Source of the DNA: Patescibacteria group bacterium | GTDB lineage: Bacteria > Patescibacteriota > Patescibacteriia > Patescibacteriales > UBA12465 | Reading direction: 5' to 3' | Assembly: GCA_023229115.1 (NCBI GenBank) | Contig: JALNZW010000008.1 | Coordinates: 1-61,178 of the forward strand | DNA: 61,178 nt | Shown: positions 1 to 61,178 of the stretch, one piece after another | How positions within the stretch are numbered: the first letter of the stretch is position 1 | Layout: every line of letters begins with the position of its first letter | Position numbers and translations under genes: made by a program | The notes under the pieces: generated by a model | What the model was told of the DNA's origin: nothing | What the model saw: only the letters and a program-made list of their open reading frames with translations | Databases searched by the model: none

Positions 1-3000
1 CCGAAAATGATTTATTGAGTGAAAAAGCCACGGTTGATAGCTGCTATTATAATCACTTGCTATTATTAAGCCTTGGCACTTCGGAAATTCAGAAAAACTC
101 AGAATTGCAATATAAAAAAGAACAGGACGTAGACCGTGAGGACATGCTTGACGTTGCGGTTAATGATGGCCGAAAGGAGGCTTTTTATAAAGCGGCTAAA
201 AATTATTTATCAAATAAAAATGAATATAATAGAAATAAAGGTGCTAATAAATACAATCTCGAAAAAAGAGATCTTGATTCTAGCGCTTTATTGGTTTTAA
301 ATAAATTTCAAGTTTTAGACAGTTTTTATAGAGATCGTGATTATTATAGTTTTGAAACTTTGCCGTCTTTTGTCGCTGATAGGATGATTGAAAATAAACA
401 GCAATCTGATTTATATTATTCCCAAATTTTTACTAAATTTGAATCGCTCAGTAATTTAGTGGCTAAAGATATTTTTAATAATGGAGCCGATGAAGTGATA
501 AATAAATTTTTACATCATTTTGATCGTTTTTCAGAAACTAAACCTCTTTGGGCTTTAGATAAAATTTTAAAGTGCTTTAATTTAGATACAAGAGAAGACC
601 TAGTATTAGATTTTATTGATAAACATATTAAGAGTTCATCAGAATTAAAAAAGGCCTATGCGTTAATTATTTATTATGGAGTAACAGTTGCGGATGATAA
701 AATTAATAATAGTTTACCGGGAGAGGATAAAGAAGAATATCGAGATATTAGAGATAAATTTATTACTGATATAACTTTGGCATTGGGTGATAATTACAAC
801 AATCGTAACCACGCAAACGTTAAAGATTTAGAAAAATTTTATGAAATGGCTGAAAATGGTTATGCCCCAGCCCTTTTAGAAAGAACTGCGAATTATGACG
901 TTGGTTTTGATAAAAAAATATTAATTGAAAAATTAAAGAAAAATAGGCAAAGTTCTTATATTTTAAGAAGATATGACCTTGAAGAAGGGATTGCCACGGA
1001 TAGTTTAATTGCAAATATTATAAATGAAGGCGATATGGATGTTTTGGCGGCAAAAATAAACAAGATAGATAATATTGGAGAAGAAAATATTATTAAATTA
1101 TGGGAGAATGGTTACGGAAGAGCTATTAAAAAAAATATAAAAAACTTCTCTCATTTATCTGATAAAGTTTTGCAATTATTTATTGATGCCGGCGAAGAAT
1201 ATGTTATCTTCTCAAATTTTAACAGTTTTAAACCAAGCTCGGAGGCTCTAAAGGGCTTAATTGATAATTTTGGAGATAGATTTGCAGATAGTAGTATTGA
1301 TTTAAAATATTTTGAAGATTGCGGTCTTTTCGATTATTTTTTAGAAAAAGTTAATAGTGCTAATTCTTTAAAGAAGTTGTTGGATAAAGGTTTTATTGGC
1401 CTAACAGCTGATAATAAAAACAAGTTTGTTAAAAAAATAGGCAGAACTGAAGCTTTCGAGGATTTTTTGATTTATGCTATTAAAAATAATTCTTTGTCGG
1501 ATTTAGATTTCCAGATTTCGGGCGATTATCTTGATAAGTTTATTGAAAAAAATACTGGTGAAAAGATTGTTTCATTCTTTTCAATTATAAAGAGTATTAA
1601 AAATAAACCAGAAGATTCTTTTTATATAAAAAATATAGATTTATTTACGAACGACGATAACCAGACTTTAACTTCTTTTTTTATTAAATTATCAAATGAA
1701 AATATTTTATCTCGTTCTCAGGAAGACTTAGATTTATGTTTCGCGGCTGATAAAGATTTGGCCAATAGATTGATTGAAACAGGGAAGATTAATTTATTAA
1801 TTGATAATTTGGAAAAATTTAAAAAATTAGATCAGGAAATAGCCTTAAAGTTAGTTGAGGTAAAAGCCGTTGACTCTTTAGTTAATAATATAGAAAAATT
1901 TGAGAATCTTAATCGGGATTTTGGCAATGAATTAATGAATTCGCTTCAAGAATTTTCTAAAATTGTAAAAATTAATGAATATTTTAATCCCTCTTTAGAT
2001 AAGTTGGTCGCTAAAACCTCGGAAATATTTGGAACTTTTGCTAGTGCTGATAATTATAATATGATTAAGGGTATTAGTGGTGATGACAAAGAAATTATAA
2101 AAAAATTAAAATTGAAAAAGGGCGGTAATGACGGCTTGAGAGAATTACAGGAGAGATTTACTGAATTTAAAAAAGAAATTATTTCGGAAGATTTTAACCC
2201 CGAAGTTTTATTGCAGGGAGATAATAATTCTTTGTATTTGCCATATTTTCAATCATATATCAGACTGCAAGAGGCTAGGTGGGGGACAAAGAATGACGAG
2301 AGTTTTAAAAATATTATTATTAATTATGTTAATCATAAGAATGCGGGCGAAATAAAAGGGCTTAATCGTAATTTTAGACCTAGCTCAGAATTGTTAATCG
2401 CCAAATCCGATACTAGCGGCAGAGAGAATCATCAATTTAATGAGCATTTTTTAAATAGATTTTCCGTGTTAGTTGACTCCATTAAAGCCGCTAAAAACTT
2501 GTATCAAGAAAAATTTCCTCTTAGTAAATTAGTGGAAGAAATAGAGAAAAAGAGATTGGAGCTAACTAAAGAATTAAAAGAAAAAGTTAATAATATGCCC
2601 AATCCTATGGCCAGGGAGGGGATTAATCAAAAAATAAACTTACTCGAATCTATTAATATAAGAGATTTGAAAGATTTTCAAAATAATTTTTCAATTTTAG
2701 CTAGAAATAATGAATTTAATGAATTATTAAGGCAGTCAGTTTTTTTAATGAGTTTTGCTAGAAACAAACAAAGCTTAAATTTCGATTTGGATAATATTGA
2801 TTTAGATAGGCCAAATATTAGTGATATGTCTTGGGTTCTTGATTTTATTGATCATATTACTAATCAAGAGACTATGTCCAAATATTTTACTGATAAGAAA
2901 GCGAAAAAAATGTTCAATGAAATAATCTCAGCTCAAGCTATTAGTGATGAAATGGCTTTGTTACAAAATACTGGCGGTCAATCTAAAGACTTTTCCAAAA

Positions 3001-3494
3001 TTCAATTAATTCCTACCAGGGGGGTGTTAACTGAATTTTCCGGACATATAGCGGATGCTTGCTGGGCTTCGAAGTATGACAGTATATTAAAGGGATTTCC
3101 TAATTTTACCTCAGTTATTATCAGGCAAAATCCAGAAACAAAATTTGAAAGATTGGCTGGAGCTTTTATGTTGGTTGAAACAGAGTCTAAAGAGGGGGAT
3201 CCTTTACTAGTCGTCAGAGGTTTTAATCCTATAGAAAATTTAATTAATTCATTATCTGTTGAAGATTTTTATAAAAAAACTACAGAATATTTGAAGGAAT
3301 TAGCTAAAAAAGATAATCGTAAATTAGCTATTGTGATTGACGATCATTCAGGGGGATCATCAACTAATAGGCCAGTGCTTTTTAAATATTTAAGCGAATT
3401 GTCGAAAAAATTAGAGGCCGTTGACCTAAGGTCAGAGGATGATACTAGTTTTAATGGATATAATATTGTCAGACAGACTTATTTAGTGGATTAA
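1..3494 (+). CDS. Large hypothetical protein, probably 5'-truncated by the window edge
   Basis: ORF track 15..3494 (1159 aa, TTG start). The frame stays open back to nt 3, so the true start may lie upstream. N/K/D-rich and helical, with no motif I recognise. Hairpin terminator follows. Confidence 0.6.
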   Translation, partial: ENDLLSEKATVDSCYYNHLLLLSLGTSEIQKNSELQYKKEQDVDREDMLDVAVNDGRKEAFYKAAKNYLSNKNEYNRNKGANKYNLEKRDLDSSALLVLNKFQVLDSFYRDRDYYSFETLPSFVADRMIENKQQSDLYYSQIFTKFESLSNLVAKDIFNNGADEVINKFLHHFDRFSETKPLWALDKILKCFNLDTREDLVLDFIDKHIKSSSELKKAYALIIYYGVTVADDKINNSLPGEDKEEYRDIRDKFITDITLALGDNYNNRNHANVKDLEKFYEMAENGYAPALLERTANYDVGFDKKILIEKLKKNRQSSYILRRYDLEEGIATDSLIANIINEGDMDVLAAKINKIDNIGEENIIKLWENGYGRAIKKNIKNFSHLSDKVLQLFIDAGEEYVIFSNFNSFKPSSEALKGLIDNFGDRFADSSIDLKYFEDCGLFDYFLEKVNSANSLKKLLDKGFIGLTADNKNKFVKKIGRTEAFEDFLIYAIKNNSLSDLDFQISGDYLDKFIEKNTGEKIVSFFSIIKSIKNKPEDSFYIKNIDLFTNDDNQTLTSFFIKLSNENILSRSQEDLDLCFAADKDLANRLIETGKINLLIDNLEKFKKLDQEIALKLVEVKAVDSLVNNIEKFENLNRDFGNELMNSLQEFSKIVKINEYFNPSLDKLVAKTSEIFGTFASADNYNMIKGISGDDKEIIKKLKLKKGGNDGLRELQERFTEFKKEIISEDFNPEVLLQGDNNSLYLPYFQSYIRLQEARWGTKNDESFKNIIINYVNHKNAGEIKGLNRNFRPSSELLIAKSDTSGRENHQFNEHFLNRFSVLVDSIKAAKNLYQEKFPLSKLVEEIEKKRLELTKELKEKVNNMPNPMAREGINQKINLLESINIRDLKDFQNNFSILARNNEFNELLRQSVFLMSFARNKQSLNFDLDNIDLDRPNISDMSWVLDFIDHITNQETMSKYFTDKKAKKMFNEIISAQAISDEMALLQNTGGQSKDFSKIQLIPTRGVLTEFSGHIADACWASKYDSILKGFPNFTSVIIRQNPETKFERLAGAFMLVETESKEGDPLLVVRGFNPIENLINSLSVEDFYKKTTEYLKELAKKDNRKLAIVIDDHSGGSSTNRPVLFKYLSELSKKLEAVDLRSEDDTSFNGYNIVRQTYLVD

Positions 3495-3561
3495 TTCATT
3501 AAATTAGCTGGTTTAATAATTGTTTCAGCTCTAACACAGTCCACGACCCCGTGCGGTAAAT

Positions 3562-3588
3562 AAAATACAGAACTTTGTTCTGTATTTT
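3562..3588. terminator. Hairpin terminator, usable on both strands
   Basis: aaaatacagaac-ttt-gttctgtatttt, a perfect 12-bp stem flanked by an A-run and a T-run. Confidence 0.6.
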
Positions 3589-3595
3589 ATTTATT

Positions 3596-3774
3596 CAAGC
3601 GAAACGAGGTGGGATTGAATAGGAGGGTTGAAGTGAGCTAGTCGGTGCTCAGTAGGACAACAATGCAGCGAGTGTTGGACGAAGCTCCAATTGAGCTCCG
3701 GGCACAATCCCTTTGTAACGAAAGAGCGAGCGACTGCGAGCGATTGAGGCGAAATTTCTACTGCCCGTGTCAAT
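3596..3774. ncRNA. G+C-rich structured element A (candidate ncRNA or mini-element)
   Basis: About 180 nt of clearly higher G+C inside A+T-rich DNA, sitting between two related hairpin terminators. Helices seen: gggattg 3611-3617 with caatccc 3705-3711; ttgga/tccaa around 3675-3690; gagc/gctc. The only ORF (3591..3773, minus) looks spurious. Confidence 0.35.
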
Positions 3775-3803
3775 AAAACACAGAAAATTTTTCTGTGTTT
3801 TTT
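3775..3803 (+). terminator. Hairpin terminator, diverged duplicate of 3562-3588
   Basis: aaaacacagaa-aattt-ttctgtgtttt followed by T's. The left flank cccgtgtcaataaaaca resembles cccgtgcggtaaataaaata ahead of the first hairpin. Confidence 0.6.
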
Positions 3804-3883
3804 GCATCTTTAAAGTAATAAATTTGATATTTTTATTATTAAATTAATTTGTAATTTATATTTTTTTCTTATAAAATTAACTT

Positions 3884-4602
3884 ATGAATATTGAATACTT
3901 ATTTTTAGCTTTAATTGTTTTTTTAGCTGGTATTATACCTGAGCTAACAGGATTTGGAGTAGCCACCATTTCGATGGCTTTGTTGTCTTTGTTTCTGCCA
4001 TTAGAGTTGGTTATACCTTTAGTGGCAATTATTTCATTAGTTGCTACTGGCATTGTTGCTTTTACTACAAAAACCAAGGGAATTTTAAAACATATATTAC
4101 CCTTAATGCTCGGTTCTGTTTTTGGTGTTTTTTTGGGAATGATTTTTTTAAAATCAATCAATGAAGATTTTTTGAAATTAGTATTGGGAATTTTTTTGGT
4201 GTTGCATTCTTTCTATGGTTTATTAAATAAAAGTGCTATTTTCCCCAATGGCAAAGTGACGGGCGTTGTCACTGGTCTTATGTCTGGATTTTTTGCTTCT
4301 TTGTTTAATATTCATGGACCTCTCATTGGCGTTTACTCATCTTCCACTAAAAATCTTTCTAAAATTCAAATTAAAGATTTTATTGCCACTCATATGTTCT
4401 TTTCTGGTATCTTTACGGTTATGGGTCATGGTTTGTCGGGGAGAATGACTACCGATGTATTTTTTTATGCTTTATTATCTTTGCCTTTTCTTCTTTTGGG
4501 TTTGATAGTGGGAAAAAAATGTTTGATAAAATTGATGTTCTTTGGGTCAAGAGGGTTGTTTATATCATGATTTTTTTCGCAGGTATTTCCTTTCTAATTT
4601 AA
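3884..4602 (+). CDS. TSUP/TauE-SafE family membrane anion exporter, C-terminus disrupted by a frameshift in an A7 run
   Basis: ORF 3884..4570 (228 aa), polytopic, with a TauE-like N-terminus LAGIIPELTGFGVATI. After A7 at 4513-4519 a 1-nt frame change reads GKKMFDKIDVLWVKRVVYIMIFFAGISFLI*, a good final TM helix with stop at 4600-4602. Confidence 0.6.
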
Positions 4603-4649
4603 AAGAAAGTTATTTCTTAAAGTTAAAGACATTTGGTCTTTTGTTATGA

Positions 4650-4678
4650 TTGACAAATTTAATCTTTTGTGCCATAAT
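4650..4678 (+). promoter_or_regulatory. Sigma70-like promoter
   Basis: TTGACA 4650-4655, 17-nt spacer, CATAAT 4673-4678, about 60 nt upstream of the ATG at 4740. Confidence 0.4.
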
Positions 4679-4739
4679 CTTATGGTGTTCTAAATTTATT
4701 ATTGAACTTTAAAATCATAAAAACCTTAAAATTACAAGC

Positions 4740-5174
4740 ATGAATGAAACTGTAAAACTTGAAAATTATAATCTAAAAGCCGGTGAGGCTGAATTTGATA
4801 GTCATTTAGAAGAAATCGAAATTGGAAGTAACTTAGGTGCAAGAGAGTCTACTTACCGATTTGCCCATCAGCAATTAAGAGTTTTTTTGTGGGTTGTTCC
4901 TTTTATTGTTTCTTTTTTTATAAGCATAATTCCTTTTTTGGGTCCGTTCGTTATTGGAGTGCTTGTTTATAAATTAAATGAAAGTAAACTAGTGGGACAA
5001 GCAAGAGAGATTTTTATTTTTTCATTTTTGGGAATATTAGCTTATTGTTTGTCTTTTTATTTCTCTAGTTGGTCAATTAAAGCTTTTGCAGTGGTCACGC
5101 TGTTGAATTTTTCGTTTTACTTTGGTGGTTTTTTCTGGAGTATAATTTTTAAAAAAAGAAAGAATGTTGAATAG
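4740..5174 (+). CDS. Hypothetical membrane protein (about 4 TM)
   Basis: ORF track, 144 aa, with hydrophobic segments after a 40-aa acidic N-terminus. Confidence 0.5.
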   Translation: MNETVKLENYNLKAGEAEFDSHLEEIEIGSNLGARESTYRFAHQQLRVFLWVVPFIVSFFISIIPFLGPFVIGVLVYKLNESKLVGQAREIFIFSFLGILAYCLSFYFSSWSIKAFAVVTLLNFSFYFGGFFWSIIFKKRKNVE

Positions 5175-5267
5175 GTTAAAATTTGTGGGCTTGTCAAAAT
5201 GACAGCCCTTTTTATAAAAATTTTTTAGAGTTTTTAAATAAAATGTTATAAAAAAAACCAAGTATGA

Positions 5268-5544
5268 TTAACTTGGTTTTTTGTATTTTATATATTGCCA
5301 GAGAATGATTATGAAAAAAATTAAACCGATTATATCCGGAATAAATATAAAATAACTTTTTATTGATAGAGAATATCCTGATCTTGAGATGTAGACCAGT
5401 AAAGGAAGAATTACCATCGGGAAAGAAAATTCACATTTTTTCTTCCTTGTAATTTTTAATTACTTGAGATGGCACTGCTATTAAAACCATGAGACTAGCA
5501 AGTATCATGGTTGATGATCCCAAAAAACTTTGTAAATTTTCCAT
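5268..5544 (-). pseudogene. SemiSWEET-like PQ-loop protein (3 TM, ~91 aa) interrupted by a frameshift in an A6 run
   Basis: The minus-strand ATG at 5544 overlaps the upstream stop (TAATG). It reads MENLQSFLGSSTMILASLMVLIAVPSQVIKNYKEEKM*. Removing one A from the run (plus-strand T6, 5436-5441) continues ...EEKCEFSFPMVILPLLVYISRSGYSLSIKSYFIFIPDIIGLIFFIIILWQYIKYKKPS* with stop at 5268-5270. Confidence 0.5.
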
Positions 5545-6167
5545 TAAACTTCTTTGTTTTTAAACTTCAAATAAGACAACAGTAGAGCGATCCATAAAAA
5601 TAGAAAAAGGGAATTGGTAATTTGCATTGCCCAAATATTTACAATAATCGAGTATATCAGCCAAAAAGAACAAGAACTTATACTTACAAAAACTTGGCTT
5701 GGATGGTAGGATCCTGAACTTTTGTTTTTCCAAATTTCAAAAATTTGTATACCCAATGTCACCCCAATAATCAATCCTAAAATAAGAAAAACTATATCTC
5801 TGTTAGGGCTGAAAATCATTGTTGGTAAAGCCAAGACTGAAAAAAGTCCTATAATCTTTTCCTTGTTTGTAATTTTCTTAAATCGTAAAAGATTTATAAC
5901 GATCATAAGAGAGAGAATTCCTAGAAGTCCGTTGATGCTGAGGGCTAGGCTTTTATTGGTCAACCCAAACACACTTACTGCCAAAGCCGAAAAACCAAAA
6001 AAAGAATAAAAAGAAAAAGAGACTGATTGGCCCGATTTTGTTTTTAATATTCTTTGGTTTTGTTTTATAAAGGCAATTGCTTGCAATACAGTAAAAATCA
6101 TTGTGGCGACAAAACTAATAGTTAGCATGTTCATGCCAAATCCTTTTAATTCAGCAAATTCTACCAT
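5544..6167 (-). CDS. 7-TM PQ-loop / SWEET-like membrane protein
   Basis: 207 aa with seven hydrophobic segments in a 3+1+3 layout. PQ-loop-like motifs follow TM1 (LQAIAFIKQNQRILKTKSGQSVS) and TM5 (IQIFEIWKNKSSGSYHPS). Confidence 0.5.
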   Translation of the reverse strand: MVEFAELKGFGMNMLTISFVATMIFTVLQAIAFIKQNQRILKTKSGQSVSFSFYSFFGFSALAVSVFGLTNKSLALSINGLLGILSLMIVINLLRFKKITNKEKIIGLFSVLALPTMIFSPNRDIVFLILGLIIGVTLGIQIFEIWKNKSSGSYHPSQVFVSISSCSFWLIYSIIVNIWAMQITNSLFLFLWIALLLSYLKFKNKEV

Positions 6168-6286
6168 TTTTTAATTTTTTGAGGTTCTACAATATGTTTA
6201 AAGTCAACTTTCAATTCTATCATATTTAAAGCTAAAAGTCAATTGTAATTACTTGGACTATAGTTTATTTTGATTGTTTGTAATAA

Positions 6287-6316
6287 TTGGCAAAATAATC
6301 ATAAATCTTGTATAAT
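6287..6316 (+). promoter_or_regulatory. Extended -10 promoter for ileS
   Basis: TTGGCA 6287-6292, then TG-n-TATAAT with TATAAT at 6311-6316, about 33 nt before the ATG. Confidence 0.4.
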
Positions 6317-6348
6317 ATCTAAGTATTTTAAATATTTAAATTTTCTAT

Positions 6349-9303
6349 ATGAATGAAGATCAAAATAAAACAAAAACAACATCTTTTCCGCAAATGGAAT
6401 CTAATGTTTTAGATTTTTGGAATAAAAATAATATTTTTTCAAAATCAGTTGAGCGTGAAGCTCCTCAAGGTGATTATGTTTTTTATGATGGACCTCCTTT
6501 TGCTACCGGAACTCCTCATTATGGACATATTGTCGGTCAAATTTTGAAAGATTTGATGCCTCGTTTTTTTACAATGAGAGGGTATAAAGTAGAGAGAAAA
6601 TGGGGTTGGGATTGTCATGGTCTTCCAATCGAAAATATAGTTGAAAAAGAAATGGGTAGTAAAAGTAAAAAAGCAATTGAAGAGCTGGGTGTAGAAAAAT
6701 TTAATAGTTCTTGTCGATCTAAGGTTCTAGAGTATGCTCAAGAATGGTATAAAGTTTCTGACAAACTTGGACGTTTTGTTGATCAAAAAAATGCTTATCA
6801 CACCATGGACTTGGAGTATATGGAGTCTATTTGGTGGGTTTTTAAAACTTTATTCGATAAGGGTTTGATTTATAAAGATTATCGTTCTATGCATGTTTGT
6901 CCTCGTTGTGAAACAACGCTTTCACAATCAGAAGTAACTGAGGGTTATCAAAATATAAAAGATTTGTCTTGTATTGCTAAATTTAAATTAGCAGATGAAG
7001 ACGATACTTTTGTTTTAGCCTGGACCACTACTCCCTGGACACTTATTGGTAATGTAGCTTTGGCTGTGGGTAATGATATTGACTATGTTAAAATATCTCA
7101 CAAAAAAGAAGATGGTGTAATTGAAAATTACATATTAGCCAAGGAAAGATTGGCTGAAATTTTAAAAGATAAACAATTTGAAATAGTAGAAGAGTTTAAA
7201 GGTGAAAAATTATTAGGCAAAAAATATGAAGCTTTGTTTGATTATTATTTAGATAATGAAAAATTAGAAAACAAAGAAAATTCTTGGCAAATTTATTCAG
7301 CCGATTTTGTTAACACTGAAGAGGGAACCGGAATAGTTCATATTGCTCCAGCCTTTGGTCAAGATGATATGAACTTAGGTAAAGAAAAAAAACTAGCCTT
7401 TGTTCAGCACGTAGATATTGATGGCCATTTCAAAAGTGAGGTTTTAGATTTTAAGGGACTTAATGTTAAGCCTAGTGGAGATCATATGACAACTGATATT
7501 GAGATTATTAAGTATTTAGCTGGAAAAGGGTTGTTATTCTCCAAGGAAAAATATGAACATAGCTATCCTCATTGTTGGCGCTGTGACACTCCTTTAATTA
7601 ACTATGCTACTTCGTCTTGGTTTGTGAATGTAACTAAAATAAAAGATGATTTATTAAGAGAGGCTAAAAATATTAATTGGTCACCAGATTATTTAAAAGA
7701 AGGTCGTTTTGGTAATTGGTTGGAGGGTGCTCGTGATTGGTCAATTTCTCGTCAGAGATTCTGGGCTAGCCCTTTGCCTATTTGGGAGTGTGCTTGTGGC
7801 GAAAGAAAAGTTATCGGTTCAGTAGAAGAATTAGAAAAATTAAGTGGTCAAAAAATAAATGACATCCACAAGGATGTAGTTGATAATATTGAATTTGAAT
7901 GTCCTAGTTGTCAAGGAAAAATGAAAAGAATTCCTGATGTCTTAGATTGTTGGTTTGAAAGTGGCTCTATGCCTTATGCTCAACTTCATTACCCTTTTGA
8001 AAATAAAGAAAAATTTGAAAAGAATTTTCCGGCTGAATTTATTGCTGAAGGAATTGATCAGACGAGAGCTTGGTTTTATTATTTACATGTTATAGCTGTT
8101 GGTCTTTTTGGAAAAAATCCTTTCAAAAATGTTATAGTTAATGGTATGGTGTTAGCTGAAGATGGCAAGAAAATGTCTAAAAAGTTAAAAAATTATCCCG
8201 ACCCAATGATGATTATTGAAAAATATGGAGCAGATTCTTTGAGAGCTTATTTGCTTTCCTCTCCAGTTGTGTCAGCTGAAAATTTTAATTTTTCTGAAAA
8301 AGGAGTAGCTGATTCTTTGAGAAAAAATATTATACTACTTAATAATATTTATAATTTTTATCAGATGTATGAAAATGATTTAGATCAAACTGATTTTGAT
8401 AATTATCAAAAAAGTTCTGATATTCTAGATCTTTGGATAGTTGAAAAATTGAACATTTTAATTTCGGAAGTAGAGTCGTCAATGATTGCTTATAATCCCG
8501 TTAAGGCTATGAGGCCGATAACTGTTTTTATAGATGAATTTTCTACTTGGTATTTAAGAAGGAGTAGAGATAGGCTGAAAGGTGATAATGTTGAAAGTAA
8601 AATCTTTGCTTTATCCACAATGCGCTTTGTTTTTCTTAATTTGAGTAAGCTTATAGCCCCTTTTATGCCTTTTATAGCTGAAAATATTTGGCAAAAAGTT
8701 ACTAAGAATGATTTTAAGGATTCAGAAAAATCTGTTCATTTAGAATCTTGGCCTTCTTTTGAATTCAATGAAAAAAACAAAGAAGTTTTAGAAAAAATGA
8801 GTATAGTTCGTCAGGTAGTTGAACTAGGATTGGCTAAAAGAGATGAAGCTAAAATTAAAGTTAGACAAATGTTAAGTCAGGCCATTATCAATGGCCCTTC
8901 TGCAAAAAATATAAATGATCAAAATTATTTAGATTTAATTAAAGATGAATTAAATGTGCAAGAGGTTAAATGGCAAGAAATTGCTGATGGTGATAATTTA
9001 TCAGTGGAACTCGATTTGGAAATTACTCCAGAATTAAAACAAGAAGGCTTGAAACGTGATTTGGTTCGTTTAATTAATATGCTTCGTAAAGATTATAATT
9101 TTTCAGTTAATGATCAAGCCAAGGTTTATCTTTCTGGTGTTAATAGTGAAGTTAAAACACTTCTTGATGTTGCTGGTGAGTCAATTAAGAAGGATACCTT
9201 ATGTAATGAATTGATTGTCGTTGATGATTTGTCAGAATTGAGTAATAAAAAAGAAGTTCTTCTTGATGGCGAAAAAATACATTTAGCGATAGAGAAAAAA
9301 TAA
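6349..9303 (+). CDS. ileS: Isoleucyl-tRNA synthetase, type 2 (eukaryote-like)
   Basis: 984 aa. PPFATGTPHYGH (HIGH motif), WDCHGLPIE, KMSKKLKNYPDP (KMSKS motif). Confidence 0.9.
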   Translation: MNEDQNKTKTTSFPQMESNVLDFWNKNNIFSKSVEREAPQGDYVFYDGPPFATGTPHYGHIVGQILKDLMPRFFTMRGYKVERKWGWDCHGLPIENIVEKEMGSKSKKAIEELGVEKFNSSCRSKVLEYAQEWYKVSDKLGRFVDQKNAYHTMDLEYMESIWWVFKTLFDKGLIYKDYRSMHVCPRCETTLSQSEVTEGYQNIKDLSCIAKFKLADEDDTFVLAWTTTPWTLIGNVALAVGNDIDYVKISHKKEDGVIENYILAKERLAEILKDKQFEIVEEFKGEKLLGKKYEALFDYYLDNEKLENKENSWQIYSADFVNTEEGTGIVHIAPAFGQDDMNLGKEKKLAFVQHVDIDGHFKSEVLDFKGLNVKPSGDHMTTDIEIIKYLAGKGLLFSKEKYEHSYPHCWRCDTPLINYATSSWFVNVTKIKDDLLREAKNINWSPDYLKEGRFGNWLEGARDWSISRQRFWASPLPIWECACGERKVIGSVEELEKLSGQKINDIHKDVVDNIEFECPSCQGKMKRIPDVLDCWFESGSMPYAQLHYPFENKEKFEKNFPAEFIAEGIDQTRAWFYYLHVIAVGLFGKNPFKNVIVNGMVLAEDGKKMSKKLKNYPDPMMIIEKYGADSLRAYLLSSPVVSAENFNFSEKGVADSLRKNIILLNNIYNFYQMYENDLDQTDFDNYQKSSDILDLWIVEKLNILISEVESSMIAYNPVKAMRPITVFIDEFSTWYLRRSRDRLKGDNVESKIFALSTMRFVFLNLSKLIAPFMPFIAENIWQKVTKNDFKDSEKSVHLESWPSFEFNEKNKEVLEKMSIVRQVVELGLAKRDEAKIKVRQMLSQAIINGPSAKNINDQNYLDLIKDELNVQEVKWQEIADGDNLSVELDLEITPELKQEGLKRDLVRLINMLRKDYNFSVNDQAKVYLSGVNSEVKTLLDVAGESIKKDTLCNELIVVDDLSELSNKKEVLLDGEKIHLAIEKK

Positions 9304-9326
9304 ACTTCAATTTTTTTGTTTGTTAT

Positions 9327-9355
9327 AAAGACTAATCTATTCAAGATTAGTCTTT
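9327..9355 (+). terminator. ileS terminator hairpin
   Basis: aaagactaatct-attca-agattagtcttt, a perfect 12-bp stem with a weak T-tract. Confidence 0.55.
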
Positions 9356-9492
9356 ATTGTTTATTTAATTATTGTTATAATTTAAATATGAAGAATTATG
9401 CTGCTAAATTTTTAAATAAAATTGTTGAAGTAAAAATAGATATAATTTTTAAGAAAGATTTTTCAAGTCAGTAATTATAAATTAAAGAGAAT

Positions 9493-10073
9493 ATGAAAAT
9501 CGAATATGAAGCGACTTTTATAAATATTAATAAAGATGAAGTTCATAATAAACTGAAAGAAGTTGGCGCGTCTTTACTTAAGTCGGAATTTTTACAGAAA
9601 AGAATAACTTTTGATTTACCTTCTGGGCATGAAAAAAAGGCGCTTGGCTGAGGGTGCGAGATGAAGGAGATAAAAATACTTTAACTTTAAAAATAATTGA
9701 TGGTGAAAAAATTGAAGATCAAAAAGAAATTTCTTTAGTGATTGATAGCTTAGAGGAAGCTTCGGAATTATTGTCTGTTATGGGCTGTAGAAAAAAAGCT
9801 TATCAAGAAAGTAAAAGAGAGCTTTGGCTTTTAGATGGTGTTGAGGTTACTATTGATGAGTGGCCATATTTGGATCCTTATGTTGAGATTGAAGGCGTTT
9901 CTGAACAATTAGTGAAAGATGCCAGTGTTAAGCTGGGCTTTGATTATTCTCAAGCTTTATTTTGCTCAGTTGATAAATTATATGAAATGAAGTACGGAGT
10001 AGTCAGAGAGATTATTTGTCAAAATACGGAGAGAATAACTTTTAGTGATCCAAATCCTTTTATTGATTTGTAA
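9493..10073 (+). pseudogene. CYTH-domain protein (CyaB / thiamine triphosphatase-like) split by a frameshift in an A7 run
   Basis: The ATG at 9493 gives MKIEYEATFININKDEVHNKLKEVGASLLKSEFLQKRITFDLPSGHEKK, stopping at 9649. ORF 9654..10073 lies in another frame. One extra A in A7 (9632-9638) joins them as ...HEKKGAWLRVRDEGDKNTLTLK, a typical CYTH core. Confidence 0.6.
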
Positions 10074-10132
10074 TAAAAGTCTCTTTTTTTCGTATACTAC
10101 TATAGAGACTATTTAGTCTTTTTCAAAAAAAT

Positions 10133-10276
10133 ATGTATAACAATATTTATAAAAATCAAACTCATTTAATCGACATGAATAATGTCGCCTTTTTTGTTTG
10201 TCCATTTGGTTCAGAAGGAGGTCGTGAGGATGGTTTTTATAAATATACTAAATATAAATTTAAGGATATTAATTAA
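10133..10276 (+). CDS. Small hypothetical protein (47 aa)
   Basis: MYNNIYKNQTHLIDMNNVAFFVCPFGSEGGREDGFYKYTKYKFKDIN*, read by hand. A strong terminator follows. No homology recognised. Confidence 0.3.
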   Translation: MYNNIYKNQTHLIDMNNVAFFVCPFGSEGGREDGFYKYTKYKFKDIN

Positions 10277-10300
10277 ATAGATAGGTTAGAATATATTTGT

Positions 10301-10339
10301 AAGAACCATCCCCAGGATTAAGGGATGGTTCTTTTTTTT
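10301..10339 (+). terminator. Intrinsic terminator
   Basis: aagaaccatccc / gggatggttctt, a 12-bp stem followed by T6. Confidence 0.7.
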
Positions 10340-10380
10340 GAACTAGTTCATTGACAATATAAACCTTAAATCTATCAATC

Positions 10381-11562
10381 ATGACACAGAAAATTATTAG
10401 AAACTATTCAGCTTTTATGCTGTTTGAAGGACTGGCTCTTAGCTTTTTCTTTGGAACCTACCAATTATTTTTAGTTGATAAAGGTTTAAATCTTCTAGAA
10501 ATAAATCTTCTTAATTGCGCTTTTATGTTGGCTAATTTTCTTTTTGAAATTCCAACTGGTGCTATTGCTGATTTTTTTGGTCGAAAGAAGTCTGTTATTT
10601 TCGGTCTTTGGGTTTACTCTTTATCTTTTTTTATTTATTTTTTTTCTGATAGTTTTTGGCAGTTTTTACTGGCTGAAATTATTGGAGCTTTTGCTTTTTC
10701 TTGTATTTCTGGTGCCTTGGAAGCTTTGGTTGTTGATTCATTAAAGCATCACAAGTATGATGGAAATTTAGAAACAGTTTTCCGTCGAGGAGAGATTCGG
10801 CATTTGGGAATAATTATTGGTGCTGTTGCTGGCTCTTTTGTTGGGCAAATTGACCTATCTTGGCCATGGTTCCTTACGGCTGTTTCTTTTGCTTTTTTAG
10901 CAATAGCGTCTCATTTCTTTTTTAGTGAAGATTATTTTTCTAAAGTGGAAAAAATTGCCATTAGTTTTGAGCCGATGAAAAAAATAGCTAGAGAAAGTAT
11001 TGTTTATGGCCTTAAGAATCGTAAGCTAATGTTTATTGTCGTTTTTTCTTCAATTTTAGCTTTCATTTTACAGCCGATAAATATGTATTGGCCGATAGTT
11101 TTTCAGAAAAATTTTCTGGTGGAAACTAAATATATGGGTTTAATATTTTCGGCAGTAGTAGTTATTACTTATTTGGGTTCGCAGGCTTCTAGTTATTGGC
11201 AAGAAAAAATTAAATGCAAAAAAAATGCTATTTTCTTTTCTCAGATTATTACTTCTTTAGGAATTATTTTTTGTTTTTTTGCCTTTAATTTATCTTTGTT
11301 TTTTTTATTTTTTTTACTTCATGAATTTGGTCGAGGCTTGTTTCACCCACTTAATCGTGCCTATATCAATGAAAATATTGAAAGTAAAAACCGTTCAACA
11401 GTTTTATCTTTTGAGTCTATGATTATTAAAGCTGGATCTGGTTTGGGGCTAATTTTTAGTGGCCTAATTGCTAGTAATTTTGGAATTTTAAATTCTTGGT
11501 TGATAAGTGCCATAATTTTAATGATTACTATTTTTGTTTTTTGGAGGAAAAATGGTAATTAA
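10381..11562 (+). CDS. MFS transporter
   Basis: 393 aa, about 12 TM. MFS loop motif GAIADFFGRKKS between TM2 and TM3. Confidence 0.75.
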   Translation: MTQKIIRNYSAFMLFEGLALSFFFGTYQLFLVDKGLNLLEINLLNCAFMLANFLFEIPTGAIADFFGRKKSVIFGLWVYSLSFFIYFFSDSFWQFLLAEIIGAFAFSCISGALEALVVDSLKHHKYDGNLETVFRRGEIRHLGIIIGAVAGSFVGQIDLSWPWFLTAVSFAFLAIASHFFFSEDYFSKVEKIAISFEPMKKIARESIVYGLKNRKLMFIVVFSSILAFILQPINMYWPIVFQKNFLVETKYMGLIFSAVVVITYLGSQASSYWQEKIKCKKNAIFFSQIITSLGIIFCFFAFNLSLFFLFFLLHEFGRGLFHPLNRAYINENIESKNRSTVLSFESMIIKAGSGLGLIFSGLIASNFGILNSWLISAIILMITIFVFWRKNGN

Positions 11563-11566
11563 AAAT

Positions 11567-11599
11567 AAAGCTCGAATTAATTTTTTCGAGCTTTTTTAT
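11567..11599 (+). terminator. Intrinsic terminator
   Basis: aaagctcgaa-ttaatttt-ttcgagcttt followed by a T-run. Confidence 0.65.
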
Positions 11600-11735
11600 T
11601 TTTTTAATATTTTTTGCTAATTGACTTTTTATGATTAAAATGATAATATTTTTAGAATAACTTTATTATTTTTTAGTTAAATAATTTAGTTAAAGTAACT
11701 TAAAAATAGAATAATAACCTCAAAAAATAACAATC

Positions 11736-13397
11736 ATGAAAACAAAAGATTTCAGAAACCTAGGCTTGGTCCTTAGTTTAAGTATGGTTAGAATACTTAA
11801 TGGACTTTCTGCTCAGAAAGCCAAAGTGCTTGAGCGAGTTAATTTTTTTCATAGAGTGGCAGAGTTCTTCGGTGGTTTGTATTTAAGCCTAGAGGATTTT
11901 GCTGATTTGTATTTTTATTTGCCAGAGAATCGTAGGAGAGAGTTAAAGGATCACTTGAATTTTCTAGCTAAAGACTTTGTCTCTTGGAAAAAATTTTTTG
12001 AAGTTAACAGGTATTCAAATAAAAATATTCGAGATATGGCTCTCAATGAAATGATTTACTGTGTTAATACTTTTTACGAGGCTTATGAAGGCTTTCGTTT
12101 GTCTGATGATTTAATTATAAAAGAAAGTTTCTTAAAAATAATGGAACTTAAAGGCTCTTCTTTTGAAGAGAAATTACAAGTTATCAGATGTAGCAATGGT
12201 CATGATCAGGCAAAAATAGAAGAACTCTTTTTGATGATAAAAACCTTTACACAGGCCGAACAGTTTTCTAGTATTATTGGGATTGATGATAGGAATCTTA
12301 ATAAAGGAACTAGAAAAATGCTTTCTTTGGCCGATGATTTTAAAAAAGTAAATAGAACTCATCGTCGATCTATACCGGGCTCACTTCTTCGTCGAGAAAT
12401 TGTAGCTGTGGCTAAAAATTATGAATTACCTCAGAGTGAATTGATTCAGTATTATTATGATGAAAAGCATTGGAGTAATTTTAAGAGAATGCTTTTTGGA
12501 AAAATTGAAAGACTCGTTTTGGGGATTGAAGATTGGTTGGAAATTTTATTGCATTATGGCTCTGATCGAAAATTAAAAAATTTGGCAATGTTTAAGATGC
12601 GTCAGCTTGGTTTAACTTTCTATCAATTAAACAACACCTTAAGCCGGGCTATGGATCCGGAAATTAAAAATGTTATTTTAGAGGAAATGTTTTTGCTCTC
12701 TAAAAATTCTTTCGAAAAGCTATGTATTGTTAGCGTGAAAAGCGATGATTTTTCTAGTATTTTTTTAAGATCGTTCTTGGCTTTGTTGGAGCTTGTTTCT
12801 GATGAAGAAAAAGCTGAAAAGGCTTGTGAAATTTTAGCTTCTTCTAAAAATAGAAATAATCCTATTTTCGTTTCTAAAATAGTTGACCTGAGAATAAATT
12901 TTAACTCTCTAGACAAGTTGTTTGCTAAGTCACCCAAAGAAGGGAAGCTTCTTTTATTGCCTCAGATGAAAATGCTGGCTAAAAATAATTTAAATGATTT
13001 ATTGAAAATTTTTAATTATTATTCTGTAATCGACGACACCAAGGAGCGTCAAAGAAAACAAAATATTTGCTTAAAAGAAGTTTTATTTCTGCTTGAAGAA
13101 GACAATAACGTAGAAAGACTTCTAGCTGTTTATCGTACAGCCTTAATCTCTGGTAATTTTTCTGTCTCTGATAAAGTTGTTGAAATAATGAAAACAAAGA
13201 ATTTTAACTTTAAAACACTTTTACTAGTTTATGAGGAATTAGAAAAAAATAAGATAACCAACAACGGCCTAGCATCATATCTACAAATGGAAATGATAGC
13301 TAAAGCTGAAAACAATTTGGAGAAGAGCACTGCTTTTAAAAAAGCATCTCTTCAAATAAAAAGCCTTGCCCTTAGTCGATTGCTGAGAGCAGCTTAA
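11736..13397 (+). CDS. Hypothetical all-helical protein
   Basis: ORF track, 553 aa, no recognisable motif. Confidence 0.55.
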   Translation: MKTKDFRNLGLVLSLSMVRILNGLSAQKAKVLERVNFFHRVAEFFGGLYLSLEDFADLYFYLPENRRRELKDHLNFLAKDFVSWKKFFEVNRYSNKNIRDMALNEMIYCVNTFYEAYEGFRLSDDLIIKESFLKIMELKGSSFEEKLQVIRCSNGHDQAKIEELFLMIKTFTQAEQFSSIIGIDDRNLNKGTRKMLSLADDFKKVNRTHRRSIPGSLLRREIVAVAKNYELPQSELIQYYYDEKHWSNFKRMLFGKIERLVLGIEDWLEILLHYGSDRKLKNLAMFKMRQLGLTFYQLNNTLSRAMDPEIKNVILEEMFLLSKNSFEKLCIVSVKSDDFSSIFLRSFLALLELVSDEEKAEKACEILASSKNRNNPIFVSKIVDLRINFNSLDKLFAKSPKEGKLLLLPQMKMLAKNNLNDLLKIFNYYSVIDDTKERQRKQNICLKEVLFLLEEDNNVERLLAVYRTALISGNFSVSDKVVEIMKTKNFNFKTLLLVYEELEKNKITNNGLASYLQMEMIAKAENNLEKSTAFKKASLQIKSLALSRLLRAA

Positions 13398-13418
13398 TTA
13401 ATTTATTTTTTTATAACC

Positions 13419-13444
13419 AAACCCGTTTAAAAGCGGGTTTTTTC
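13419..13444 (+). terminator. Intrinsic terminator
   Basis: aaacccg-tttaaaag-cgggttt followed by T's. Confidence 0.65.
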
Positions 13445-13681
13445 TTTATTATTGACTTTTTTAAATAAATATGCCAAATTAAGCTAAGTGAGTGTGTTTT
13501 AACTATCGAACAAAAAATTTGAAAGTATTTGGACTACTCAACCCGAAATTAATTTTTCTGGGTTTTTTATTTTTATTGCTTATTTCATTAGGCAATGATA
13601 TTGTTATATTATGATTATTTATAGGACTTGCATTTTTTGTCATTTTTTAAGTGACGAAGCATCTCTTTCGTTACTTTATTT

Positions 13682-15220
13682 ATGTTAAAAAAAGAAAAAA
13701 CAAATGTTTCAAGTTTTAAAGACTTAAACATAAATCCAGGGATTTTATCTCTCCTAGAGAAAAATGGCTTGGAAACCCCAACACCTATTCAAGCTAAAGC
13801 TATCCCAGTGGCTTTAACTGGCAAAGATTTGATTGGTGTTGCTCAAACTGGAACTGGAAAAACCTTGGCTTTTGGAATTCCTTTAGTGGAGAGATTATCT
13901 AAAAATAAATCAAAAGCTTTAGTTCTACTACCTACTAGAGAATTAGCGACTCAAGTTGAAGAAAGCTTGAGAACAATATGTTTGAGGTCTGGATTAAGAA
14001 CTATATCTTTAATTGGTGGAGAGCCAATTAATCGTCAGATGTATAGTTTAAAATATAATCCTCGGATTATAATTGCCACTCCAGGTAGATTGTTAGATCA
14101 TTATAAAAGAAAAACAATTCATTTAGATGATGTTTCGATTTTAGTTTTGGACGAAGCTGATATGATGTTTGATTTAGGTTTTGCTCCTCAAATTGAAGAG
14201 ATAATTAAACTGACACCAACGAGTCGCCAGACATTGCTTTTTTCAGCTACTATGCCAGCTCCAATTATTAAATTAGCGGAAAAATATTTAAAAACACCAC
14301 TTCAAATAGAAGTGGCCCCAGCCGGAACAACAGCCGAACTAATCGATCAAGAAATTTATTTAGTTCATCAAAATGATCGTCTGGAAACTTTAAAAAAAAT
14401 ATTAATAGATTATAAAAATTTAGTTTTAATTTTTGTTAGAACCAAACATGGAGCCTCTAATTTGACCGAAAAATTAAAATATGAAGGTCACCAGGTTAGT
14501 GAAATTCATTCTAATTTATCTTTTGGTCAACGTAAAACAGCTCTAGCCTCTTTCAAAAATGGTACTAAAAGAATATTAGTTGCTACTGATGTGGCTGCTC
14601 GTGGTTTAGATATTAAGGATATTCAGTTAGTTCTTAATTTTGATTTACCTGATAATTCCGAAGATTATGTTCATCGCATAGGCCGAACTGCTAGAGCTGG
14701 AAAAGGTGGCAAGGCAATTTCTTTTGCCTTACCACATCAGAGAAGAGAAATTCAAAGAATAGAACGTTTAATTAGGAAAAATTTGCCATTATTAAAAATT
14801 GGTTCACTAAAATCTTTGCCCGAAAAAAGTATTGGCATGGAAAATAGAAGCTCTTCTCGATTTGCAAGTTTTAATAGAAATAACAAGCCTAATCTTAACA
14901 GGTTTAAAAAAGATCAAAGATCATTTTCTAGTAATGAAAAATCTAGTTTTGCTCGTAAAGAGGTTGACAATAGTTTTTCATCAGATTCTAAATCAAATAA
15001 AAATAGACAATTTTCTAAATTCAAAGGACCAGAAAAAAATGATTTTTCAAGATTTAAATCTTCTGGTAAGTCGTCTTTTAAAAATGAGTCTTCTCCTTCT
15101 AGATTTGAAGGAAAAGCTTATAAAAGTAGTGGTTTTAAAAAACCAACAAGCGGAACAAGAGGCTCGGGATCTTACAGAAAAGGCCCTTCTTTTGGTGGTT
15201 TTAAAAGAGGAAAAAAATAA
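13682..15220 (+). CDS. DEAD-box ATP-dependent RNA helicase with a basic S/K/F-rich C-terminal tail
   Basis: AQTGTGKT, PTRELA, DEAD, SAT, HRIGRTARAG. The last ~130 aa are low-complexity (SSFxxK-type repeats, GGFKRGKK). Confidence 0.9.
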   Translation: MLKKEKTNVSSFKDLNINPGILSLLEKNGLETPTPIQAKAIPVALTGKDLIGVAQTGTGKTLAFGIPLVERLSKNKSKALVLLPTRELATQVEESLRTICLRSGLRTISLIGGEPINRQMYSLKYNPRIIIATPGRLLDHYKRKTIHLDDVSILVLDEADMMFDLGFAPQIEEIIKLTPTSRQTLLFSATMPAPIIKLAEKYLKTPLQIEVAPAGTTAELIDQEIYLVHQNDRLETLKKILIDYKNLVLIFVRTKHGASNLTEKLKYEGHQVSEIHSNLSFGQRKTALASFKNGTKRILVATDVAARGLDIKDIQLVLNFDLPDNSEDYVHRIGRTARAGKGGKAISFALPHQRREIQRIERLIRKNLPLLKIGSLKSLPEKSIGMENRSSSRFASFNRNNKPNLNRFKKDQRSFSSNEKSSFARKEVDNSFSSDSKSNKNRQFSKFKGPEKNDFSRFKSSGKSSFKNESSPSRFEGKAYKSSGFKKPTSGTRGSGSYRKGPSFGGFKRGKK

Positions 15221-15233
15221 ATTTTAGTAAAAT

Positions 15234-15268
15234 AAAAAAAAGACTTCTAGCAATAGAAGTCTTTTTTT
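15234..15268. terminator. Bidirectional terminator between convergent genes
   Basis: A-run, agacttcta-gcaa-tagaagtct, T-run. Confidence 0.65.
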
Positions 15269-15299
15269 GTTTTAGCAAACAATTTATTTCTTAAAAATT

Positions 15300-15569
15300 T
15301 TAAACTTGTGCCATTTGGTATTTTTCAGCAATAAATCTTTTTATCTTTTGTCTAGCTCTTTGACTTTCTTCGTTACAGAACCAAACACTCCAACCCTTAT
15401 TTTTTCTGTAAAGTGAAATTCTTTCTTTTAAATTTTCAGTTTCGCCGATATCGGCAATTTTATTTTTGGGATTAGCAACGATGTAAACCCCCGGTTTTTT
15501 ATCAAAAGAGAAATTAACAGGGAACTTTCCTCTAAAGGCAAAACCTTTAATTATTACTTGCTTATCCAT
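15300..15569 (-). CDS. Small GIY-YIG-like protein (degenerate motif)
   Basis: 89 aa. PGVYIVANPKNKIADIGETENLKERI resembles the GIY...YIG...R layout, but the YIG position reads DIG. Confidence 0.4.
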   Translation of the reverse strand: MDKQVIIKGFAFRGKFPVNFSFDKKPGVYIVANPKNKIADIGETENLKERISLYRKNKGWSVWFCNEESQRARQKIKRFIAEKYQMAQV

Positions 15570-15644
15570 TTGTTTGTTAACTTTTAATAATTAGATTTAT
15601 CTTAATTATTAGAAGTTTTTAAATTAATAATTTTTTATAATTTT

Positions 15645-15747
15645 ATTTTAGTAAATAAAAAAAAGTTTGTCAAGAAGTAAAATCTGTCAAGAGCTGTGGA
15701 TAAGTTTGACAAAAAAGCTTGACAAGCTTGTGAAATAGATTTAATAT
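15645..15747. promoter_or_regulatory. Divergent promoter region with four CTTGACAA-type boxes
   Basis: ttgtcaag 15667-15674 and ctgtcaag 15684-15691 are minus-sense; tttgacaa 15705-15712 and cttgacaag 15718-15726 are plus-sense. Plus promoter: TTGACA 15719-15724, 17 nt, TAATAT 15742-15747. Minus promoter: TTGACA 15673-15668, 17 nt, TAAAAT 15650-15645. Confidence 0.45.
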
Positions 15748-15776
15748 ATAAACATAACAATTAAAATCATTGTTTT

Positions 15777-16409
15777 ATGCACGATTTACAAAAGAAGTTA
15801 TTAAATCTATCTTCTAAGTCTGATATATTTAACATGACGCTCAGAGATATAGGAGAAGCTATTGGTGAGGGCAGAGAAAATCCTCAAAAAATAAAGCATC
15901 ATCTACAGCAATTAGTTAAAAAAGGTGTTTTTAGGAGTGAAAATGGTAAATATCAGAGGATTACTGAAAATAATAATAAATCTTCTTCCGGTTTAATATC
16001 TTTACCAATTTTTGGATCAGCTAATTGCGGAGAAGCTATTTCTTTTGCTGACGATCACGTAGAAGGTTATTTGAAAGTTTCTCCTAGGATAATTGCTAAT
16101 AAGAAAAATATTTTTGTAGTAAGGGCTAAGGGCAATTCTATGAACAAAGCCTTGGTTAATGGCGAAACTATTAACGATGGGGATTATGTTTTAGTTGATT
16201 CTGAAAAAAAACAGCCAGAAAATGGTGATTATGTTTTGTCTATTATCGATGGTTTGGCTAATATTAAAAAGTTTAAGGAGGACAAAGAGCGGGGAATGGT
16301 TGTTTTGTTTTCAGAGTCAAGCTCTAGCTATGACCCTATCTATATCCACAGGGACGATCAGGATTTTTATTCAGTAGCCGGAAGGGTTGTCGGTGTACTC
16401 AAGGCATAA
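15777..16409 (+). CDS. lexA: LexA-like repressor (wHTH plus S24 peptidase)
   Basis: 210 aa. The N-terminal wHTH is followed by FGSANCGEA, a GNSM serine motif and ANIKKF lysine, the typical S24 autoprotease layout. Confidence 0.75.
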   Translation: MHDLQKKLLNLSSKSDIFNMTLRDIGEAIGEGRENPQKIKHHLQQLVKKGVFRSENGKYQRITENNNKSSSGLISLPIFGSANCGEAISFADDHVEGYLKVSPRIIANKKNIFVVRAKGNSMNKALVNGETINDGDYVLVDSEKKQPENGDYVLSIIDGLANIKKFKEDKERGMVVLFSESSSSYDPIYIHRDDQDFYSVAGRVVGVLKA

Positions 16410-16528
16410 AAACATTAACTCAGAAAAACGGCAATTTTATTTGTCGTTTTTTTTATTTTATGTTATTATTGTATTAGAAATTTGAACAAAGTTTTTCTTT
16501 GTTTAGCCTAAAATTAATTCATTTTTTT

Positions 16529-16765
16529 ATGAATGAAGAAGATAAAAAAATAAAAAGAAAAAAGATTTTGTCTGAGCTTAGAGCTGAAGAGGAAACCGAA
16601 AATCAACTTATTTGGCTTTATCAAACATTAATAGATTTGGGTATCGAAAACTGCTTTTCTGAAGATAATCGTGTTTTTTTTAGTGATGGCATGAAGACTT
16701 TAAGAGATGAGTCTAAGGCTCATAAGTTATTAATAAATAGCGTTATTGATAAATACGAAAACTAA
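16529..16765 (+). CDS. Small helical protein, possibly the N-terminal half of a ferritin-like fold
   Basis: The ORF track starts at TTG 16499; the ATG at 16529 (MNEEDKKIKRKK...) is more plausible. E-rich helix EEETENQLIWLYQTLIDLG. Confidence 0.4.
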   Translation: MNEEDKKIKRKKILSELRAEEETENQLIWLYQTLIDLGIENCFSEDNRVFFSDGMKTLRDESKAHKLLINSVIDKYEN

Positions 16766-16774
16766 TTTAAACAT

Positions 16775-17002
16775 ATGAATTTTAATCAATGCTCAATGAG
16801 TCAGGAGGGTATTTTGCTTAATTTAGAAAAAGGTTTAGATAGTGAAATTCGTGCTCGTGACTTGTGTCGTGATTTATTGGAGGTTTTAGATGATGAAAAA
16901 GATAAAAAAATAGTTGAAAAAATACTTAAAGATGAGGAGCGACACATCAAAATAACTGAAGAATTAATATCTATTGCCAAGGCTTTTTATATTAATCAAT
17001 AG
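16775..17002 (+). CDS. Small helical protein, possibly the C-terminal half of a ferritin/rubrerythrin-like fold
   Basis: 75 aa. SEIRARDLCRDLL ... KDEERHIKITEEL resembles the ExxH helix of a ferritin-like fold. Confidence 0.4.
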   Translation: MNFNQCSMSQEGILLNLEKGLDSEIRARDLCRDLLEVLDDEKDKKIVEKILKDEERHIKITEELISIAKAFYINQ

Positions 17003-17016
17003 GACTTTTTCTGCCT

Positions 17017-17478
17017 ATGATTGTTGAGTCTAAAAAAATTTTAATAGTTGAAGATGAGAGGCCACTAGCCAGAGCTTTAGAGTTAAAGCTTTCTAGTATT
17101 GGCTTTAAAACAAGAACTGCCTTTGACGGACAGGAGGCTTTAGATTATTTAAAAAAGGATAGATTTGATTTAATTCTTTTAGATTTGGTTATGCCTAATG
17201 TTAGTGGTTTTGATGTTCTTCTTAAATTGCAACAAGCTAAAAATAAAGTTCCAATTATTATTACTTCTAATTTGGGGCAAGAAGATGATTTAAAAAAAGT
17301 TCAAGCTTTTGGAGTTTTAAAGTATTTTATAAAATCGGATGTAGGGATTATTGAAATAGTTAATTATGTTCGTGATTTTTTAAAAAATAATTCTCAAAAA
17401 ACAAATACAGATAAAATTATAAAAACAAAAGATAGCCACAAAAATACTACAAAGATAAAAAATAAAAACAAGAAATAA
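17017..17478 (+). CDS. Single-domain response regulator (CheY/PilH-like) with a K/N-rich tail
   Basis: ILIVEDE, acceptor Asp in LILLDLVMP, and a later conserved K (KYFIKS). Confidence 0.8.
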   Translation: MIVESKKILIVEDERPLARALELKLSSIGFKTRTAFDGQEALDYLKKDRFDLILLDLVMPNVSGFDVLLKLQQAKNKVPIIITSNLGQEDDLKKVQAFGVLKYFIKSDVGIIEIVNYVRDFLKNNSQKTNTDKIIKTKDSHKNTTKIKNKNKK

Positions 17479-17482
17479 ACTT

Positions 17483-19126
17483 ATGAATTTAGATGACAAT
17501 AAGGTTCAGGAAATACTTTTGAATCAAAATTATATAACCAAAGTTGACTTAGAAAAGGCTAAAAAATCAATAAACGAAGGAGCTTCGGTTGTTGATTATT
17601 TTTTAGATCAAGGGATTTTAACTAAAAAATTATTAGGACAAGCTTTGGCTGAAGCAGAAAATGTTCATTATTTTGATTTAAAAAATAATCTCCCTTCTTA
17701 TGAGCAGATTTTGAAGTTCCCAGAAGAGATAGCTAGGGAGTATCGTTTAATTTTTACTAAAGAGGATGAAGAAAAGATGTTTTTTACTTCTGATAATCCC
17801 ACAGAATCAAAAAATATTTTTTTAAGTATGGGTGAATTATTTCCAGTAGAAAATATAACTGTTTCTTATTCTTTGCCAGAGGACATTGATTTTGCTTTAG
17901 ATTATTTTTATAAAAAGCCATTAAAAACTAGATTTAGTGATATTATTAAGGGCGGTAAAAAGGTTGCTCAAGAAATAGTTAACGAAATATTTAACGATGC
18001 TCTTGCTTATAATTCATCTGATGTTCACTTTGAACCTCAAGGAAAAGAAACTATTATTCGTTTTAGAGTTGATGGTGTGTTGCAAGAAGCGGGCAGAATA
18101 TCTAATGAATATTACAGCAATATTTTAAACTTTATTAAAGTTCAAGGAGGATTAAGAATAGATGAACATTATTCTGCTCAAGACGGTTCAATGAGTTATA
18201 AATTTGGTAAACAAGAAGTTGATATGCGTTTGTCTATTTTGCCAGTTGTTGGTGGAGAAAAAATTGCTATTCGTATCTTGGCTAAATATATAAAAGGATT
18301 TAGTTTGCATGAAATAGGTTTAGAAAAAAGAGACAGGGATTTAATGAGAAAAGAAATTCAAAGACCTTTTGGTATGATTTTAACTTCTGGGCCAACTGGT
18401 TCTGGTAAAACAACAACTTTGTATTCCTTACTTAGACTTTTAAATAATCCTAGAGTTAATATTACAACCTTGGAAGATCCGATTGAATATAGAGTAAAGG
18501 GTATTAATCAAATACAAGTAAATCAAGCTACTAACCTCACTTTTCTAAAGGGATTAAGAACTATTGTTCGTCAAGATCCTGATGTTATTATGGTGGGTGA
18601 AATCAGAGACGAAGAAACAGCTGAAATGGCGGTCAATGCTTCTTTAACTGGTCATTTGCTTCTATCAACTTTTCATGCTAATGACGCTGCTACCACTATC
18701 GCTCGTTTGCTTGATATGAATATTGAACCTTTTTTGTTGGCTTCCACTTTAAGGGTTGTGGTTGCTCAAAGATTAGTTAGAAAGCTTTGTGAAAAATGTC
18801 GTTATAGTGTTTCTGTTTCTAAAGATGATTTTAAAAAAGAACACCCCGAGATTGCTAAGTATTTAAAAAAAGAAAATAATGTTTTTTATCAGTCTCACGG
18901 CTGTGAATCTTGTGGTTACACTGGCTATAACGGACGAACAGCTATTTTTGAAATAATATTAAATACTCCAGAATTACAAGATTTAATATTAAATAGGCCG
19001 TCCGCTAAACAAATTTGGGAGTTAGCTAAAAAACAAGATGCTAAATCTCTTTTTGCTGATGGCATGGAAAAAGTTAAAGCTGGTGTAACATCATTAGATG
19101 ATTTATTAAGAGTTGCTCTTCCTTAA
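17483..19126 (+). CDS. pilB: Type IV pilus assembly ATPase (PilB/GspE family)
   Basis: Walker A GPTGSGKTTT, DPDVIMVGEIRD, His box TGHLLLSTFHAND, C-terminal CxxC...CxxC. Confidence 0.9.
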   Translation: MNLDDNKVQEILLNQNYITKVDLEKAKKSINEGASVVDYFLDQGILTKKLLGQALAEAENVHYFDLKNNLPSYEQILKFPEEIAREYRLIFTKEDEEKMFFTSDNPTESKNIFLSMGELFPVENITVSYSLPEDIDFALDYFYKKPLKTRFSDIIKGGKKVAQEIVNEIFNDALAYNSSDVHFEPQGKETIIRFRVDGVLQEAGRISNEYYSNILNFIKVQGGLRIDEHYSAQDGSMSYKFGKQEVDMRLSILPVVGGEKIAIRILAKYIKGFSLHEIGLEKRDRDLMRKEIQRPFGMILTSGPTGSGKTTTLYSLLRLLNNPRVNITTLEDPIEYRVKGINQIQVNQATNLTFLKGLRTIVRQDPDVIMVGEIRDEETAEMAVNASLTGHLLLSTFHANDAATTIARLLDMNIEPFLLASTLRVVVAQRLVRKLCEKCRYSVSVSKDDFKKEHPEIAKYLKKENNVFYQSHGCESCGYTGYNGRTAIFEIILNTPELQDLILNRPSAKQIWELAKKQDAKSLFADGMEKVKAGVTSLDDLLRVALP

Positions 19127-19136
19127 TTATAAATTT

Positions 19137-20189
19137 ATGGGAATTGTTTCAAGTACAAAGAAGGGTTATTTAATAGAAAATTTAGCTACCTTAGTTGAAG
19201 CTGGAATAAATATTTCTGAGTGTCTTTTTATAATTTCAAATGGAATTAGAAATAAGTATTTTAAAAAAATTGTCTTAGATGTTAAAGAAGCGGTTGATGG
19301 TGGGTTCTCTTTGTGGCAATCATTTGAAAAGACGGGTATTTTTTCTAAAAGAGATATTTCCTTGATTATGATCGGAGAAAACTCCGGTCATTTAGTTGAA
19401 AATTTAAATATTTTAGCTCTACAGCATCAAAAAGAAAAATTTTTTAGATATAAAGTTTATTCGGCTTTAATGTATCCTAGTTTAGTTCTTTTTTTAGTTT
19501 TAATTATTGGAACTGGCATGGCTTGGTTTTTACTGCCAAAGTTATCAGTTGTTTTTACGCAATTAGGAGCTGAATTGCCTTTAATAACTAAAATAATGAT
19601 TTCGGTTGGTGTTTTTTTTGGTAATTATGGTTTGATTTTCTTTCCAATATTTTTTGTTTTGTTATTTTTATTTTTTTATTTTGTTTTTGTTAACAAAAAA
19701 ACAAAAGTAATTGGACAAAAATTTCTATTTAATTTTTTTAGCACAAGAAGATTGGTTTTAGAGTCAGAGCTTTCTCGTTTTGGTTATATTTTAGGCACAT
19801 TACTTCAGGCTGGATTTTCTATTAATGAGTCATTAAAGTTGTTAAATCAAGCTAGTCCCTTTCCTTTTTATGGTGATTTTTATTTGTATTTATCAGAGAG
19901 TGTTTCAGAGGGAATTTCTTTAAAAGATAGTTTTGCTAATTTTTCTAAATCTGAAAAACTAATTCCAAATTCTGTTCAAGAAATGATATTTGTCGGTGAG
20001 CGATCAGGTAAATTACCAGAAATACTTTTAAAGATTGGTAAAAATTATGAAGACAAACTAGAAATAACTACTAGAAATTTGTCTGCAATTTTAGAACCAG
20101 TTCTTTTAATTCTTGTTTGGGTGGGCGTGGTTATTTTAGCTTTAGCTATTATACTTCCTGTCTATAGTTTGATAAGCAATATTAACTAA
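19137..20189 (+). CDS. pilC: Type IV pilus platform protein (PilC/GspF family)
   Basis: The ORF track starts at 19113; the ATG at 19137 is preferred. Two GspF-type repeats and 3 TM. Confidence 0.85.
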   Translation: MGIVSSTKKGYLIENLATLVEAGINISECLFIISNGIRNKYFKKIVLDVKEAVDGGFSLWQSFEKTGIFSKRDISLIMIGENSGHLVENLNILALQHQKEKFFRYKVYSALMYPSLVLFLVLIIGTGMAWFLLPKLSVVFTQLGAELPLITKIMISVGVFFGNYGLIFFPIFFVLLFLFFYFVFVNKKTKVIGQKFLFNFFSTRRLVLESELSRFGYILGTLLQAGFSINESLKLLNQASPFPFYGDFYLYLSESVSEGISLKDSFANFSKSEKLIPNSVQEMIFVGERSGKLPEILLKIGKNYEDKLEITTRNLSAILEPVLLILVWVGVVILALAIILPVYSLISNIN

Positions 20190-20638
20190 TGCTTACTATG
20201 TTTTCTTTAAAGAATAAAGCTTTTACTTTATTGGAGATTATACTGACGGTCTCTATTTTTGTTTTATCAGCCTCTATTCTATCTCCAATTTATTTGTCTG
20301 CCAAAAACAGAGATGATTTAAGTACTAAAACTGATATTTTAGTCAGTTCTTTAAGGCGAGCTCAAATTTTATCAATTTCTGGTCAAGAAGATTCTTCCTG
20401 GGGTGTTAAAATATTAGAAGATAGTTTGGTTGTTTTTAAGGGGGATAGTTATCTTACTCGCGACACTAGTCAAGATGATGTTATTGCGGTTAATAAAAAT
20501 ATTTTAACCGAAGGTTTGGATGAGATTGTTTTTACTAAAATTTTTGGTGAAACAAGCAATATTGGTGATATCACATTAAAGACGAAAAATAAAGAAATCA
20601 TTATTAGTATTAATAGAAAGGGAATGATTGATTACTAG
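20189..20638 (+). CDS. Minor pilin / pseudopilin
   Basis: N-terminal class III signal KNKA|FTLLEIILTVSIFVL, with Ala at position -1. Confidence 0.7.
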   Translation: MLTMFSLKNKAFTLLEIILTVSIFVLSASILSPIYLSAKNRDDLSTKTDILVSSLRRAQILSISGQEDSSWGVKILEDSLVVFKGDSYLTRDTSQDDVIAVNKNILTEGLDEIVFTKIFGETSNIGDITLKTKNKEIIISINRKGMIDY

Positions 20639-20641
20639 CTT

Positions 20642-22459
20642 ATGTTTAATAAAATAAAAAATAGAATTACAGGCTTTAGTGGTATAGAAATTTTATTGGC
20701 TGGCTCAATAATGGCCTTGGTAATAACCTCTCTTTTGGGTCTTCTTTTTTATTCTAATGATGCCTTAAATAAAGATAACTCTAACTTACAAGCCTCTTTG
20801 ATCGCGAGTCAAGCCTTGGAAGTTGTTTCGACCATACGAGATAGGGGTTTTGATAATCTAATTGATGGAGTTCACGGTTTGTCTTTTTCGGGAGGAGAAT
20901 GGTCTTTTCTTGGTGAGAGTGATCAGGTGGGTGATTTTACTAGAGTGATTACTATTAGCACTGTTTCTGAAAATGTTAAAAAAATAGCTGTTTTAGTTAC
21001 TTGGTTTAAAAGTCCTGGAAGACTAGTTAGTATTTCTGAGTATAGATATTTAACTAATTGGCAAGAAACAGAACAAGCATCCTTGATAGATGTGGCTATT
21101 AATATTGATAGTGACTGGGAAGACGGTTATTGTGCAACTGTTACTTTAACAACCGAGTCAATTACCCCGATTATTTGGGACTTGGATATTATCTTAGATA
21201 CCTACCCTAAGAATGGTATTGTTAATAATGTCTGGGACGCTAATTGGTCATTTGCTGAACCAATTTTGAGTGTTTCTGGTCTTGCTGGCAATGAAACTAT
21301 TGTTTTTGGTAGTTCAATTAATTTTACTTATTGTGCCGATAGAGAAATAATTCCGCCTCCTTTAGGTCAGGCCAATTATTTAGAGGTTAATACTATTAAT
21401 AGTCGAGTTAACCCTGTTAATAAAAATCAAGTTATTGGCACAGAGCTACTAAATACTTCTTCAGCTATTTCTATAATATTAGAAGAAATAGTTGTTAATT
21501 GGTCGGGAGTTAATGCTAATACCAGAATATCATCAATTCAGATTAATGGTACAACCTTGTGGTCTGGTTCTGCTACCTCAGGATCAACTCTTACTTTGAG
21601 TAGTCCCTTTGTTTTGGGTCCACTGAGTGGCCCTTATTCAATTGTTTTTAATTTCAGTAAAAAAATAAACGGAATAGATTTTTATACTCGTTTTATAATG
21701 GAAGATTTTTCGGAAAAATTAGTTGATATTTTTGCTGGTGGTGGGGCAGACTTAATTCCTCCAGGGACAATTACTAATCTTAGTTCAACCGTTCAAGATC
21801 ATGAATCAGTTACTCTCTCCTGGACGGCACCGGGTGATGATGGAATGATCGGTTTGGCATCTTATTATGAAATTAGATATTCTCAAAATATTATAGATGA
21901 TAGTAATTGGGATTTAGCCACTATTTTTAGCACCCCTCCTAGTCCTGAAATAGCTGGCACTATTCAGTCCGCAAAAGTTAGTGGTTTGAGTTTGAATACA
22001 AATTATTATTTTGCTATTAAGACTTATGATGAAAGTGCTAATGTTTCTCTTCTTTCTAATGTTTTAAACGCCAGCACCACTAATTTAAGTGATTCTTCTT
22101 ATTTATATCTTAATATTGGGTCGGCGGTTTTAGGACCACCACCTCTTAGCAATAATTATGTTTCTGGTATTATTTTAGACAACAATGGCCTGAGCAATAT
22201 TTCTATTACTGGCATTACTGGTTCTTGGGGGTCTGACAAAATTAAACAAATTTATATTGATGGAATCTCAGTATGGAATAGAAATATTAGTTCTGGTGCT
22301 ATAGCCACTTTTTCTACCCCTTATGTTTTAACACCTTCCGGTGGTCCTTATAATTTAAGTTTGAGATTTCAAAAAGTTTTTACTGGGAAAACTATAGATT
22401 ACTTAGATATTATTTTGGGGGATGGTTCTGTAAAAAGAAGTGATAGTAAAAGTTTTTAA
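20642..22459 (+). CDS. Large pilin-like protein with an FN3 domain and duplicated beta modules (putative pilus-tip adhesin)
   Basis: N-terminus ITG|FSGIEILLAGSIMALV. FN3 signature VTLSWTAPGDDG...YEIRY...YYFAIKTYDESAN. A W-rich CBM-like segment DWEDGYCATVTLT...WDANWSF. Two ~115-aa paralogous modules. Confidence 0.65.
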   Translation: MFNKIKNRITGFSGIEILLAGSIMALVITSLLGLLFYSNDALNKDNSNLQASLIASQALEVVSTIRDRGFDNLIDGVHGLSFSGGEWSFLGESDQVGDFTRVITISTVSENVKKIAVLVTWFKSPGRLVSISEYRYLTNWQETEQASLIDVAINIDSDWEDGYCATVTLTTESITPIIWDLDIILDTYPKNGIVNNVWDANWSFAEPILSVSGLAGNETIVFGSSINFTYCADREIIPPPLGQANYLEVNTINSRVNPVNKNQVIGTELLNTSSAISIILEEIVVNWSGVNANTRISSIQINGTTLWSGSATSGSTLTLSSPFVLGPLSGPYSIVFNFSKKINGIDFYTRFIMEDFSEKLVDIFAGGGADLIPPGTITNLSSTVQDHESVTLSWTAPGDDGMIGLASYYEIRYSQNIIDDSNWDLATIFSTPPSPEIAGTIQSAKVSGLSLNTNYYFAIKTYDESANVSLLSNVLNASTTNLSDSSYLYLNIGSAVLGPPPLSNNYVSGIILDNNGLSNISITGITGSWGSDKIKQIYIDGISVWNRNISSGAIATFSTPYVLTPSGGPYNLSLRFQKVFTGKTIDYLDIILGDGSVKRSDSKSF

Positions 22460-22462
22460 ATT

Positions 22463-22984
22463 ATGATAATAAATAATATTTGTAAAAAAAAGAAAGCATT
22501 TACTTTGACAGAGACAATACTTTATATGAGCCTTTTTGTTGCTATTTTTGCTGCTCTATTTGCTTCTTTAAATATTTTTTATAGCAATAAAATAAAGAAT
22601 AGGACTATTTTAGAAGTTGAACAACAAGGTCAAATTATTTCGATGTTAATTGGTCAAGAAATAAGAAATGCTCAGTCTATTATTTCTCCTGTAGCTGGAG
22701 TTTCAGCTAATACTTTAATTTTAGAGCATTTGGATATTTTAAAAAGTCCATTATCTTTTTATTTATTAAATAATAAATTAATGATTGATGAAAATGGTAG
22801 TTCTTTTAATTTGAGTAATTCTAATGTAGTGGTTGGTAATTTGATTTTTGAAAATAATTCAGTGATAAATGAAGCGCAAAGCATTTCTTTTAGTTTTGAT
22901 GTTTCGTATAACTCTGCTAATAGTAAAAATGAATATAAGTATAGCAAAGTTTTTTCTGGCACAGTTAATTTGCTTAAAAAGTGA
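22463..22984 (+). CDS. Minor pilin / pseudopilin
   Basis: KKKA|FTLTETILYMSLFVAIF N-terminus. Confidence 0.65.
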   Translation: MIINNICKKKKAFTLTETILYMSLFVAIFAALFASLNIFYSNKIKNRTILEVEQQGQIISMLIGQEIRNAQSIISPVAGVSANTLILEHLDILKSPLSFYLLNNKLMIDENGSSFNLSNSNVVVGNLIFENNSVINEAQSISFSFDVSYNSANSKNEYKYSKVFSGTVNLLKK

Positions 22985-22985
22985 T

Positions 22986-23387
22986 ATGTTAAAAACAAAC
23001 AAACAAGCAGGATTTATTGTTTTGATTACTGTTCTAATAATTAGTTCAATAGTTTTATCTATTTCTTTGATGATTGTTTTAGTAAATATTAATTCCAGTA
23101 AAAATAGTTTAAGTACTAATAATGCTAATCAGGCTAGATTGTTGGCTAATACTTGCTCAGAGTATGCTCTGCAAGAGATTGCTTTTGATACTAATATTTT
23201 TGGTTCTTTTGTTTTGTCTTTGGGTGATGATACTTGTAATTATTCTATTTATCATGGTACTGGAGAGGAAAGAGTTATAGAATCTTGGTCTGAGATTCGG
23301 GGGAGTGTTAGACGGGAAAGGGTTGTTGTTGATTCTTTTAGTCCAAATATAAATATTGCTTCTTGGCAGGAAATCGCTGATTTTTAA
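22986..23387 (+). CDS. PilX/GspK-like minor pilin
   Basis: The in-frame ATG at 22986 is preferred over the track start at 22869, which overlaps the previous gene. N-terminus MLKTNKQAGFIVLITVLIISSIVL. Confidence 0.55.
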   Translation: MLKTNKQAGFIVLITVLIISSIVLSISLMIVLVNINSSKNSLSTNNANQARLLANTCSEYALQEIAFDTNIFGSFVLSLGDDTCNYSIYHGTGEERVIESWSEIRGSVRRERVVVDSFSPNINIASWQEIADF

Positions 23388-23573
23388 TTATATATTTTGT
23401 ACACATATTTTATTTTTATCAAAAATTTGGAGATTTTTAAATTTTGTGTTATATTGTTTTTGAGATAAAAAAATAATAAAGGTCGATATGTTTGTTATTT
23501 TTTTATTATATAAATTAATTAATTTAATTTTTTATAAATTGCTTTTTAGTAATTTATAAAAATAAAAAAAATT

Positions 23574-24014
23574 ATGAATAAAAAAAGAAATCAAGGTTTC
23601 ACATTATTAGAAATCTTGTTAGCAGTAGCTGCTTTGGTTATCTTAGCTAGTATTGTTATCTTGGCTATTAATCCAGGAAAACAGTTGGCTGATACTAGAG
23701 ACGCTCAAAGATGGTCAGACGTAAACACAATTTTAAATGGTGTTTATCAATATGCTATTGACAATGATGGTAATTTACCAACATCAATTCCGGCTGATAC
23801 AGACACTGGAGCTGATATTTGTATTGAAACAACGAAGGCTACATCTTGTAACGTTGATTTGTCTGTTTTAATTCCTAAGTATTTGGTTGCATTACCAAGC
23901 GATCCTCATGCTACAAGTACTGCTAACTACACAGTGGTATCTTCTTCAACTACTGGCAGAATAACAGTTGAAGCTCCTTTAGCAGAAAACAAAACTATTA
24001 CAGCTACAAGATAG
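23574..24014 (+). CDS. pilA: Major type IV pilin
   Basis: MNKKRNQG|FTLLEILLAVAALVILASIV, 146 aa, own A+T-rich promoter region and a strong terminator. Confidence 0.8.
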   Translation: MNKKRNQGFTLLEILLAVAALVILASIVILAINPGKQLADTRDAQRWSDVNTILNGVYQYAIDNDGNLPTSIPADTDTGADICIETTKATSCNVDLSVLIPKYLVALPSDPHATSTANYTVVSSSTTGRITVEAPLAENKTITATR

Positions 24015-24024
24015 TTTAAAATAT

Positions 24025-24057
24025 AAAAAAGACACCTCTTCTGGGGTGTCTTTTTTT
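24025..24057 (+). terminator. Pilin terminator
   Basis: aaaaaagacacc-tcttctgg-ggtgtc followed by T7. Confidence 0.7.
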
Positions 24058-24082
24058 ATTTAAAAATGCTAAAATAAAACTG

Positions 24083-26140
24083 ATGTTTGGCAAAAATAAG
24101 AAAGATTTTGACCCTTTTGTGGTTAAAGAAAAAAAATTTAAATTTGGTAATCTTAAGGACTCTTTTTATCATTTAGGGTGGATGGAGGATTCTTTTTTAT
24201 TTGGTGAAAACAATAATGAAACTTTAAAAAAGACTTTTGATTTTGATAAAGTTAAGCATGTTTTTTCTTTTTTGGTTATTTTCTTTTTGGTTTTAGTTTT
24301 TAGACTTTTTTGGTTACAAATTTTTAAGGGTGATGAATATCGAGCCCTAGCTGAGGGAAATAGAGTTAAAACAATTAGCATTGAACCAAAAAGAGGTGTT
24401 ATTTACGATTCCAATAGAATTCCTCTAGTTAAAAATGAAGCAAATTTTGTTTTGTATTTAGTTCCTTCTGATATGCCTAAGGGTGAACTGGAGCGTGATG
24501 AAATTTTACGTAAATTGGCCTTTATTATTGATGATGAAATTTCTAATGATTCACGACAGGTGGAAAATTATAATAGAAACAAGTCTTCGGAAAACTACTC
24601 TTCCTTTGTTTTCTTGAAGGATAGCAGCTATTTTTATTTTGTTAAAGATAAGTTGGATAAAATAAAAATTGGGTCTTTAGAATCTTTTAGACCTTTATTT
24701 ATAATGGATAATCTTGATTATGAATCAGCCATTGCTATTTCTCTAAAAACAGAAAAGATGCCAGGCGTTTCTTTGTCTGTTAAAATGAAAAGATCATATG
24801 TAATTTCTGATGAATTTTTACCAAGCCTTTCTCATGTTATTGGCTATACTGGAAAAATATCAGAAAGAGATTTGGATATTTTTGGAGAAGAGTATTCTCT
24901 TATTGATTATATTGGTAAAACTGGTTTAGAATATTTTTATGAAAATGAACTTAAGGGACAGAAGGGTAAAAAATATGTTGAAGTTGATGCCTTGGGTCGA
25001 GAAAAAAAAATAATTAATGAAGTTCCACCGATTGATGGTTCTAATCTAGTTTTAAGTTTAGATTCTAAATTACAACTAAAGATTGAAGAGATACTTAAAG
25101 ATCATCTTAAAAAAAATAATCTTAGTCGAGCTTCAGTTGTGGCTTTAAATCCACAAAATGGAGAAATATTATCTCTAGTTTCTTGGCCAACTTACAACAA
25201 TAATATATTTTCTGGTGGGGTTAGCCAAGCTGATTATAGTCGTTTATTAAATAATCCTAACAGACCTCTTTTTAATCGAGCTGTTAGTGGTAATTTTCCT
25301 TCGGGGTCAACCTTAAAGCCAATTATAGCCGTGGCAGCTTTGGAAGAAAAGGTTATTAAGGAAAGTACTTATATTAATAGTTCTGGCGGAATAAGGGTTA
25401 GCCAATGGTATTTCCCTGATTGGAAAGCTGGCGGTCATGGTTTGACCAATGTTAAAAAAGCTTTGGCGGAATCAGTTAATACCTTTTTTTATTATATTGG
25501 AGGTGGTTATGAAAATTTTGTTGGCTTAGGAATTGACAGGATTGTTAAATATTTGAATTCTTTTGGACTAGGATCTCAGAGTGGTTTAGACTTGCCTCAA
25601 GAAGCTAAAGGCTTTGTTCCAACACCTGAATGGAAAGAGGAGTCTCGAGATGAAGTTTGGTATATTGGTAACACTTATCATGTTTCTATTGGTCAAGGAG
25701 ACATTTTAGTCACTCCTTTGCAAGTCGCTAATTTTACTGCTTTTTTTGCCAATGGAGGCAAACTTTATCGTCCTCATTTAGTAAGGGAAGTTTTAGATGG
25801 TGATAATCAATTAATTAGAGAAATTAAAGCAGAAACAATTAAAGATGATTTTATAGATCCTAAAAATATAGAGATAGTTAAAGAGGGTATGCGACAAACT
25901 GTTATTTCTGGCAGTGCTCAGCGTTTAAATCTCTTGCCTTATGAAATATCAGGTAAAACCGGTACTGCCCAGTGGGGTACAAATAAAACGCCCCATGCTT
26001 GGTTTACTTCTTTCGCTCCTTATGATGAACCAGAAATAGTTTTAACTATTTTATTAGAAGAAGGAGAAGAGGGCAGTGGTCCGCCAGTTACTATAGCCGG
26101 GGAAATATTGGAATACTATTTTTCTGAGAAAAATAAATAA
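24083..26140 (+). CDS. Class B penicillin-binding protein (PBP2/FtsI-type transpeptidase)
   Basis: 685 aa with an N-terminal TM. SGSTLKP (SxxK), SVN, KTGTA. Confidence 0.85.
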   Translation: MFGKNKKDFDPFVVKEKKFKFGNLKDSFYHLGWMEDSFLFGENNNETLKKTFDFDKVKHVFSFLVIFFLVLVFRLFWLQIFKGDEYRALAEGNRVKTISIEPKRGVIYDSNRIPLVKNEANFVLYLVPSDMPKGELERDEILRKLAFIIDDEISNDSRQVENYNRNKSSENYSSFVFLKDSSYFYFVKDKLDKIKIGSLESFRPLFIMDNLDYESAIAISLKTEKMPGVSLSVKMKRSYVISDEFLPSLSHVIGYTGKISERDLDIFGEEYSLIDYIGKTGLEYFYENELKGQKGKKYVEVDALGREKKIINEVPPIDGSNLVLSLDSKLQLKIEEILKDHLKKNNLSRASVVALNPQNGEILSLVSWPTYNNNIFSGGVSQADYSRLLNNPNRPLFNRAVSGNFPSGSTLKPIIAVAALEEKVIKESTYINSSGGIRVSQWYFPDWKAGGHGLTNVKKALAESVNTFFYYIGGGYENFVGLGIDRIVKYLNSFGLGSQSGLDLPQEAKGFVPTPEWKEESRDEVWYIGNTYHVSIGQGDILVTPLQVANFTAFFANGGKLYRPHLVREVLDGDNQLIREIKAETIKDDFIDPKNIEIVKEGMRQTVISGSAQRLNLLPYEISGKTGTAQWGTNKTPHAWFTSFAPYDEPEIVLTILLEEGEEGSGPPVTIAGEILEYYFSEKNK

Positions 26141-26251
26141 AATTTATTGTTTTTAGGCTTTATATTTGCTATTATATTATTATAAAAGAGACTAAAATTT
26201 CTATTGACTTTTTTTTATAAATATGTTATAATCTTAAGTTAAATTATTTAT

Positions 26252-26476
26252 ATGTCACAAATGAAAGAAGAAAATCAAAAAAATGACTTTAACATTATAA
26301 GTCAAAAAATAGATGAGGCTGTTTTAGCTATTGAAAAAATAGAGTTAGAAACTATAAGTTCTTTGAATAATTTTAAATTAAAAAAACTATCAAGTTTAAA
26401 GGGAGCGGACGTTAAGGCCGCTTTTTCTAAAATGGATGAAATTAGAAAAAAGATTGATAGCGATTTAAATAATTAA
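26252..26476 (+). CDS. Small coiled-coil protein
   Basis: ORF track, 74 aa, directly upstream of the giant gene. Confidence 0.4.
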   Translation: MSQMKEENQKNDFNIISQKIDEAVLAIEKIELETISSLNNFKLKKLSSLKGADVKAAFSKMDEIRKKIDSDLNN

Positions 26477-26528
26477 TAATTTTTTAAAAAATAAATTAAT
26501 AAAAATTAATACTTCTAAAAATAAAATT

Positions 26529-29500
26529 ATGTCAAACAAAGAAAACAAAACAACAGAAACAGCTGAGGATAAAGAATTTAGAAAAAAGGCAACCGAAGCT
26601 GGTTTTAGTGAGGTGAATACAAAAGAGGAGATTAAAAAAATAGAGGTTAGATTAAAGAGACTGGATCGAGGTGGTGTAGAGCAGTTTAAAGGTGAAAAAG
26701 AAGTTTTGGTTGAAAGATTAAAAAAATATGGCGTAGAATATGTTAGCAAAAAAGCTAAAGGCTCAGTTGAAAAAATAAATAAATTAGCTGAGGAGCCAGA
26801 AGAAAAAAAGATTGCAGAGGGGGGAAAGGAAAAAATTGAAGAAGTTAAGGAAAGTTTAGAGAATGAATTTGAAGGAAATAAATCAAAAGAGAATTTTGCT
26901 GAAGATTTTGAAACCATTACCGTAAAAAGATCTAATGGAAGCATTGAAAAAGATTGGAAACTTATGGGGATTCAAGATAGCATGGCTACTGTTATGAAAA
27001 AAAATGATTCAGGTGAAATTCTTAGAAAATTTATTCCCGTAAAAGAATTAGAACTTTTTAATAATAAAAAATATTCTGAAGAAGAAAAGGAGCTTGTAAA
27101 TTCAGAAAAAAATGAGGAAGTTTTAAACAAGGAGTCGTCTAGTGAAGAGGTAGAAAATAAACAGGAAGTTGAAATTTCAAAAATGTTAAAAAAAGAATTA
27201 GAATCATTGGGTATTAATGATGAAAAATTAAAAGGTGAGGCTTATAAAAAATTTAACGAACTAAGTTCTGGTTCGAAACTTTTGGTTTTAAAAAATTTAA
27301 AAGGGATAATTTTAGAGGAGTTTACAGAGGAATCAAGGTCTGAGGCCAATTCTTCGGTGGGTGAGGTTAAGGGACTTTTTAGCAAAATCAGAAAAAGTTT
27401 TAAAGAGAATCGTTTGGCTAACAAAAGTAGGGAGGAAAAATTAAAAGAATTAAATAAAAAAGGCATTAATGAAAATCATGAGGGAAAATTAAATTCTTTA
27501 TCGGAAATAATTAGTACTCTAGAAATAGATGTATCTGAAAAAGATGGCAAAACAGAAGTCTCTTTGTTAAAAACTAAAGAGGGCATGAATGAAGATCAGA
27601 AAAAGGCTATTGATGAATTAAATTTAGCTGCTAATGAGTTTTTAAGCATTCCCAAAGAGATGGCCTATGAAAGTGCTAGTAAAACTGACCAAAAAAAATA
27701 TGAAGATGCTCGAAATAAATATTTAGAATCTCGAACTAAAATAGTTGAAACTTTGGGTGCTTCCAAAGAAAACTTAAGTAATTTAAATAAAGCTGATCTT
27801 CAATTAAGAATGGTTAGGGATTTTAGTAATGATTCTGTTTTGAGTGAAGAATGGAAACAGGCCGTTAAAAATCCAGGATTTTTTAAGAAAATTATTTCAT
27901 CAATGAGCAGTAAAGAGAAAGCTGCTTATACCGCTTCGGGTTATGCTGTTCGTTCAATAACTGGAGCATTATCTTTGTCAGCTTTAGCTATTCCGCTTGT
28001 AATGGGTATTGGCGCTCTTAGGTCCAATAAAAGGGCTAAGGAAAAAATAAAAACACAGGACAAAAAAGCTGTCTATAAAGAAAAGAAAGAAAGTCCATTG
28101 GCCTTAAAAAGGAAAAATATTAAAAAACAAATGGATAAATTAGTTCCAGCTGAATTCCTTTTGGAGCCCGATGCTTGGATGAAGAGCAAGGATGCTAATC
28201 AAGAAGATGTAAAAAAATATCTTGATTTAAAAATTGAGTTTTTAAAACTTGATGAGAAATTGACTCAAGAAAATATTGAAAAATTAAATATAGCTAGTGC
28301 TGAAAGCTTGGTTGATAAATTAGAATCTTTATCTGAAAAAGTAAAGAATGAATATTTAACTGAGTCTTCCAAGGAAAAGCCAGATTATAATAAATTAAAA
28401 GAATTAACTGAGTCATTAAGACTTAGAATGATGTTCACCAGAGAGAAGGTTTCTAAAGAATTGGTTAATTTTGGCTCTAATGAAAAAAAGGCATTAAATT
28501 ATTTGGATTTACAAAGAAGCTTGGACGAGGCTGAACTTATTTTGGCCGGAGAAGAAATAAATGAGGTTTTGTTTTCATTAGAGGAAAGCAACAAAAATCA
28601 ATTAGCTAGAATGGATAGAGTGGGTGTTGACGGTAAATTTATTGCTGGTAAAAAACTTTTAGATAAAATCTTAGATAGACATGCCGAAGATTTATCCAGG
28701 GAAAGGAAAAATTATATTATCAAAAAAACTATCTATGGTGCTTTAACTGCTGGTGCTTTTGCTGGAGTTGGTGCTTTGATTAGAGAGGGGCAGGATTTAC
28801 TTTCCAATATTGACACTTCTGATTTTGAACAAGGTTTAACTAATAATGAAGATTTTGAAAAAGCTGTTATGAGCGGTTTTTCAGCTATTAATGAAGCTAA
28901 CGAGTTTAGTGCTGTTGACTCAGTCGGTATGGCTAATTCTGTAAATGGAGTTGAGGCAAACAATTTTGATTTCGAGAATAGTTTTATAAAAGAAAATGTT
29001 TTAGAATCAAATCTGGGATCAGTGGAAAGTTATGTGGAGGTTGACAGTGGCATAGGCGAGAGTTTATCTTTAGCTGGAGTTGACGTTGAAAATATGAGCC
29101 CTAAGGCCATTGAATCTTTGGAGAAAATGGGCAATGTAAATAAGGTTGTTACCTTAGAAAAAGGAAATGGAGTTTCTAAAATATTTGGTGGCCACATGAA
29201 CAATGAATATAAAGTAAATTTTGTCGATGCTGAAACTGGCGAAATAACTGAAGCAGCTGCTTTTAGCAAAACAGTTCATCCTGGTGACCAAGTTATGCTT
29301 GGTGAAGATGGAGAAGTTTATGTTGTTTGTAAAAGTGGAGTTAAAAATAACCCACTTTATGGAGCAGTTAAAGAAAATATTAATGAGGGTGGAGTAGTTA
29401 GAGAAAAAATAGAACCGATAAAACCAATAGATATGTCCAAGTATGAGCTTGGCTTAGATGAAAATGGTAAAATGAATTTTGTTAAAAATAATATAGTGGA

Positions 29501-30833
29501 AAATCAAGTTGCGGGAGGTAACATTGTTGGCAGTGAAGTAGAAGGTGAAATTGCCAACGCTAATCCCTTGGAAGACTGGGATGTAAGTTTAGAAAATGGA
29601 ACCTTAATTAATGATGATGGAGCAACACTTGTTGGTACTAATGAAATTCCTAATTTTTCAAACGATAAAGTAGCTAGTGTTGAGCTTGATGGTGACAAAT
29701 ATATAATAAAAATGAAAGATGGAAGTTCGGTTGTCTTTAATGAAATGCCAGCTGGAGAAGAAGTTGAAGGTGTGGAATTGCCAAAAATTTATCAATTTCA
29801 AGAAATTATTCCAGCTAATAATCCTGTTCAGGATGATCAATTGGGAAATATTTTAGTGGGTGACCAAGGTGGTGTTTATGTTACCCCAGAGAGCGCTAGT
29901 AACGCCAACGAAATGATTAGTGGGAATTTAAATAGTAATTTGTTGGAAAATTTTAGTGAACATGGAGTTAATTATCCTAATAAGACAATTAGTGTGGACA
30001 ATAATATTATTGATTTCAAAACTTCAAGTTTTGGTTTGAATAAAATTAGCAATATTGCGCCAGAATATGGTGGTGGCGGTGGTCAACCTGTCTATTTCAA
30101 GGTTGTTTACGACAATGGAGCTATGGAAACTTTTAAGCCAGAATTGAATACAGCTGGAGAAATGACTTATGTTAAAGCTGGTGATGGCTTGGTTGATGTG
30201 TCATCTGATGTTGAAGGTGAGCTGGGAGCTGTAGTAGAGGGCGGTCTTGATTTGGGAGAGAATAATTTAAATAGTCTAGCCGAAAGATATGAATGGGCTA
30301 GTTATTTAAAGGCTGGTGGATGGGAGAATGTTAAAATTGAGGATGAGGGCAAGTCAATAATAATTGATAATTATAAAGTAAAATTTCCTGACTATGTTAA
30401 AGATATTAATGAAATAAAATTAATAAACCCCTTAGTTCAAGAAGATGGCAGTATTAAGTTTGAGATTCAATATGCCAATGGTCCAATAAGGTCGATCGAT
30501 GATTCATTTGTGACTGTTTTGGAAGAAATTACTCCAGCCGTAGAAAATGCTAGTGAGAATTTAGCAAGCGTTAGAGATGTTTTTAGTAGCCCTACTAAAA
30601 TCAAAGAGGCTTTAGGTGATTTTTCAGAGAAAATTAGAGCAATATCAACTGATAATGATGGTAATTTTGCCTTGAAGATGAAAGATGGCAAGGTGATAGA
30701 TATTAGCGTCAGCGAAGATGTTATTGAGGTTGGAGCTTTGAAAACTGAATATGTAAACATTGAAGATGGTAAAATATCTAGTGAAAAATTAAAGGAGGCA
30801 GTTGTTAAACATTTAGAAAATATGACTAGATAG
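26529..30833 (+). CDS. Giant (1434 aa) membrane-anchored hypothetical protein
   Basis: E/K-rich coiled-coil N-terminal 470 aa. Two hydrophobic segments (ITGALSLSALAIPLVMGIGAL and IYGALTAGAFAGVGALI) lie about 260 aa apart. The G/V/N/E-rich C-terminal half carries recurring short beta motifs (YIIKMKDGSSVVF, FALKMKDGKVIDI, VYFKVVYDNGAMETF, IKFEIQYANGPIRSI). Confidence 0.65.
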   Translation: MSNKENKTTETAEDKEFRKKATEAGFSEVNTKEEIKKIEVRLKRLDRGGVEQFKGEKEVLVERLKKYGVEYVSKKAKGSVEKINKLAEEPEEKKIAEGGKEKIEEVKESLENEFEGNKSKENFAEDFETITVKRSNGSIEKDWKLMGIQDSMATVMKKNDSGEILRKFIPVKELELFNNKKYSEEEKELVNSEKNEEVLNKESSSEEVENKQEVEISKMLKKELESLGINDEKLKGEAYKKFNELSSGSKLLVLKNLKGIILEEFTEESRSEANSSVGEVKGLFSKIRKSFKENRLANKSREEKLKELNKKGINENHEGKLNSLSEIISTLEIDVSEKDGKTEVSLLKTKEGMNEDQKKAIDELNLAANEFLSIPKEMAYESASKTDQKKYEDARNKYLESRTKIVETLGASKENLSNLNKADLQLRMVRDFSNDSVLSEEWKQAVKNPGFFKKIISSMSSKEKAAYTASGYAVRSITGALSLSALAIPLVMGIGALRSNKRAKEKIKTQDKKAVYKEKKESPLALKRKNIKKQMDKLVPAEFLLEPDAWMKSKDANQEDVKKYLDLKIEFLKLDEKLTQENIEKLNIASAESLVDKLESLSEKVKNEYLTESSKEKPDYNKLKELTESLRLRMMFTREKVSKELVNFGSNEKKALNYLDLQRSLDEAELILAGEEINEVLFSLEESNKNQLARMDRVGVDGKFIAGKKLLDKILDRHAEDLSRERKNYIIKKTIYGALTAGAFAGVGALIREGQDLLSNIDTSDFEQGLTNNEDFEKAVMSGFSAINEANEFSAVDSVGMANSVNGVEANNFDFENSFIKENVLESNLGSVESYVEVDSGIGESLSLAGVDVENMSPKAIESLEKMGNVNKVVTLEKGNGVSKIFGGHMNNEYKVNFVDAETGEITEAAAFSKTVHPGDQVMLGEDGEVYVVCKSGVKNNPLYGAVKENINEGGVVREKIEPIKPIDMSKYELGLDENGKMNFVKNNIVENQVAGGNIVGSEVEGEIANANPLEDWDVSLENGTLINDDGATLVGTNEIPNFSNDKVASVELDGDKYIIKMKDGSSVVFNEMPAGEEVEGVELPKIYQFQEIIPANNPVQDDQLGNILVGDQGGVYVTPESASNANEMISGNLNSNLLENFSEHGVNYPNKTISVDNNIIDFKTSSFGLNKISNIAPEYGGGGGQPVYFKVVYDNGAMETFKPELNTAGEMTYVKAGDGLVDVSSDVEGELGAVVEGGLDLGENNLNSLAERYEWASYLKAGGWENVKIEDEGKSIIIDNYKVKFPDYVKDINEIKLINPLVQEDGSIKFEIQYANGPIRSIDDSFVTVLEEITPAVENASENLASVRDVFSSPTKIKEALGDFSEKIRAISTDNDGNFALKMKDGKVIDISVSEDVIEVGALKTEYVNIEDGKISSEKLKEAVVKHLENMTR

Positions 30834-30855
30834 TTTTTTTATCAATTTTTATAAT

Positions 30856-30880
30856 AAAGAGTCACCTGGGGTGACTCTTT
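30856..30880 (+). terminator. Intrinsic terminator
   Basis: aaagagtcac-ctggg-gtgactcttt. Confidence 0.6.
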
Positions 30881-30916
30881 ATTGATTTTTAAGACCTTTT
30901 TTGTTAAGCTTTCTTT

Positions 30917-32722
30917 ATGAATATCATGAATAGATTAAAAAATTATATAAAAAGAGTAGTCAAAAAAGACAAATTTTTATTATTTGTTATTCTTTTTTCT
31001 GTGTTTTTTTTGTTAATGACTTCAGTTTTGCCTAATTTTCAAGAAAAAAACGATTTTTTAAAGTTTTTCTCACCCGATGAAAATGCCAATTATGTCTTTA
31101 CTAAACTATATGCTCAAACTGGCGATCTTTATGTTTTTGAAAAATATAATCTTATAGCCGAAGATATTGTTCGTCCTAGAAGTTATATTAGCGAAGGTGG
31201 TTTTATTAAACCAGTTAGTTTCTTGGGGATGACTATTTATTATGGTTTTTTAGCTAAAGTTTTTGGCATTGGCATAATTCCTTATTTAACTCCTTTTTTT
31301 GCCGCTCTGGCTTTGGTCTTTTATTATTTGTTGATCAAGAAATTATTTGATAGTAAAAATGCTTTTATCTCCACTTTGCTATTATTTTCCTTTCCTGTCT
31401 TAATTTATTATTCGGCTCGCAGTTTGTTTCACAATGTTTTATTTCTGTCTTTTTTGATTATTGGCCTTTATTTTCTGTCAGTCTTATTTGAAAAAAGAAT
31501 ACCTTCGCCGGAAAAAGATGAAGATAAATATTTAAAAAAATTATTTTCTGTCGATTTTTTGTTTTCAGCTCTTAGTGGTTTGTTTTTTGGTATGGCCATC
31601 GCCGTTCGATCTTCTGAGCTTATTTGGTTATTAATGGCTGCCTTTTTGTTTTTGATTATAAAAATTAAAAAATTAAGTTTATTAAGATTAACAGTTCTTG
31701 TTTCTTTCTTTGTTTTAGCTCTCTTGCCTGTTTTTTATAATAATCAAATTTTATATGGCTCTCCTTTTTATGGTGGTTATTATGAAATGAATAAGTCTAT
31801 TAGCCAAATTAGCCAGGCTGGGGGAGGGATAATAAAATCTGTTTTTACTGGTAGCTTAGCAGATGTTAAAATTCTTTTAAAATTTGTTTTTAAAACTGTT
31901 TTTTATTTCGGTTTTTACCCTCTTCAATCCTTGGAAATGTTTGATAAATATTTTGTGAAAATGTTTTGGTATTTATGTTGGCCAGCAGTGTTGGGTTTTG
32001 CTGCTTATATTTTTACAGAGAAAAAGAAGTTAAAGAAATTTTATCCTTATTTTGTTTCCTGGTTTTTAGCCTCAATCTTCTTGATTTTTTATTATGGTTC
32101 TTGGAAGTTTGTTGATAATCCTGATCCAAGTCGATTTACAATCGGTAATTCTTATACCCGTTATTGGTTACCAGTTTATATTGGTATCTTGCCCTTTGTT
32201 TCTTATTTTATATTAAAAATTGGAGTAATCTTTGTTTTTATAAAAAAAGAGAAAATACGAAAAATATTTTCAAATTCTTTGTCAGTATTATTTCTTGTAT
32301 CCCTAGTGTTCTTATCCTTCAAATATGTTTATAGTGGCTCAGAGGAGGGTTTAAAACATTATTTTCCCAAAACAGAAAGAGCTATAGCAGAGGTTTCTAG
32401 GGTTATTGATTTAACTGAAAATAATTCAGTAGTAATAACTGAATACCATGATAAATTTTTATTTCCAGAAAGAAAAGTAATTGTTGGTCGTTTTAATGAT
32501 GACAACATGAACAGAAATTATAGCAGGCTGGTTGATTATTTGCCGGTTTATTATTTTAATTTTACTTTTCCGGAAAAGGATTTAGAATATTTAAATAGCA
32601 GAAGGTTAAAGGATTTTGATTTACAGATTGAATTAGTAGAGGAAATTAATGAAACCTTTTCTTTGTATAAACTTTATTCATTCTGTCATCCCAGCGAAAG
32701 CTGGGATCCAGTTAAATATTGA
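30917..32722 (+). CDS. Polytopic GT-C type glycosyltransferase (GT39/ArnT-like)
   Basis: 601 aa with more than 10 TM, an acidic first loop (FSPDENANYVF) and a soluble C-terminal ~130 aa. The family call is tentative. Confidence 0.45.
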   Translation: MNIMNRLKNYIKRVVKKDKFLLFVILFSVFFLLMTSVLPNFQEKNDFLKFFSPDENANYVFTKLYAQTGDLYVFEKYNLIAEDIVRPRSYISEGGFIKPVSFLGMTIYYGFLAKVFGIGIIPYLTPFFAALALVFYYLLIKKLFDSKNAFISTLLLFSFPVLIYYSARSLFHNVLFLSFLIIGLYFLSVLFEKRIPSPEKDEDKYLKKLFSVDFLFSALSGLFFGMAIAVRSSELIWLLMAAFLFLIIKIKKLSLLRLTVLVSFFVLALLPVFYNNQILYGSPFYGGYYEMNKSISQISQAGGGIIKSVFTGSLADVKILLKFVFKTVFYFGFYPLQSLEMFDKYFVKMFWYLCWPAVLGFAAYIFTEKKKLKKFYPYFVSWFLASIFLIFYYGSWKFVDNPDPSRFTIGNSYTRYWLPVYIGILPFVSYFILKIGVIFVFIKKEKIRKIFSNSLSVLFLVSLVFLSFKYVYSGSEEGLKHYFPKTERAIAEVSRVIDLTENNSVVITEYHDKFLFPERKVIVGRFNDDNMNRNYSRLVDYLPVYYFNFTFPEKDLEYLNSRRLKDFDLQIELVEEINETFSLYKLYSFCHPSESWDPVKY

Positions 32723-32771
32723 TCTGGATTCCAGTTTTTTTGCCTACCGGTAGGCAAGGTGCGGGAATGAC
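32684..32771. repeat. G+C-rich palindromic repeat element of the VIPAKAGIQ / WIPAFAGMT type, two inverted units
   Basis: tgtcatcccagcgaaagctgggatccag ... ctggattccag-T6-tgcctaccggtaggcaaggtgcgggaatgaca. Hairpins cccagc-gaaa-gctggg (32690-32705) and ttgcctacc/ggtaggcaa (32740-32757). Ends are inverted: tgtcat-ccc versus gggaatgaca. Confidence 0.6.
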
Positions 32772-35103
32772 AAAATTAGACATGACTTATAATATTATTA
32801 CAATTGGGTGCCAAATGAATGTGGCTGATAGCGAAAGGCTTCGTTTTTATTTGGAAAAACTTGGTTTTAAAAATGAGCCTGATTTTTTGTTAGCCAAATT
32901 AGTAATTTTTGTTACTTGTGGTGTAAAGCAGGCAGCTGAAGATCGTATCCATGGGCTTATTAATAGAATCTATAAAAATAATAAGAAAACAGTGATTGTG
33001 GTTACTGGCTGTCTTAGTGATAGGGATGATTTGCATAAAAGTTTGAAAGGCAGGGTAAAAATTTGGTTTAATATTTCTGATTTATTAAATTTTGATAAAA
33101 AGTTGAAAAATTTTTTTCCAACAATTAAAAAAATTACAAAAAAAGAAAATAATTATTTAGAATTGGCAGCTGATTATTCCTCTAGCTTCTCGGCTTTTGT
33201 ACCTATCGGTAACGGTTGTAACAATTTTTGCTCTTATTGTGTGGTTCCTTATGCTCGGGGTAGAGAAGTTTATCGTCCAGCCTATGATATTTTAAAAGAA
33301 GTGCAAAAATTAATTAAAAAGGGCTATAAAGAAATAAGCTTGATAGCTCAGAATGTTAATAGCTACAAAGTAGATAGTGACGATAGGATAGAAGAGGAAT
33401 TTGGTTTTAAATTAAAAAATAAAAAAATTGATTTTGCCGACCTTTTGTCTATGGTTGATAAATTGGAAGGAGATTTTTGGCTACGATTTTCTTCTAGTCA
33501 CCCTAAAGATGTTAGTAATAAGTTGATTACAGTTTTAAAAAAAACAAAACATCTTTGCGAGCATTTTCATTTAGCTGTTCAGTCTGGTGATAATCATATT
33601 TTAGAGGCAATGAATAGAAGGTATACAATTGAGACTTATAAAGAAAGGGTTAAAAAGATTAGAGAGTCTCTGGATTTTAAAAATGGTTTTTCGGCTTCAA
33701 TTACTAGTGATGTTATTGTTGGTTTTCCGGGAGAAAAAATAAAAAACTTTAACAACACTAAAAAGCTTTTTAAAGAAATAAGCTTTGATTTGGTTTATAT
33801 TTCTAAGTATAGTCCTCGTTACAAAACAGTTTCTTCTTATTTGAAAGATGATGTTAGTCTATCCGAAAAGAAAAGGAGAGAAAGGGAGCTGAATATTATT
33901 TTAAGGAAAACGGCCTTAAAAAATAATCAACAATATCTAAATAAAGTAGTGGATATTTTAATAGAAGGTTTTGATCGCAAAGGTTTTTTAACTGGTAGAA
34001 CTAGAACTTCCAAGCTTGTGAGAATAAGTCATAAAGTTGCTTGTCCTAATGATTTTATTGGTAAATTTGTTAAAGTGGAAATTACTAATGTTTTCGAGTT
34101 TGAACTTCAAGCCAAGATTGTTGGTTACGACTTTTCATGTTTAAGTATTCCCAAGTATAGTAAAGATAAAAAGAAAAAAATTTCTCAAAAAAAAGGGAAA
34201 GTGGTTGTTGTTTTGGGTCCGACTGCTAGCGGAAAAACATCTTTGGCGGTAAGGTTGGCTGATAAATTTAACGGAGAAATAGTTAGCGCTGATAGTCGTC
34301 AAGTTTATAGGGGTATGGATATTGGTACCGGCAAGGATTTAGCTGAGTATTATTTTGAAGATAAGAAAATAAATCATCACTTAATAGATATAGTTAATCC
34401 GCAAGAAATTTTTAATTTAGCTGATTATCAAAAACAGGCTTTTTTGGCTATTGATGATATTATGGGTAGGGGGAAGTTGCCTTTTTTAGTTGGTGGTAGT
34501 GGCTTATATTTAGAGGCAGTAGTTGATAATTATTTATTATCTGAATCAAAACCATCTTTTGAGAAAAGAGATGAATTTGAGTCTTTAGAGATTTCAGAGT
34601 TACAAAAAAGAATTAAGAGTATTAACAAAAAATTTTTTCTTAGTTTAAATAATAGCGATTTAAATAATAAAAGAAGGTTGGCTCGTTATTTAGAGGTTTT
34701 GTTGAATGAAAAATCTTTTGAAGCAAAAAGAGGTAAAAGAAAATATGATTTTTTGATTTTGGGACTTAACCCAGAAAGGGCGGTGGTTAAAGAAAAAATA
34801 TATAAAAGATTGTTAGATAGGATAAATAACGAAGACATGATTGGCGAGGTCAAAAGACTTCATAAATCTGGTGTTAGTTATGAAAGACTAGAAAGTTTTG
34901 GTTTAGAATATCGTTTTATATCTTTATTCCTGCAAAATAAAATAAGCGAACAACAATTAATTGATCGCTTATTTGTAGCTATTTGTCAGTTTTCTAAAAG
35001 ACAAATGTCTTGGTTCAGGAGATGGGAGAAAAATGGTGCTGAAATTGTTTGGCTTGAAAATAAAAATGATGTTGTTAAATTTATTAAATCTTTTTTAGGG
35101 TAA
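32767..35103 (+). CDS. miaB/miaA: Apparent MiaB-MiaA fusion (tRNA i6A37 methylthiotransferase plus tRNA dimethylallyltransferase)
   Basis: MiaB part: GCQMN, VTGC, radical-SAM CNNFCSYC and a TRAM domain ending ...QAKIVG. A K-rich linker follows, then MiaA: VVVLGPTASGKTSLAVRLA, SADSRQVYRGMDIGTGK. The track start at 32719 lies inside the repeat element; the ATG at 32767 or 32782 is likelier. Confidence 0.75.
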   Translation: MTKLDMTYNIITIGCQMNVADSERLRFYLEKLGFKNEPDFLLAKLVIFVTCGVKQAAEDRIHGLINRIYKNNKKTVIVVTGCLSDRDDLHKSLKGRVKIWFNISDLLNFDKKLKNFFPTIKKITKKENNYLELAADYSSSFSAFVPIGNGCNNFCSYCVVPYARGREVYRPAYDILKEVQKLIKKGYKEISLIAQNVNSYKVDSDDRIEEEFGFKLKNKKIDFADLLSMVDKLEGDFWLRFSSSHPKDVSNKLITVLKKTKHLCEHFHLAVQSGDNHILEAMNRRYTIETYKERVKKIRESLDFKNGFSASITSDVIVGFPGEKIKNFNNTKKLFKEISFDLVYISKYSPRYKTVSSYLKDDVSLSEKKRRERELNIILRKTALKNNQQYLNKVVDILIEGFDRKGFLTGRTRTSKLVRISHKVACPNDFIGKFVKVEITNVFEFELQAKIVGYDFSCLSIPKYSKDKKKKISQKKGKVVVVLGPTASGKTSLAVRLADKFNGEIVSADSRQVYRGMDIGTGKDLAEYYFEDKKINHHLIDIVNPQEIFNLADYQKQAFLAIDDIMGRGKLPFLVGGSGLYLEAVVDNYLLSESKPSFEKRDEFESLEISELQKRIKSINKKFFLSLNNSDLNNKRRLARYLEVLLNEKSFEAKRGKRKYDFLILGLNPERAVVKEKIYKRLLDRINNEDMIGEVKRLHKSGVSYERLESFGLEYRFISLFLQNKISEQQLIDRLFVAICQFSKRQMSWFRRWEKNGAEIVWLENKNDVVKFIKSFLG

Positions 35104-35523
35104 ACATTCTATTTCTCCTATCGGACTTAAACAATTTTGCCCAGTATTATATTCGTCTATATTTTTTTCCAAACAAAATTTAATTTGATAGGAATCTCCA
35201 TCTTTAGTGTATTGATAATTATTTGGTTCACAGTTTGGCGCTGCTGGTTGAGGGTTTTGCGGTACTCTTATCATGTAAATTCTGTTAGTAGTAGATCCGA
35301 TTAAGTTTTCTCCTAGGTTTAAGGTGTCAGGATAAAAACCTTCATCTCGATAATATTCTTCTAAAGCTAATTGAATTTGAGCAATATCACTAATTCTTCT
35401 TGTGTCTCGAGAACTTCTTCTTATTTCTGATAAAGAAACTGAAACAATAGAAAAGATAAGCCCAATAATCATTACGGCTAAAACAATTTCAGCTAGGGTA
35501 TAGGCTTTTTTTCTTGTTTTCAT
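35095..35523 (-). CDS. Orphan type IV pilin-like protein
   Basis: MKTRKKA|YTLAEIVLAVMIIGLIFSIV, 142 aa. Confidence 0.65.
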   Translation of the reverse strand: MKTRKKAYTLAEIVLAVMIIGLIFSIVSVSLSEIRRSSRDTRRISDIAQIQLALEEYYRDEGFYPDTLNLGENLIGSTTNRIYMIRVPQNPQPAAPNCEPNNYQYTKDGDSYQIKFCLEKNIDEYNTGQNCLSPIGEIECLP

Positions 35524-35528
35524 ATTTT

Positions 35529-37037
35529 TTAGAGATTTTTTATAATCTCTATTATTTTTTTAGGATTATATTTTCCTTTAGTTTTGGTCATTATTTGACC
35601 TATAAAATATTGCAAAATAGATTCTTTACCATTTTTGTAGTCTTCAAATTGTTCTTTGTTTTCACTAATTACTTCTTTTATTATATTTTCTAATTCAGGA
35701 GAATTTTCTTCATCCTTTTGTTCTAATCCCATTTCAGTCATGATATTGCTTGGATCTCCTCCTTTTTCAAAAATAATTTTTAATATTTTTTGGCCGGAAC
35801 TAGAATTTATTTTTTCTTGATAGATTAAAGAAATTAGTTCGGCAAAATTTTCAGCCGTAACTTTTAAATCTTTAATTTTACTTTTAGAATCTTTTAATAA
35901 TTTAAAAAGTTCGCTGGTTATCCAGTTAGCAGTCATTTTGGCTAGCTTTATTTCTTGATTTTCCCAAGATTGACCTAAGGATTTGGTCCATTCCTGAAGT
36001 TCAGAAATAACCATTTCAAACCAATTAGCCGTATCTTTGTCACTAATTAAAGTTTCGGCTATTTCTGGTGATATATTGTATTGCTCAATAAATCTTTCTC
36101 TCTTTTTGTGAGGTAATTCTCCAATTTTAGTTCTGATATTTTCAATATCTTCTTCGCTGGTTTTAATTGGCAATATGTCTGGTTCGGGGAAATAACGATA
36201 ATCAGCACTGCTTTCTTTTATTCTTTGACTAAAAGTTTCTCCAGTATTATCACTACAACCTCTGGTTTCTGGTAAAATTTCTCCACCTTTATCTAAAATT
36301 TCAGCCTGTCTTTTTATTTCAAAATTAATAGCTTTCTCTAAAGATTTGAAAGAGTTAATATTTTTTACTTCTACTTTTGAGTTTAGCTTCTGGCCATTTT
36401 TAGCAATTACTCCGCCTTTATTATCTCTAACCCATGATTCTTTTTTTTGTAAACTAATGTTAGCCTCACATCTCATCTCGCCCTTTTCCATATTGGCGTT
36501 ACTAATCTCTAAATATTGAAGGATTTGTTGGTATGTTTGGCAAAAAATTTTAGCGGTAATGGCATCTTTAATCACTGGCTCTGTTACTAGCTCAATTAAG
36601 GGCACTCCAGCTCGATTAAAGTCTATTAGGGTGTAATTCTTGCCAGTGGGATGATTTAATTTACCAGTGTCTTCTTCGAGATGAATTCTGGTTATTTCTA
36701 TTTTTTGCTTATTTGTTTCTAAATACCCGTGGTGAGCAAAAGGTAAATCGAACTGTGATATTTGATAACCTTTTGGTAAATCAGGATAGAAATAATTTTT
36801 CCTATCAAATTTACTAAGTTTATTTATTTCGCAATTCAAAGCTAGGCCCAAAAGAATTATTTTTTCAATCGCTTCTTTATTGGCTTTAGGCAATGTTCCG
36901 GGGTGAGCCAAGCAAACTGGACATACATTTTTGTTGGGCTCAGAATTAAAAGGGTCATTAGCGCAAGAGCAGAACATTTTGCTTTTAGTATTTACTTCGG
37001 CGTGTATTTCTAGACCAATTATAACGTCATATTCCAT
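35529..37037 (-). CDS. gatB: Asp/Glu-tRNA amidotransferase subunit B
   Basis: MEYDVIIGLEIHAEVNTKSKMFCSC..., 502 aa, with a GatB/YqeY C-terminal domain. Confidence 0.9.
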   Translation of the reverse strand: MEYDVIIGLEIHAEVNTKSKMFCSCANDPFNSEPNKNVCPVCLAHPGTLPKANKEAIEKIILLGLALNCEINKLSKFDRKNYFYPDLPKGYQISQFDLPFAHHGYLETNKQKIEITRIHLEEDTGKLNHPTGKNYTLIDFNRAGVPLIELVTEPVIKDAITAKIFCQTYQQILQYLEISNANMEKGEMRCEANISLQKKESWVRDNKGGVIAKNGQKLNSKVEVKNINSFKSLEKAINFEIKRQAEILDKGGEILPETRGCSDNTGETFSQRIKESSADYRYFPEPDILPIKTSEEDIENIRTKIGELPHKKRERFIEQYNISPEIAETLISDKDTANWFEMVISELQEWTKSLGQSWENQEIKLAKMTANWITSELFKLLKDSKSKIKDLKVTAENFAELISLIYQEKINSSSGQKILKIIFEKGGDPSNIMTEMGLEQKDEENSPELENIIKEVISENKEQFEDYKNGKESILQYFIGQIMTKTKGKYNPKKIIEIIKNL

Positions 37038-37039
37038 AT

Positions 37040-37558
37040 CTATATTTTGAACAATTTAGAAAGACCTTCAGAAAGAGGTTCATTTTCTTTTTCTAAATCT
37101 TCTTTTAAATATTTTAGTAAAAATTTTCTAATTTCAACTGGATCTTGATCTTCTAGGGGAATTGATAATCTGTGTTTTAGTGGATTTTTAAATTCTAAAA
37201 ATAATTTCTTTATTTTTTCTTGAGGTTTGTAGATTATATAAAAATTAGAAATTGATTGAAATTCATAGAAAGGTTCCCCTACAAAAAGTCCATCGTGTTG
37301 GATTTCTACCATAATTTTTTTAGGATTTTCTCCGTCGTAAAAAACTATTAAGGCGCTAGATAATATTATTATTAAAGCAAAGAAATAATTTTTATCGATA
37401 ATCGCCCAGATTATTAATAACAAAGCTACGATGGAGGCAATTATATACCATTTTTTATTTCTTTGATGCTTAACAAATTCATCTATTTGCCAAGCAGGAT
37501 AAAGATTTTCTTTTTCTATCTTTTTTGCCTGATTTTTATTTTTTTTGTTTTTAGACAT
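37040..37558 (-). CDS. Hypothetical membrane protein (2 TM plus soluble domain)
   Basis: ORF track, 172 aa. Confidence 0.5.
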   Translation of the reverse strand: MSKNKKNKNQAKKIEKENLYPAWQIDEFVKHQRNKKWYIIASIVALLLIIWAIIDKNYFFALIIILSSALIVFYDGENPKKIMVEIQHDGLFVGEPFYEFQSISNFYIIYKPQEKIKKLFLEFKNPLKHRLSIPLEDQDPVEIRKFLLKYLKEDLEKENEPLSEGLSKLFKI

Positions 37559-37665
37559 ATCGTTGACATTATTTGTTATATTTTATAATATGTCTATATT
37601 GTAGCATAATTTGTGCTGTATAACAATTTTTGTTTTACACATAATTTATTCAATAAATTCAAATT

Positions 37666-37752
37666 GGAGAGGTGGCTGAGCGGCTGAAAGCAGCATCCTG
37701 CTAAGATGTTAAGGGGGAAACCCCTTCAAGGGTTCGAATCCCTTCCTCTCCG
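37666..37752 (+). tRNA. tRNA-Ser (anticodon GCT), CCA not encoded
   Basis: Acceptor ggagagg/cctctcc, anticodon loop ctGCTaa, long variable arm aaggggg-aaa-cccctt, T-arm aaggg-ttcgaat-ccctt. Confidence 0.9.
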
Positions 37753-37758
37753 CGAACG

Positions 37759-37786
37759 AAAAAAGACGCCAAAATGGCGTCTTTTT
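37759..37786. terminator. Hairpin terminator after tRNA-Ser
   Basis: aaaaagacgcc-aaaat-ggcgtcttttt. Confidence 0.65.
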
Positions 37787-37794
37787 GAGTGAGT

Positions 37795-37962
37795 GGAGAG
37801 GCGGCAAGCCAACTGCTTGGCTTGCCGGGGATGAGAAAGCCGGAGCGATGTGCCGAAGTAAAACGTAGGCACCGCGAGGCGGGGTCGCGAGTTCTTAGTG
37901 AACGCAAATCGCGTAGCGATTAAGTGAACTTAGAAACTCGTGACCGAATCCCTTCCTCTCCG
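37795..37962 (+). ncRNA. G+C-rich structured element B with tRNA-Ser-like termini (candidate novel ncRNA)
   Basis: Starts with ggagagg and ends with cctctccg, which are the acceptor strands of the adjacent tRNA. Inside are a perfect 10-bp hairpin (37803-37826), gggat/atccc, gcg-gtgcc/ggcac-cgc, an 11-bp helix 37883-93/37934-45 with a G.U that is valid only on the plus strand, and aatcgc/gcgatt. Confidence 0.45.
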
Positions 37963-37967
37963 CGAAC
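37945..37967 (+). repeat. Exact 23-nt direct copy of the tRNA-Ser(GCT) 3' end and trailer (original at 37735-37757)
   Basis: cgaatcccttcctctccgcgaac occurs at both positions. Confidence 0.9.
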
Positions 37968-38008
37968 AAAAATGACCCAAATTTCTTTGGGTCATTTTTT
38001 GTTTGTTG
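37961..38008 (+). repeat. 48-nt repeat (cgcgaac plus terminator hairpin plus gtttgttg), left copy
   Basis: cgcgaacaaaaatgacccaaatttctttgggtcattttttgtttgttg. Matches 60851-60898 except for 2 loop positions. Confidence 0.9.
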
Positions 38009-38090
38009 ACAGCAGAGAAGGGATTCGAAAGACGGAAACGATGCTTGAACGAAGTAAACACTGCTGAGACTAAGCCAAGATGTTTGTTAA
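38009..38090 (+). other. Decayed, A+T-shifted partial copy of the G+C-rich element (B')
   Basis: gaagggattcgaaagacggaaacgatgcttgaacgaagtaaac aligns with C ggaggaattcgaaagccggaggcgatgtgcggagtgaaac, but the helices are no longer complementary. Confidence 0.4.
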
Positions 38091-38182
38091 CCGATTATTT
38101 AAACAGGATTATAAAAAATGATCAAGGATTAAAAAATAATCAATTTAACAAACTTAGGTCTGTTTTACTTTATAAATTAAAT

Positions 38183-38851
38183 TTATTCTGAGCTTATTAT
38201 ACCGTCTTTGAGCCAAATAACTCTATCAACATGTTTCTTGTCGTCTAATTCATGAGTCACCATTATGATAGTTTGTCCAATATCCTTATTAAGTTTTTTA
38301 AATAATTTTAAGATTGTTTCTGATGACTCGCTATCTAGATTTGCCGTTGGTTCATCAGCAAATAAAATAGCGGGGTCATTCACTAACGCCCTTGCTATAG
38401 CTACTCTTTGTTGCTCTCCTCCAGACATTTCTTTTGGTAGATGGTTTATGCGTTCACCAAGACCAACTTTCTCTAGCATTTTAGTAGCTTTTTTAATGTA
38501 TTCATTTCTACTAATACCCGAAAGCATAAGAGGCAAATAAACTGATTCCAAAGCTGTTAATTCTGGTAATAAAGCATAAGACTGGAAGACATAACCTAAT
38601 TTCTTTAAACGAAATTCGGTTTTTTGTTTTTCCGTAAAGCCTACCACATTTATTCCGTCTATAATTATTTCCCCAGAGCTGGGAGCATCTAAAAGACCAA
38701 GTTGGTGAAGAAGAGTAGACTTGCCAGAGCCACTACGCCCCATTAGAGCTACAAACTCTCCTTTTTTAATACCAAAACTAACATCTTTGAGGGCATGAGT
38801 TGGCACTTTTCCTTCGTAAGTTTTTTTTAATTTTTTTACTTCAATAATCAT
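38183..38851 (-). CDS. ABC transporter ATP-binding protein (MacB/LolD-type)
   Basis: GRSGSGKST, MSGGEQQR, ILFADEPT. Confidence 0.9.
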   Translation of the reverse strand: MIIEVKKLKKTYEGKVPTHALKDVSFGIKKGEFVALMGRSGSGKSTLLHQLGLLDAPSSGEIIIDGINVVGFTEKQKTEFRLKKLGYVFQSYALLPELTALESVYLPLMLSGISRNEYIKKATKMLEKVGLGERINHLPKEMSGGEQQRVAIARALVNDPAILFADEPTANLDSESSETILKLFKKLNKDIGQTIIMVTHELDDKKHVDRVIWLKDGIISSE

Positions 38852-38871
38852 TTATATTTTTATTATAAAAT

Positions 38872-40086
38872 TTAACCCCAAAGAGCATCTAAAATACTTT
38901 CTCTGGTACCTCTAAAAGCTGGAATAAAGCCACCTATTAAGGCTGCGACTATAAGACTAATATTACTTATTTTAATTATATTAAAAGTTATTTTCAGTGA
39001 TACCCAACCAACTGGAAAATCTAGTGGATTGTTTATAAAAAATGGTCTAACAATAAATAATATTATGCTAATTCCAATGATAATTCCAACAATAGCATAG
39101 AATATAGCTTGCATAACAAAGGATAATATTATAGTACTTTCTTTCATCCCAATGGCTTTTAGTATTCCTATTTGTCTTCTTTTATTTACAATACTGACAA
39201 AAATAATAATGAATATTGTTATTCCAGCTACAATTGTGCCAATAACTCCTAGTATAATGCTAATCATCGTAAAGCTTTTGCTAGCACTAGAAGTAAAACC
39301 TGTTAATTGCTCCCAAGTTTTTATATCTTCATTATAAAATCCTGATTGTCTTATTTGTTCTATGTATGTTTCTTCTTGACCTTTTTCATCAATTTTTATT
39401 ATTATTTCTGAAGCTAAATTATGAATGCGTAAAACTGACTCCATTTCTTTTGTAGTTATAAAAGCCATCTGGTCTGCTTGGCTATTTTTGGTAGAAAAAA
39501 TGCCTTTTATAGTGTAGGTTCTTCTAATGCCGTTGTTAAATTTAACCTCTATTTTATCATCGACATAGACGCCTCCTAAGCTAAGATGATCTAATTCTCC
39601 ACCATGTTTTCCAGCTATTTCTTTTCCTATAATTATTTTATCTCTATCATTAGGTTCTAAATATTCTCCTTCAATAATAGAATCACTAATTTGAGTAACT
39701 TTTTTTTCATCTTCTACGTTAACAGACTTTATTAGCCATTTTCCTTGTTGGATGTCGCGACCATCATTATTTTCATCATAACTAATTACAACATCATTTA
39801 CATAGTGAGCTGAAGCAGCAATTATGCCCGGTATTGAACTTATAGAGCTCATAGCATCTTTATTATTTATGTAAATTTCATCATCAGTTGGAGCTATAAC
39901 AATATTACCATATAAATTATTTATTGATTGTTCATTAATAGCCTCTACAATCCCACCAAAAATAGATGAAATAAAAATTAGGTTAACATAAGCTAATGTC
40001 ATAATTAATATTGTCATTGCTAGGGTGCCCTTACTGCCTCTGAAAATCGATGTTCGGGCTAGAAAAAAAGAAGCTTTAATATTCAT
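38872..40086 (-). CDS. ABC transporter permease, FtsX/MacB-like
   Basis: 404 aa. N-terminal TM, large extracytoplasmic domain, C-terminal 3-TM FtsX module. Confidence 0.8.
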   Translation of the reverse strand: MNIKASFFLARTSIFRGSKGTLAMTILIMTLAYVNLIFISSIFGGIVEAINEQSINNLYGNIVIAPTDDEIYINNKDAMSSISSIPGIIAASAHYVNDVVISYDENNDGRDIQQGKWLIKSVNVEDEKKVTQISDSIIEGEYLEPNDRDKIIIGKEIAGKHGGELDHLSLGGVYVDDKIEVKFNNGIRRTYTIKGIFSTKNSQADQMAFITTKEMESVLRIHNLASEIIIKIDEKGQEETYIEQIRQSGFYNEDIKTWEQLTGFTSSASKSFTMISIILGVIGTIVAGITIFIIIFVSIVNKRRQIGILKAIGMKESTIILSFVMQAIFYAIVGIIIGISIILFIVRPFFINNPLDFPVGWVSLKITFNIIKISNISLIVAALIGGFIPAFRGTRESILDALWG

Positions 40087-40088
40087 TA

Positions 40089-40508
40089 TTATTTATTATT
40101 AATTAATAAGGAGACTTTTTTTAAAATTGATATAAAATCTTGGCGCTCTTTTGTTGATAAAAGAGATAATTTTTTATGTAAATGGTTTCTTGATTTTGCA
40201 AAGCCTGCTTGTAATTCCTTTTTACCTTTGTTACTGATATTTAAGCGAATTATTCGTTTATCATTTTTGTCATAAACACGCTTAACTAAATTAAATTTTA
40301 TTAGATTATTTATTAAGAAGGTGGTTGACGGTGGGGTGATATTTAAATACTTAGCAACATCTTTCATGGTTGGATTTTTTTGACGTAAAATAAAAGATAG
40401 AGCTTGAAGCTGGATATAAGAGGGAAAACCTTTTTCGTTCTCTAGACCGTTTTTTGTTAATCTATTCATAGTAAATACCAGATCTACAAGTTTATCTATA
40501 TTAGTCAT
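40089..40508 (-). CDS. MarR-family transcriptional regulator
   Basis: 139 aa with a wHTH (MKDVAKYLNITPPSTTFLINNLIKFNLVKR), heading the ABC operon. Confidence 0.75.
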   Translation of the reverse strand: MTNIDKLVDLVFTMNRLTKNGLENEKGFPSYIQLQALSFILRQKNPTMKDVAKYLNITPPSTTFLINNLIKFNLVKRVYDKNDKRIIRLNISNKGKKELQAGFAKSRNHLHKKLSLLSTKERQDFISILKKVSLLINNK

Positions 40509-40719
40509 ATTGATTAAATAATAATTGTTAGATAATCTAAGTATATATTATTATTATAATAATATCAAATATATAGAAGATATTAGAGCCAGTATGAATA
40601 TCTTCAAATTTTCCTCTCTCCACTATAAAAATGTTTTAAAAAGAGTGTTTTTTTAGACAGTATTTATTGTTTTACAATAATTTATTATAATATAAACATA
40701 AGTATTTATAATAATAATT

Positions 40720-41205
40720 ATGCAAAAAAAGAGCGAGGAACTAATGTATCCAACAAAATTTGTTTGGTATAAATTAATTAAAATTTTTTTATTGGTATTG
40801 TTATTTTCATTGTTTTTTTGGGGTGATAATTGGTTTGGTTTTATATTGTTTTCTTCATTTTTTATAATAATTCCCTATTTTTTATATATTTATTTACATT
40901 ATGTTAATATTGTTTTTTCGTTTGATAATAATAAAATTATTAAAAGGTGGGGGATTATTACTAAGAAATCGAGTGTTGTACATTTTGATAAAATTCAAAA
41001 CATTGATTTAAAAAGTGGTCTATTGATGAGAGTTTTTAGTCTTTCTTCTATTAATATTTGGACAGCATCACAGTCTCAAATGTTTGTAAATAAAAAGGGT
41101 GTAATTATTAAACCTGAAATAAGTTTGTTTTTAGATAGCTTTGAGGCAGAGGAGTTGAGAGTTTTTATGATAGATAGGGAAAAAAGAAGTCAAAATAATA
41201 ATTAA
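40720..41205 (+). CDS. Membrane protein with a bacterial PH domain (YdbS/YdbT-like)
   Basis: 2 TM, then FDKIQNIDLKSGLLMRVFSLSSINIWTAS. Confidence 0.6.
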   Translation: MQKKSEELMYPTKFVWYKLIKIFLLVLLFSLFFWGDNWFGFILFSSFFIIIPYFLYIYLHYVNIVFSFDNNKIIKRWGIITKKSSVVHFDKIQNIDLKSGLLMRVFSLSSINIWTASQSQMFVNKKGVIIKPEISLFLDSFEAEELRVFMIDREKRSQNNN

Positions 41206-41214
41206 CATCATGAT

Positions 41215-41607
41215 ATGTCAAAAATAATTATTGCTTCAGGGCCTGTTATTGTAGAAAACAACAAGGTCTTGCTAAATAAACATGGAGATGATGAGTTTTG
41301 GAAATTTTGCGGAGGTAGAGTTGAAGAAAACGAAGTTAATTTAATGGAGGTTGCTAAAAGAGAGGTTAAAGAAGAAATGGGTTTAGAAATAGAGATAATG
41401 AATCATGATCCGTATTTTTTTTACACTGAAAAAGAGGTTGAGGGAACTAAGGTTAGTGTTATTCTTGTTCATTTTTTGGCTAAAAGAATAGGTGATATTA
41501 TTCCGGGCGATGATATTAGAGAGTGGCGCTGGATAGATATAGATGATTTAGATAAAGAAAATTTAGCTCCAAATATTAAACCAAGCTTAAAGTATTTTGG
41601 TTTTTAG
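41215..41607 (+). CDS. NUDIX hydrolase
   Basis: Nudix box GGRVEENEVNLMEVAKREVKEEMGL. Confidence 0.85.
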   Translation: MSKIIIASGPVIVENNKVLLNKHGDDEFWKFCGGRVEENEVNLMEVAKREVKEEMGLEIEIMNHDPYFFYTEKEVEGTKVSVILVHFLAKRIGDIIPGDDIREWRWIDIDDLDKENLAPNIKPSLKYFGF

Positions 41608-41661
41608 ATGATATGATTTTTATAAAAAATATAAAATTTTATTGTGTTTAGTTATAAATAT

Positions 41662-42444
41662 ATGATTGAAGTTAAGAATGTTAGTAAGAAATTTAAAGAC
41701 TTTTGTGCTGTTGATAATATTTCTTTTGATGTTAAGAAAGGGGAAATTTTTGCTTTTTTGGGACCCAATGGCGCTGGTAAGTCTACAACTATTAAGATGT
41801 TGACTACTCTTTTGAGGCCAAGTTCTGGAGAAATTTTTCTTGATGGAATAAGTCCGGTTAAAAACCCTAACGAAGCTCGATATTCTTTTGGTATTGTTTT
41901 CCAGGACCCTAGTCTTGATGACGATTTAACTGCTTGGGAAAATATCGATTTTCATGGAGTCCTTTATGGGGTTGATAAAGAAAATAGACAAAAGAGAGGT
42001 GAGCAATTATTAAAGTTAGTAGATTTATGGGAAAGAAGAAAAACTTTAGTGAAAAAATTTTCTGGAGGCATGAAAAGAAGATTGGAAATTGCTCGTGGTT
42101 TACTTCATCATCCTCAAATTCTTTTTTTAGACGAACCAACTTTGGGTCTTGATGCTCAGACTAGGAATTTAATGTGGTCTTATCTTAAAGAACTTAATAA
42201 AAACGAAAAAACAACAATCTTTTTTTCTACTCATTATTTAGATGAAGCAGAAAAAATTGCTGATAGAATAGCTATTATTGATCAAGGGAAGATAATTATA
42301 ATCGGCACTGCCGAAGAATTAAAAAATCAAACAGAAACCAGTTCTCTAGAGGAAGCATTTTTGAAATTAACAGGTAAAAAAATTAGAGAAGAAAACACTA
42401 GTTCTCTGGATAGAATGCGTTTTCATCGTAATTTAAGAAGGTAA
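41662..42444 (+). CDS. ABC-2 type exporter ATP-binding protein
   Basis: GPNGAGKST, FSGGMKRR, ILFLDEPT. The ATG at 41662 is preferred over the GTG at 41644. Confidence 0.9.
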   Translation: MIEVKNVSKKFKDFCAVDNISFDVKKGEIFAFLGPNGAGKSTTIKMLTTLLRPSSGEIFLDGISPVKNPNEARYSFGIVFQDPSLDDDLTAWENIDFHGVLYGVDKENRQKRGEQLLKLVDLWERRKTLVKKFSGGMKRRLEIARGLLHHPQILFLDEPTLGLDAQTRNLMWSYLKELNKNEKTTIFFSTHYLDEAEKIADRIAIIDQGKIIIIGTAEELKNQTETSSLEEAFLKLTGKKIREENTSSLDRMRFHRNLRR

Positions 42445-42457
42445 TTATTATAATTTT

Positions 42458-43204
42458 ATGCAAAAACTTTATATATTTTGGTTAAGACAAATAAAAAAAT
42501 ATTATCGCTCTAAATCAAGGCTTCTTGGTTCTTTGGGACAGCCAGTACTTTTTTTATTGTCTCTTGGTTACGGCTTTGGTTCGGTTTTCCAGCAGGCTGG
42601 ACAAGGCAGTTATTTAAATTTTTTAGCCCCAGGAATAATTTCTATGAGTATAATATTTACTGCTATTTTTTCTGGTATTGAGGTTATTTGGGATCGAAAG
42701 TTTGGGTTTTTGAAGGAAACTTTAGCTGCTCCAGTATCAAGATTAACTATTATGATTGGCCGTACTTTAGGTGGAGCCACTGTTGCCACTTTTCAAGGAA
42801 TTTTAGTTTTAATTATTTCTTTATTTTTTGGTCTTAAAATATCAAATTGGCAAACAATTATTCCCGCAATTTTAGTGATGTTTTTAATTGCCTTATTGTT
42901 TACTTCTTTAGGCACTTTAATTGCTTCTTTATTGGAAGATATGCAAGGGTTTCAGTTGATTATGAATTTTTTAATTATGCCACTTTTCTTTTTGTCCGGT
43001 GCTTTATACCCCTTGGATGGTTTGCCCAGTTTTCTAACTTTTATCACTAAAATAAATCCTTTGTCTTATGGAGTAGATGCACTTCGAATATTGTTGATAA
43101 ATAGCGGTCATTTTTCTTTAAGTTTAAATATTTTAGTTCTCGGTTCATTTACGGCCGGTCTTTTGTTTTTAGGGGCTTATTTTTTTAAGAAAATTCAAAT
43201 TTAA
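42458..43204 (+). CDS. ABC-2 type exporter permease
   Basis: 248 aa, 6 TM, adjacent to the ATPase. Confidence 0.8.
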   Translation: MQKLYIFWLRQIKKYYRSKSRLLGSLGQPVLFLLSLGYGFGSVFQQAGQGSYLNFLAPGIISMSIIFTAIFSGIEVIWDRKFGFLKETLAAPVSRLTIMIGRTLGGATVATFQGILVLIISLFFGLKISNWQTIIPAILVMFLIALLFTSLGTLIASLLEDMQGFQLIMNFLIMPLFFLSGALYPLDGLPSFLTFITKINPLSYGVDALRILLINSGHFSLSLNILVLGSFTAGLLFLGAYFFKKIQI

Positions 43205-43345
43205 TATTAATTAAATTTTTTATATAAAGTTCAAATTATATAGAGTTTAAAAGTATTTGATATTTTAGTTATTGACTTTTGATTTTATATATAATAGTAT
43301 TTTTAGTTGTTCTTTAAAAAGTATTCAAATTTAAATATACCGATT

Positions 43346-43819
43346 ATGAAAAAGAAAATTGTATTAGATTTTTATTCTAATCCAGCTGATTTATGGATTG
43401 CCTATATTGATTATCTTTCCGATTATTTTGAAAGGAAAATGAAGGGAATAGCTCTTGTTCATTGTGAGATTAACTCAATAAAGGATTCCGGAGTGATAAA
43501 TATTGGAGAAATCGACCATATAGTTTTATCTGATGGATTAGCAGAGGAGATATCTAAAAAGATTTTTATTAGTTTCAATGTTTTTTCAAGTTTAAGTGGA
43601 GAAAGATCAAAGATTCAATTTGAGTTTTTGTCTGGTTTAGTAGATGATGAAAACTTTGAATTTATTGAAGTTTCAAAGATTTTTTTTGATCCTAAAATTT
43701 TATTTGACCCTAAACTTATTACTCAGTTCAAAAAATTTTTAAATTTTGACAAATCAAGTAATGGATTAGAGCCTCGTTATTTTTCTGGTCATAAATTAGC
43801 TTATCTTCCTTATTTTTAG
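43346..43819 (+). CDS. Hypothetical protein
   Basis: ORF track 43307..43819; the ATG at 43346 is preferred. A terminator hairpin lies at 43826-43844. Confidence 0.45.
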   Translation: MKKKIVLDFYSNPADLWIAYIDYLSDYFERKMKGIALVHCEINSIKDSGVINIGEIDHIVLSDGLAEEISKKIFISFNVFSSLSGERSKIQFEFLSGLVDDENFEFIEVSKIFFDPKILFDPKLITQFKKFLNFDKSSNGLEPRYFSGHKLAYLPYF

Positions 43820-43932
43820 ATTATAAAGAACCTATTGGGTTCTTTTTATTTTTATTAAGAAATATTTTATTTGACAAAAAGATATAAATATGATATACTA
43901 TAATCAGTGTTTAAAAATTAATTTATAAAAAT

Positions 43933-44478
43933 ATGAACAATTTTGAACAAATAAATTTAGCAGTTAAGCCTGATAAAAACAAAGATTTTTTAAATAAATT
44001 AAACAGAGAGGTGGCTGATTTTATCTCTACTAAAACAAACTCAATCGTTAATGCTATCAAGGATTCTAGTTTTAATTTAAATAATCCCAGTATTAGTAAA
44101 AAAATTTCTAAACTAAAAGAAAATATTATTGAAAAATTCTTTTCAAATGATAATTTTGCTGACTTTGATTTTCAAGATAATTTAGAGCGAAGAATTTTAA
44201 AAACATCATTAGAAGAACTTGCTGAGAATGAATTGGGTGGTTCTTTGGGTTTTTATGAAGGCTTAGAAAATAATTATTTAGATATTTTAAGTAGAGAGGC
44301 TTCATTTTTGATTAACAATGACCCTAATTTTAATAATTTTTATGATTTATCTGTTTATATAAAAGATTTATGTGATCGTTTAAATAAAAAAAATATTTTA
44401 GATAAAAATAAAAAAGGACAATTATTTGATAAAATAAAAAATTTAATTAAAGAAGAAGAACTAAAGAGTGTTGCTTAA
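43933..44478 (+). CDS. Hypothetical protein
   Basis: ORF track, 181 aa, N/K/D-rich. Confidence 0.45.
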   Translation: MNNFEQINLAVKPDKNKDFLNKLNREVADFISTKTNSIVNAIKDSSFNLNNPSISKKISKLKENIIEKFFSNDNFADFDFQDNLERRILKTSLEELAENELGGSLGFYEGLENNYLDILSREASFLINNDPNFNNFYDLSVYIKDLCDRLNKKNILDKNKKGQLFDKIKNLIKEEELKSVA

Positions 44479-44564
44479 TTAAAATAGAAAATTAAAAAAA
44501 GATTTAATTTTGTAATTAGGTCTTTTTTTGTTTATAATCTATATATAATAATTAGTTTGTAAAA

Positions 44565-45794
44565 ATGATTGAGAAATTTGATGTAGCTGTTATTGGTGGC
44601 GGTCCGGCAGGTTTGATGGCCGCCGGTAGAGCGTCTGAATTAGGGGCTAGGGTTGTTTTGTTGGAAAAAAATAGTAATTTGGGAATTAAATTATTAATGA
44701 CAGGTGGCGGTCGTTGCAATTTTACCAATAATTCAGATATTAGAAATTTTATCAATATTCTTGGACCTAATGGTCGTTGGTTTATTTCTGCTCTTAATAT
44801 CTTTAGCCCAGAAGATGCTATCGATTTCTTTAATTCTAGAGGGATTGAGACTAAAATAGAAGATAATAATCGTGTCTTCCCTAAAAGCAATAAAGCTCGA
44901 GATATTTTAGACGCTTTAATTGCCTACGCTCAAGAAGGTGGTGTTAAAATTTTAACCAACTCTAGGGTTGAAAAAATAATAAAAAAAGATGATTTTATTT
45001 CTAAAATAGTTTTAAGTGATGGTCGGGAAGTTTTGGCTGGCAAATTTATTTTGGCTTGTGGGGGAAAATCTTATCCCAATTCTGGTTCTAGTGGGGAAGT
45101 TTATGATTGGCTTAAAGATTTGGGCCATGAAATTAATGAAGTTCGTCCAGCTTTATGTCAATTATTAATTAATGAAGATTTAAGTAATTTAGAGGGTTTA
45201 AGTTTTTCTAATGTTCAAATAATAGCTAAAAATGATAATTTTAAGTCTTCTAAGTTAAAAGGAGATGTTATTTTTACTAGAAAAGGTATTAGTGGTCCAG
45301 TTGCTTTAAATTTAAGCAGGGAATTAACTCGACAAAATAATAATTTAGATTTATTTTTAGATTTTTTTCCAGATAAAAATAAAGAGGAATTAAAAATAGA
45401 AATTATAAATATTTTAAATAATAATAAAAACTTTAGTATTAAGAATTCTTTGGGTCTGCTATTAACTAAAAGATTATCATCTTTTTTTCTTGATAAAATT
45501 GGTTTAAATTTAGATAAAAAATCTTCTTCTTTAAATAAACACGAAATTGAAAGTCTTGTTAATGTTTTGAAGTCTAATAAATTAAGTTTTATTGGCCTTG
45601 GTGGTTTTGACGAGGCAATGATTAGTTCAGGTGGGGTTAGTTTACAAGAGATTGACAATAAAACGATGGCCTCTAAAATTATTTCTAATTTATATTTAGT
45701 TGGTGAAACTTTAAATTTAGATGGACCAACTGGTGGCTATAATCTTCAAATTGTTTGGACAAGCGCTTATTTAGCAGGGTCTTCTTGTTTTTGA
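44565..45794 (+). CDS. HI0933-like FAD-dependent flavoprotein
   Basis: FDVAVIGGGPAGLMAA ... TGGGRCNFTN ... LYLVGETLNLDGPTGGYNLQ. Confidence 0.8.
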   Translation: MIEKFDVAVIGGGPAGLMAAGRASELGARVVLLEKNSNLGIKLLMTGGGRCNFTNNSDIRNFINILGPNGRWFISALNIFSPEDAIDFFNSRGIETKIEDNNRVFPKSNKARDILDALIAYAQEGGVKILTNSRVEKIIKKDDFISKIVLSDGREVLAGKFILACGGKSYPNSGSSGEVYDWLKDLGHEINEVRPALCQLLINEDLSNLEGLSFSNVQIIAKNDNFKSSKLKGDVIFTRKGISGPVALNLSRELTRQNNNLDLFLDFFPDKNKEELKIEIINILNNNKNFSIKNSLGLLLTKRLSSFFLDKIGLNLDKKSSSLNKHEIESLVNVLKSNKLSFIGLGGFDEAMISSGGVSLQEIDNKTMASKIISNLYLVGETLNLDGPTGGYNLQIVWTSAYLAGSSCF

Positions 45795-45875
45795 TTCTTT
45801 AATTTTTTTACTATTTTTTAAATTTATTTTTTGTGTTAAAGTGTATTTAAGTTTTATAATTAATTATATAAATTT

Positions 45876-46610
45876 ATGCGTTTACAAAACAAAGTTGCTA
45901 TCGTAACTGGAGCTTCATCTGGTTTAGGCGAGGCTATTGCTCAAATGTTTTTAGCTGAAGGAGCTAAGGTTATTTTTTCAGATTTAAATGAGTATGTAAA
46001 AAAGGACAGCTTAGGTGAAAATGGTTTATTTGTCCAAGCTGACGTTTCTAAAAAAGAAGAAGTAGAAAACTTAGTTAAAATTGCTGTTGAAAAATTTGGT
46101 TCACTTGATGTAATTGTTAATAATGCTGGCATTGGCTTAACGGGAGAGGTTGCTGAGATGAGTGATGATGTTTGGCAAAAGGTAATTGATGTTAATTTGA
46201 ATGGAGTATTTTATGGATTAAGATCGGCCGCTAAGTATATGAAGGATAATAAAATCAAGGGTTCTATTATTAACATGGCTTCTATTTTAGGAAGAGTTGG
46301 TTTCAGAACATCTTCAGCTTATTGTGCTTCTAAGGGTGGTGTAAATCAATTAACTAGAGCAGCTTCTTTAGAATTAGCCCCTTTTAGTATTAGGGTAAAC
46401 TCTATTGCTCCGGGCTTTATTAAAACAGAAATGACTAAAGGCATGCAAGATGATCAAGCCGCTAATACTGCTATTTCAAGTGCTACTCCTTTGGGTTATA
46501 TGGGAGAACCTAACGATATTGCCTATGCTGCCGTTTATTTAGCTTCCGATGAATCTAAATATGTTACTGGTTCTGTTTTATATGTTGATGGTGGTTGGAC
46601 AGCTCAGTAA
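45876..46610 (+). CDS. Short-chain dehydrogenase/reductase (FabG-like)
   Basis: TGASSGLG, NNAG, YCASK. Confidence 0.85.
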   Translation: MRLQNKVAIVTGASSGLGEAIAQMFLAEGAKVIFSDLNEYVKKDSLGENGLFVQADVSKKEEVENLVKIAVEKFGSLDVIVNNAGIGLTGEVAEMSDDVWQKVIDVNLNGVFYGLRSAAKYMKDNKIKGSIINMASILGRVGFRTSSAYCASKGGVNQLTRAASLELAPFSIRVNSIAPGFIKTEMTKGMQDDQAANTAISSATPLGYMGEPNDIAYAAVYLASDESKYVTGSVLYVDGGWTAQ

Positions 46611-46616
46611 ATTTTT

Positions 46617-47363
46617 ATGGGAGATAAATTAATAAAAAAAATTCGCAGTGAATTAAAATCACAAATTGATTTGAGTTATAGAAAAGGATGTGAAAATTTT
46701 TTTATAGAAAAAATTATTTGTTATGGAGTTAGAACCCCCCTGGTTCGTAAAATTGCTCAGAAATATTTTAGAGAAGAAGTGAGATTCCTGAAAAAGAAAG
46801 AATTGTTTGTTTTGTGTGAAGAGTTATTTAAGAGTGATTATAACGAAGAAGCTACAATTGCTATTCAGTTTTTATCTTTAAGCTTTGATAAGTTTGAAAA
46901 GAAAGATTTTAAAGTTTTTACTCAATTCTTAAATAAATATATTAATAATTGGGCTAAGGATGATGATTTTTGCACTCATGTTTTAGCTGTTATGGTCGGA
47001 AATTATCCTGAATTGATTTTAGAGCTAAAGAAATGGACAAAATCTAAAAATATGTGGGTTAGACGGGCTTCAGCCGTTAGTTTTATATCTTCGGATAGAA
47101 TGAGCGTTGGTAAGGAGGTGGGTTACGTAGCAAGAGACAATTTAAAAGATGTTTTTGAAGTGGCCAAGTCTTTAATGAGGGATAGGGAAGATTTAGTGCA
47201 AAAAGGTTATGGTTGGATGTTGAAAGTAGCTGCTAATTTTCATCAAAGACAAGTTTTTGATTTTGTGATGGAAAACAAAAAAGAAATGACCAGAACTGCT
47301 TTAAGATATGCTATTGAAAAAATGCCCAAAAAATTAAAAGTTGAGGCAATGAGAATTGATTAA
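46617..47363 (+). CDS. DNA alkylation repair protein (AlkD-like HEAT-repeat family)
   Basis: 248 aa with family-typical ...NNWAKDDDFC...WVRRASAVSF...QKGYGWMLK. Confidence 0.6.
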   Translation: MGDKLIKKIRSELKSQIDLSYRKGCENFFIEKIICYGVRTPLVRKIAQKYFREEVRFLKKKELFVLCEELFKSDYNEEATIAIQFLSLSFDKFEKKDFKVFTQFLNKYINNWAKDDDFCTHVLAVMVGNYPELILELKKWTKSKNMWVRRASAVSFISSDRMSVGKEVGYVARDNLKDVFEVAKSLMRDREDLVQKGYGWMLKVAANFHQRQVFDFVMENKKEMTRTALRYAIEKMPKKLKVEAMRID

Positions 47364-47382
47364 GGAATTAATTAGGCTTTAT

Positions 47383-47419
47383 AAAAAAAGAAGTGTCCTT
47401 GGTTGACGCTTCTTTTTTT
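47383..47419. terminator. Bidirectional terminator between convergent genes
   Basis: A-run, agaagtgtc ... gacgcttct (9 bp including one G.U), T-run. Confidence 0.6.
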
Positions 47420-47426
47420 GTGATTA

Positions 47427-50039
47427 TTAATTTATTTTATTTAATTCTGTTTTATATTTCTCCAATTTTTCTTTTTCATTGTTCACTATTTGTTCCGGGG
47501 CGTTTTCGACAAACTCTTTATTGCTTAATTTTTTCTCTAACATAGCAATCATTTTTTCTAAATTTTCTTTTTCCTTGGCTAGTCTTATTTTTTCCTTTTC
47601 TTCATCAATTGCTCCTAGTAAATATATTTCTATATCTCCAATACTTATTAAAACTGTATTTTTTTCTGGTATTTCTTGGCGATTATTAGAGTATTTAATA
47701 TCTTCAATTCCAGTTTTTAAGCTTTTTATTAAATGTTCTTGGTTTTTAATTATTTCTTCTTTTTCTCCGGCAATAATTATGGCTTGAACTTTCTGGGCAG
47801 GTTCAATTTTATTAGCAGCACGAGCATTTCTAACTGAGGTAACAATTTCTTTGATTAGTTCAAAATTATTTTCTTCTGTTTCAAAATTAATATTTAAATC
47901 TTTTGGCCATTTGCTAATCATTAAAATTTTCTCTTCATTTAATTCGCTCCAAATTACTTCAGTAACAAAAGGTATGAAAGGATGCCACAATTTTAAAACA
48001 TTTTTTAAAACAAATATTAATATTTTTTCGTTGTTATCATCTTTTTCAAATTTTTTAGCTTCTAAATACCAATCAGCTAAATCGTTCCAAGTAAAATTTT
48101 TAAGATCATCACCTGCTAAAGAAAATTTATAATCAGCTATATCCTGATTAACGGTTTTGATAGTTTGATTTAATCTGTTTAGCAACCATTTATCACTTAA
48201 GCTTAATTTATTTTCATCATAATTATCATCGAAACTTTGACTATTACTGATAATAAAGCGACTAATATTCCAAAGTTTATTAATAAAATTACGAGAACTG
48301 GAAATTTTTTCTTCGCTAATTCTCATATCATTTCCTGGTGTGTTTCCTAGTAGTAAAGACAATCTTAGGGAGTCAGTGCCGAATTGATTGATAATATCAA
48401 TTGGATCAATTCCATTGCCCTTAGATTTACTCATTTTTTTACCATCTTTATCTAATACCATTCCGTGTAAATAAACTTTTTCAAAAGGTATTTCATCTAG
48501 TGCGAAGAAAGACATCATAATCATTCGAGAAACCCATAGAGTTATTATTTCATAACCAGTTTCTAGCATTTGGGTTGGATGATATTTCTTTAAATCACCT
48601 TCTTTTTGTCCTTTTGAAAAATTATCTGGCCAACCCAAAGTAGAGAAAGTCCACATACCAGAAGAAAACCAAGTGTCTAGTGTGTCTGGGTCTTGTTTCC
48701 AAGCATCTCCTTCCGGCTTATTTTCGCCAACATAAACTTCGTCGTCTTTATGCCAGGCAGGTATTTGATGACCAAACCAAATTTGACGACTAATACACCA
48801 ATCATGTAAATTTTCCATCCAATCTAAATATCTTTTAGAAAATCTTTCAGGGATAAATTCTATTTTTCCAGCTTGAGCAATCTCAATAGCTTTTTCCTTG
48901 AGAGATTTATTTCCAAGTTTTTCTATTTTTTTATCAACATTAACAAACCATTGTTTTGATGGTATTGGTTCAATTGCTGTTCCACAGCGATAACAAACTG
49001 ACAGATTGTTATCAATTTCTTTTTCTTCACTTATCAATCCCTCGTTTCTTAATTCCTCTATAATCATTTGTCTGGCTTCTAAGGCTTTTTTGCCAGAAAA
49101 TTTATTAAATCCAGGATGAATCAAACCATCTTCGTTGATAACTTTAATACTTTCTAAATTATTTTTTTGAGCCATTTGCCAATCAATCATAGAATGTGCC
49201 GGGGTTACACCTAATGCTCCAGTACCAAAATTCATATCAACATTATGGTCGGCAATTATTTTTAAATTTAATTCTTGACCACAGAAATTAGCTTTAATTG
49301 TTTGCCCAATATATTTTTCATATCTTTTGTCCTTAGGGTTAACAGCTACGGCAGTGTCTCCCAATTTAGTTTCTGGTCTGGTGGTGGAGATTTCAATAGG
49401 GAAGTCTTTGTCGTATTTAAAGGTGTAAAAACCAGCTTTTTGTTCTTTGTATTCTACCTCATCGTCAGCTAGAGTTGATTTGCATCTTGGGCACCAGTTA
49501 ACTATTCTTTCGCCACGATATATAATTCCTTCATTATACATGTCGATAAACATTTTTTTAACGGCCTTTTGTCTTTGTTCATCTAGAGTGAAGGCAGTTC
49601 TACTCCAATCAATTGAAGCTCCCATTTTTTTGGTTTGATCTAAAATAATTCCTTGTGTTTCTTTTAAAAATAGCCAAACTCTATTTAAAAATTCATCTCT
49701 GCCTAGGTCATGCCTAGTTTTACCTTCTTCGTTTAATATTTTTTTCTCAACCACATTTTGAGTGGCAATAGCCGCATGATCAGTTCCGGGTATCCACAAG
49801 GCTCTGAATCCTTTCATGCGATGATATCTAATGAACAAATCTTCAATAGCAATAGTAGAGGCATGGCCAAGGTGTAATTTAGCAGTAATGTTTGGTGGTG
49901 GTAAAACTATGGTATAATTGGGAGCGTTTTCTTCTAAATTTAAATTATCAGGATTAAAATAACCTGACTTTTCCCAGATTTCATAAATTTTATCTTCCCA
50001 TTGAGCTGAATCGTAAATTTTGTCCATTTCCTTGGCCAT
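47427..50039 (-). CDS. valS: Valyl-tRNA synthetase
   Basis: PPPNITAKLHLGH, KMSKSKGN, C-terminal coiled coil, 870 aa. Confidence 0.9.
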   Translation of the reverse strand: MAKEMDKIYDSAQWEDKIYEIWEKSGYFNPDNLNLEENAPNYTIVLPPPNITAKLHLGHASTIAIEDLFIRYHRMKGFRALWIPGTDHAAIATQNVVEKKILNEEGKTRHDLGRDEFLNRVWLFLKETQGIILDQTKKMGASIDWSRTAFTLDEQRQKAVKKMFIDMYNEGIIYRGERIVNWCPRCKSTLADDEVEYKEQKAGFYTFKYDKDFPIEISTTRPETKLGDTAVAVNPKDKRYEKYIGQTIKANFCGQELNLKIIADHNVDMNFGTGALGVTPAHSMIDWQMAQKNNLESIKVINEDGLIHPGFNKFSGKKALEARQMIIEELRNEGLISEEKEIDNNLSVCYRCGTAIEPIPSKQWFVNVDKKIEKLGNKSLKEKAIEIAQAGKIEFIPERFSKRYLDWMENLHDWCISRQIWFGHQIPAWHKDDEVYVGENKPEGDAWKQDPDTLDTWFSSGMWTFSTLGWPDNFSKGQKEGDLKKYHPTQMLETGYEIITLWVSRMIMMSFFALDEIPFEKVYLHGMVLDKDGKKMSKSKGNGIDPIDIINQFGTDSLRLSLLLGNTPGNDMRISEEKISSSRNFINKLWNISRFIISNSQSFDDNYDENKLSLSDKWLLNRLNQTIKTVNQDIADYKFSLAGDDLKNFTWNDLADWYLEAKKFEKDDNNEKILIFVLKNVLKLWHPFIPFVTEVIWSELNEEKILMISKWPKDLNINFETEENNFELIKEIVTSVRNARAANKIEPAQKVQAIIIAGEKEEIIKNQEHLIKSLKTGIEDIKYSNNRQEIPEKNTVLISIGDIEIYLLGAIDEEKEKIRLAKEKENLEKMIAMLEKKLSNKEFVENAPEQIVNNEKEKLEKYKTELNKIN

Positions 50040-50230
50040 ATTTTTAGTATTTTTTAATAAAATTATAGGCTTATATTAACAAAATTAATGTTATTGGTCA
50101 ATTTAAAGACTGTTTTTATTGCTTAAATTGTTTTTTTATCTTTTTTTGTGTTATAATTTTGATATATTATTATTAGTTCTCATTAAAATTTAAATTAAGC
50201 TTAAAACTTATTTAATCGGGAGAGAAAAAT

Positions 50231-50917
50231 ATGAAAATTAAAAAAAATAGTTTTTTGGCTTTCTTTATAATTTTTTCTTTTTTTCTTTTTAATCTTAATT
50301 TGAATAACATTAAAGCTGGAGAAAAAAGAGGTAATCCAAGTATGGAGGGAGCAGCTTCAAATTCAATGAGAAGTAATCCTGTTGTTGTTGAAGATATTTT
50401 AGTTGAAGATAAAATTGAGGTTGAAATTGAAGAGGGGGAAGATAACGAACAAGAAAGCAGTTTAAATAAAAAGAATGTTAAAACTAAAGGACTGGAAAAT
50501 GCTATTCAAAGGAGAAGCCAAGTAGCCAATGCCGTACAAGAAATGCTGAAGGTGGCTGAAAGAAGTGGTGGAATTGGAGATCAGGTGAGAGTAATGGCTC
50601 AAAATCAAGAAAAAACTCAAGAAAAAATTGAGGCTAGTTTAGAAAAAATACAGAATAGAAATAAATTGATGAGATTTGTTTTTGGTCCAGATAGTGAGGA
50701 AATAAAAAATGCTAGAAGAATTTTACAAGAAAACCAGGATGAGTTGACCCAATTAGAAAATGTTAGAAGTCAATTAACTAATATTGTTGATCAGGAAAAA
50801 GTGCAGGAACAGATTGAAAAAATACAAGAAGCTAGAGCTGAAATAGAGCAAGATTTAAATAAATCAGAAAAAGTTTTTAGTTTATTTGGTTGGATGAGAA
50901 ATATTTTTTCTAAATAA
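50231..50917 (+). CDS. Secreted coiled-coil protein
   Basis: Signal peptide KKNSFLAFFIIFSFFLFNLNLNNIKA, followed by a Q/E-rich coiled coil. Confidence 0.55.
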   Translation: MKIKKNSFLAFFIIFSFFLFNLNLNNIKAGEKRGNPSMEGAASNSMRSNPVVVEDILVEDKIEVEIEEGEDNEQESSLNKKNVKTKGLENAIQRRSQVANAVQEMLKVAERSGGIGDQVRVMAQNQEKTQEKIEASLEKIQNRNKLMRFVFGPDSEEIKNARRILQENQDELTQLENVRSQLTNIVDQEKVQEQIEKIQEARAEIEQDLNKSEKVFSLFGWMRNIFSK

Positions 50918-51015
50918 ATTCTTAATAAACAAAAATGAGTCATAACGGCTCATTTTTGTTTGGTCTTGATTTTTTATTTTAAATATTTTATATTAGATTT
51001 GTTATCTAAAATATT

Positions 51016-51102
51016 GGAGAGGTGCCAGAGTGGTTGAATGGAACAGTCTTGAAAACTGTCGTGCCTTAACGGGTACCGAGGGTTCGAATCCCTCCCTCTC
51101 CG
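51016..51102 (+). tRNA. tRNA-Ser (anticodon TGA), CCA not encoded
   Basis: Acceptor ggagagg/cctctcc, anticodon loop ctTGAaa, long variable arm, T-arm gaggg-ttcgaat-ccctc. Confidence 0.9.
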
Positions 51103-51110
51103 CGAACAAA

Positions 51111-51137
51111 ATAGCCCTTAAATAAGGGCTATTTTTT
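51111..51137 (+). terminator. tRNA terminator
   Basis: atagccctt-aaat-aagggctat followed by T5. Confidence 0.65.
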
Positions 51138-51202
51138 GCAGAGTGTTTATTACTTTGGAACTATTTGGTATAATAAAATTATAAATAAGACAAAATAATT
51201 CA

Positions 51203-51622
51203 ATGCAAGAAAAAGTAAATATAATAAAAACTATAGGGGTTTTAATAATAAAAGACAATAAAGTTCTTTTGGTTAAACATGGAAAGTCAGCCGAGCATCT
51301 AAATAATAAATATGGTTTGCCAGCTGGAAGAATAATTTTGGGTGAAAGTGAAAAAGAAGTAGCCAAAAGAGAGTTAAAAGAAGAAACTGGACTAGATGTC
51401 GATTTGGATGATTTAATTTTATTATCAAAAGAATGGAGCGCTAAAATAGAAAGAAAAGATGGTATAAAAGAGTTTTCTTTAAAAGTTTTTTATTCTGATA
51501 AATTCTCAGGTAGTTTGATTGGTAGCAATGAAACACATCCGGAATGGATTACTATTAATGATTTAGATAATATTGATTTATTACCTAATGTTTTGGATAT
51601 TATTAATTCTTGTATTAAATAA
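51203..51622 (+). CDS. NUDIX hydrolase
   Basis: Nudix box AGRIILGESEKEVAKRELKEETGL. Confidence 0.85.
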   Translation: MQEKVNIIKTIGVLIIKDNKVLLVKHGKSAEHLNNKYGLPAGRIILGESEKEVAKRELKEETGLDVDLDDLILLSKEWSAKIERKDGIKEFSLKVFYSDKFSGSLIGSNETHPEWITINDLDNIDLLPNVLDIINSCIK

Positions 51623-51627
51623 AAAAG

Positions 51628-51654
51628 TTCCAATTACGTCCCATCCTCTCCGCC
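51628..51654 (+). repeat. Degenerate copy of a tRNA-Ser 3' end
   Basis: ttccaattacgtcccatcctctccgcc compared with the tRNA ttcgaatccc(tc/tt)cctctccgcg. Confidence 0.5.
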
Positions 51655-51725
51655 AAGAATATTTAGTATCGGAAGACCCGAGTGCCTTGATTTTATTGAG
51701 GTTTCTGAGATGATAAAATCGTCAA

Positions 51726-51777
51726 AAGTTCGAACCTTTAAGGGATTCGAACTTTTTTGTTTTTTGACTAGTTTTAT
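51726..51777 (+). repeat. Direct repeat R1 (terminator-like hairpin agttcgaa/ttcgaact)
   Basis: A 37-nt exact match aagttcgaacctttaagggattcgaacttttttgttt with 59156-59192; similarity extends about 15 nt further. Confidence 0.85.
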
Positions 51778-51869
51778 GATAAAATATTACTGATAATATT
51801 TAATTTTTTCTAGCGCAATTAATGCATTTTTAATACCATGAATATAAATTTACTTACTTAAAAAAATAT

Positions 51870-53402
51870 ATGAGTAAAAATACAAAAACAATTATCTTCT
51901 TTACTTTGATTTTTTTAGCAATCCTAATTTTTTCTTTACGATTACTATATTTAAATTCAATTAAGAGTTCAGCCCCTAACTCCATAACTATAAACGGTTA
52001 TCAATCGGAGACCAAGTATGACAATATAAAAGTCTACACCCTAGAAGAGTCACAGAATGACAAGCGCTCACTTTTACATATTGCCTATCCAGTAACAGAA
52101 AACAAGATAATTAATTTGAAGTTAGAAGAAATGTCTCAAGAATTTATTGATGAATATAAAAAAACAGCTATAGGCCAAGAACTGGCTTATCAAGACTATA
52201 TTCAAAAAACCGGTCAAGTAGCCATGACCTTAAGGACTGAATACATCCAGCACTTTGACATTTCTTTTGCTAATGATAAATATTTACTCCTTAACTTTGA
52301 TCAGTACCGAAATACTGGTAATACTGGTAATGACAAGGTGTTTTCTGTTTTATTCAACCGTGAGACAGGTGAGAATCTCCCTCTTGCCAGTCTTTTCATT
52401 AATGATGATTACTTAGAAATACTATCAAAAAAATCACGTCTATTGTTAAATAAACGCAATACAGAAGTAGCTGATTCAATTGATTTTGAAAACAATGAAG
52501 AAAAAATGGAATGGCTCGACGTGCAGACTAAAATGCTAAACGCTGGAACTGAGGCTACAAGTGATAATTTTAATAGTCTTAGTATATCAGATGATAAAGA
52601 GCTAATAGTAATTTTTGATAAATACCAAGTTGGACCAGGCTCAGACGGCATTGTGGAAGTAAAAATACCCCTAAGTGAGTTGGCCGATATTCTTGTACCT
52701 GAAGTAAAAAAAATATTTGATATTAATATTAATATTGAACAAGAAAATACAAATATAAAAAAGGATGATAAATTGAGCGAGACTAACACTCTTGATTGCT
52801 CTCAAGAAAAATGTGTTGCCTTGACATTTGATGACGGCCCCTCGTTTTACACTGATGAGCTATTAGATATTTTAAAAGAAAATAATGTGCCTGCCAGTTT
52901 TTTTGTCCTAGGCAGGTCAGCTAAAATTCAGCCAGAAACTATTCGCCGCATTGTTGAAGAAGGGCATTTGCTAGGAAACCATACCTGGGACCACAAAAAT
53001 TTGACTAAACTTTCACCTGAAGCTGTTCAAAAACAAATTTCTGACACTGATGATTTAATAAAAAAACTTGCTAATTACGATATTAGCTTTCTTCGCCCAC
53101 CTTATGGATCTTATGATGATAAGCTACTTAAGAGCATAAACAAAACAGTAGTCTTGTGGAACATTGACCCTGAAGACTGGAAGGACAGAGACACCGAATT
53201 GATTATCGAACGTATGAGTCAAGCTGAAGCAGGTTCAATTATACTCGCCCATGATATTTACCAAACAACCATCGAAGCAATCCCTGAACTAATAAAAAAT
53301 TTGAAACAAAAAGGCTTACAGTTTGTTACAGTTGATAAATTATTTACACCTGAGGATCTTAAAAGCGGACAAGCTCTTAGGCATCAAGGGGTCTTGCTCT
53401 AG
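51870..53402 (+). CDS. Polysaccharide/peptidoglycan deacetylase (NodB domain) with an N-terminal DUF3298/RsiV-like domain
   Basis: TM anchor. LTFDDGPS, GNHTWDH, LRPPYG, ILAHD. A terminator lies at 53422-53446. Confidence 0.8.
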   Translation: MSKNTKTIIFFTLIFLAILIFSLRLLYLNSIKSSAPNSITINGYQSETKYDNIKVYTLEESQNDKRSLLHIAYPVTENKIINLKLEEMSQEFIDEYKKTAIGQELAYQDYIQKTGQVAMTLRTEYIQHFDISFANDKYLLLNFDQYRNTGNTGNDKVFSVLFNRETGENLPLASLFINDDYLEILSKKSRLLLNKRNTEVADSIDFENNEEKMEWLDVQTKMLNAGTEATSDNFNSLSISDDKELIVIFDKYQVGPGSDGIVEVKIPLSELADILVPEVKKIFDININIEQENTNIKKDDKLSETNTLDCSQEKCVALTFDDGPSFYTDELLDILKENNVPASFFVLGRSAKIQPETIRRIVEEGHLLGNHTWDHKNLTKLSPEAVQKQISDTDDLIKKLANYDISFLRPPYGSYDDKLLKSINKTVVLWNIDPEDWKDRDTELIIERMSQAEAGSIILAHDIYQTTIEAIPELIKNLKQKGLQFVTVDKLFTPEDLKSGQALRHQGVLL

Positions 53403-53497
53403 GTAGCTTCTTGGTGGTATAATGACCAGATAATGGTCATTTTTTTATTAATTAATAATTTTCTGCACTAAATTTATTTAGTCAAGAAATAATATTT

Positions 53498-55816
53498 ATG
53501 GAAGAAAATCTATCAAAACCAAGCTCAGCAAAAATAAAGAAAACAAAAAAAGCTTTGCTAATAGCTGTAGCCCTTATTATAACCATCACCCTAATATTAT
53601 TGATCGGCTATTTTTTTCTTGTCAAACAAGACTCTAGCCCAAATAAATCATCAGGAGGTAATCTGCTTGATATTATAGATAATAATATTGGAGAAAATAA
53701 TGATGGTTTGATAAGCGGCTTTGCAGATTATCAAGAAGTTCCAGTGAATGTCACTCCTAAAATTCCCAGCTACAAAGTAAATCCCGATTTAAGTAATATT
53801 ACTAATATAGCTGATTATACTCTATCGGATAACTTAAAAGAACTATTGGCACAAAATGCTTTTGCGGTGAAACCTGCACATTACGATGAGTTCTTCCCTC
53901 TTTATGAGGCAAACCGTTACAGTTACACTCCCAGCTTTATCACTACTGACTCAATGCTACACAACTACCACCTCATGTTTGATTTTTTACTAAAGCAACT
54001 AGAAGAAAAGAACTTAGTAGGAGAATTAAAAAAACTCAATGCTAATCTGTTGGCTGACTCCTTAAATAATTATGAAACTCTTAAAGGAAGTGACTGGGAA
54101 AATGCTGCCAAAAGAAATATCGGTTTTTTCGCTGTTGGGAGCAAGATACTTGACCCAAGTATTAAGATACCGGAAATAGTTAAACAAGAGGTAGAGACAG
54201 AGCTGGCTTTAATTAAAGCACATAATGGTATTGATTCATCTCCAGTAATGAACCTTGGGATTGATCCTGAAATACTAATTGATACCCCTCAAGGTCCGCA
54301 GTCTCCTGACCTGCTCAAGGAAGATTATTCTCAATACATTCCTCGGGGTCATTACGATCAAAGCGATGACCTAAAAGCCTATTTCAAATCAATGATGTGG
54401 TACGGACGACTAGGCTTCAGATTAAAAAATGAAGACGAGACTAAATCAGCCATTATTATCAGCTTAAACCTAAACAATGAGACTAACCGTAAATCTTGGG
54501 ACAAACTTTATGAGCCAATAAATTTCTTTGTTGGTAAAAGTGATGACATTAATCATTATCAGTTCAAAGCTTTAATTGAAGATGTTTACGGAGATATCAA
54601 CAGCCTTAAAACTCTCCCTAATGAGTCAGAAAAGTTTAACAAGTTTTTGGAAAAGGCTAAAAACCTAGAAGCGCCAAAAATAAATTCTATGCCTGTATTT
54701 GACGCTTCTATTCAAGCTGACAGGACTAATGAAATAAAAGCTTTTAGATTTTTAGGACAAAGATACACTATAGATGCAGATATCTTCCAAAGATTAATCT
54801 ACCGTGAGGTTGGTGATAAAAGCAGTAGCTGTAAAAATTTTGATCCCGCTAAAGTGAACTGCTTCGCTGGCGCTAGATGTTTGCCCGCTGGCTTAGATAT
54901 TCCTGCTACCTTAGGTTCCCAGGAAGCTAATAGTATTCTTAATCAACTAGGAGAAACTAAATACGCCTGCTATCAAGAGAATATGCAACAGATGAGTGAA
55001 TATATTTCCACTCTCAACACTAGCACGTGGACCCAAAACTTATATTGGGGCTGGTTACATCAGCTTCGACCCTTGCTAACAGAAAAACAAAGTGGCTACC
55101 CCTCTTTCATGTTAAATTCAGCCTGGCAAAGAAAAGACTTAAATAGTTTTCTTGGTAGTTGGTCAGAGTTAAAACATGATACAATTCTTTACGCTAAACA
55201 GGTATATGCTGAATTAGGTGGTCGAGGTCCAGAAATAAAAGATGATCGCGGTTACGTTGAGCCAAATGTCCATGTCTACGCTCGCCTAGCTTCGTTAATA
55301 AAGATGACCACTGAAGGCTTGGAAGGTCGGGACTTACTGTCAGAAAACATGAAAGCTAATCTCAGCAAGATGGAAAGTTTAGCTATCTCACTCAAAACAA
55401 TTTCTGAAAAGGAACTTGAAAACAAAAGCTTAAATGAAGAAGAATATGAGCTAATTCGCTCCTACGGTGGTCAGCTAGAACATTTATGGCTAGATATTAA
55501 CAAGGACGAAACAGCCTTTCAAGAATCAACTAGTCCCAGGGATTATTTAAGCGAAAACCCTGCTTCCATTATCGCTGATGTTGCCACTGACCCAAATGGT
55601 AGAGTACTTGAAGTTGGCACTGGACCAATATCCGAAATCTATGTTGTGGTACCGATAGATGGCAAACTACGCTTAACTAAAGGTGGTGTTTATTCATATT
55701 ACGAATTTCCTTGGCCAATGTCAGATAGATTAACAGATACCAAGTGGCGTGAGATTCTAAAATCAGATCAGGCCCCAGCTTTACCTAATTGGACCAAATC
55801 TTTTAGCTCAAATTAA
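53498..55816 (+). CDS. DUF3160-like secreted/anchored protein
   Basis: 772 aa with an N-terminal TM. PSFITTDSMLHNYHLMFDFLLK matches the family signature as I recall it. Confidence 0.55.
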   Translation: MEENLSKPSSAKIKKTKKALLIAVALIITITLILLIGYFFLVKQDSSPNKSSGGNLLDIIDNNIGENNDGLISGFADYQEVPVNVTPKIPSYKVNPDLSNITNIADYTLSDNLKELLAQNAFAVKPAHYDEFFPLYEANRYSYTPSFITTDSMLHNYHLMFDFLLKQLEEKNLVGELKKLNANLLADSLNNYETLKGSDWENAAKRNIGFFAVGSKILDPSIKIPEIVKQEVETELALIKAHNGIDSSPVMNLGIDPEILIDTPQGPQSPDLLKEDYSQYIPRGHYDQSDDLKAYFKSMMWYGRLGFRLKNEDETKSAIIISLNLNNETNRKSWDKLYEPINFFVGKSDDINHYQFKALIEDVYGDINSLKTLPNESEKFNKFLEKAKNLEAPKINSMPVFDASIQADRTNEIKAFRFLGQRYTIDADIFQRLIYREVGDKSSSCKNFDPAKVNCFAGARCLPAGLDIPATLGSQEANSILNQLGETKYACYQENMQQMSEYISTLNTSTWTQNLYWGWLHQLRPLLTEKQSGYPSFMLNSAWQRKDLNSFLGSWSELKHDTILYAKQVYAELGGRGPEIKDDRGYVEPNVHVYARLASLIKMTTEGLEGRDLLSENMKANLSKMESLAISLKTISEKELENKSLNEEEYELIRSYGGQLEHLWLDINKDETAFQESTSPRDYLSENPASIIADVATDPNGRVLEVGTGPISEIYVVVPIDGKLRLTKGGVYSYYEFPWPMSDRLTDTKWREILKSDQAPALPNWTKSFSSN

Positions 55817-55821
55817 AGTTA

Positions 55822-56688
55822 ATGTCTAAAAAAATAAATCATCTTAAGATATCACTTGTCATTGTTTGTATTTTAATTCTTTCTACCTTGTTATTCTTTA
55901 AAGAAACAAGTGAAAAAAATAAAGTGAATGATTTCAGTCTAGAGGAATCAACAGATGCAGAATTTATAAATTTTATTAATCAAAAAAAGAAACTTTCTCA
56001 AACAAACGAGGAGGTTTCTTTGTTTAATAAAAAAGAATATTACTTTTGGAATGAAGAAACAAATAATTACCAGGAGAAATTAGAAGAGCTGCAAGATGCT
56101 GAACTGAAAAACTACGAGGTAAGGAATCTTGCGGAAAAAACGGAAGTAATGGATCTTAATTCTAATGGTATAAATGAATTATACCAATTAAAAGAAGGTG
56201 TCTTAAAAATAAGTGAAGATGAAGAACTTATTTGGCAATCCCCCGATGAGTGGTGGGTGGATAATTTTGTCTTAGCGGACATTAATAGTGATGGTGAAGT
56301 TAACATTAATCTATCACTTTGGAAAGTTGGCAGCTTTGGCTCTTCGAAACCATTTTGGTTGGGAAAAAATGATATGAGTATAAAGAATCATTTTTTTGTA
56401 CTTCGTCTAGAAGATAATCAGGTCTCGCAAGTTTGGGGTTCATCTAATCTAAGTGCTCCTAATTGTGAGTTTACCATCGCTGATATCAATAATGATGGTC
56501 AGAACGAATTACTAGTAATTGAAGGCCAATACCAAGAAGACTTAGATTGTAAGGGCCAATATTTAGCTATTTGGAATTGGAATAGCTGGGGCTTTTCTAA
56601 TGAGTGGCGTAGCGATATGGCTAATTATTCTCAGTTAAGAATTGAAAAAATCAATGGAAAAAGCTATATTATAGTTAATACAGATTAA
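55822..56688 (+). CDS. FG-GAP/VCBS-repeat protein
   Basis: DLNSNGINELY, ADINSDGEVN, ADINNDGQNELLV. Confidence 0.6.
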   Translation: MSKKINHLKISLVIVCILILSTLLFFKETSEKNKVNDFSLEESTDAEFINFINQKKKLSQTNEEVSLFNKKEYYFWNEETNNYQEKLEELQDAELKNYEVRNLAEKTEVMDLNSNGINELYQLKEGVLKISEDEELIWQSPDEWWVDNFVLADINSDGEVNINLSLWKVGSFGSSKPFWLGKNDMSIKNHFFVLRLEDNQVSQVWGSSNLSAPNCEFTIADINNDGQNELLVIEGQYQEDLDCKGQYLAIWNWNSWGFSNEWRSDMANYSQLRIEKINGKSYIIVNTD

Positions 56689-56730
56689 TCTCATAATAAA
56701 TACCTAGATAAAAAAATAATATATAAATCT

Positions 56731-57507
56731 ATGAAAAACAAAAATGCTTTAATGTTAAAAATTTCTGTTCTCATTTCCTACTTAGCTATGATAACGGTAA
56801 ATTTTTTAGCTAATGCCCTGCCTATAGCTGGTAGAAACACTGGTGAAATATCGGACTCCTACCCCAACCTGTTCGCCCCTGCTGGGCTAACCTTCGCCAT
56901 TTGGGGACTTATTTACTTCCTCTTAGCAACTTATGTCATCTACTATCTTAATAAGAAAGGTAGTGATAATAGGGCTTTATTTGAAAAAGTAGCTAAACTA
57001 TTTACCCTTTCTTCATTAGCTAATATTGCGTGGATTTTTTGCTGGCACTATGGACTACTAATAATCTCTGTATTTTTAATGTTAGTGATTTTAATTAGCT
57101 TAATTTTAATCGCTACAGCTGTTAGTGAGATAAAGCTAAACACTAAAGAACAAATCTTTTTAAAATTACCTTTTAGTATTTACTTTGGCTGGATAACTGT
57201 GGCTACGATTGCCAACATTACCGCTCTGTTAGTCGATCTTAACTGGAATGCTTGGAACTTAGATATGACTTGGACTATTATTATTCTCTTAGTAGGCGCC
57301 TTAATTGGCATTCTGAGGAGTATTAAAGATAGGAATATCCCTTACCTTTTAGTCTTTATTTGGGCTTATTTCGGCATCTGGTTTAAGCATTATTCAGTTA
57401 ACGGCTTTAATGGTCAGTACCCTGAAATTATGAAGACAACTATTTTTGCGATCGTCCTCTTTGCACTTAATATAATCTACATTGTTTTTGCTAAGAAAAA
57501 AAATTAA
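56731..57507 (+). CDS. TspO/MBR-related tryptophan-rich membrane protein
   Basis: NALPIAGRNTGEISDSYPNLFAPAGLTFAIWGLIY, W-rich, multiple TM. Confidence 0.5.
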   Translation: MKNKNALMLKISVLISYLAMITVNFLANALPIAGRNTGEISDSYPNLFAPAGLTFAIWGLIYFLLATYVIYYLNKKGSDNRALFEKVAKLFTLSSLANIAWIFCWHYGLLIISVFLMLVILISLILIATAVSEIKLNTKEQIFLKLPFSIYFGWITVATIANITALLVDLNWNAWNLDMTWTIIILLVGALIGILRSIKDRNIPYLLVFIWAYFGIWFKHYSVNGFNGQYPEIMKTTIFAIVLFALNIIYIVFAKKKN

Positions 57508-57555
57508 TAGGCCTTATTTAAAAATACTAATTATTAGTAATGCCTTGTTTAAACA

Positions 57556-57581
57556 AAAATCACTGCTAAGCAGTGATTTTT
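57556..57581. terminator. Bidirectional terminator
   Basis: aaaatcactgc-taa-gcagtgatttt. Confidence 0.65.
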
Positions 57582-57606
57582 ACTACAACTTATATTCTAT
57601 AGTTGA

Positions 57607-58131
57607 TTAAGCCTTCCCTAAGGTTGTATCTCCCTCATTCCACTCAATCGGACAAAGCTCACCACTCTGAATTGCCCTTAAAACTCTTAAGGTTTCATTA
57701 ACCGAGCGACCAACAGAACCAGGAGAAATAACCACATATTGTATCTTTCCTTCTGGGTCGATGATAAACAAGCCTCTATCAGCTGAACCATCGCTTTCAT
57801 TTAGAATGCCATAAGCCTTAGCCATGGATTGGGTAGTATCAGCTAAAATAGGAAATTTAACTTCTGGCAAATCTCTTTCAAACCAAGCTTTATGAGACCA
57901 TTCTGAATCAGTCGAAGCTGCTAGGATGTCACAATTAAGTGCTTTAAAATCAGCCTCATGCTTTGCAAAGCCTCTGATCTCAGTTGGACAGACGAAAGTA
58001 AAGTCACGCGGGTAAAAAAATAAGACTAGCCAGTTGCCACTATAATCAGACAGGCTAATATCTTTAAATTCTCCTGCTTGATAAGCTTTTATTCCTTTAA
58101 AATCAGGAGCAGATTGATTAATATTTAACAT
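57607..58131 (-). CDS. 2-Cys peroxiredoxin (AhpC/Prx family)
   Basis: FYPRDFTFVCPTEI, with the resolving Cys in GELCPIEW. Confidence 0.9.
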   Translation of the reverse strand: MLNINQSAPDFKGIKAYQAGEFKDISLSDYSGNWLVLFFYPRDFTFVCPTEIRGFAKHEADFKALNCDILAASTDSEWSHKAWFERDLPEVKFPILADTTQSMAKAYGILNESDGSADRGLFIIDPEGKIQYVVISPGSVGRSVNETLRVLRAIQSGELCPIEWNEGDTTLGKA

Positions 58132-58271
58132 ATTTTTATAATGATTAATGATTAATGATTATTTATTATAGCTAAATAAGCTATTAGCGTCAATTTACCA
58201 GGCTATGACACGTTAATGATAAATCTTGCATAAAGAAGCTCTATTAACTATACTTTTATTGAATTAGGCTT

Positions 58272-58343
58272 GCCTCCATAGTTTAATGGATAGAACACAA
58301 GCTTCCGAAGCTTGGGATAGGGGTTCGATTCCCTTTGGAGGCA
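58272..58343 (+). tRNA. tRNA-Arg (anticodon CCG)
   Basis: Acceptor gcctcca/tggaggc, anticodon stem caagc/gcttg with loop ttCCGaa, T-arm agggg-ttcgatt-ccctt. Confidence 0.85.
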
Positions 58344-58468
58344 CTAATGATCTGTATCCCAAAAAGTGGATACAAAAGCGTCTTTTAGGTGGAGCATGAA
58401 TCAAATAAAAAAATAATATTAGTAAACCTAAGCACTTAAATTTTCGGGTTTAAGTTATAATTAATTTT

Positions 58469-59098
58469 ATGAACAATCTTCCAGAAAAAGGAACAAAAGA
58501 ATACGCACTAGCAGATGCTCTTTCCAGACCAAATGCAATGAATGGATTATATAGAAAATTAAAACTGCCCTTGGAATGGGAAAACTTAAATAAAAAAGAT
58601 GCTATTTACATAACAAATTTGGCAGATTTAGCGGACAGAGTTATACAGGAAGCCATAGATAACGGAAAAGATTTAGACGATGTTAAAGCCCAAGAAGAAT
58701 TACGAGCTACTTTTTATGGAGGATCAGTTGGCACATCTCTTTCTGTTAGTTATTTTAAATATAAATTATTAATTTTTGGAATAATAACCTATATACTATC
58801 TGTTATATCTTCAGCAAAAGATCTTCAAGGAAATTATACCGCGTCAACTACTATAATCGCTTTATCAGTAATAACAACAATGATATTCACAATTATGGCT
58901 ACAGTTCGTTTGTGGAAAATAGCAAAAATTACATCGATCCTATTGTTTGTTTTCTCTTTGCTTAATTTAGTGTTATCATCAACAATAATTCATTGGATTA
59001 GTTTTTTAGTTTTTCTTTGGGCGATGTGTCTCCTCTGGGAAATGACGAAACGTGAAAAAAATACCGACTCAAGCGCCTCAAATACTTTAATCGAGTAA
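58469..59098 (+). CDS. Hypothetical membrane protein (soluble N-terminal domain plus 4 TM)
   Basis: ORF track, 209 aa. Confidence 0.5.
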   Translation: MNNLPEKGTKEYALADALSRPNAMNGLYRKLKLPLEWENLNKKDAIYITNLADLADRVIQEAIDNGKDLDDVKAQEELRATFYGGSVGTSLSVSYFKYKLLIFGIITYILSVISSAKDLQGNYTASTTIIALSVITTMIFTIMATVRLWKIAKITSILLFVFSLLNLVLSSTIIHWISFLVFLWAMCLLWEMTKREKNTDSSASNTLIE

Positions 59099-59155
59099 TC
59101 AGCTTTATTAAATTGAACTAGTGGGTATTTAACCTAGTTGGCCCGTCAGATTATC

Positions 59156-59207
59156 AAGTTCGAACCTTTAAGGGATTCGAACTTTTTTGTTTCTTAGCTA
59201 GTTTTAT
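59156..59207 (+). repeat. Direct repeat R2
   Basis: See R1. Upstream ggcccgtcagattatc resembles a shortened version of 51675-51725. Confidence 0.85.
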
Positions 59208-59245
59208 ACTAGATTATAGATAGTAAATTGTAACCTACTTAATCT

Positions 59246-59788
59246 ATGGAGTTAGAAATTTTAAAAAAATTAATAGATGAGAGTGATGAGAATAAACTAG
59301 ATAATGTTGTCTCGGATGGGGTGTTGAATTTAACAGAAAAACAAAAAGAAACTGTTAATTTTGTTTTTTGGTTTTATTATTTAGTAGAAACTGATTTAAA
59401 TGATGTTTTAATTAATTGCTGGAATAGTGCTATTAAAAATGTAGATGAGTTTATCAGGGAAGAGTCTGTAAAAATAATAAAGAAAAAAGTTTTTAAAGAT
59501 GAAAATAAGGATATTGATAATTTAGAGTATTTTAGAGATAAAATAAAACTTTATGTTTTTGCTAAAGGTGAGAGTGAGCTTTCAAAAATTTTATGGAAAA
59601 TTAACGATATTAGAAATGATTTAAGTCACAATAGAATTGATAAATTGGAATATAAGAACAGAAGTTTATACTTAAAAGAAACAAAAAAAGAGCTGTTGAT
59701 TGATTACCTTGCTTTGAAGAAAAATGATCAATTTGTTTTTAAAGGATCTTTTAAGGACGTTTTAGGAGATATAAATTTTAATGAATAA
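59246..59788 (+). CDS. HEPN-like (Abi-type) protein
   Basis: 180 aa, all-helical. INDIRNDLSHNRI contains an R-x4-H motif at nt 59612-59629. Confidence 0.45.
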   Translation: MELEILKKLIDESDENKLDNVVSDGVLNLTEKQKETVNFVFWFYYLVETDLNDVLINCWNSAIKNVDEFIREESVKIIKKKVFKDENKDIDNLEYFRDKIKLYVFAKGESELSKILWKINDIRNDLSHNRIDKLEYKNRSLYLKETKKELLIDYLALKKNDQFVFKGSFKDVLGDINFNE

Positions 59789-59933
59789 TTTTCACTACCC
59801 CTTTAGTAATTTTAATCTTACTCCTAAAACAACTCATCAACTCTCGTTTTTCTTCTTTTGTTCTATATAAAATTTATCTCTAATTTATAATAAAGTGATA
59901 GAAATATAATGTTAATTATGCTATGCTTATATT

Positions 59934-60779
59934 ATGAAAAATAAAATAAAATTATTTCAAAAACAAAAAGTTAGAGCTGTTTGGGATGAAAATTCAGAGG
60001 AATGGCTTTTTTCTGTTATTGATGTTGTTAAAATATTAACCAATCAATCCAATTATCAATCAGCAAGAAAATATTGGAATAAGTTAGCAGAAAGGCTTAA
60101 AAATGAAGGTTCTCAAGTGGTGACAAAATGTCACCGGTTGAAATTATTAGCTCCCGATGGAAAAATGAGAGAAACAGATGTCGCTAGCACAAAAACTGTT
60201 TTACGCTTAATTCAATCTATTCCCTCTAAAAAAGCTGAGCCTTTTAAATTGTGGCTAGCTGAAGTTGGTAATGATCGAATCAATGAATCTCAAAGCCCAG
60301 AACTGACTATAGACAGAGCTATGATTTCTTATAGAAATTTAGGTTATAGTGAAGAATGGATTAATACTAGATTACAGTCAATTCAGTTTCGCAAAGAGCT
60401 CACTGATGAATGGAAAAGATCCGGGGTCAAAGAGGGTTCAGAATTTGCTATTTTAACAAATATTATGACTAAAGAGTGGGCTGGAAAAACTATTAAAGAA
60501 TATAAGAAATTTAAAGGTTTAAAGAAGGAGGGCTTGAGAGACAATATGACTAGCTTGGAATTAGCTTTAAATATATTAGCAGAAACATCAACTACCGAAT
60601 TAAGCAAAGCATTAAAACCAAGCAACATAGATAAAAATAAGGATATTGCTGAGCGTGGAGGAAAAATAGCTGGAACTGCTCGTAAAAACATTGAGGCGCA
60701 AACCAAGAGATCGGTTATTAGCCCAAAAAATTCCAAAAATTTAAGATTAAAAAAACAAGACAGCGACCCGAGTGCCTAA
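59934..60779 (+). CDS. Bro-N domain / DinD-like (DNA-damage-inducible protein D family) protein
   Basis: N-terminus KVRAVWDENSEEWLFSVIDVVKILT (Bro-N). C-terminal half KGLKKEGLRDNMTSLELALNILAETST...GGKIAGTARKNIE resembles E. coli DinD. Confidence 0.65.
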   Translation: MKNKIKLFQKQKVRAVWDENSEEWLFSVIDVVKILTNQSNYQSARKYWNKLAERLKNEGSQVVTKCHRLKLLAPDGKMRETDVASTKTVLRLIQSIPSKKAEPFKLWLAEVGNDRINESQSPELTIDRAMISYRNLGYSEEWINTRLQSIQFRKELTDEWKRSGVKEGSEFAILTNIMTKEWAGKTIKEYKKFKGLKKEGLRDNMTSLELALNILAETSTTELSKALKPSNIDKNKDIAERGGKIAGTARKNIEAQTKRSVISPKNSKNLRLKKQDSDPSA

Positions 60780-60850
60780 AATCTAGTACTGAAAAATCAT
60801 CAAAAAACCCTTATAATATTGCTATGTGGTGGTACTTAATTCTAGTAGCC

Positions 60851-60898
60851 CGCGAACAAAAATGACCCAAACTGCTTTGGGTCATTTTTTGTTTGTTG
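60851..60898 (+). repeat. 48-nt repeat, right copy
   Basis: cgcgaacaaaaatgacccaaactgctttgggtcattttttgtttgttg. Two loop substitutions relative to 37961-38008. Confidence 0.9.
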
Positions 60899-61066
60899 TG
60901 ATAGTAGGGGAGGAATTCGAAAGCCGGAGGCGATGTGCGGAGTGAAACGACGCACCGCCGAGGCCAGGTCAGAGCGCTTAGTGAGCGAAGTCGAACGAAG
61001 TGAGGCGAGCGAGAATTAGCGGCGTGTGACCGCATCTCTCCCTCTCAGTGGTGAATAAGTTCACTC
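60899..61066 (+). ncRNA. G+C-rich structured element C, homologous to B (candidate novel ncRNA)
   Basis: Shares gaaagccggag(g)cgatgtgc..agt.aaacg..gcaccgc.gaggc with B. Helices gggag/ctccc (60908-12/61038-42), gcg-gtgcg/cgcac-cgc (60930-39/60951-58) and ggtca/tgacc (60967-71/61027-31) show compensatory changes relative to B. Confidence 0.45.
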
Positions 61067-61178
61067 ACATATTGGACTGCGAAGCAGGACAAAATGTATG
61101 CAAATAGGATTTAAGTATCACAATTGTAAAGGATTTGGTAATCTGTACAATTATGCAATTAAACATAATTATATGATT

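Follow-up and report, generated by a model that had tools for sequence, protein, structure and literature searches.

What is the G+C-rich block that lies downstream of the tRNA-Ser(GCT) gene in the 61,178-nt stretch of Patescibacteria DNA analysed here (the window), and why does it end in a second copy of the tRNA 3′ end? We give a probability of about 0.5 to the reading that the block is a noncoding cassette without a recombinase of its own, inserted via the tRNA 3′ end and carrying a structured RNA as its cargo.

The tRNA 3′ end is duplicated around a structured RNA

The tRNA-Ser(GCT) gene at 37666-37752 (plus strand, as are the features of the window annotated below) is intact and was called both by ARAGORN, which ends it at 37752/3, and by Rfam (RF00005, 56.4 bits), in agreement with the initial annotation. 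A repeat search identified tRNA nt 56-73 plus trailer (37735-37757) as the left member of a direct repeat, the right member of which (37945-37967) is an exact copy of nt 56-73 followed by cgaac. This 23-mer, cgaatcccttcctctccgcgaac, has an expectation of none in 100 shuffles, so the duplication proposed earlier stands; a further near-copy at 51085-51107, which differs at one position, is merely the 3′ end and trailer of tRNA-Ser(TGA). The insert, previously put at about 170 nt, measures 187 nt between the repeats (37758-37944), and the structured RNA is 168 nt long (37795-37962). As had been noticed, the block is rich in G+C, at 52-62% in a window of 31%.

Terminator hairpins are likewise present on either side. 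The first, term1 (37760-37786, -18.4 kcal/mol, z = -5.9), resembles an intrinsic terminator, is followed by U5 and belongs to a left-end segment (37753-37794) made of a C-GAAC trailer, the hairpin and the 8-nt spacer gagtgagt. The second, term2 (37963-38005, -21.3 kcal/mol), was the only one of the two reported by a simple terminator scan. We found that the left-end segment accompanies the RNA regardless of its left neighbour, which may be tRNA-Ser(GCT), tRNA-Ser(TGA), a ‘gamma’ end (L223) or a ‘beta’ end (L041), and that term2 is the hairpin immediately 3′ of tRNA-Ser(GCT) in the orthologous locus L067. The complete unit, hereafter copy 1, spans 37753-37962 in the window. It contains no ORF, and scan and inspection revealed no convincing sigma-70 promoter between the term1 hairpin and the closing helix (P1) of the RNA.

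The segment 37795-37962 folds at -85 kcal/mol (z = -8.06), which none of 200 shuffles equalled, and its minus strand folds less stably (-73.1 kcal/mol, z = -6.1). In the predicted fold the right direct repeat serves as the 3′ strand of P1, and the 5′ ‘anti’ strand (37795-37832) is composed of ggagagg, the complement of tRNA nt 66-72, a G+C-rich hairpin of 11 bp with the loop CUGC (37802-37827), and gggau, the complement of nt 59-63; the anti strand is split by a hairpin in the same manner in L055, L171, L073, L015, L186 and L215. P1 encloses a three-way-junction core (37833-37944) that consists of the junction GAGAAA, P2 (GCC/GGC), a GGA/GA internal loop, P3 (GCG-AU-GUGCC...GGCAC-CGC) and a long P4 arm (GGGUCGCGAG...CUCGUGAC). 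The helices initially listed all recur in this fold, including ggagagg/cctctcc, gcg-gugcc/ggcac-cgc, aaucgc/gcgauu and 37883-37945, with the single correction that the hairpin has 11 bp and not 10.

The bulged-G/tandem-GA internal loop, together with a conserved G.U pair, suggests that the core may bind a protein. Known motifs were compared by eye: a hammerhead was rejected for its unsuitable junction lengths, as were other ribozyme cores and the T-box; a K-turn was rejected because the bulge of the internal loop is 1 nt instead of the 3 nt of a K-turn; and a tRNA primer-binding site was rejected because the anti strand lacks the required complement of CCA.

The fold is conserved in a family of homologues

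Patescibacteria-type genomes and metagenomes yielded about 90 homologues, with about 32 true homologues from species-representative genomes and 72 covariance-model matches in metagenome loci. Saccharibacteria are among the carriers (L019, L048), and the loci L159-L224 stem from groundwater or bioreactor samples. The family appears to be specific to Patescibacteria, and the metagenome-assembled genomes (MAGs) among its carriers that are labelled Gammaproteobacteria or Peptococcaceae are probably mislabelled; this taxonomic range, like the invariance of P2 and P3, is biased because the sampling of homologues demanded an exact 19-25-nt motif. Copy 1 belongs to the new family (model R1): it matches the covariance model over 37823-37962 (112.5 bits, E = 1e-29), shares in the covariation counted below, and has a P1 3′ strand identical to tRNA nt 56-73.

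The three-way-junction fold is common to the homologues, and 16 of its pairs have changed on both sides. For 60 distinct sequences, the share of paired cells is 96.6% compared with 87.3% after shuffling, and the covariation score is 0.29 compared with 0.12, a value of 0.29 being attained by none of 500 shuffles; slid controls gave only 29-46% pairing. The substitutions in homologues thus maintain the helices proposed for this locus, and the fold is conserved through compensatory changes. This conservation is specific to the tRNA-sense strand, as indicated by 106 G.U cells versus 14 A.C cells, and one G.U pair at a fixed position is kept in 48 of the 60 sequences. In P1 and P4 it is structure rather than sequence that is conserved. 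A protein-coding reading of the overlapping ORFs was ruled out by paired 1-nt indels and by homologue lengths, which range from 117 to 150 nt and are not multiples of 3.

These data bear directly on whether the block might be an inert leftover that folds fortuitously, such as a partially duplicated tRNA or what remains of a deleted genomic island. These genomes do harbour partial 3′ halves of tRNAs as well as decayed copies, as in L215 and in the window itself, where an older element copy (copy 3, 38006-38085, ..agagaagggattcgaaagacggaaacgatg..) follows term2. Copy 3 was recognised by alignment, can also be aligned with the intact element of L067 and gives no covariance-model match at E <= 1; its one-time anti strand survives as an inverted tRNA 3′ end at 38013-38029. 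Against such an origin for copy 1, about 90 homologues retain the fold via compensatory changes and near-identical units recur in differing contexts, and the G+C content is 56-62% where the genome has 31%. The covariation effectively refutes the leftover, which we rate as extremely improbable. The initial annotation had offered as one option the scar of a small element integrated into tRNA-Ser with 23-nt attL and attR; the small element is what best fits the evidence, and the word scar has to go, copy 1 being an intact member of a conserved family.

With Rfam 15, which includes models for riboswitches, ribozymes, retrons, the T-box, YrlA, 6S, SRP and RNase P RNAs, no match at gathering thresholds and then at E <= 10 covered 37830-37945, and the matches that overlap the block, all of 20 bits or less, are spurious microRNA and sRNA models on the terminator hairpins. 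A literature search for such an element returned nothing relevant. The family is apparently undescribed, and the earlier remark that no RNA family with this layout had been described agrees with both searches. In viral contigs, 19-mer and 16-mer patterns produced chance or coding matches only, with no covariance-model match, and a third pattern, the scope of which is the GUGGCC subtype only, excluded that subtype.

The 3′ strand copies the upstream tRNA

We assessed 93 copies for their upstream neighbours, 16 of which came without upstream sequence, leaving 77 evaluable. A tRNA gene on the same strand lies within 400 nt upstream of 54 of the 93 copies, at 23-79 nt in 50 of these, and the tRNA-linked copies cover at least 13 amino-acid specificities. 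The P1 3′ strand equals tRNA nt 56-73 at 18 of 18 positions in 40 of the 54, with a complementary 5′ strand, and C56 is where identity to the tRNA sets in at all the intact tRNA-linked loci that were aligned. The anti strand fits the element's own downstream repeat and not the upstream pseudo-tRNA end. This demonstrates that the element lies immediately 3′ of tRNA genes with many different specificities and that the sequence of its 3′ strand follows that of the particular tRNA ahead of it.

Constant adjacency to and co-orientation with tRNA genes, including some copies inside tRNA operons, also favour a resident, non-mobile host RNA that is coupled to the tRNA, co-transcribed with it and acts in cis on its maturation or on read-through. 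The anti strand would then pair with either the tRNA's own 3′ end or the downstream copy as a two-state switch, the core would sense a protein or ligand, and copies would spread and homogenise via unequal crossing-over and gene conversion at the repeats. Along the same line, the 18/18 identity is stricter than P1 pairing alone needs, and cores at different tRNA loci of one genome are alike (L020, L023 and L043; L037 and L062). Furthermore, the predicted fold of the whole read-through transcript allows the partners to be swapped at zero energy cost, and a hairpin of -44 kcal/mol (37940-38035) combines the copy of the tRNA 3′ end, term2 and the anti strand of copy 3. The lack of mobility genes among the families listed below points the same way. 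However, about 23 of the 77 evaluable copies have no nearby tRNA and are nonetheless intact by score (L161, for example, at 136 bits), the element occurs at only some tRNAs per genome, and protein-coding cassettes with similar ends take the same site. A switch of this kind also has to contend with the order of events, as folding of the tRNA precedes transcription of the anti strand, and with the terminator that usually separates tRNA and element. On balance we hold a resident RNA to be a serious but doubtful alternative.

The ends of copy 1 rebuild an acceptor stem, from which the initial annotation had derived its other option, a chimeric RNA with tRNA-like ends. This description holds for the window copy and not for the family, in which the closing helix pairs tRNA nt 57-68 with their complement and is variable beyond, often passing the discriminator or leaving nt 69-73 unpaired; for this reason we interpret the rebuilt acceptor stem as a by-product of antisense complementarity. 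A functional tRNA mimic, cleaved by RNase P and given CCA and perhaps an amino acid in the manner of tmRNA or viral tRNA-like structures, would accord with the ends of copy 1, L055, L171 and L073, where a perfect acceptor-like helix of 7-8 bp stacks on one that resembles a T-stem, and with a discriminator base copied from the tRNA. It is hard to reconcile with the majority of members, in which P1 pairs only nt 57-68 or overshoots the discriminator, and with T-loop nucleotides that are paired, leaving no D-loop/T-loop elbow. G3.U70 is an established identity element for AlaRS, and from these identity rules the copies at tRNA-Ala would be poor mimics, as their P1 excludes this position. In addition, ARAGORN and Rfam (E <= 10) identified no tRNA in 37795-37962, the only call at this locus being 37666-37752, ARAGORN found no tmRNA in the window, and the best Rfam tmRNA_permuted match, most of which falls beyond the core, scored 11.4 bits where the threshold is 47. 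Like tmRNA, viral 3′ tRNA-like structures and YrlA, copy 1 has ends that form an acceptor-like helix, with a large insertion replacing part of the cloverleaf; unlike them, the element has neither an elbow nor a tag reading frame, its acceptor mimicry is not family-wide, and no Rfam match is found. We therefore judge a tRNA mimic to be highly unlikely.

The unit is present, absent or replaced at one site

Locus L067 is syntenic with the window, its flanking gene and tRNA-Ser(GCT) being 68% identical. There, term2 and an intact element directly follow the tRNA and the copy-1 unit is absent, which is the arrangement that the initial annotation had suggested looking for as an empty site. Conversely, the copy-1 unit (98-99% identical) is found at another tRNA-Ser gene, tRNA-Ser(TGA), in the close relatives L219, L197 and L232, between flanks that are 99% identical to the window. 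Both observations support a small integrating element.

In the window, tRNA-Ser(TGA), called by ARAGORN at 51016-51102, is followed by a protein-coding cassette (51103-51652) that comprises cgaac, a terminator, a Nudix ORF (51203-51622) and the ‘gamma’ pseudo-tRNA end gttccaattacgtcccatcctctccg (51627-51652). The alleles found between such flanks are accordingly the RNA unit (L219, L197, L232), the Nudix cassette (window) and an NTPase gene (L234). The right flanks of the copy-1 unit differ among the window, L057 and L025, with divergence starting just past the discriminator (tRNA nt 73-75). At an empty site, tRNA-Ser would run straight into ccaagaatattt.. or term2. We sought a truly empty tRNA-Ser(TGA) site by exact-protein look-ups, in which the contigs mostly ended at the tRNA, and an exact look-up of the 172-aa flanking protein returned no record. 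Collectively, these results show that, at the same site, some related genomes have the unit, others lack it and others carry gene cassettes in its place.

The regions downstream of tRNA-Ser genes are arrays of short cassettes, each with C-NAAC and a hairpin at its start and a tRNA or pseudo-tRNA 3′ end at its finish; typical cargo includes Nudix, toxin-antitoxin, HEPN-like, macro-domain, HerA-like and helicase genes. The protein-coding cassettes are devoid of the three-way-junction core. A second intact member, copy 2 (60907-61048, covariance model 108.6 bits), has a 3′ strand resembling the tRNA-Ser(TGA) end and a P1 with 2 mismatches. On its 5′ side (60803-60898) is an ‘alpha’ cassette end (..ccttataatattgctatgtggtggtacttaattctagtagcccg) with cgaac and a 96% copy of term2; the alpha end is common to L023/L200, L167, L163 and L197. 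Elements also occur in tandem (L186, L059, L019 and L048), and the flanking repeat measures 18-23 nt, or 46-55 nt in tandem arrays.

These arrays raise the question of whether the fold acts as a single-stranded DNA recombination site, comparable to attC or to the attP of CTX phage, in an integron-like system that enters tRNA 3′ ends. Integron cassettes, like these, are short and promoter-less, form arrays at one entry site and carry defence or toxin-antitoxin-like cargo, and attC sites are structure-conserved, strand-specific folded elements at cassette borders. The defined cassette ends downstream of tRNA-Ser with Nudix and toxin-antitoxin-type cargo, the conservation of structure over sequence in P1 and P4, and the strand-specific fold are in line with this proposal. 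In contrast to integrons, IntI or an IntI-like gene was not seen locally, the fold is a three-way junction instead of a single imperfect hairpin with extrahelical bases, and entry is at a tRNA 3′ end. AAC...GTT closes the upstream hairpin, yet the full RYYYAAC/GTTRRRY core sites match only loosely by eye, and the fixed-position G.U (48 of 60) is more typical of RNA. Moreover, gene cassettes occur without the core, so the core is not needed in cis. We consider a single-stranded DNA site unlikely.

No mobility gene among the families listed near the element

The 25 most frequent Pfam families listed for the 50 ORFs of the window, and the 25 most frequent listed for 145 ORFs that lie up to 3 kb from 32 homologues, include no integrase, transposase or reverse transcriptase, which is consistent with the absence of a nearby recombinase noted initially. 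The ORFs adjoining the homologues are housekeeping genes. Three islands beside orphan copies encode a helicase, GIY-YIG, a methylase, a macro domain and HerA, and neither an integrase nor a transposase or reverse transcriptase was found in them. No retron was matched in Rfam; P1 resembles the a1/a2 of retrons, and unlike in retrons no adjacent reverse transcriptase was found among the families listed near the 32 loci.

P4-type integrase islands target the 3′ ends of tRNA genes, and ‘cis-mobilizable’ remnants of them keep only attL and attR. The element shares with tRNA-targeting islands a flanking direct repeat that covers the tRNA from the T-loop onwards, insertions stacked downstream of the tRNA and a strain-polymorphic site; in both, the insert brings a new 3′ end and a terminator with it, which keeps the tRNA intact. 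It departs from them in the size of its unit (about 190-210 bp), in encoding no integrase, with none seen among the families listed beside it, in an interior that is a conserved, covarying RNA fold and not a degenerate remnant, in a closing-helix strand that is the att repeat itself, and in the range of at least 13 amino-acid specificities. Like MITEs and REP/BIME sequences, it is small, noncoding and multi-copy, forms stable hairpins, has inverted end repeats (P1) and often lies beside terminators. Unlike the short target-site duplication of MITEs, however, its flanking repeat is the tRNA end, always from nt C56 (18-23 nt, or 46-55 nt in arrays), its ‘terminal inverted repeat’ varies with the target tRNA, and its interior has the covariation of an RNA, with G.U pairs specific to one strand. 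The Mauriceville and Varkud retroplasmids of Neurospora are mitochondrial plasmids with their own reverse transcriptase and a tRNA-like 3′ transcript end, and can acquire host tRNA sequences. The element is similar in its small unit, tRNA-like 3′ end and uptake of host tRNA sequence, and differs in that no linked reverse transcriptase was seen among the families listed.

A proposed cassette entering at tRNA 3′ ends

For the noncoding cassette that we favour, we propose the following scheme. The unit, consisting of the C-GAAC trailer with its intrinsic terminator, the anti strand, the three-way-junction core of about 110 nt and the copy of tRNA nt 56-73, would enter by recombining within the stretch that it has in common with the tRNA 3′ end, much as in Campbell-type integration of a circle, with the recombining enzyme provided in trans. 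Its own nt 56-73 and terminator would complete the tRNA gene after insertion, and the displaced original 3′ end would become the right repeat and the P1 3′ strand. The RNA could arise by read-through from the tRNA promoter or within a tRNA operon; in L031 and L165, co-oriented tRNA genes flank the copies at a distance of 23-40 nt, which leaves too little space for a terminator. Processing nucleases of the tRNA pathway might trim the transcript until a stable, P1-closed RNA of about 140-170 nt is left, and P1 would sequester the spare tRNA 3′ end and prevent it from mispairing with the tRNA body. RNA levels may be low because most units sit behind a terminator-like hairpin.

Several points weigh against this cassette. 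A circle of 190-210 bp is a poor substrate for recombination; the gain of both P1 strands for a new tRNA is not accounted for; no integrase, transposase or reverse transcriptase is linked among the families listed; and the polymorphisms could stem from homologous recombination between paralogous loci, L214 being such a rearrangement.

A broader and quite tentative idea is that Patescibacteria own an undescribed cassette-exchange system in which tRNA 3′ ends are the entry point, promoter-less protein and RNA cassettes are stacked downstream, and the three-way-junction RNA is active in the machinery. For example, the RNA or folded strand could show the duplex end of the target tRNA to a recombinase acting in trans, so that nucleic acid sets the target.

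If confirmed, the family would add a widespread structured RNA to a huge and poorly understood bacterial radiation, whose very small genomes make multi-copy noncoding elements unexpected. A closing helix rebuilt from the upstream tRNA would mean either tRNA targeting unlinked to an integrase or a new layer of control on tRNA transcripts. The hypervariable tRNA-Ser flanks with their defence-type gene cassettes bear on gene exchange among these episymbionts, and the repeats of the element break metagenomic assemblies at tRNA genes.

A G+C-rich putative RNA between two copies of a tRNA 3′ end

The window carries a tRNA-Ser(GCT) at 37666-37752 (+ strand; ARAGORN and Rfam), and we found that the 23-mer cgaatcccttcctctccgcgaac occurs exactly at both 37735-37757 and 37945-37967, with a chance expectation of none; with one mismatch, it also forms the end of tRNA-Ser(TGA) at 51085-51107. 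Between the terminator-like hairpins term1 (37760-37786, -18.4 kcal/mol) and term2 (37963-38005, -21.3 kcal/mol), the 168-nt block 37795-37962 (copy 1) has a G+C content of 56-62% compared to 31% for the window, and a fold of -85 kcal/mol (z = -8; minus strand, z = -6). Repeat search, ARAGORN, Rfam and G+C content confirm the exact tRNA 3′-end repeat around a G+C-rich block reported in the initial annotation, whose helices are exactly those of the computed fold; only the length of the hairpin (11 base pairs) and the inter-repeat distance (187 nt) needed correction. Its statement that no described RNA family fits this layout is also supported: at thresholds as loose as E ≤ 10, Rfam has nothing that matches the block, and no description of the family was found in a literature search.

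The acceptor stem said to be rebuilt by the ends of the block is present in copy 1, because the anti strand (the 5′ strand of the closing helix, P1) is the antisense complement of the tRNA end. As a family trait it fails, being imperfect or absent in most members. A genuine tRNA mimic, as this stem might suggest, is quite improbable: the likeness to tRNA-like RNAs is confined to copy 1.

Homologues and consensus fold

BLAST of the region within the window showed that term2 recurs at 60850-60898 (96% identical), followed by a homologous structured block (copy 2, 60907-61048). By alignment, a third, decayed copy begins at about 38010. A scan of species-representative genomes with a motif common to copies 1 and 2 gave 74 loci, of which about 32 are true homologues. 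These are confined to low-G+C MAGs, mostly named as Patescibacteria, Saccharibacteria, Falkowbacteria, Kuenenbacteria, Paceibacterota or Parcubacteria. High-G+C matches lie inside coding sequence and were rejected as chance. The covariance model, built on 27 members, scores copies 1 and 2 at 112.5 and 108.6 bits; a stricter motif applied to metagenomes gave 66 loci containing 72 model matches. Motif scans of viral contigs gave no family member. Carrier MAGs labelled 'uncultured Gammaproteobacteria' or 'Peptococcaceae' (loci L009, L015, L020, L023, L025, L030, L041, L043, L073 and L055) are low in G+C with Patescibacteria-like content; mislabelling, or mis-binning of the contigs, is probable. 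Assembly contigs frequently end at unit repeats.

The consensus fold is a three-way junction. Its closing helix P1 joins the 5′ anti strand to the 3′ strand; the junction reads GAAA, the P2-P3 arm consists of GCC, a GGA-GA internal loop and GCG-AU-GUGC..., and P4 is a long arm, variable at its tip, that stacks directly on P1. In 60 distinct sequences, 96.6% of cells are paired compared to 87.3% after shuffling, and the covariation score of 0.29 (0.12 shuffled) was reached by none of 500 shuffles. With slid partners, pairing falls to 29-46%. Substitutions in homologues thus preserve the proposed helices, with changes on both sides in 16 of the 29 pairs; P2 and P3 are invariant, partly since the search motif is located there. 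Next to this conservation, the idea of an inert remnant, for which the decayed third copy could speak, is barely credible.

G.U pairs outnumber A.C pairs (106 vs 14), and in 48 of 60 sequences the same position holds a G.U pair; only the tRNA-sense strand can therefore form the fold. The element shares array logic with integron cassettes but neither their shape nor their enzyme; that it is a site folding as single-stranded DNA, within an integron-like system, we consider unlikely. Small ORFs across the region were rejected as genes because element lengths (117-150 nt) do not keep to multiples of three and single-nucleotide indels occur in pairs.

Relation to the upstream tRNA

A same-strand tRNA gene lies within 400 nt upstream of 54 of the 93 copies (at 23-79 nt in 50 of the 54); for 16 further copies the contig end is too near to judge. 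The tRNAs are specific for Ser (four anticodons), Ala, Leu, Cys, Tyr, Asp, Met, Asn, Val, Pro, Gln and Phe; one copy that is truncated and scores low (L069) has tRNA-Lys upstream. The identity of the P1 3′ strand to the tRNA starts at T-loop C56 in all intact tRNA-linked loci that were aligned, and all 18 nt through the discriminator are identical in 40 of the 54 tRNA-linked copies. Identity usually stops 0-5 nt past the tRNA end, extending 46-55 nt only in tandem units (L015, L019, L048, L059, L186). The anti strand, the reverse complement of tRNA nt 57-68 (10-12 bp), differs with the tRNA. It is continuous and 3′ of the terminator hairpin in type A elements; in type B, which includes copy 1, a G+C-rich hairpin, often with the loop CUGC, separates its acceptor and T-stem complements. 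Among described families, we found none in which the closing helix of a conserved RNA exactly copies the adjacent tRNA 3′ end.

Upstream of one family member (L215, 650-800), the interval between tRNA-Ile and tRNA-Phe contains a tandem pair of partial tRNA 3′ halves, each running from the variable region to the 3′ end. They add to the evidence for recurrent recombination at the 3′ ends of tRNA genes in these genomes.

Cassette-like behaviour of the unit

A tRNA joined directly to term2, as sought in the initial annotation, is found in L067, a locus syntenic with the window (172-aa gene and tRNA-Ser(GCT), 68% identical), in which tRNA-Ser(GCT) is followed directly by term2 and then by an intact type A element. 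Compared to L067, the window carries an inserted copy-1 unit of 190-210 nt that separates the tRNA from term2, and copy 3 is the decayed form of its former type A element. In three close relatives (L219, L197, L232), the copy-1 unit, 98-99% identical, is found at tRNA-Ser(TGA), with site flanks 99% identical to the window. The junction reads (borders as slashes) ..ctctccg / cgaac-term1-RNA-..ctctccg / ccaagaatattt.. in the relatives and ..ctctccg / cgaac-terminator-Nudix ORF-gttccaattacgtcccatcctctccg / ccaagaatattt.. in the window; a third allele, in L234, likewise from a strain nearly identical to the window, carries an NTPase gene.

Term1 is always linked to the copy-1 RNA whatever its left neighbour (tRNA GCT, tRNA TGA or other cassette ends), and the right border is always just past the discriminator, within tRNA nt 73-75. 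The unit therefore consists of C-GAAC, terminator, anti strand, core and tRNA nt 56-73 (here 37753-37962). About 23 of 77 copies are orphans, and each of these lies 3′ of a pseudo-tRNA 3′ end, C-NAAC and a hairpin; their anti strand pairs with its own downstream repeat, not with the upstream pseudo-end, and P1 therefore belongs to the unit. Collectively, unit insertion is polymorphic, cassettes stack downstream of tRNAs, and the relation to tRNA nt 56-73 is fixed.

In L214 (320-485, compared with window 51639-51804), tRNA-Ser(GCT) and the copy-1 unit are joined to the window's post-tRNA-Ser(TGA) flank, a chromosomal rearrangement via the repeated units.

Protein-coding cassettes at the same kind of site

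The Nudix gene forms a cassette of its own (51103-51652: cgaac, terminator, ORF and the 26-nt pseudo-tRNA-Ser end gttccaattacgtcccatcctctccg). This end, gamma, also terminates unrelated cassettes in L032, L189, L190, L213, L171 and L223. The pseudo-ends before orphan copies are of three recurrent types, alpha, beta and gamma, all similar to the RNA element 3′ end (..GTGACCGAATCC..) and all right ends of protein-coding cassettes or islands, whose cargo includes DinD/Bro-like, HEPN-like, toxin-antitoxin, macro-domain, HerA-like, helicase and GIY-YIG genes. The alpha end (..ccttataatattgctatgtggtggtacttaattctagtagcccgcgaac; window 60749-60857, L023 1-55, L167 4117-4227), which includes a TATAAT-like box, follows a DinD/Bro-like gene in the window and different cargo in other genomes, with two tandem copies in L167. 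The beta end, of about 130 nt, is common to L041 and L005.

Both beta-end islands encode a small GIY-YIG nuclease-domain protein (L041 4276-4734; L005 4333-4752), together with a helicase and a DNA methylase in L041 and a macro-domain protein in L005; no integrase was found within 8 kb. Upstream of copy 2, three genes at 58469-60779 look like defence-island cargo: the third is DinD/Bro-like, and the other two are without a Pfam match, with an RNDLSH motif reminiscent of HEPN in one. A possible relic of an older unit is the terminator-like hairpin at 51725-51765, in the downstream flank of the cassette site at tRNA-Ser(TGA), which pairs a T-arm-like motif with its complement (aaagttcgaacctttaagggattcgaactttt).

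Possible mechanism and known systems

We hypothesize that the unit integrates through its identity to the tRNA 3′ end, in a Campbell-like manner, with an enzyme supplied in trans; no linked recombinase was found among the listed Pfam families of 145 neighbouring ORFs and 50 window ORFs, nor in three islands. The incoming unit would supply a replacement 3′ end and terminator, because of which the tRNA would survive, and would be transcribed from the tRNA promoter. Where a copy has tRNA genes on both sides at 23-40 nt and no terminator, as some do, it must belong to the tRNA precursor. Such copies would also suit an RNA that resides in the host and acts in cis, coupled to tRNA maturation, which is possible but doubtful. 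For the integrating, P1-closed noncoding cassette as a whole we estimate a probability of about one half. Here P1 would define the RNA ends and hide the spare tRNA 3′ end, which, if unhidden, can exchange with the real one in the precursor according to folding of the read-through transcript.

Like a tRNA-targeting integrative element, the unit has attL/attR from the T-loop, the tRNA is repaired and insertions pile up downstream; unlike one, it lacks an encoded integrase and is smaller by a factor of ten to a hundred. MITEs are similar in size and copy number but differ in the flanking repeat. On motif-anchored sampling, we rate the element as outside known kinds.

Elsewhere in the window, a 794-aa ORF (32719-35103) is an apparent fusion of a MiaB-like radical-SAM methylthiotransferase, read from the translated sequence, and MiaA (IPP transferase), the IPPT domain being the only Pfam match. 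MiaB and MiaA activities are two consecutive steps in tRNA A37 modification.

Follow-up and report, generated by a model that had tools for sequence, protein, structure and literature searches.

What kind of genetic entity is the foldable sequence that occurs in diverged copies on one bacterial chromosome, and does it act as RNA, as DNA or as coding sequence? The chromosome belongs to Patescibacteria (CPR), bacteria with tiny genomes that account for a large share of bacterial diversity and for which we know of almost no mobile elements or non-coding RNAs of their own. The window, that is, the entire stretch of 61,178 nucleotides analyzed here, contains three copies: B, C and the decayed A'. 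The initial annotation had interpreted B and C as a functional structured RNA. The relevant features are listed below, with P1, P2 and P3 denoting the three helices of the fold.

37563-37591: promoter-like site for the tRNA-Ser(GCT) gene, from a promoter scan
37666..37753 (+): tRNA-Ser(GCT) gene, the 'host' of copy B (ARAGORN; Rfam tRNA, 56.4 bits)
37735..37757 (+): first copy of a 23-nt direct repeat, CGAATCCCTTCCTCTCCGCGAAC, starting at T-loop C56 and reaching 4-5 nt into the trailer beyond the tRNA 3' end
37760..37786 (+): terminator-like hairpin 1, AAAAAGACGCC AAAA TGGCGTCTTTTT, part of the inserted B unit
37795..37962 (+): copy B, architecture 'type 2'; fold -88.6 kcal/mol, z = -7.3; covariance model 90.2 bits
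37795-37801: copy B, acceptor-like 5' strand GGAGAGG
37802-37827: copy B, conserved hairpin
37828-37832: copy B, T-stem 5' strand GGGAT, followed by the junction GAGAAA
37839-37880: copy B, P2
37883-37945: copy B, P3
37945-37962: copy B, 3' arm, identical to the tRNA 3'-end repeat from C56 (37945) to G73 (37962)
37945..37967 (+): second copy of the 23-nt direct repeat, an exact match, forming the 3' strand of copy B P1
37968..37999 (+): terminator-like hairpin 2, 14-bp stem and T run
about 38012..38095 (+): A', a decayed and partial copy with 'type 1' architecture, discernible in its 5' strand and over the initial ~30 nt of its core
60850..60857 (+): CCGCGAAC, the sole upstream remnant at copy C, comprising the 3 terminal nt of a tRNA-Ser 3' end and trailer
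60858..60889 (+): terminator-like hairpin directly 5' of copy C
60907..61048 (+): copy C, architecture 'type 1'; fold; covariance model 90.5 bits at 60909-61041
60907-60918: copy C, P1 5' strand GGGGAGGAATTC
60919-60922: copy C, junction GAAA
60923-60964: copy C, P2
60967-61031: copy C, P3
61031-61048: copy C, diverged tRNA-3'-end-like arm CGCATCTCTCCCTCTCAG

B and C are homologous, as the initial annotation held when it described C as a second, diverged copy. They align over 131 and 133 nt, respectively, with 96 of 137 columns identical (about 70%), and BLAST aligns them at 73.5% over 132 nt (E = 2e-8). A three-anchor pattern derived from the two copies matches just these two sites in the window and nothing in 100 dinucleotide shuffles. 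A covariance model seeded with 7 copies from other genomes, with both B and C left out, scores the two almost equally (C 90.5 and B 90.2 bits, E about 4e-20) and everything else in the window at 10.3 bits or less. The sequences compared earlier were found where they had been placed, except that the B segment starting with gaaagccgg begins at 37835 rather than 37836. The compensatory change from gtgcC/Ggcac in B (37850-54 / 37868-72) to gtgcG/Cgcac in C (60935-39 / 60951-55) is correct, and so is the difference in the outer helix, ggtcG.Tgacc in B versus ggtcA-Tgacc in C; of 80 family members, 78 have G.U here and two, C among them, have A-U. A further proposed change, gggaT/Atccc to gggaG/Ctccc, involves string pairs that can both be found, at 37828/37948 and 60908/61038, yet the positions are not homologous: the C homologue of GGGAT/ATCCC in B is GGAAT/ATCTC, mismatches included. 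The purine-rich central part of C is the distal, variable portion of helix P3.

The copies differ in their state of preservation. B is unusually stable (z = -7.3), whereas the stability of C alone is ordinary (z = -1.1), so that the evidence for structure comes from the family rather than from C singly. Near-identical counterparts of B are found in three other genomes, and hairpin 1 is retained along with the B-type unit in L041, L063, L084 and L024; an orthologue of C is present in another genome (L086). Copy C is an 'orphan' without a tRNA, given that only the 3'-end remnant at 60850..60857 is left upstream. Hairpin 2 and its flanks (37960-38043) are 86% identical to 60850-60935. Beyond the first ~30 nt of the core, A' has drifted to A+T and is missed by the covariance model.

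Open frames on the minus strand (37701..37907 and 60811..61035) speak for a fragment of a protein-coding gene. They cross the tRNA gene and the terminators, however, and the other frames are full of stops in six-frame translation; indels shift the reading frame between B and C, and substitutions are paired across helices, not arranged by codon position. This explanation is refuted, and the earlier judgment that the copies are not a decaying protein fragment holds.

Further homologues, for which a search had been recommended, are numerous. Pattern scans and the covariance model added at least about 200 copies from CPR genomes and metagenomes, with a median unit length of 196 nt and a compact architecture of 150-240 nt. 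CPR genomes contribute 74 true copies in about 60 genomes, plus 7 via the covariance model only, and the metagenome scan at least 126 copies from at least 120 loci. By record titles, at least 8 CPR candidate phyla or lineages contain the family (Falkow-, Parcu-, Sacchari-, Campbell-, Yonath-, Vogel-, Kaiser- and Paceibacteria), which, as far as seen, is confined to Patescibacteria/CPR. Because both copy sets were gathered by sequence patterns, the invariance of the anchors is partly by construction; 24-31 copies came from the model alone. Copies are dispersed, with 4 pattern matches on one 500-kb contig (L049, L058, L084 and L087). Three scans of 2.9 million viral contigs gave no copies, only chance matches in G+C-rich coding DNA or nothing.

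The element matches no family in Rfam 15 (4227 models, including riboswitches, ribozymes, tmRNA, RNase P, SRP, 6S and HEARO) at the gathering threshold, which in the window only three tRNAs pass. With E values up to 10 in 60700-61178 and 37600-38150, no hit reaches its gathering score, and overlaps with B or C remain at 10-17 bits, well short of it. ARAGORN calls neither B nor C as tRNA or tmRNA, and the copies contain only acceptor-like and T-stem-like pairings. Several identities were rejected by eye: a hammerhead (GAAA is present, CUGAUGA is absent), a K-turn (the bulge is 1-nt, not 3-nt), group I/II intron boundaries (the supposed intron starts with CGAAU and ends in C) and a TnpB/IscB guide-RNA-like layout in which the 3' arm would be the guide (the neighbourhood lacks a nuclease gene, and P1 sequesters the 'guide'). 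A hairpin ribozyme, the RNase P P4-like GAAAG(U)CCGG, the SRP-like CCAGGUCAG in copy C, and a permuted or split tRNA were set aside in the same way. A retron ncRNA was discarded as well, there being neither an adjacent reverse transcriptase nor a conserved neighbouring gene. Full-text literature searches and a check of one paper yielded no account of such an element, so this large CPR family of about 200-base folded repeats is apparently undescribed.

All copies share a three-way junction that consists of P1 and the hairpins P2 and P3. Each unit starts with a terminator hairpin, followed by a strand complementary to the tRNA T stem and partly to the acceptor stem. The core comprises the junction GAAA, P2, whose internal loop GGA/GA is conserved, and P3, which is long and variable and has GGUC/GACC as its closing helix, including a conserved G.T. 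The 3' arm repeats the tRNA from T-loop C56 to the 3' end, and P1 is a mimic of the T stem and, in part, also of the acceptor stem. Single-sequence folds recover the same junction, and the fold is specific to the tRNA-sense strand. In structural alignments fitted to the covariance model, 94.3% of the cells in the first covariation set are paired, compared with 78% in shuffles and 26-48% in slid controls, and 25 of the 32 pairs change on both sides (387 compensatory cells). In a second, independent set, 93.6% of the cells are paired, 31 of 32 pairs show two-sided changes, and 875 cells are compensatory. The unpaired GAAA and GGA/GA are conserved even in copies that only the model found. An alignment of 73 copies with MAFFT and RNAalifold misaligned the variable hairpins and so recovered nothing beyond the invariant bases of the helices; it was replaced by a hand-annotated seed and the covariance model. 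The family exists and its fold is real: with both covariation sets in agreement, the initial annotation was right in recognizing a folded nucleic acid that is conserved, strand-specific and rich in compensatory changes.

The proposal to check whether homologues lie after tRNA-Ser proved key, since copies follow tRNA genes. A tRNA or tmRNA on the same strand is located upstream of about 50 of the 74 copies in genomes and of 83 of 126 among the metagenome matches listed, and units with such a gene upstream are always on its strand. The host genes represent about 20 tRNA identities and tmRNA. Copies with such a gene upstream lie just past its terminator, 36-105 nt from the tRNA end (mostly 55-92, mode 63-64 nt). 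The exact repeat begins at C56 in about 40 cases, usually ending 0-5 nt past the tRNA. It is complete (18/18) in 52 of 123 copies, the rest retaining the T-loop and T-stem part with the acceptor part decayed; most type-1 copies, and about 40% of 3' arms, have lost this acceptor part or carry it in decayed form. P1 agrees in its 5' strand with the local tRNA, up to 7/7 in the acceptor part of several type-2 copies, and the type-2 5' strands GGAGAGG, GGAGAGA and GGAGAGT co-vary with three Ser isoacceptors. Given this match, simple cut-and-paste is insufficient, and either cognate targeting or long residence with compensatory change is needed.

In classical tRNA- and tmRNA-integrating islands, the flanking repeat extends from the T loop to the 3' end, and B is likewise flanked by a direct repeat of the tRNA 3' part, exact over 23 nt (37735-57 / 37945-67). 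This geometry would suit inert scars without any selected structure, either att sites left behind by larger islands or prophages that integrate at tRNAs, or tRNA pseudogenes in decay; so would a Bro-N gene beside C and, at the same tRNA in L011, an island that includes an excisionase-like HTH gene. We regard such an origin as very improbable. About 200 copies share one compact architecture with no integrase near, none occurs in the viral contigs, and the compensatory changes across distant CPR classes imply selection on the fold, so that this explanation is largely refuted by covariation. The 22.8-kb segment between A' and C is not an island either, because it includes ValRS and other core genes, together with tRNAs and AhpC, and no integrase.

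The pairing rules bear on whether the fold is that of RNA or DNA. Among about 3,800 cells in P2 and P3, G.T and A.C are similarly rare (12 vs 10 and 34 vs 16, against 3,763 Watson-Crick), whereas in the adjacent tRNAs G.U reaches 90 (5.1%) vs 8 A.C (0.5%). GNA triloops, mostly C-GNA-G, make up 129 of 366 hairpin loops (35%, compared with 2.3% in shuffles), and GNRA and UNCG loops together only 7 of 366 (2%). The family thus departs from the generic pairing rules of structured RNA, namely, G.U far in excess of A.C and GNRA or UNCG loops. C-GNA-G is the 'mini-hairpin DNA' motif (PMC13037366), and GCGNAGC forms an extraordinarily stable mini-hairpin in DNA, with a much weaker counterpart in RNA (PMC13037366; PMC3201870). 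A terminator-like hairpin with a T run lies directly 5' of each copy, and a promoter scan of the interval between this terminator and the unit found none. We infer that the fold is selected in single-stranded DNA rather than in RNA, because G.U is avoided like A.C, the triloops are of the C-GNA-G type, and a terminator lies directly upstream.

The principal competing explanation is a tRNA-like non-coding RNA, produced by read-through from the tRNA promoter, in which P1 would mimic an acceptor/T-stem minihelix and the junction would bind a protein or act as a decoy or regulator for factors of the cognate tRNA; the mimicry would entail excision by RNase P and RNase Z, followed by CCA addition. 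Strong, strand-specific covariation and the retention of unpaired GAAA and GGA/GA even in model-only copies agree with this explanation, as does the second terminator that usually follows the unit. The full 7-bp acceptor-like stem of type-2 copies, matching and co-varying with the neighbouring tRNA, is what a tRNA-mimicking RNA would show and counts against the insertion element that we favor below. The constant placement of the unit on the strand of the tRNA would be equally predicted by co-transcription, and the one conserved G.U (G.T) pair and the purine-rich loops are also compatible with RNA. We consider this explanation a serious rival, but less likely than the insertion element. Apart from the DNA-like pairing and loops, the upstream terminator with no intervening promoter, and the lack of an Rfam match, the acceptor part is absent or decayed in many copies, the identity pair G3.U70 of tRNA-Ala is replaced by A3-T70 in two Ala-linked copies, and occurrence is patchy, with arrays and dead copies. 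Of the original 'functional structured RNA', therefore, the selected fold stands, but its function as RNA is not supported as stated: G.U avoidance, GNA triloops, the upstream terminator, arm decay and the pattern of arrays, absence and degeneration all speak against it. A small insertion element folded at the DNA level fits the observed behaviour, with a role as RNA possible.

The DNA-like pairing rules and mini-hairpin loops could also reflect a cis-acting host signal, for example, for single-strand initiation or priming, or a hairpin promoter, that would operate while the tRNA-sense strand is exposed as a single strand, as in lagging-strand synthesis or following DNA uptake, and would be kept beside highly transcribed tRNA genes. 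In RSF1010 ssiA and the phage G4 origin, primase sites are marked by mini-hairpins, among them CCGAAGG and GCGAAAGC (PMC13037366), and GCCGAAGGC-like motifs are found in several cores. The folding strand has a positive GC skew at 84 of 128 loci, a bias that is confounded by tRNA orientation. A host signal is improbable nonetheless, as it leaves the tRNA 3'-end repeat, the tandem arrays, the decayed copies and the presence/absence pattern unexplained.

Comparison of related loci points to mobility. In L012, tRNA-Ser(GCT) is directly joined to the flank, whereas in L041 the same flank lies behind a 204-nt B-type unit; the unit is also absent in the relatives L011 and L012. B-type units are near-identical across four genomes with different downstream flanks, and a unit of the Asn type is found behind tRNA-Gln. 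Tandem arrays consist of 2-4 units, and a locus of a few kb can hold as many as 4 copies. The reading that we favor, with about even confidence, is that B and C belong to an unannotated family of non-autonomous selfish insertion elements at tRNA and tmRNA 3' ends. The anatomy of the units suggests that the whole unit would insert, formally as a ~200-nt circle recombining at the T-loop '|CGAAT', leaving the tRNA intact with the terminator of the unit and displacing the old 3' end behind the core. The host gene would survive because the unit brings along both a terminator and a tRNA 3' end of its own. The junction may be the structure recognized by a trans-encoded candidate enzyme, such as an HUH-type nuclease, a Xer-like or another recombinase, and the fold would be under selection while the DNA is single-stranded, for instance as lagging-strand template or as an intermediate. 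More specifically, we tentatively suggest an element of a hitherto unknown kind, ~200 nt long, that travels as a folded single strand (effectively a three-armed mini-circle), uses the universal tRNA/tmRNA T arm as its landing pad, and is mobilized across CPR by a host-encoded or unlinked enzyme.

The genes around the copies reveal no linked enzyme. The repeat-bounded segment (about 200 nt) contains no ORF and no integrase gene, and a Pfam search of the window genes revealed no recombinase. When ORFs lying within 4-5 kb of about 190 copies were clustered all against all, no protein family turned up at more than 12 loci. The ten largest neighbour clusters are housekeeping or syntenic genes, as judged by sequence reading rather than Pfam, and the neighbours checked by sequence resemble YraN, LepA, the CCA-adding enzyme, Ddl and SmpB. 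A recurrent 244-aa neighbour protein had no match in a Pfam search.

Several known systems share some of these properties. T-loop islands of tRNA and tmRNA genes (with a P4-type tyrosine integrase, or integrase-less cis-mobilisable derivatives) have the same T loop-to-3' end repeat, an intact tRNA, tandem accretion, and occupied and empty sites. In contrast to them, CPR units are about 200 nt long, lack an integrase or any gene, share one covarying three-way junction behind about 20 tRNA species, and have a 5' strand that pairs with the repeated 3' end. REP/REPIN-RAYT systems and MITEs (Correia, ERIC, RUP, BOX) are also short, multi-copy, extragenic, hairpin-forming and non-autonomous, with the enzyme, if any, acting in trans from a single gene elsewhere, and many dispersed copies per genome are a feature of the CPR family, too. 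The CPR units, however, have no terminal GTAG-type tetranucleotide or short fixed target duplication, are strictly tied to tRNA 3' ends, and form a three-way junction, not a simple hairpin. Assignment to MITEs in the sense of fixed terminal inverted repeats and a short fixed duplication was rejected: the P1 strands are complementary but follow the local tRNA, and the repeat is at least 18-23 nt long and ends at the tRNA end.

Folded single-strand sites (attC, CTX-phage attP(+)/XerCD, IS200/IS605 ends, and the AAV repeat with Rep) resemble the CPR units in the strand-specific fold, DNA-like pairing rules, and conservation of a few unpaired or mismatched bases with stems free to covary; the T-shaped AAV terminal repeat is, moreover, a three-way junction with triloop-capped arms. 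They differ in that the CPR units have no RYYYAAC/GTTRRRY, dif-like site or two similar end hairpins, and that their target is the tRNA T arm. An integron attC was rejected because the consensus, read by eye, ends in GGGATTC ... GAATCCC and forms a three-way junction, and an IS200/IS605-type PATE because P2 and P3 resemble each other neither in sequence nor in shape and because of the long direct repeat. In the mini-hairpin initiation signals of the phage G4 origin and RSF1010 ssiA, C-GNA-G / GCGNAGC likewise caps arms, but these are single plasmid or phage sites, whereas the CPR units are repeated, chromosomal and flanked by tRNA 3'-end repeats. Finally, tRNA-like RNAs (the tmRNA domain, YrlA Y RNA, viral tRNA-like structures and mascRNA) share acceptor/T-stem mimicry and location at, or origin from, tRNA genes. 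Unlike these RNAs, the CPR unit has a 100-nt junction in place of the T loop and no D or anticodon arm, often lacks the acceptor part, avoids G.U, and goes unrecognized by ARAGORN and Rfam.

If the units are gene-less, tRNA-targeting elements of single-stranded DNA, a recombinase or nuclease activity common to CPR is implied, and the units would provide a marker for strain-level genome dynamics and a compact natural system for T-arm targeting. If they function as RNA instead, they would constitute a new, equally novel class of tRNA mimics, a minihelix with the T loop replaced by a conserved junction. Under both readings, the family offers a testable way into CPR biology.

Some minor observations concern the surroundings of the copies. 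The Bro-N gene adjoins copy C, and the island at the same tRNA in L011 contains type I restriction-modification genes in addition to the excisionase-like HTH gene. Assemblies already break at this locus owing to the element.

Two full copies of a G+C-rich folded repeat of about 200 nt, B and C, and a decayed third copy, A', lie in the window together with three tRNA genes.

Copies of the element and tRNA genes in the window
37666-37753, tRNA-Ser(GCT)
37735-57 and 37945-67, 23-nt exact repeat of the tRNA-Ser(GCT) 3' end, beginning in the T loop
37795-37962, (+), copy B
about 38012-38095, (+), A'
51016-51103, tRNA-Ser(TGA)
58272-58344, tRNA-Arg(CCG)
60907-61048, (+), copy C

The initial annotation recognized C as a second copy of B, and this homology holds: 96 of 137 aligned columns are shared (BLAST E = 2e-8), the strings quoted for both copies are present (that of B begins at 37835, not 37836), and a three-anchor pattern common to the two copies matches only these two sites in the window and nothing in shuffles. 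The order at B is tRNA-Ser(GCT), a terminator hairpin, B, the 23-nt repeat, a second terminator and A'. Preceding C are the final 3 nt of a tRNA-Ser end, followed by a trailer and terminator matching those at B, and this stretch is 86% identical to 37960-38043; C terminates in a diverged tRNA-3'-end-like arm and is an orphan without a tRNA. The element is not a decaying protein fragment, in agreement with the initial annotation: a coding reading on the minus strand is rejected because the ORFs traverse the tRNA and terminators, and the frame shifts between B and C.

Twenty diverse copies, folded singly, all adopt one architecture, which is strand-specific, with purine-rich loops and a single conserved G.U(T) pair (78/80 and 111/117 copies).

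Shared architecture of the element
P1, 5' strand with 3' arm: ATTC/GAAT, T-stem-like 5 bp, acceptor-like pairs of variable number
J1/2, junction GAAA
P2, GCC-GGA-stem ... stem-GA-GGC
J2/3, 2-nt junction
P3, long hairpin GGUCG ... CGUGACC; conserved CUUAG/CUUAG segment, variable tip

The purine-rich stretch of C is this variable tip of P3. Two of the three compensatory changes originally proposed between B and C are right, namely, the C-G pair of P2 that becomes G-C and the basal G.U pair of P3 that becomes A-U, but the third pairs non-homologous positions. Folded singly, B is better than its shuffles (z = -7.3), and C is no better than its own (z = -1.1); a covariance model seeded with seven copies, all from other genomes, gives 90.5 bits for C and 90.2 bits for B.

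Further homologs are abundant. A 24-base three-anchor pattern, scanned over one genome per GTDB species, hits 86 loci, the matches comprising 74 true members and 16 chance ones in G+C-rich coding DNA; a looser pattern yields at least 120 metagenomic loci with at least 126 copies, and searching the fetched loci with the covariance model adds copies of greater divergence, a single locus often containing 2-4. Pattern scanning of viral contigs gave no true copy. Covariation was scored over the 32 modelled pairs in model-based alignments.

Covariation in the two sets of copies
Genome copies: 94.3% of cells paired (shuffled 78%, slid 26-48%); 25/32 pairs changed on both sides; 387 compensatory cells
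Metagenome copies, among the matches listed: 93.6% of cells paired (shuffled 70%, slid 28-44%); 31/32 pairs changed on both sides; 875 compensatory cells

In copies found only by the model, covariation extends even to the "invariant" helices, with GCC/GGC in P2a replaced by GAC/GUC or GGC/GCC, and GGUC/GACC at the P3 base by GUCC/GGAC or GCUC/GAGC. Despite alignments fitted to the model and copy sets chosen by pattern, the effect size and the slid controls make the fold secure across the family.

The family is linked to tRNA genes. A same-strand tRNA or tmRNA (ARAGORN) ends 36-105 nt, mostly 55-92 nt, 5' of the GAAAG anchor in about 50 of the 74 genome copies and in 83 of the 126 metagenome copies among the matches listed; copies lacking one are mostly close to contig ends. 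Besides tmRNA, the linked genes are tRNAs for Ser (four anticodons), Gly, Ala, Gln, Pro, Cys, Asp, Glu, Tyr, Phe, Leu, Val, Arg, His, Lys, Met, Trp and Asn. For about 40 genome copies, the 3' arm repeats the tRNA exactly, starting at T-loop position C56 and usually ending 0-5 nt past the tRNA; repeats of 33-59 nt take in the terminator and mark tandem units. Among 123 distinct tRNA-adjacent copies, the 3' arm is identical to the tRNA at 18/18 positions in 52 and at 15/18 or more in 70, and the remainder retain the T-loop and T-stem part with a decayed acceptor part. The median distance from tRNA end to repeat end is 196 nt. In about 70% of copies (type 1, C-like), the partner of the 5' strand is the T-stem strand plus a few extra bases. 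Type 2 (B-like) has a 7-nt acceptor-like strand that matches the local tRNA, then a conserved hairpin (AGCAAGCCA....TGGCTTGC) and the T-stem strand; thus, three different Ser 3' ends are paired by GGAGAGG, GGAGAGA and GGAGAGT, tmRNA by GGAGATG, and Gly by GCAGGTA.

This placement is also what would be expected of the main rival explanation, a tRNA-minihelix RNA that RNase P and RNase Z would cut out of read-through transcripts, and the element had originally been read as a functional structured RNA. The covarying fold bears out the structured part of that reading, but the RNA level is less well supported: four observations argue that the fold is selected as DNA. First, G.T pairs are about as rare as A.C: in P2 and P3, with the conserved G.T column omitted, G.T versus A.C counts are 12 vs 10 among 1,592 cells and 34 vs 16 among 2,313 cells, compared with 90 vs 8 (G.U, 5.1% of pairs) for 146 neighbouring tRNAs, counted in their acceptor and T stems. 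Second, triloops make up 192 and GNA loops 129 of the 366 hairpin loops predicted in 179 distinct cores, the GNA loops being mostly C-GNA-G (2.3% GNA in shuffles); GCGNAGC occurs 65 times in 80 sequences, and GNRA/UNCG account for only 7 of the 366; the terminator hairpins just 5' of the units mostly have tetraloops. GCGNAGC and C-GNA-G are "mini-hairpin DNA" motifs, of exceptional stability in DNA but far weaker in RNA, that occur at single-strand replication initiation sites (PMC13037366; PMC3201870). Third, A' and C each directly follow a terminator-like hairpin with its T run, and B follows a similar hairpin; a scan between these hairpins and the three copies gave no promoter-like site. 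Fourth, the acceptor-like part is dispensable; of the Ala-linked copies, two have A3-T70 where tRNA-Ala has G3.U70, and a third keeps G. All four would be compatible with transcription of the units, and we regard the minihelix RNA as the less likely reading. A CUGC tetraloop is seen in 13 of 103 predicted terminator loops beside units (e.g., window 60858-60889; L014, L017 and L028), and the hairpin inside type 2 units often has the same loop.

Comparison of relatives gives signs of insertion. At an empty site in Falkowbacteria HGW-1 (locus L012), CCAAGAATATTTAGTATCGG... lies directly 3' of tRNA-Ser(GCT), and in locus L041 a B-type unit of 204 nt precedes that flank, which aligns over more than 130 nt; the unit is also absent from the related locus L011. 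B-type units with their own terminator are near-identical in four genomes with different downstream flanks. One lineage with an Asn-type 3' arm is found behind tRNA-Asn, behind tRNA-Gln of a different 3' end, and second in a Gln array; the 3' arm thus belongs to the unit itself. Units often stand in arrays of 2-4, and A' is in decay.

The reading that we favour, at about even chances, is that the units are a non-autonomous insertion element of tRNA and tmRNA 3' ends. The free unit would formally be a circle of about 200 nt (3' arm, trailer, terminator, 5' strand, core), in which the terminator hairpin would close P1 into a three-armed molecule. Joining the T loop at "|CGAAT" would leave the tRNA intact at its 3' end, now followed by the unit's terminator, and would place the old 3' end behind the core. 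The conserved unpaired GAAA and GGA/GA of the junction and the G.T pair might be recognized, on the tRNA-sense strand, by a putative unlinked enzyme, and the fit of the 5' strand to new tRNAs could reflect targeting of cognate tRNAs, compensatory change over a long residence, or copying. A host single-strand DNA signal would share the DNA-level selection and the mini-hairpin motifs, but is improbable given the filled and empty sites; inert att scars would account for the repeated tRNA ends and, set against the covariation, are very improbable.

The element is rated a new kind because it has no match in Rfam 15 (E up to 10), no viral copy, no description found in the full-text literature, and no fit to known classes: islands, MITEs, REPINs, IS200/605 derivatives, attC sites, retrons and tRNA-like RNAs were considered, and it misses their defining features.

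In relatives, the tRNA-Ser(GCT) end also has other DNA beside it. In L011 (1-5470), a complete type I restriction-modification system, together with an HTH_17 (excisionase-like) gene, occupies its 3' side in place of the element, which makes this tRNA end a hotspot for larger islands as well. A Bro-N domain gene (window 59934-60779) stops 70 nt before C's unit, and a stretch resembling its 3' end (GACCCGAGTGCC) lies directly 3' of tRNA-Ser(GCT) in two other genomes (L012:5690-5760; L041 downstream flank), which hints that a Bro-N-carrying element might also have used this end. Upstream of the real tRNA-Ser(GCT), relatives have one or two tRNA-Ser 5'-end elements per locus (L010:60-110, L011:5800-5930, L012:5870-5920), consisting of GGAGAGGTG, a G+C-rich hairpin (TCCACGT...ACGTGG) and GCT; these look like 5' counterparts of the 3'-end units, and none is present in the window.

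No protein family recurs beside the units among those compared. Within 3 kb of units in 8 loci (e.g., L188:~11960-12700) lies a gene for a 244-aa protein that matches nothing in Pfam and has a "...YWAEGTK..." motif and an HTH-like region at its N terminus; this could be a candidate homing-endonuclease-like gene with a putative link to the element. Three other assemblies of the window's organism (L007, L008 and L009) break at most about 50 nt upstream or about 140 nt downstream of C's unit, and the window itself ends 130 nt past it (60825-61178 region), due either to the repeat or to something just downstream; in L086, a promoter-like TTTACA-N17-TATGAT follows the orthologous copy of C.

Host names in record titles are Falkow-, Parcu-, Sacchari-, Campbell-, Yonath-, Vogel-, Kaiser- and Paceibacteria and unclassified "Patescibacteria group"; a few are labelled otherwise, by title only ("uncultured Gammaproteobacteria", from co-assemblies, one "Nanoarchaeia", one "Planctomycetota"). 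True copies on contigs titled Nanoarchaeia, Planctomycetota, Proteobacteria or Peptococcaceae (L043, DATJQC010000088.1; L055, L073, L082) reflect either mis-binning or a wider host range. The window is an ordinary CPR (Patescibacteria) chromosomal stretch of about 31% G+C, also present in assemblies from NCBI (GCA_028681355.1), ENA and Logan; among named relatives, those closest to the DUF5673 protein adjoining tRNA-Ser are from Candidatus Falkowbacteria and other Patescibacteria. Its genes, none of those searched against Pfam being for a recombinase or transposase, are housekeeping ones (IleRS, ValRS, GatB, a type IV pilus cluster, PBP2, LexA-like peptidase, ABC transporters), and four large ORFs (15-3494, 11736-13397, 26529-30833 and 30917-32722; 1159, 553, 1434 and 601 aa) match no Pfam family at E up to 1e-5. 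The type IV pilus/competence-like cluster (17017-24014), which comprises a response regulator, a PilB-like ATPase, a PilC-like platform protein, a pilin with an N-methylation motif and a CBM2/fn3 protein, may matter if the element travels as imported single-stranded DNA.
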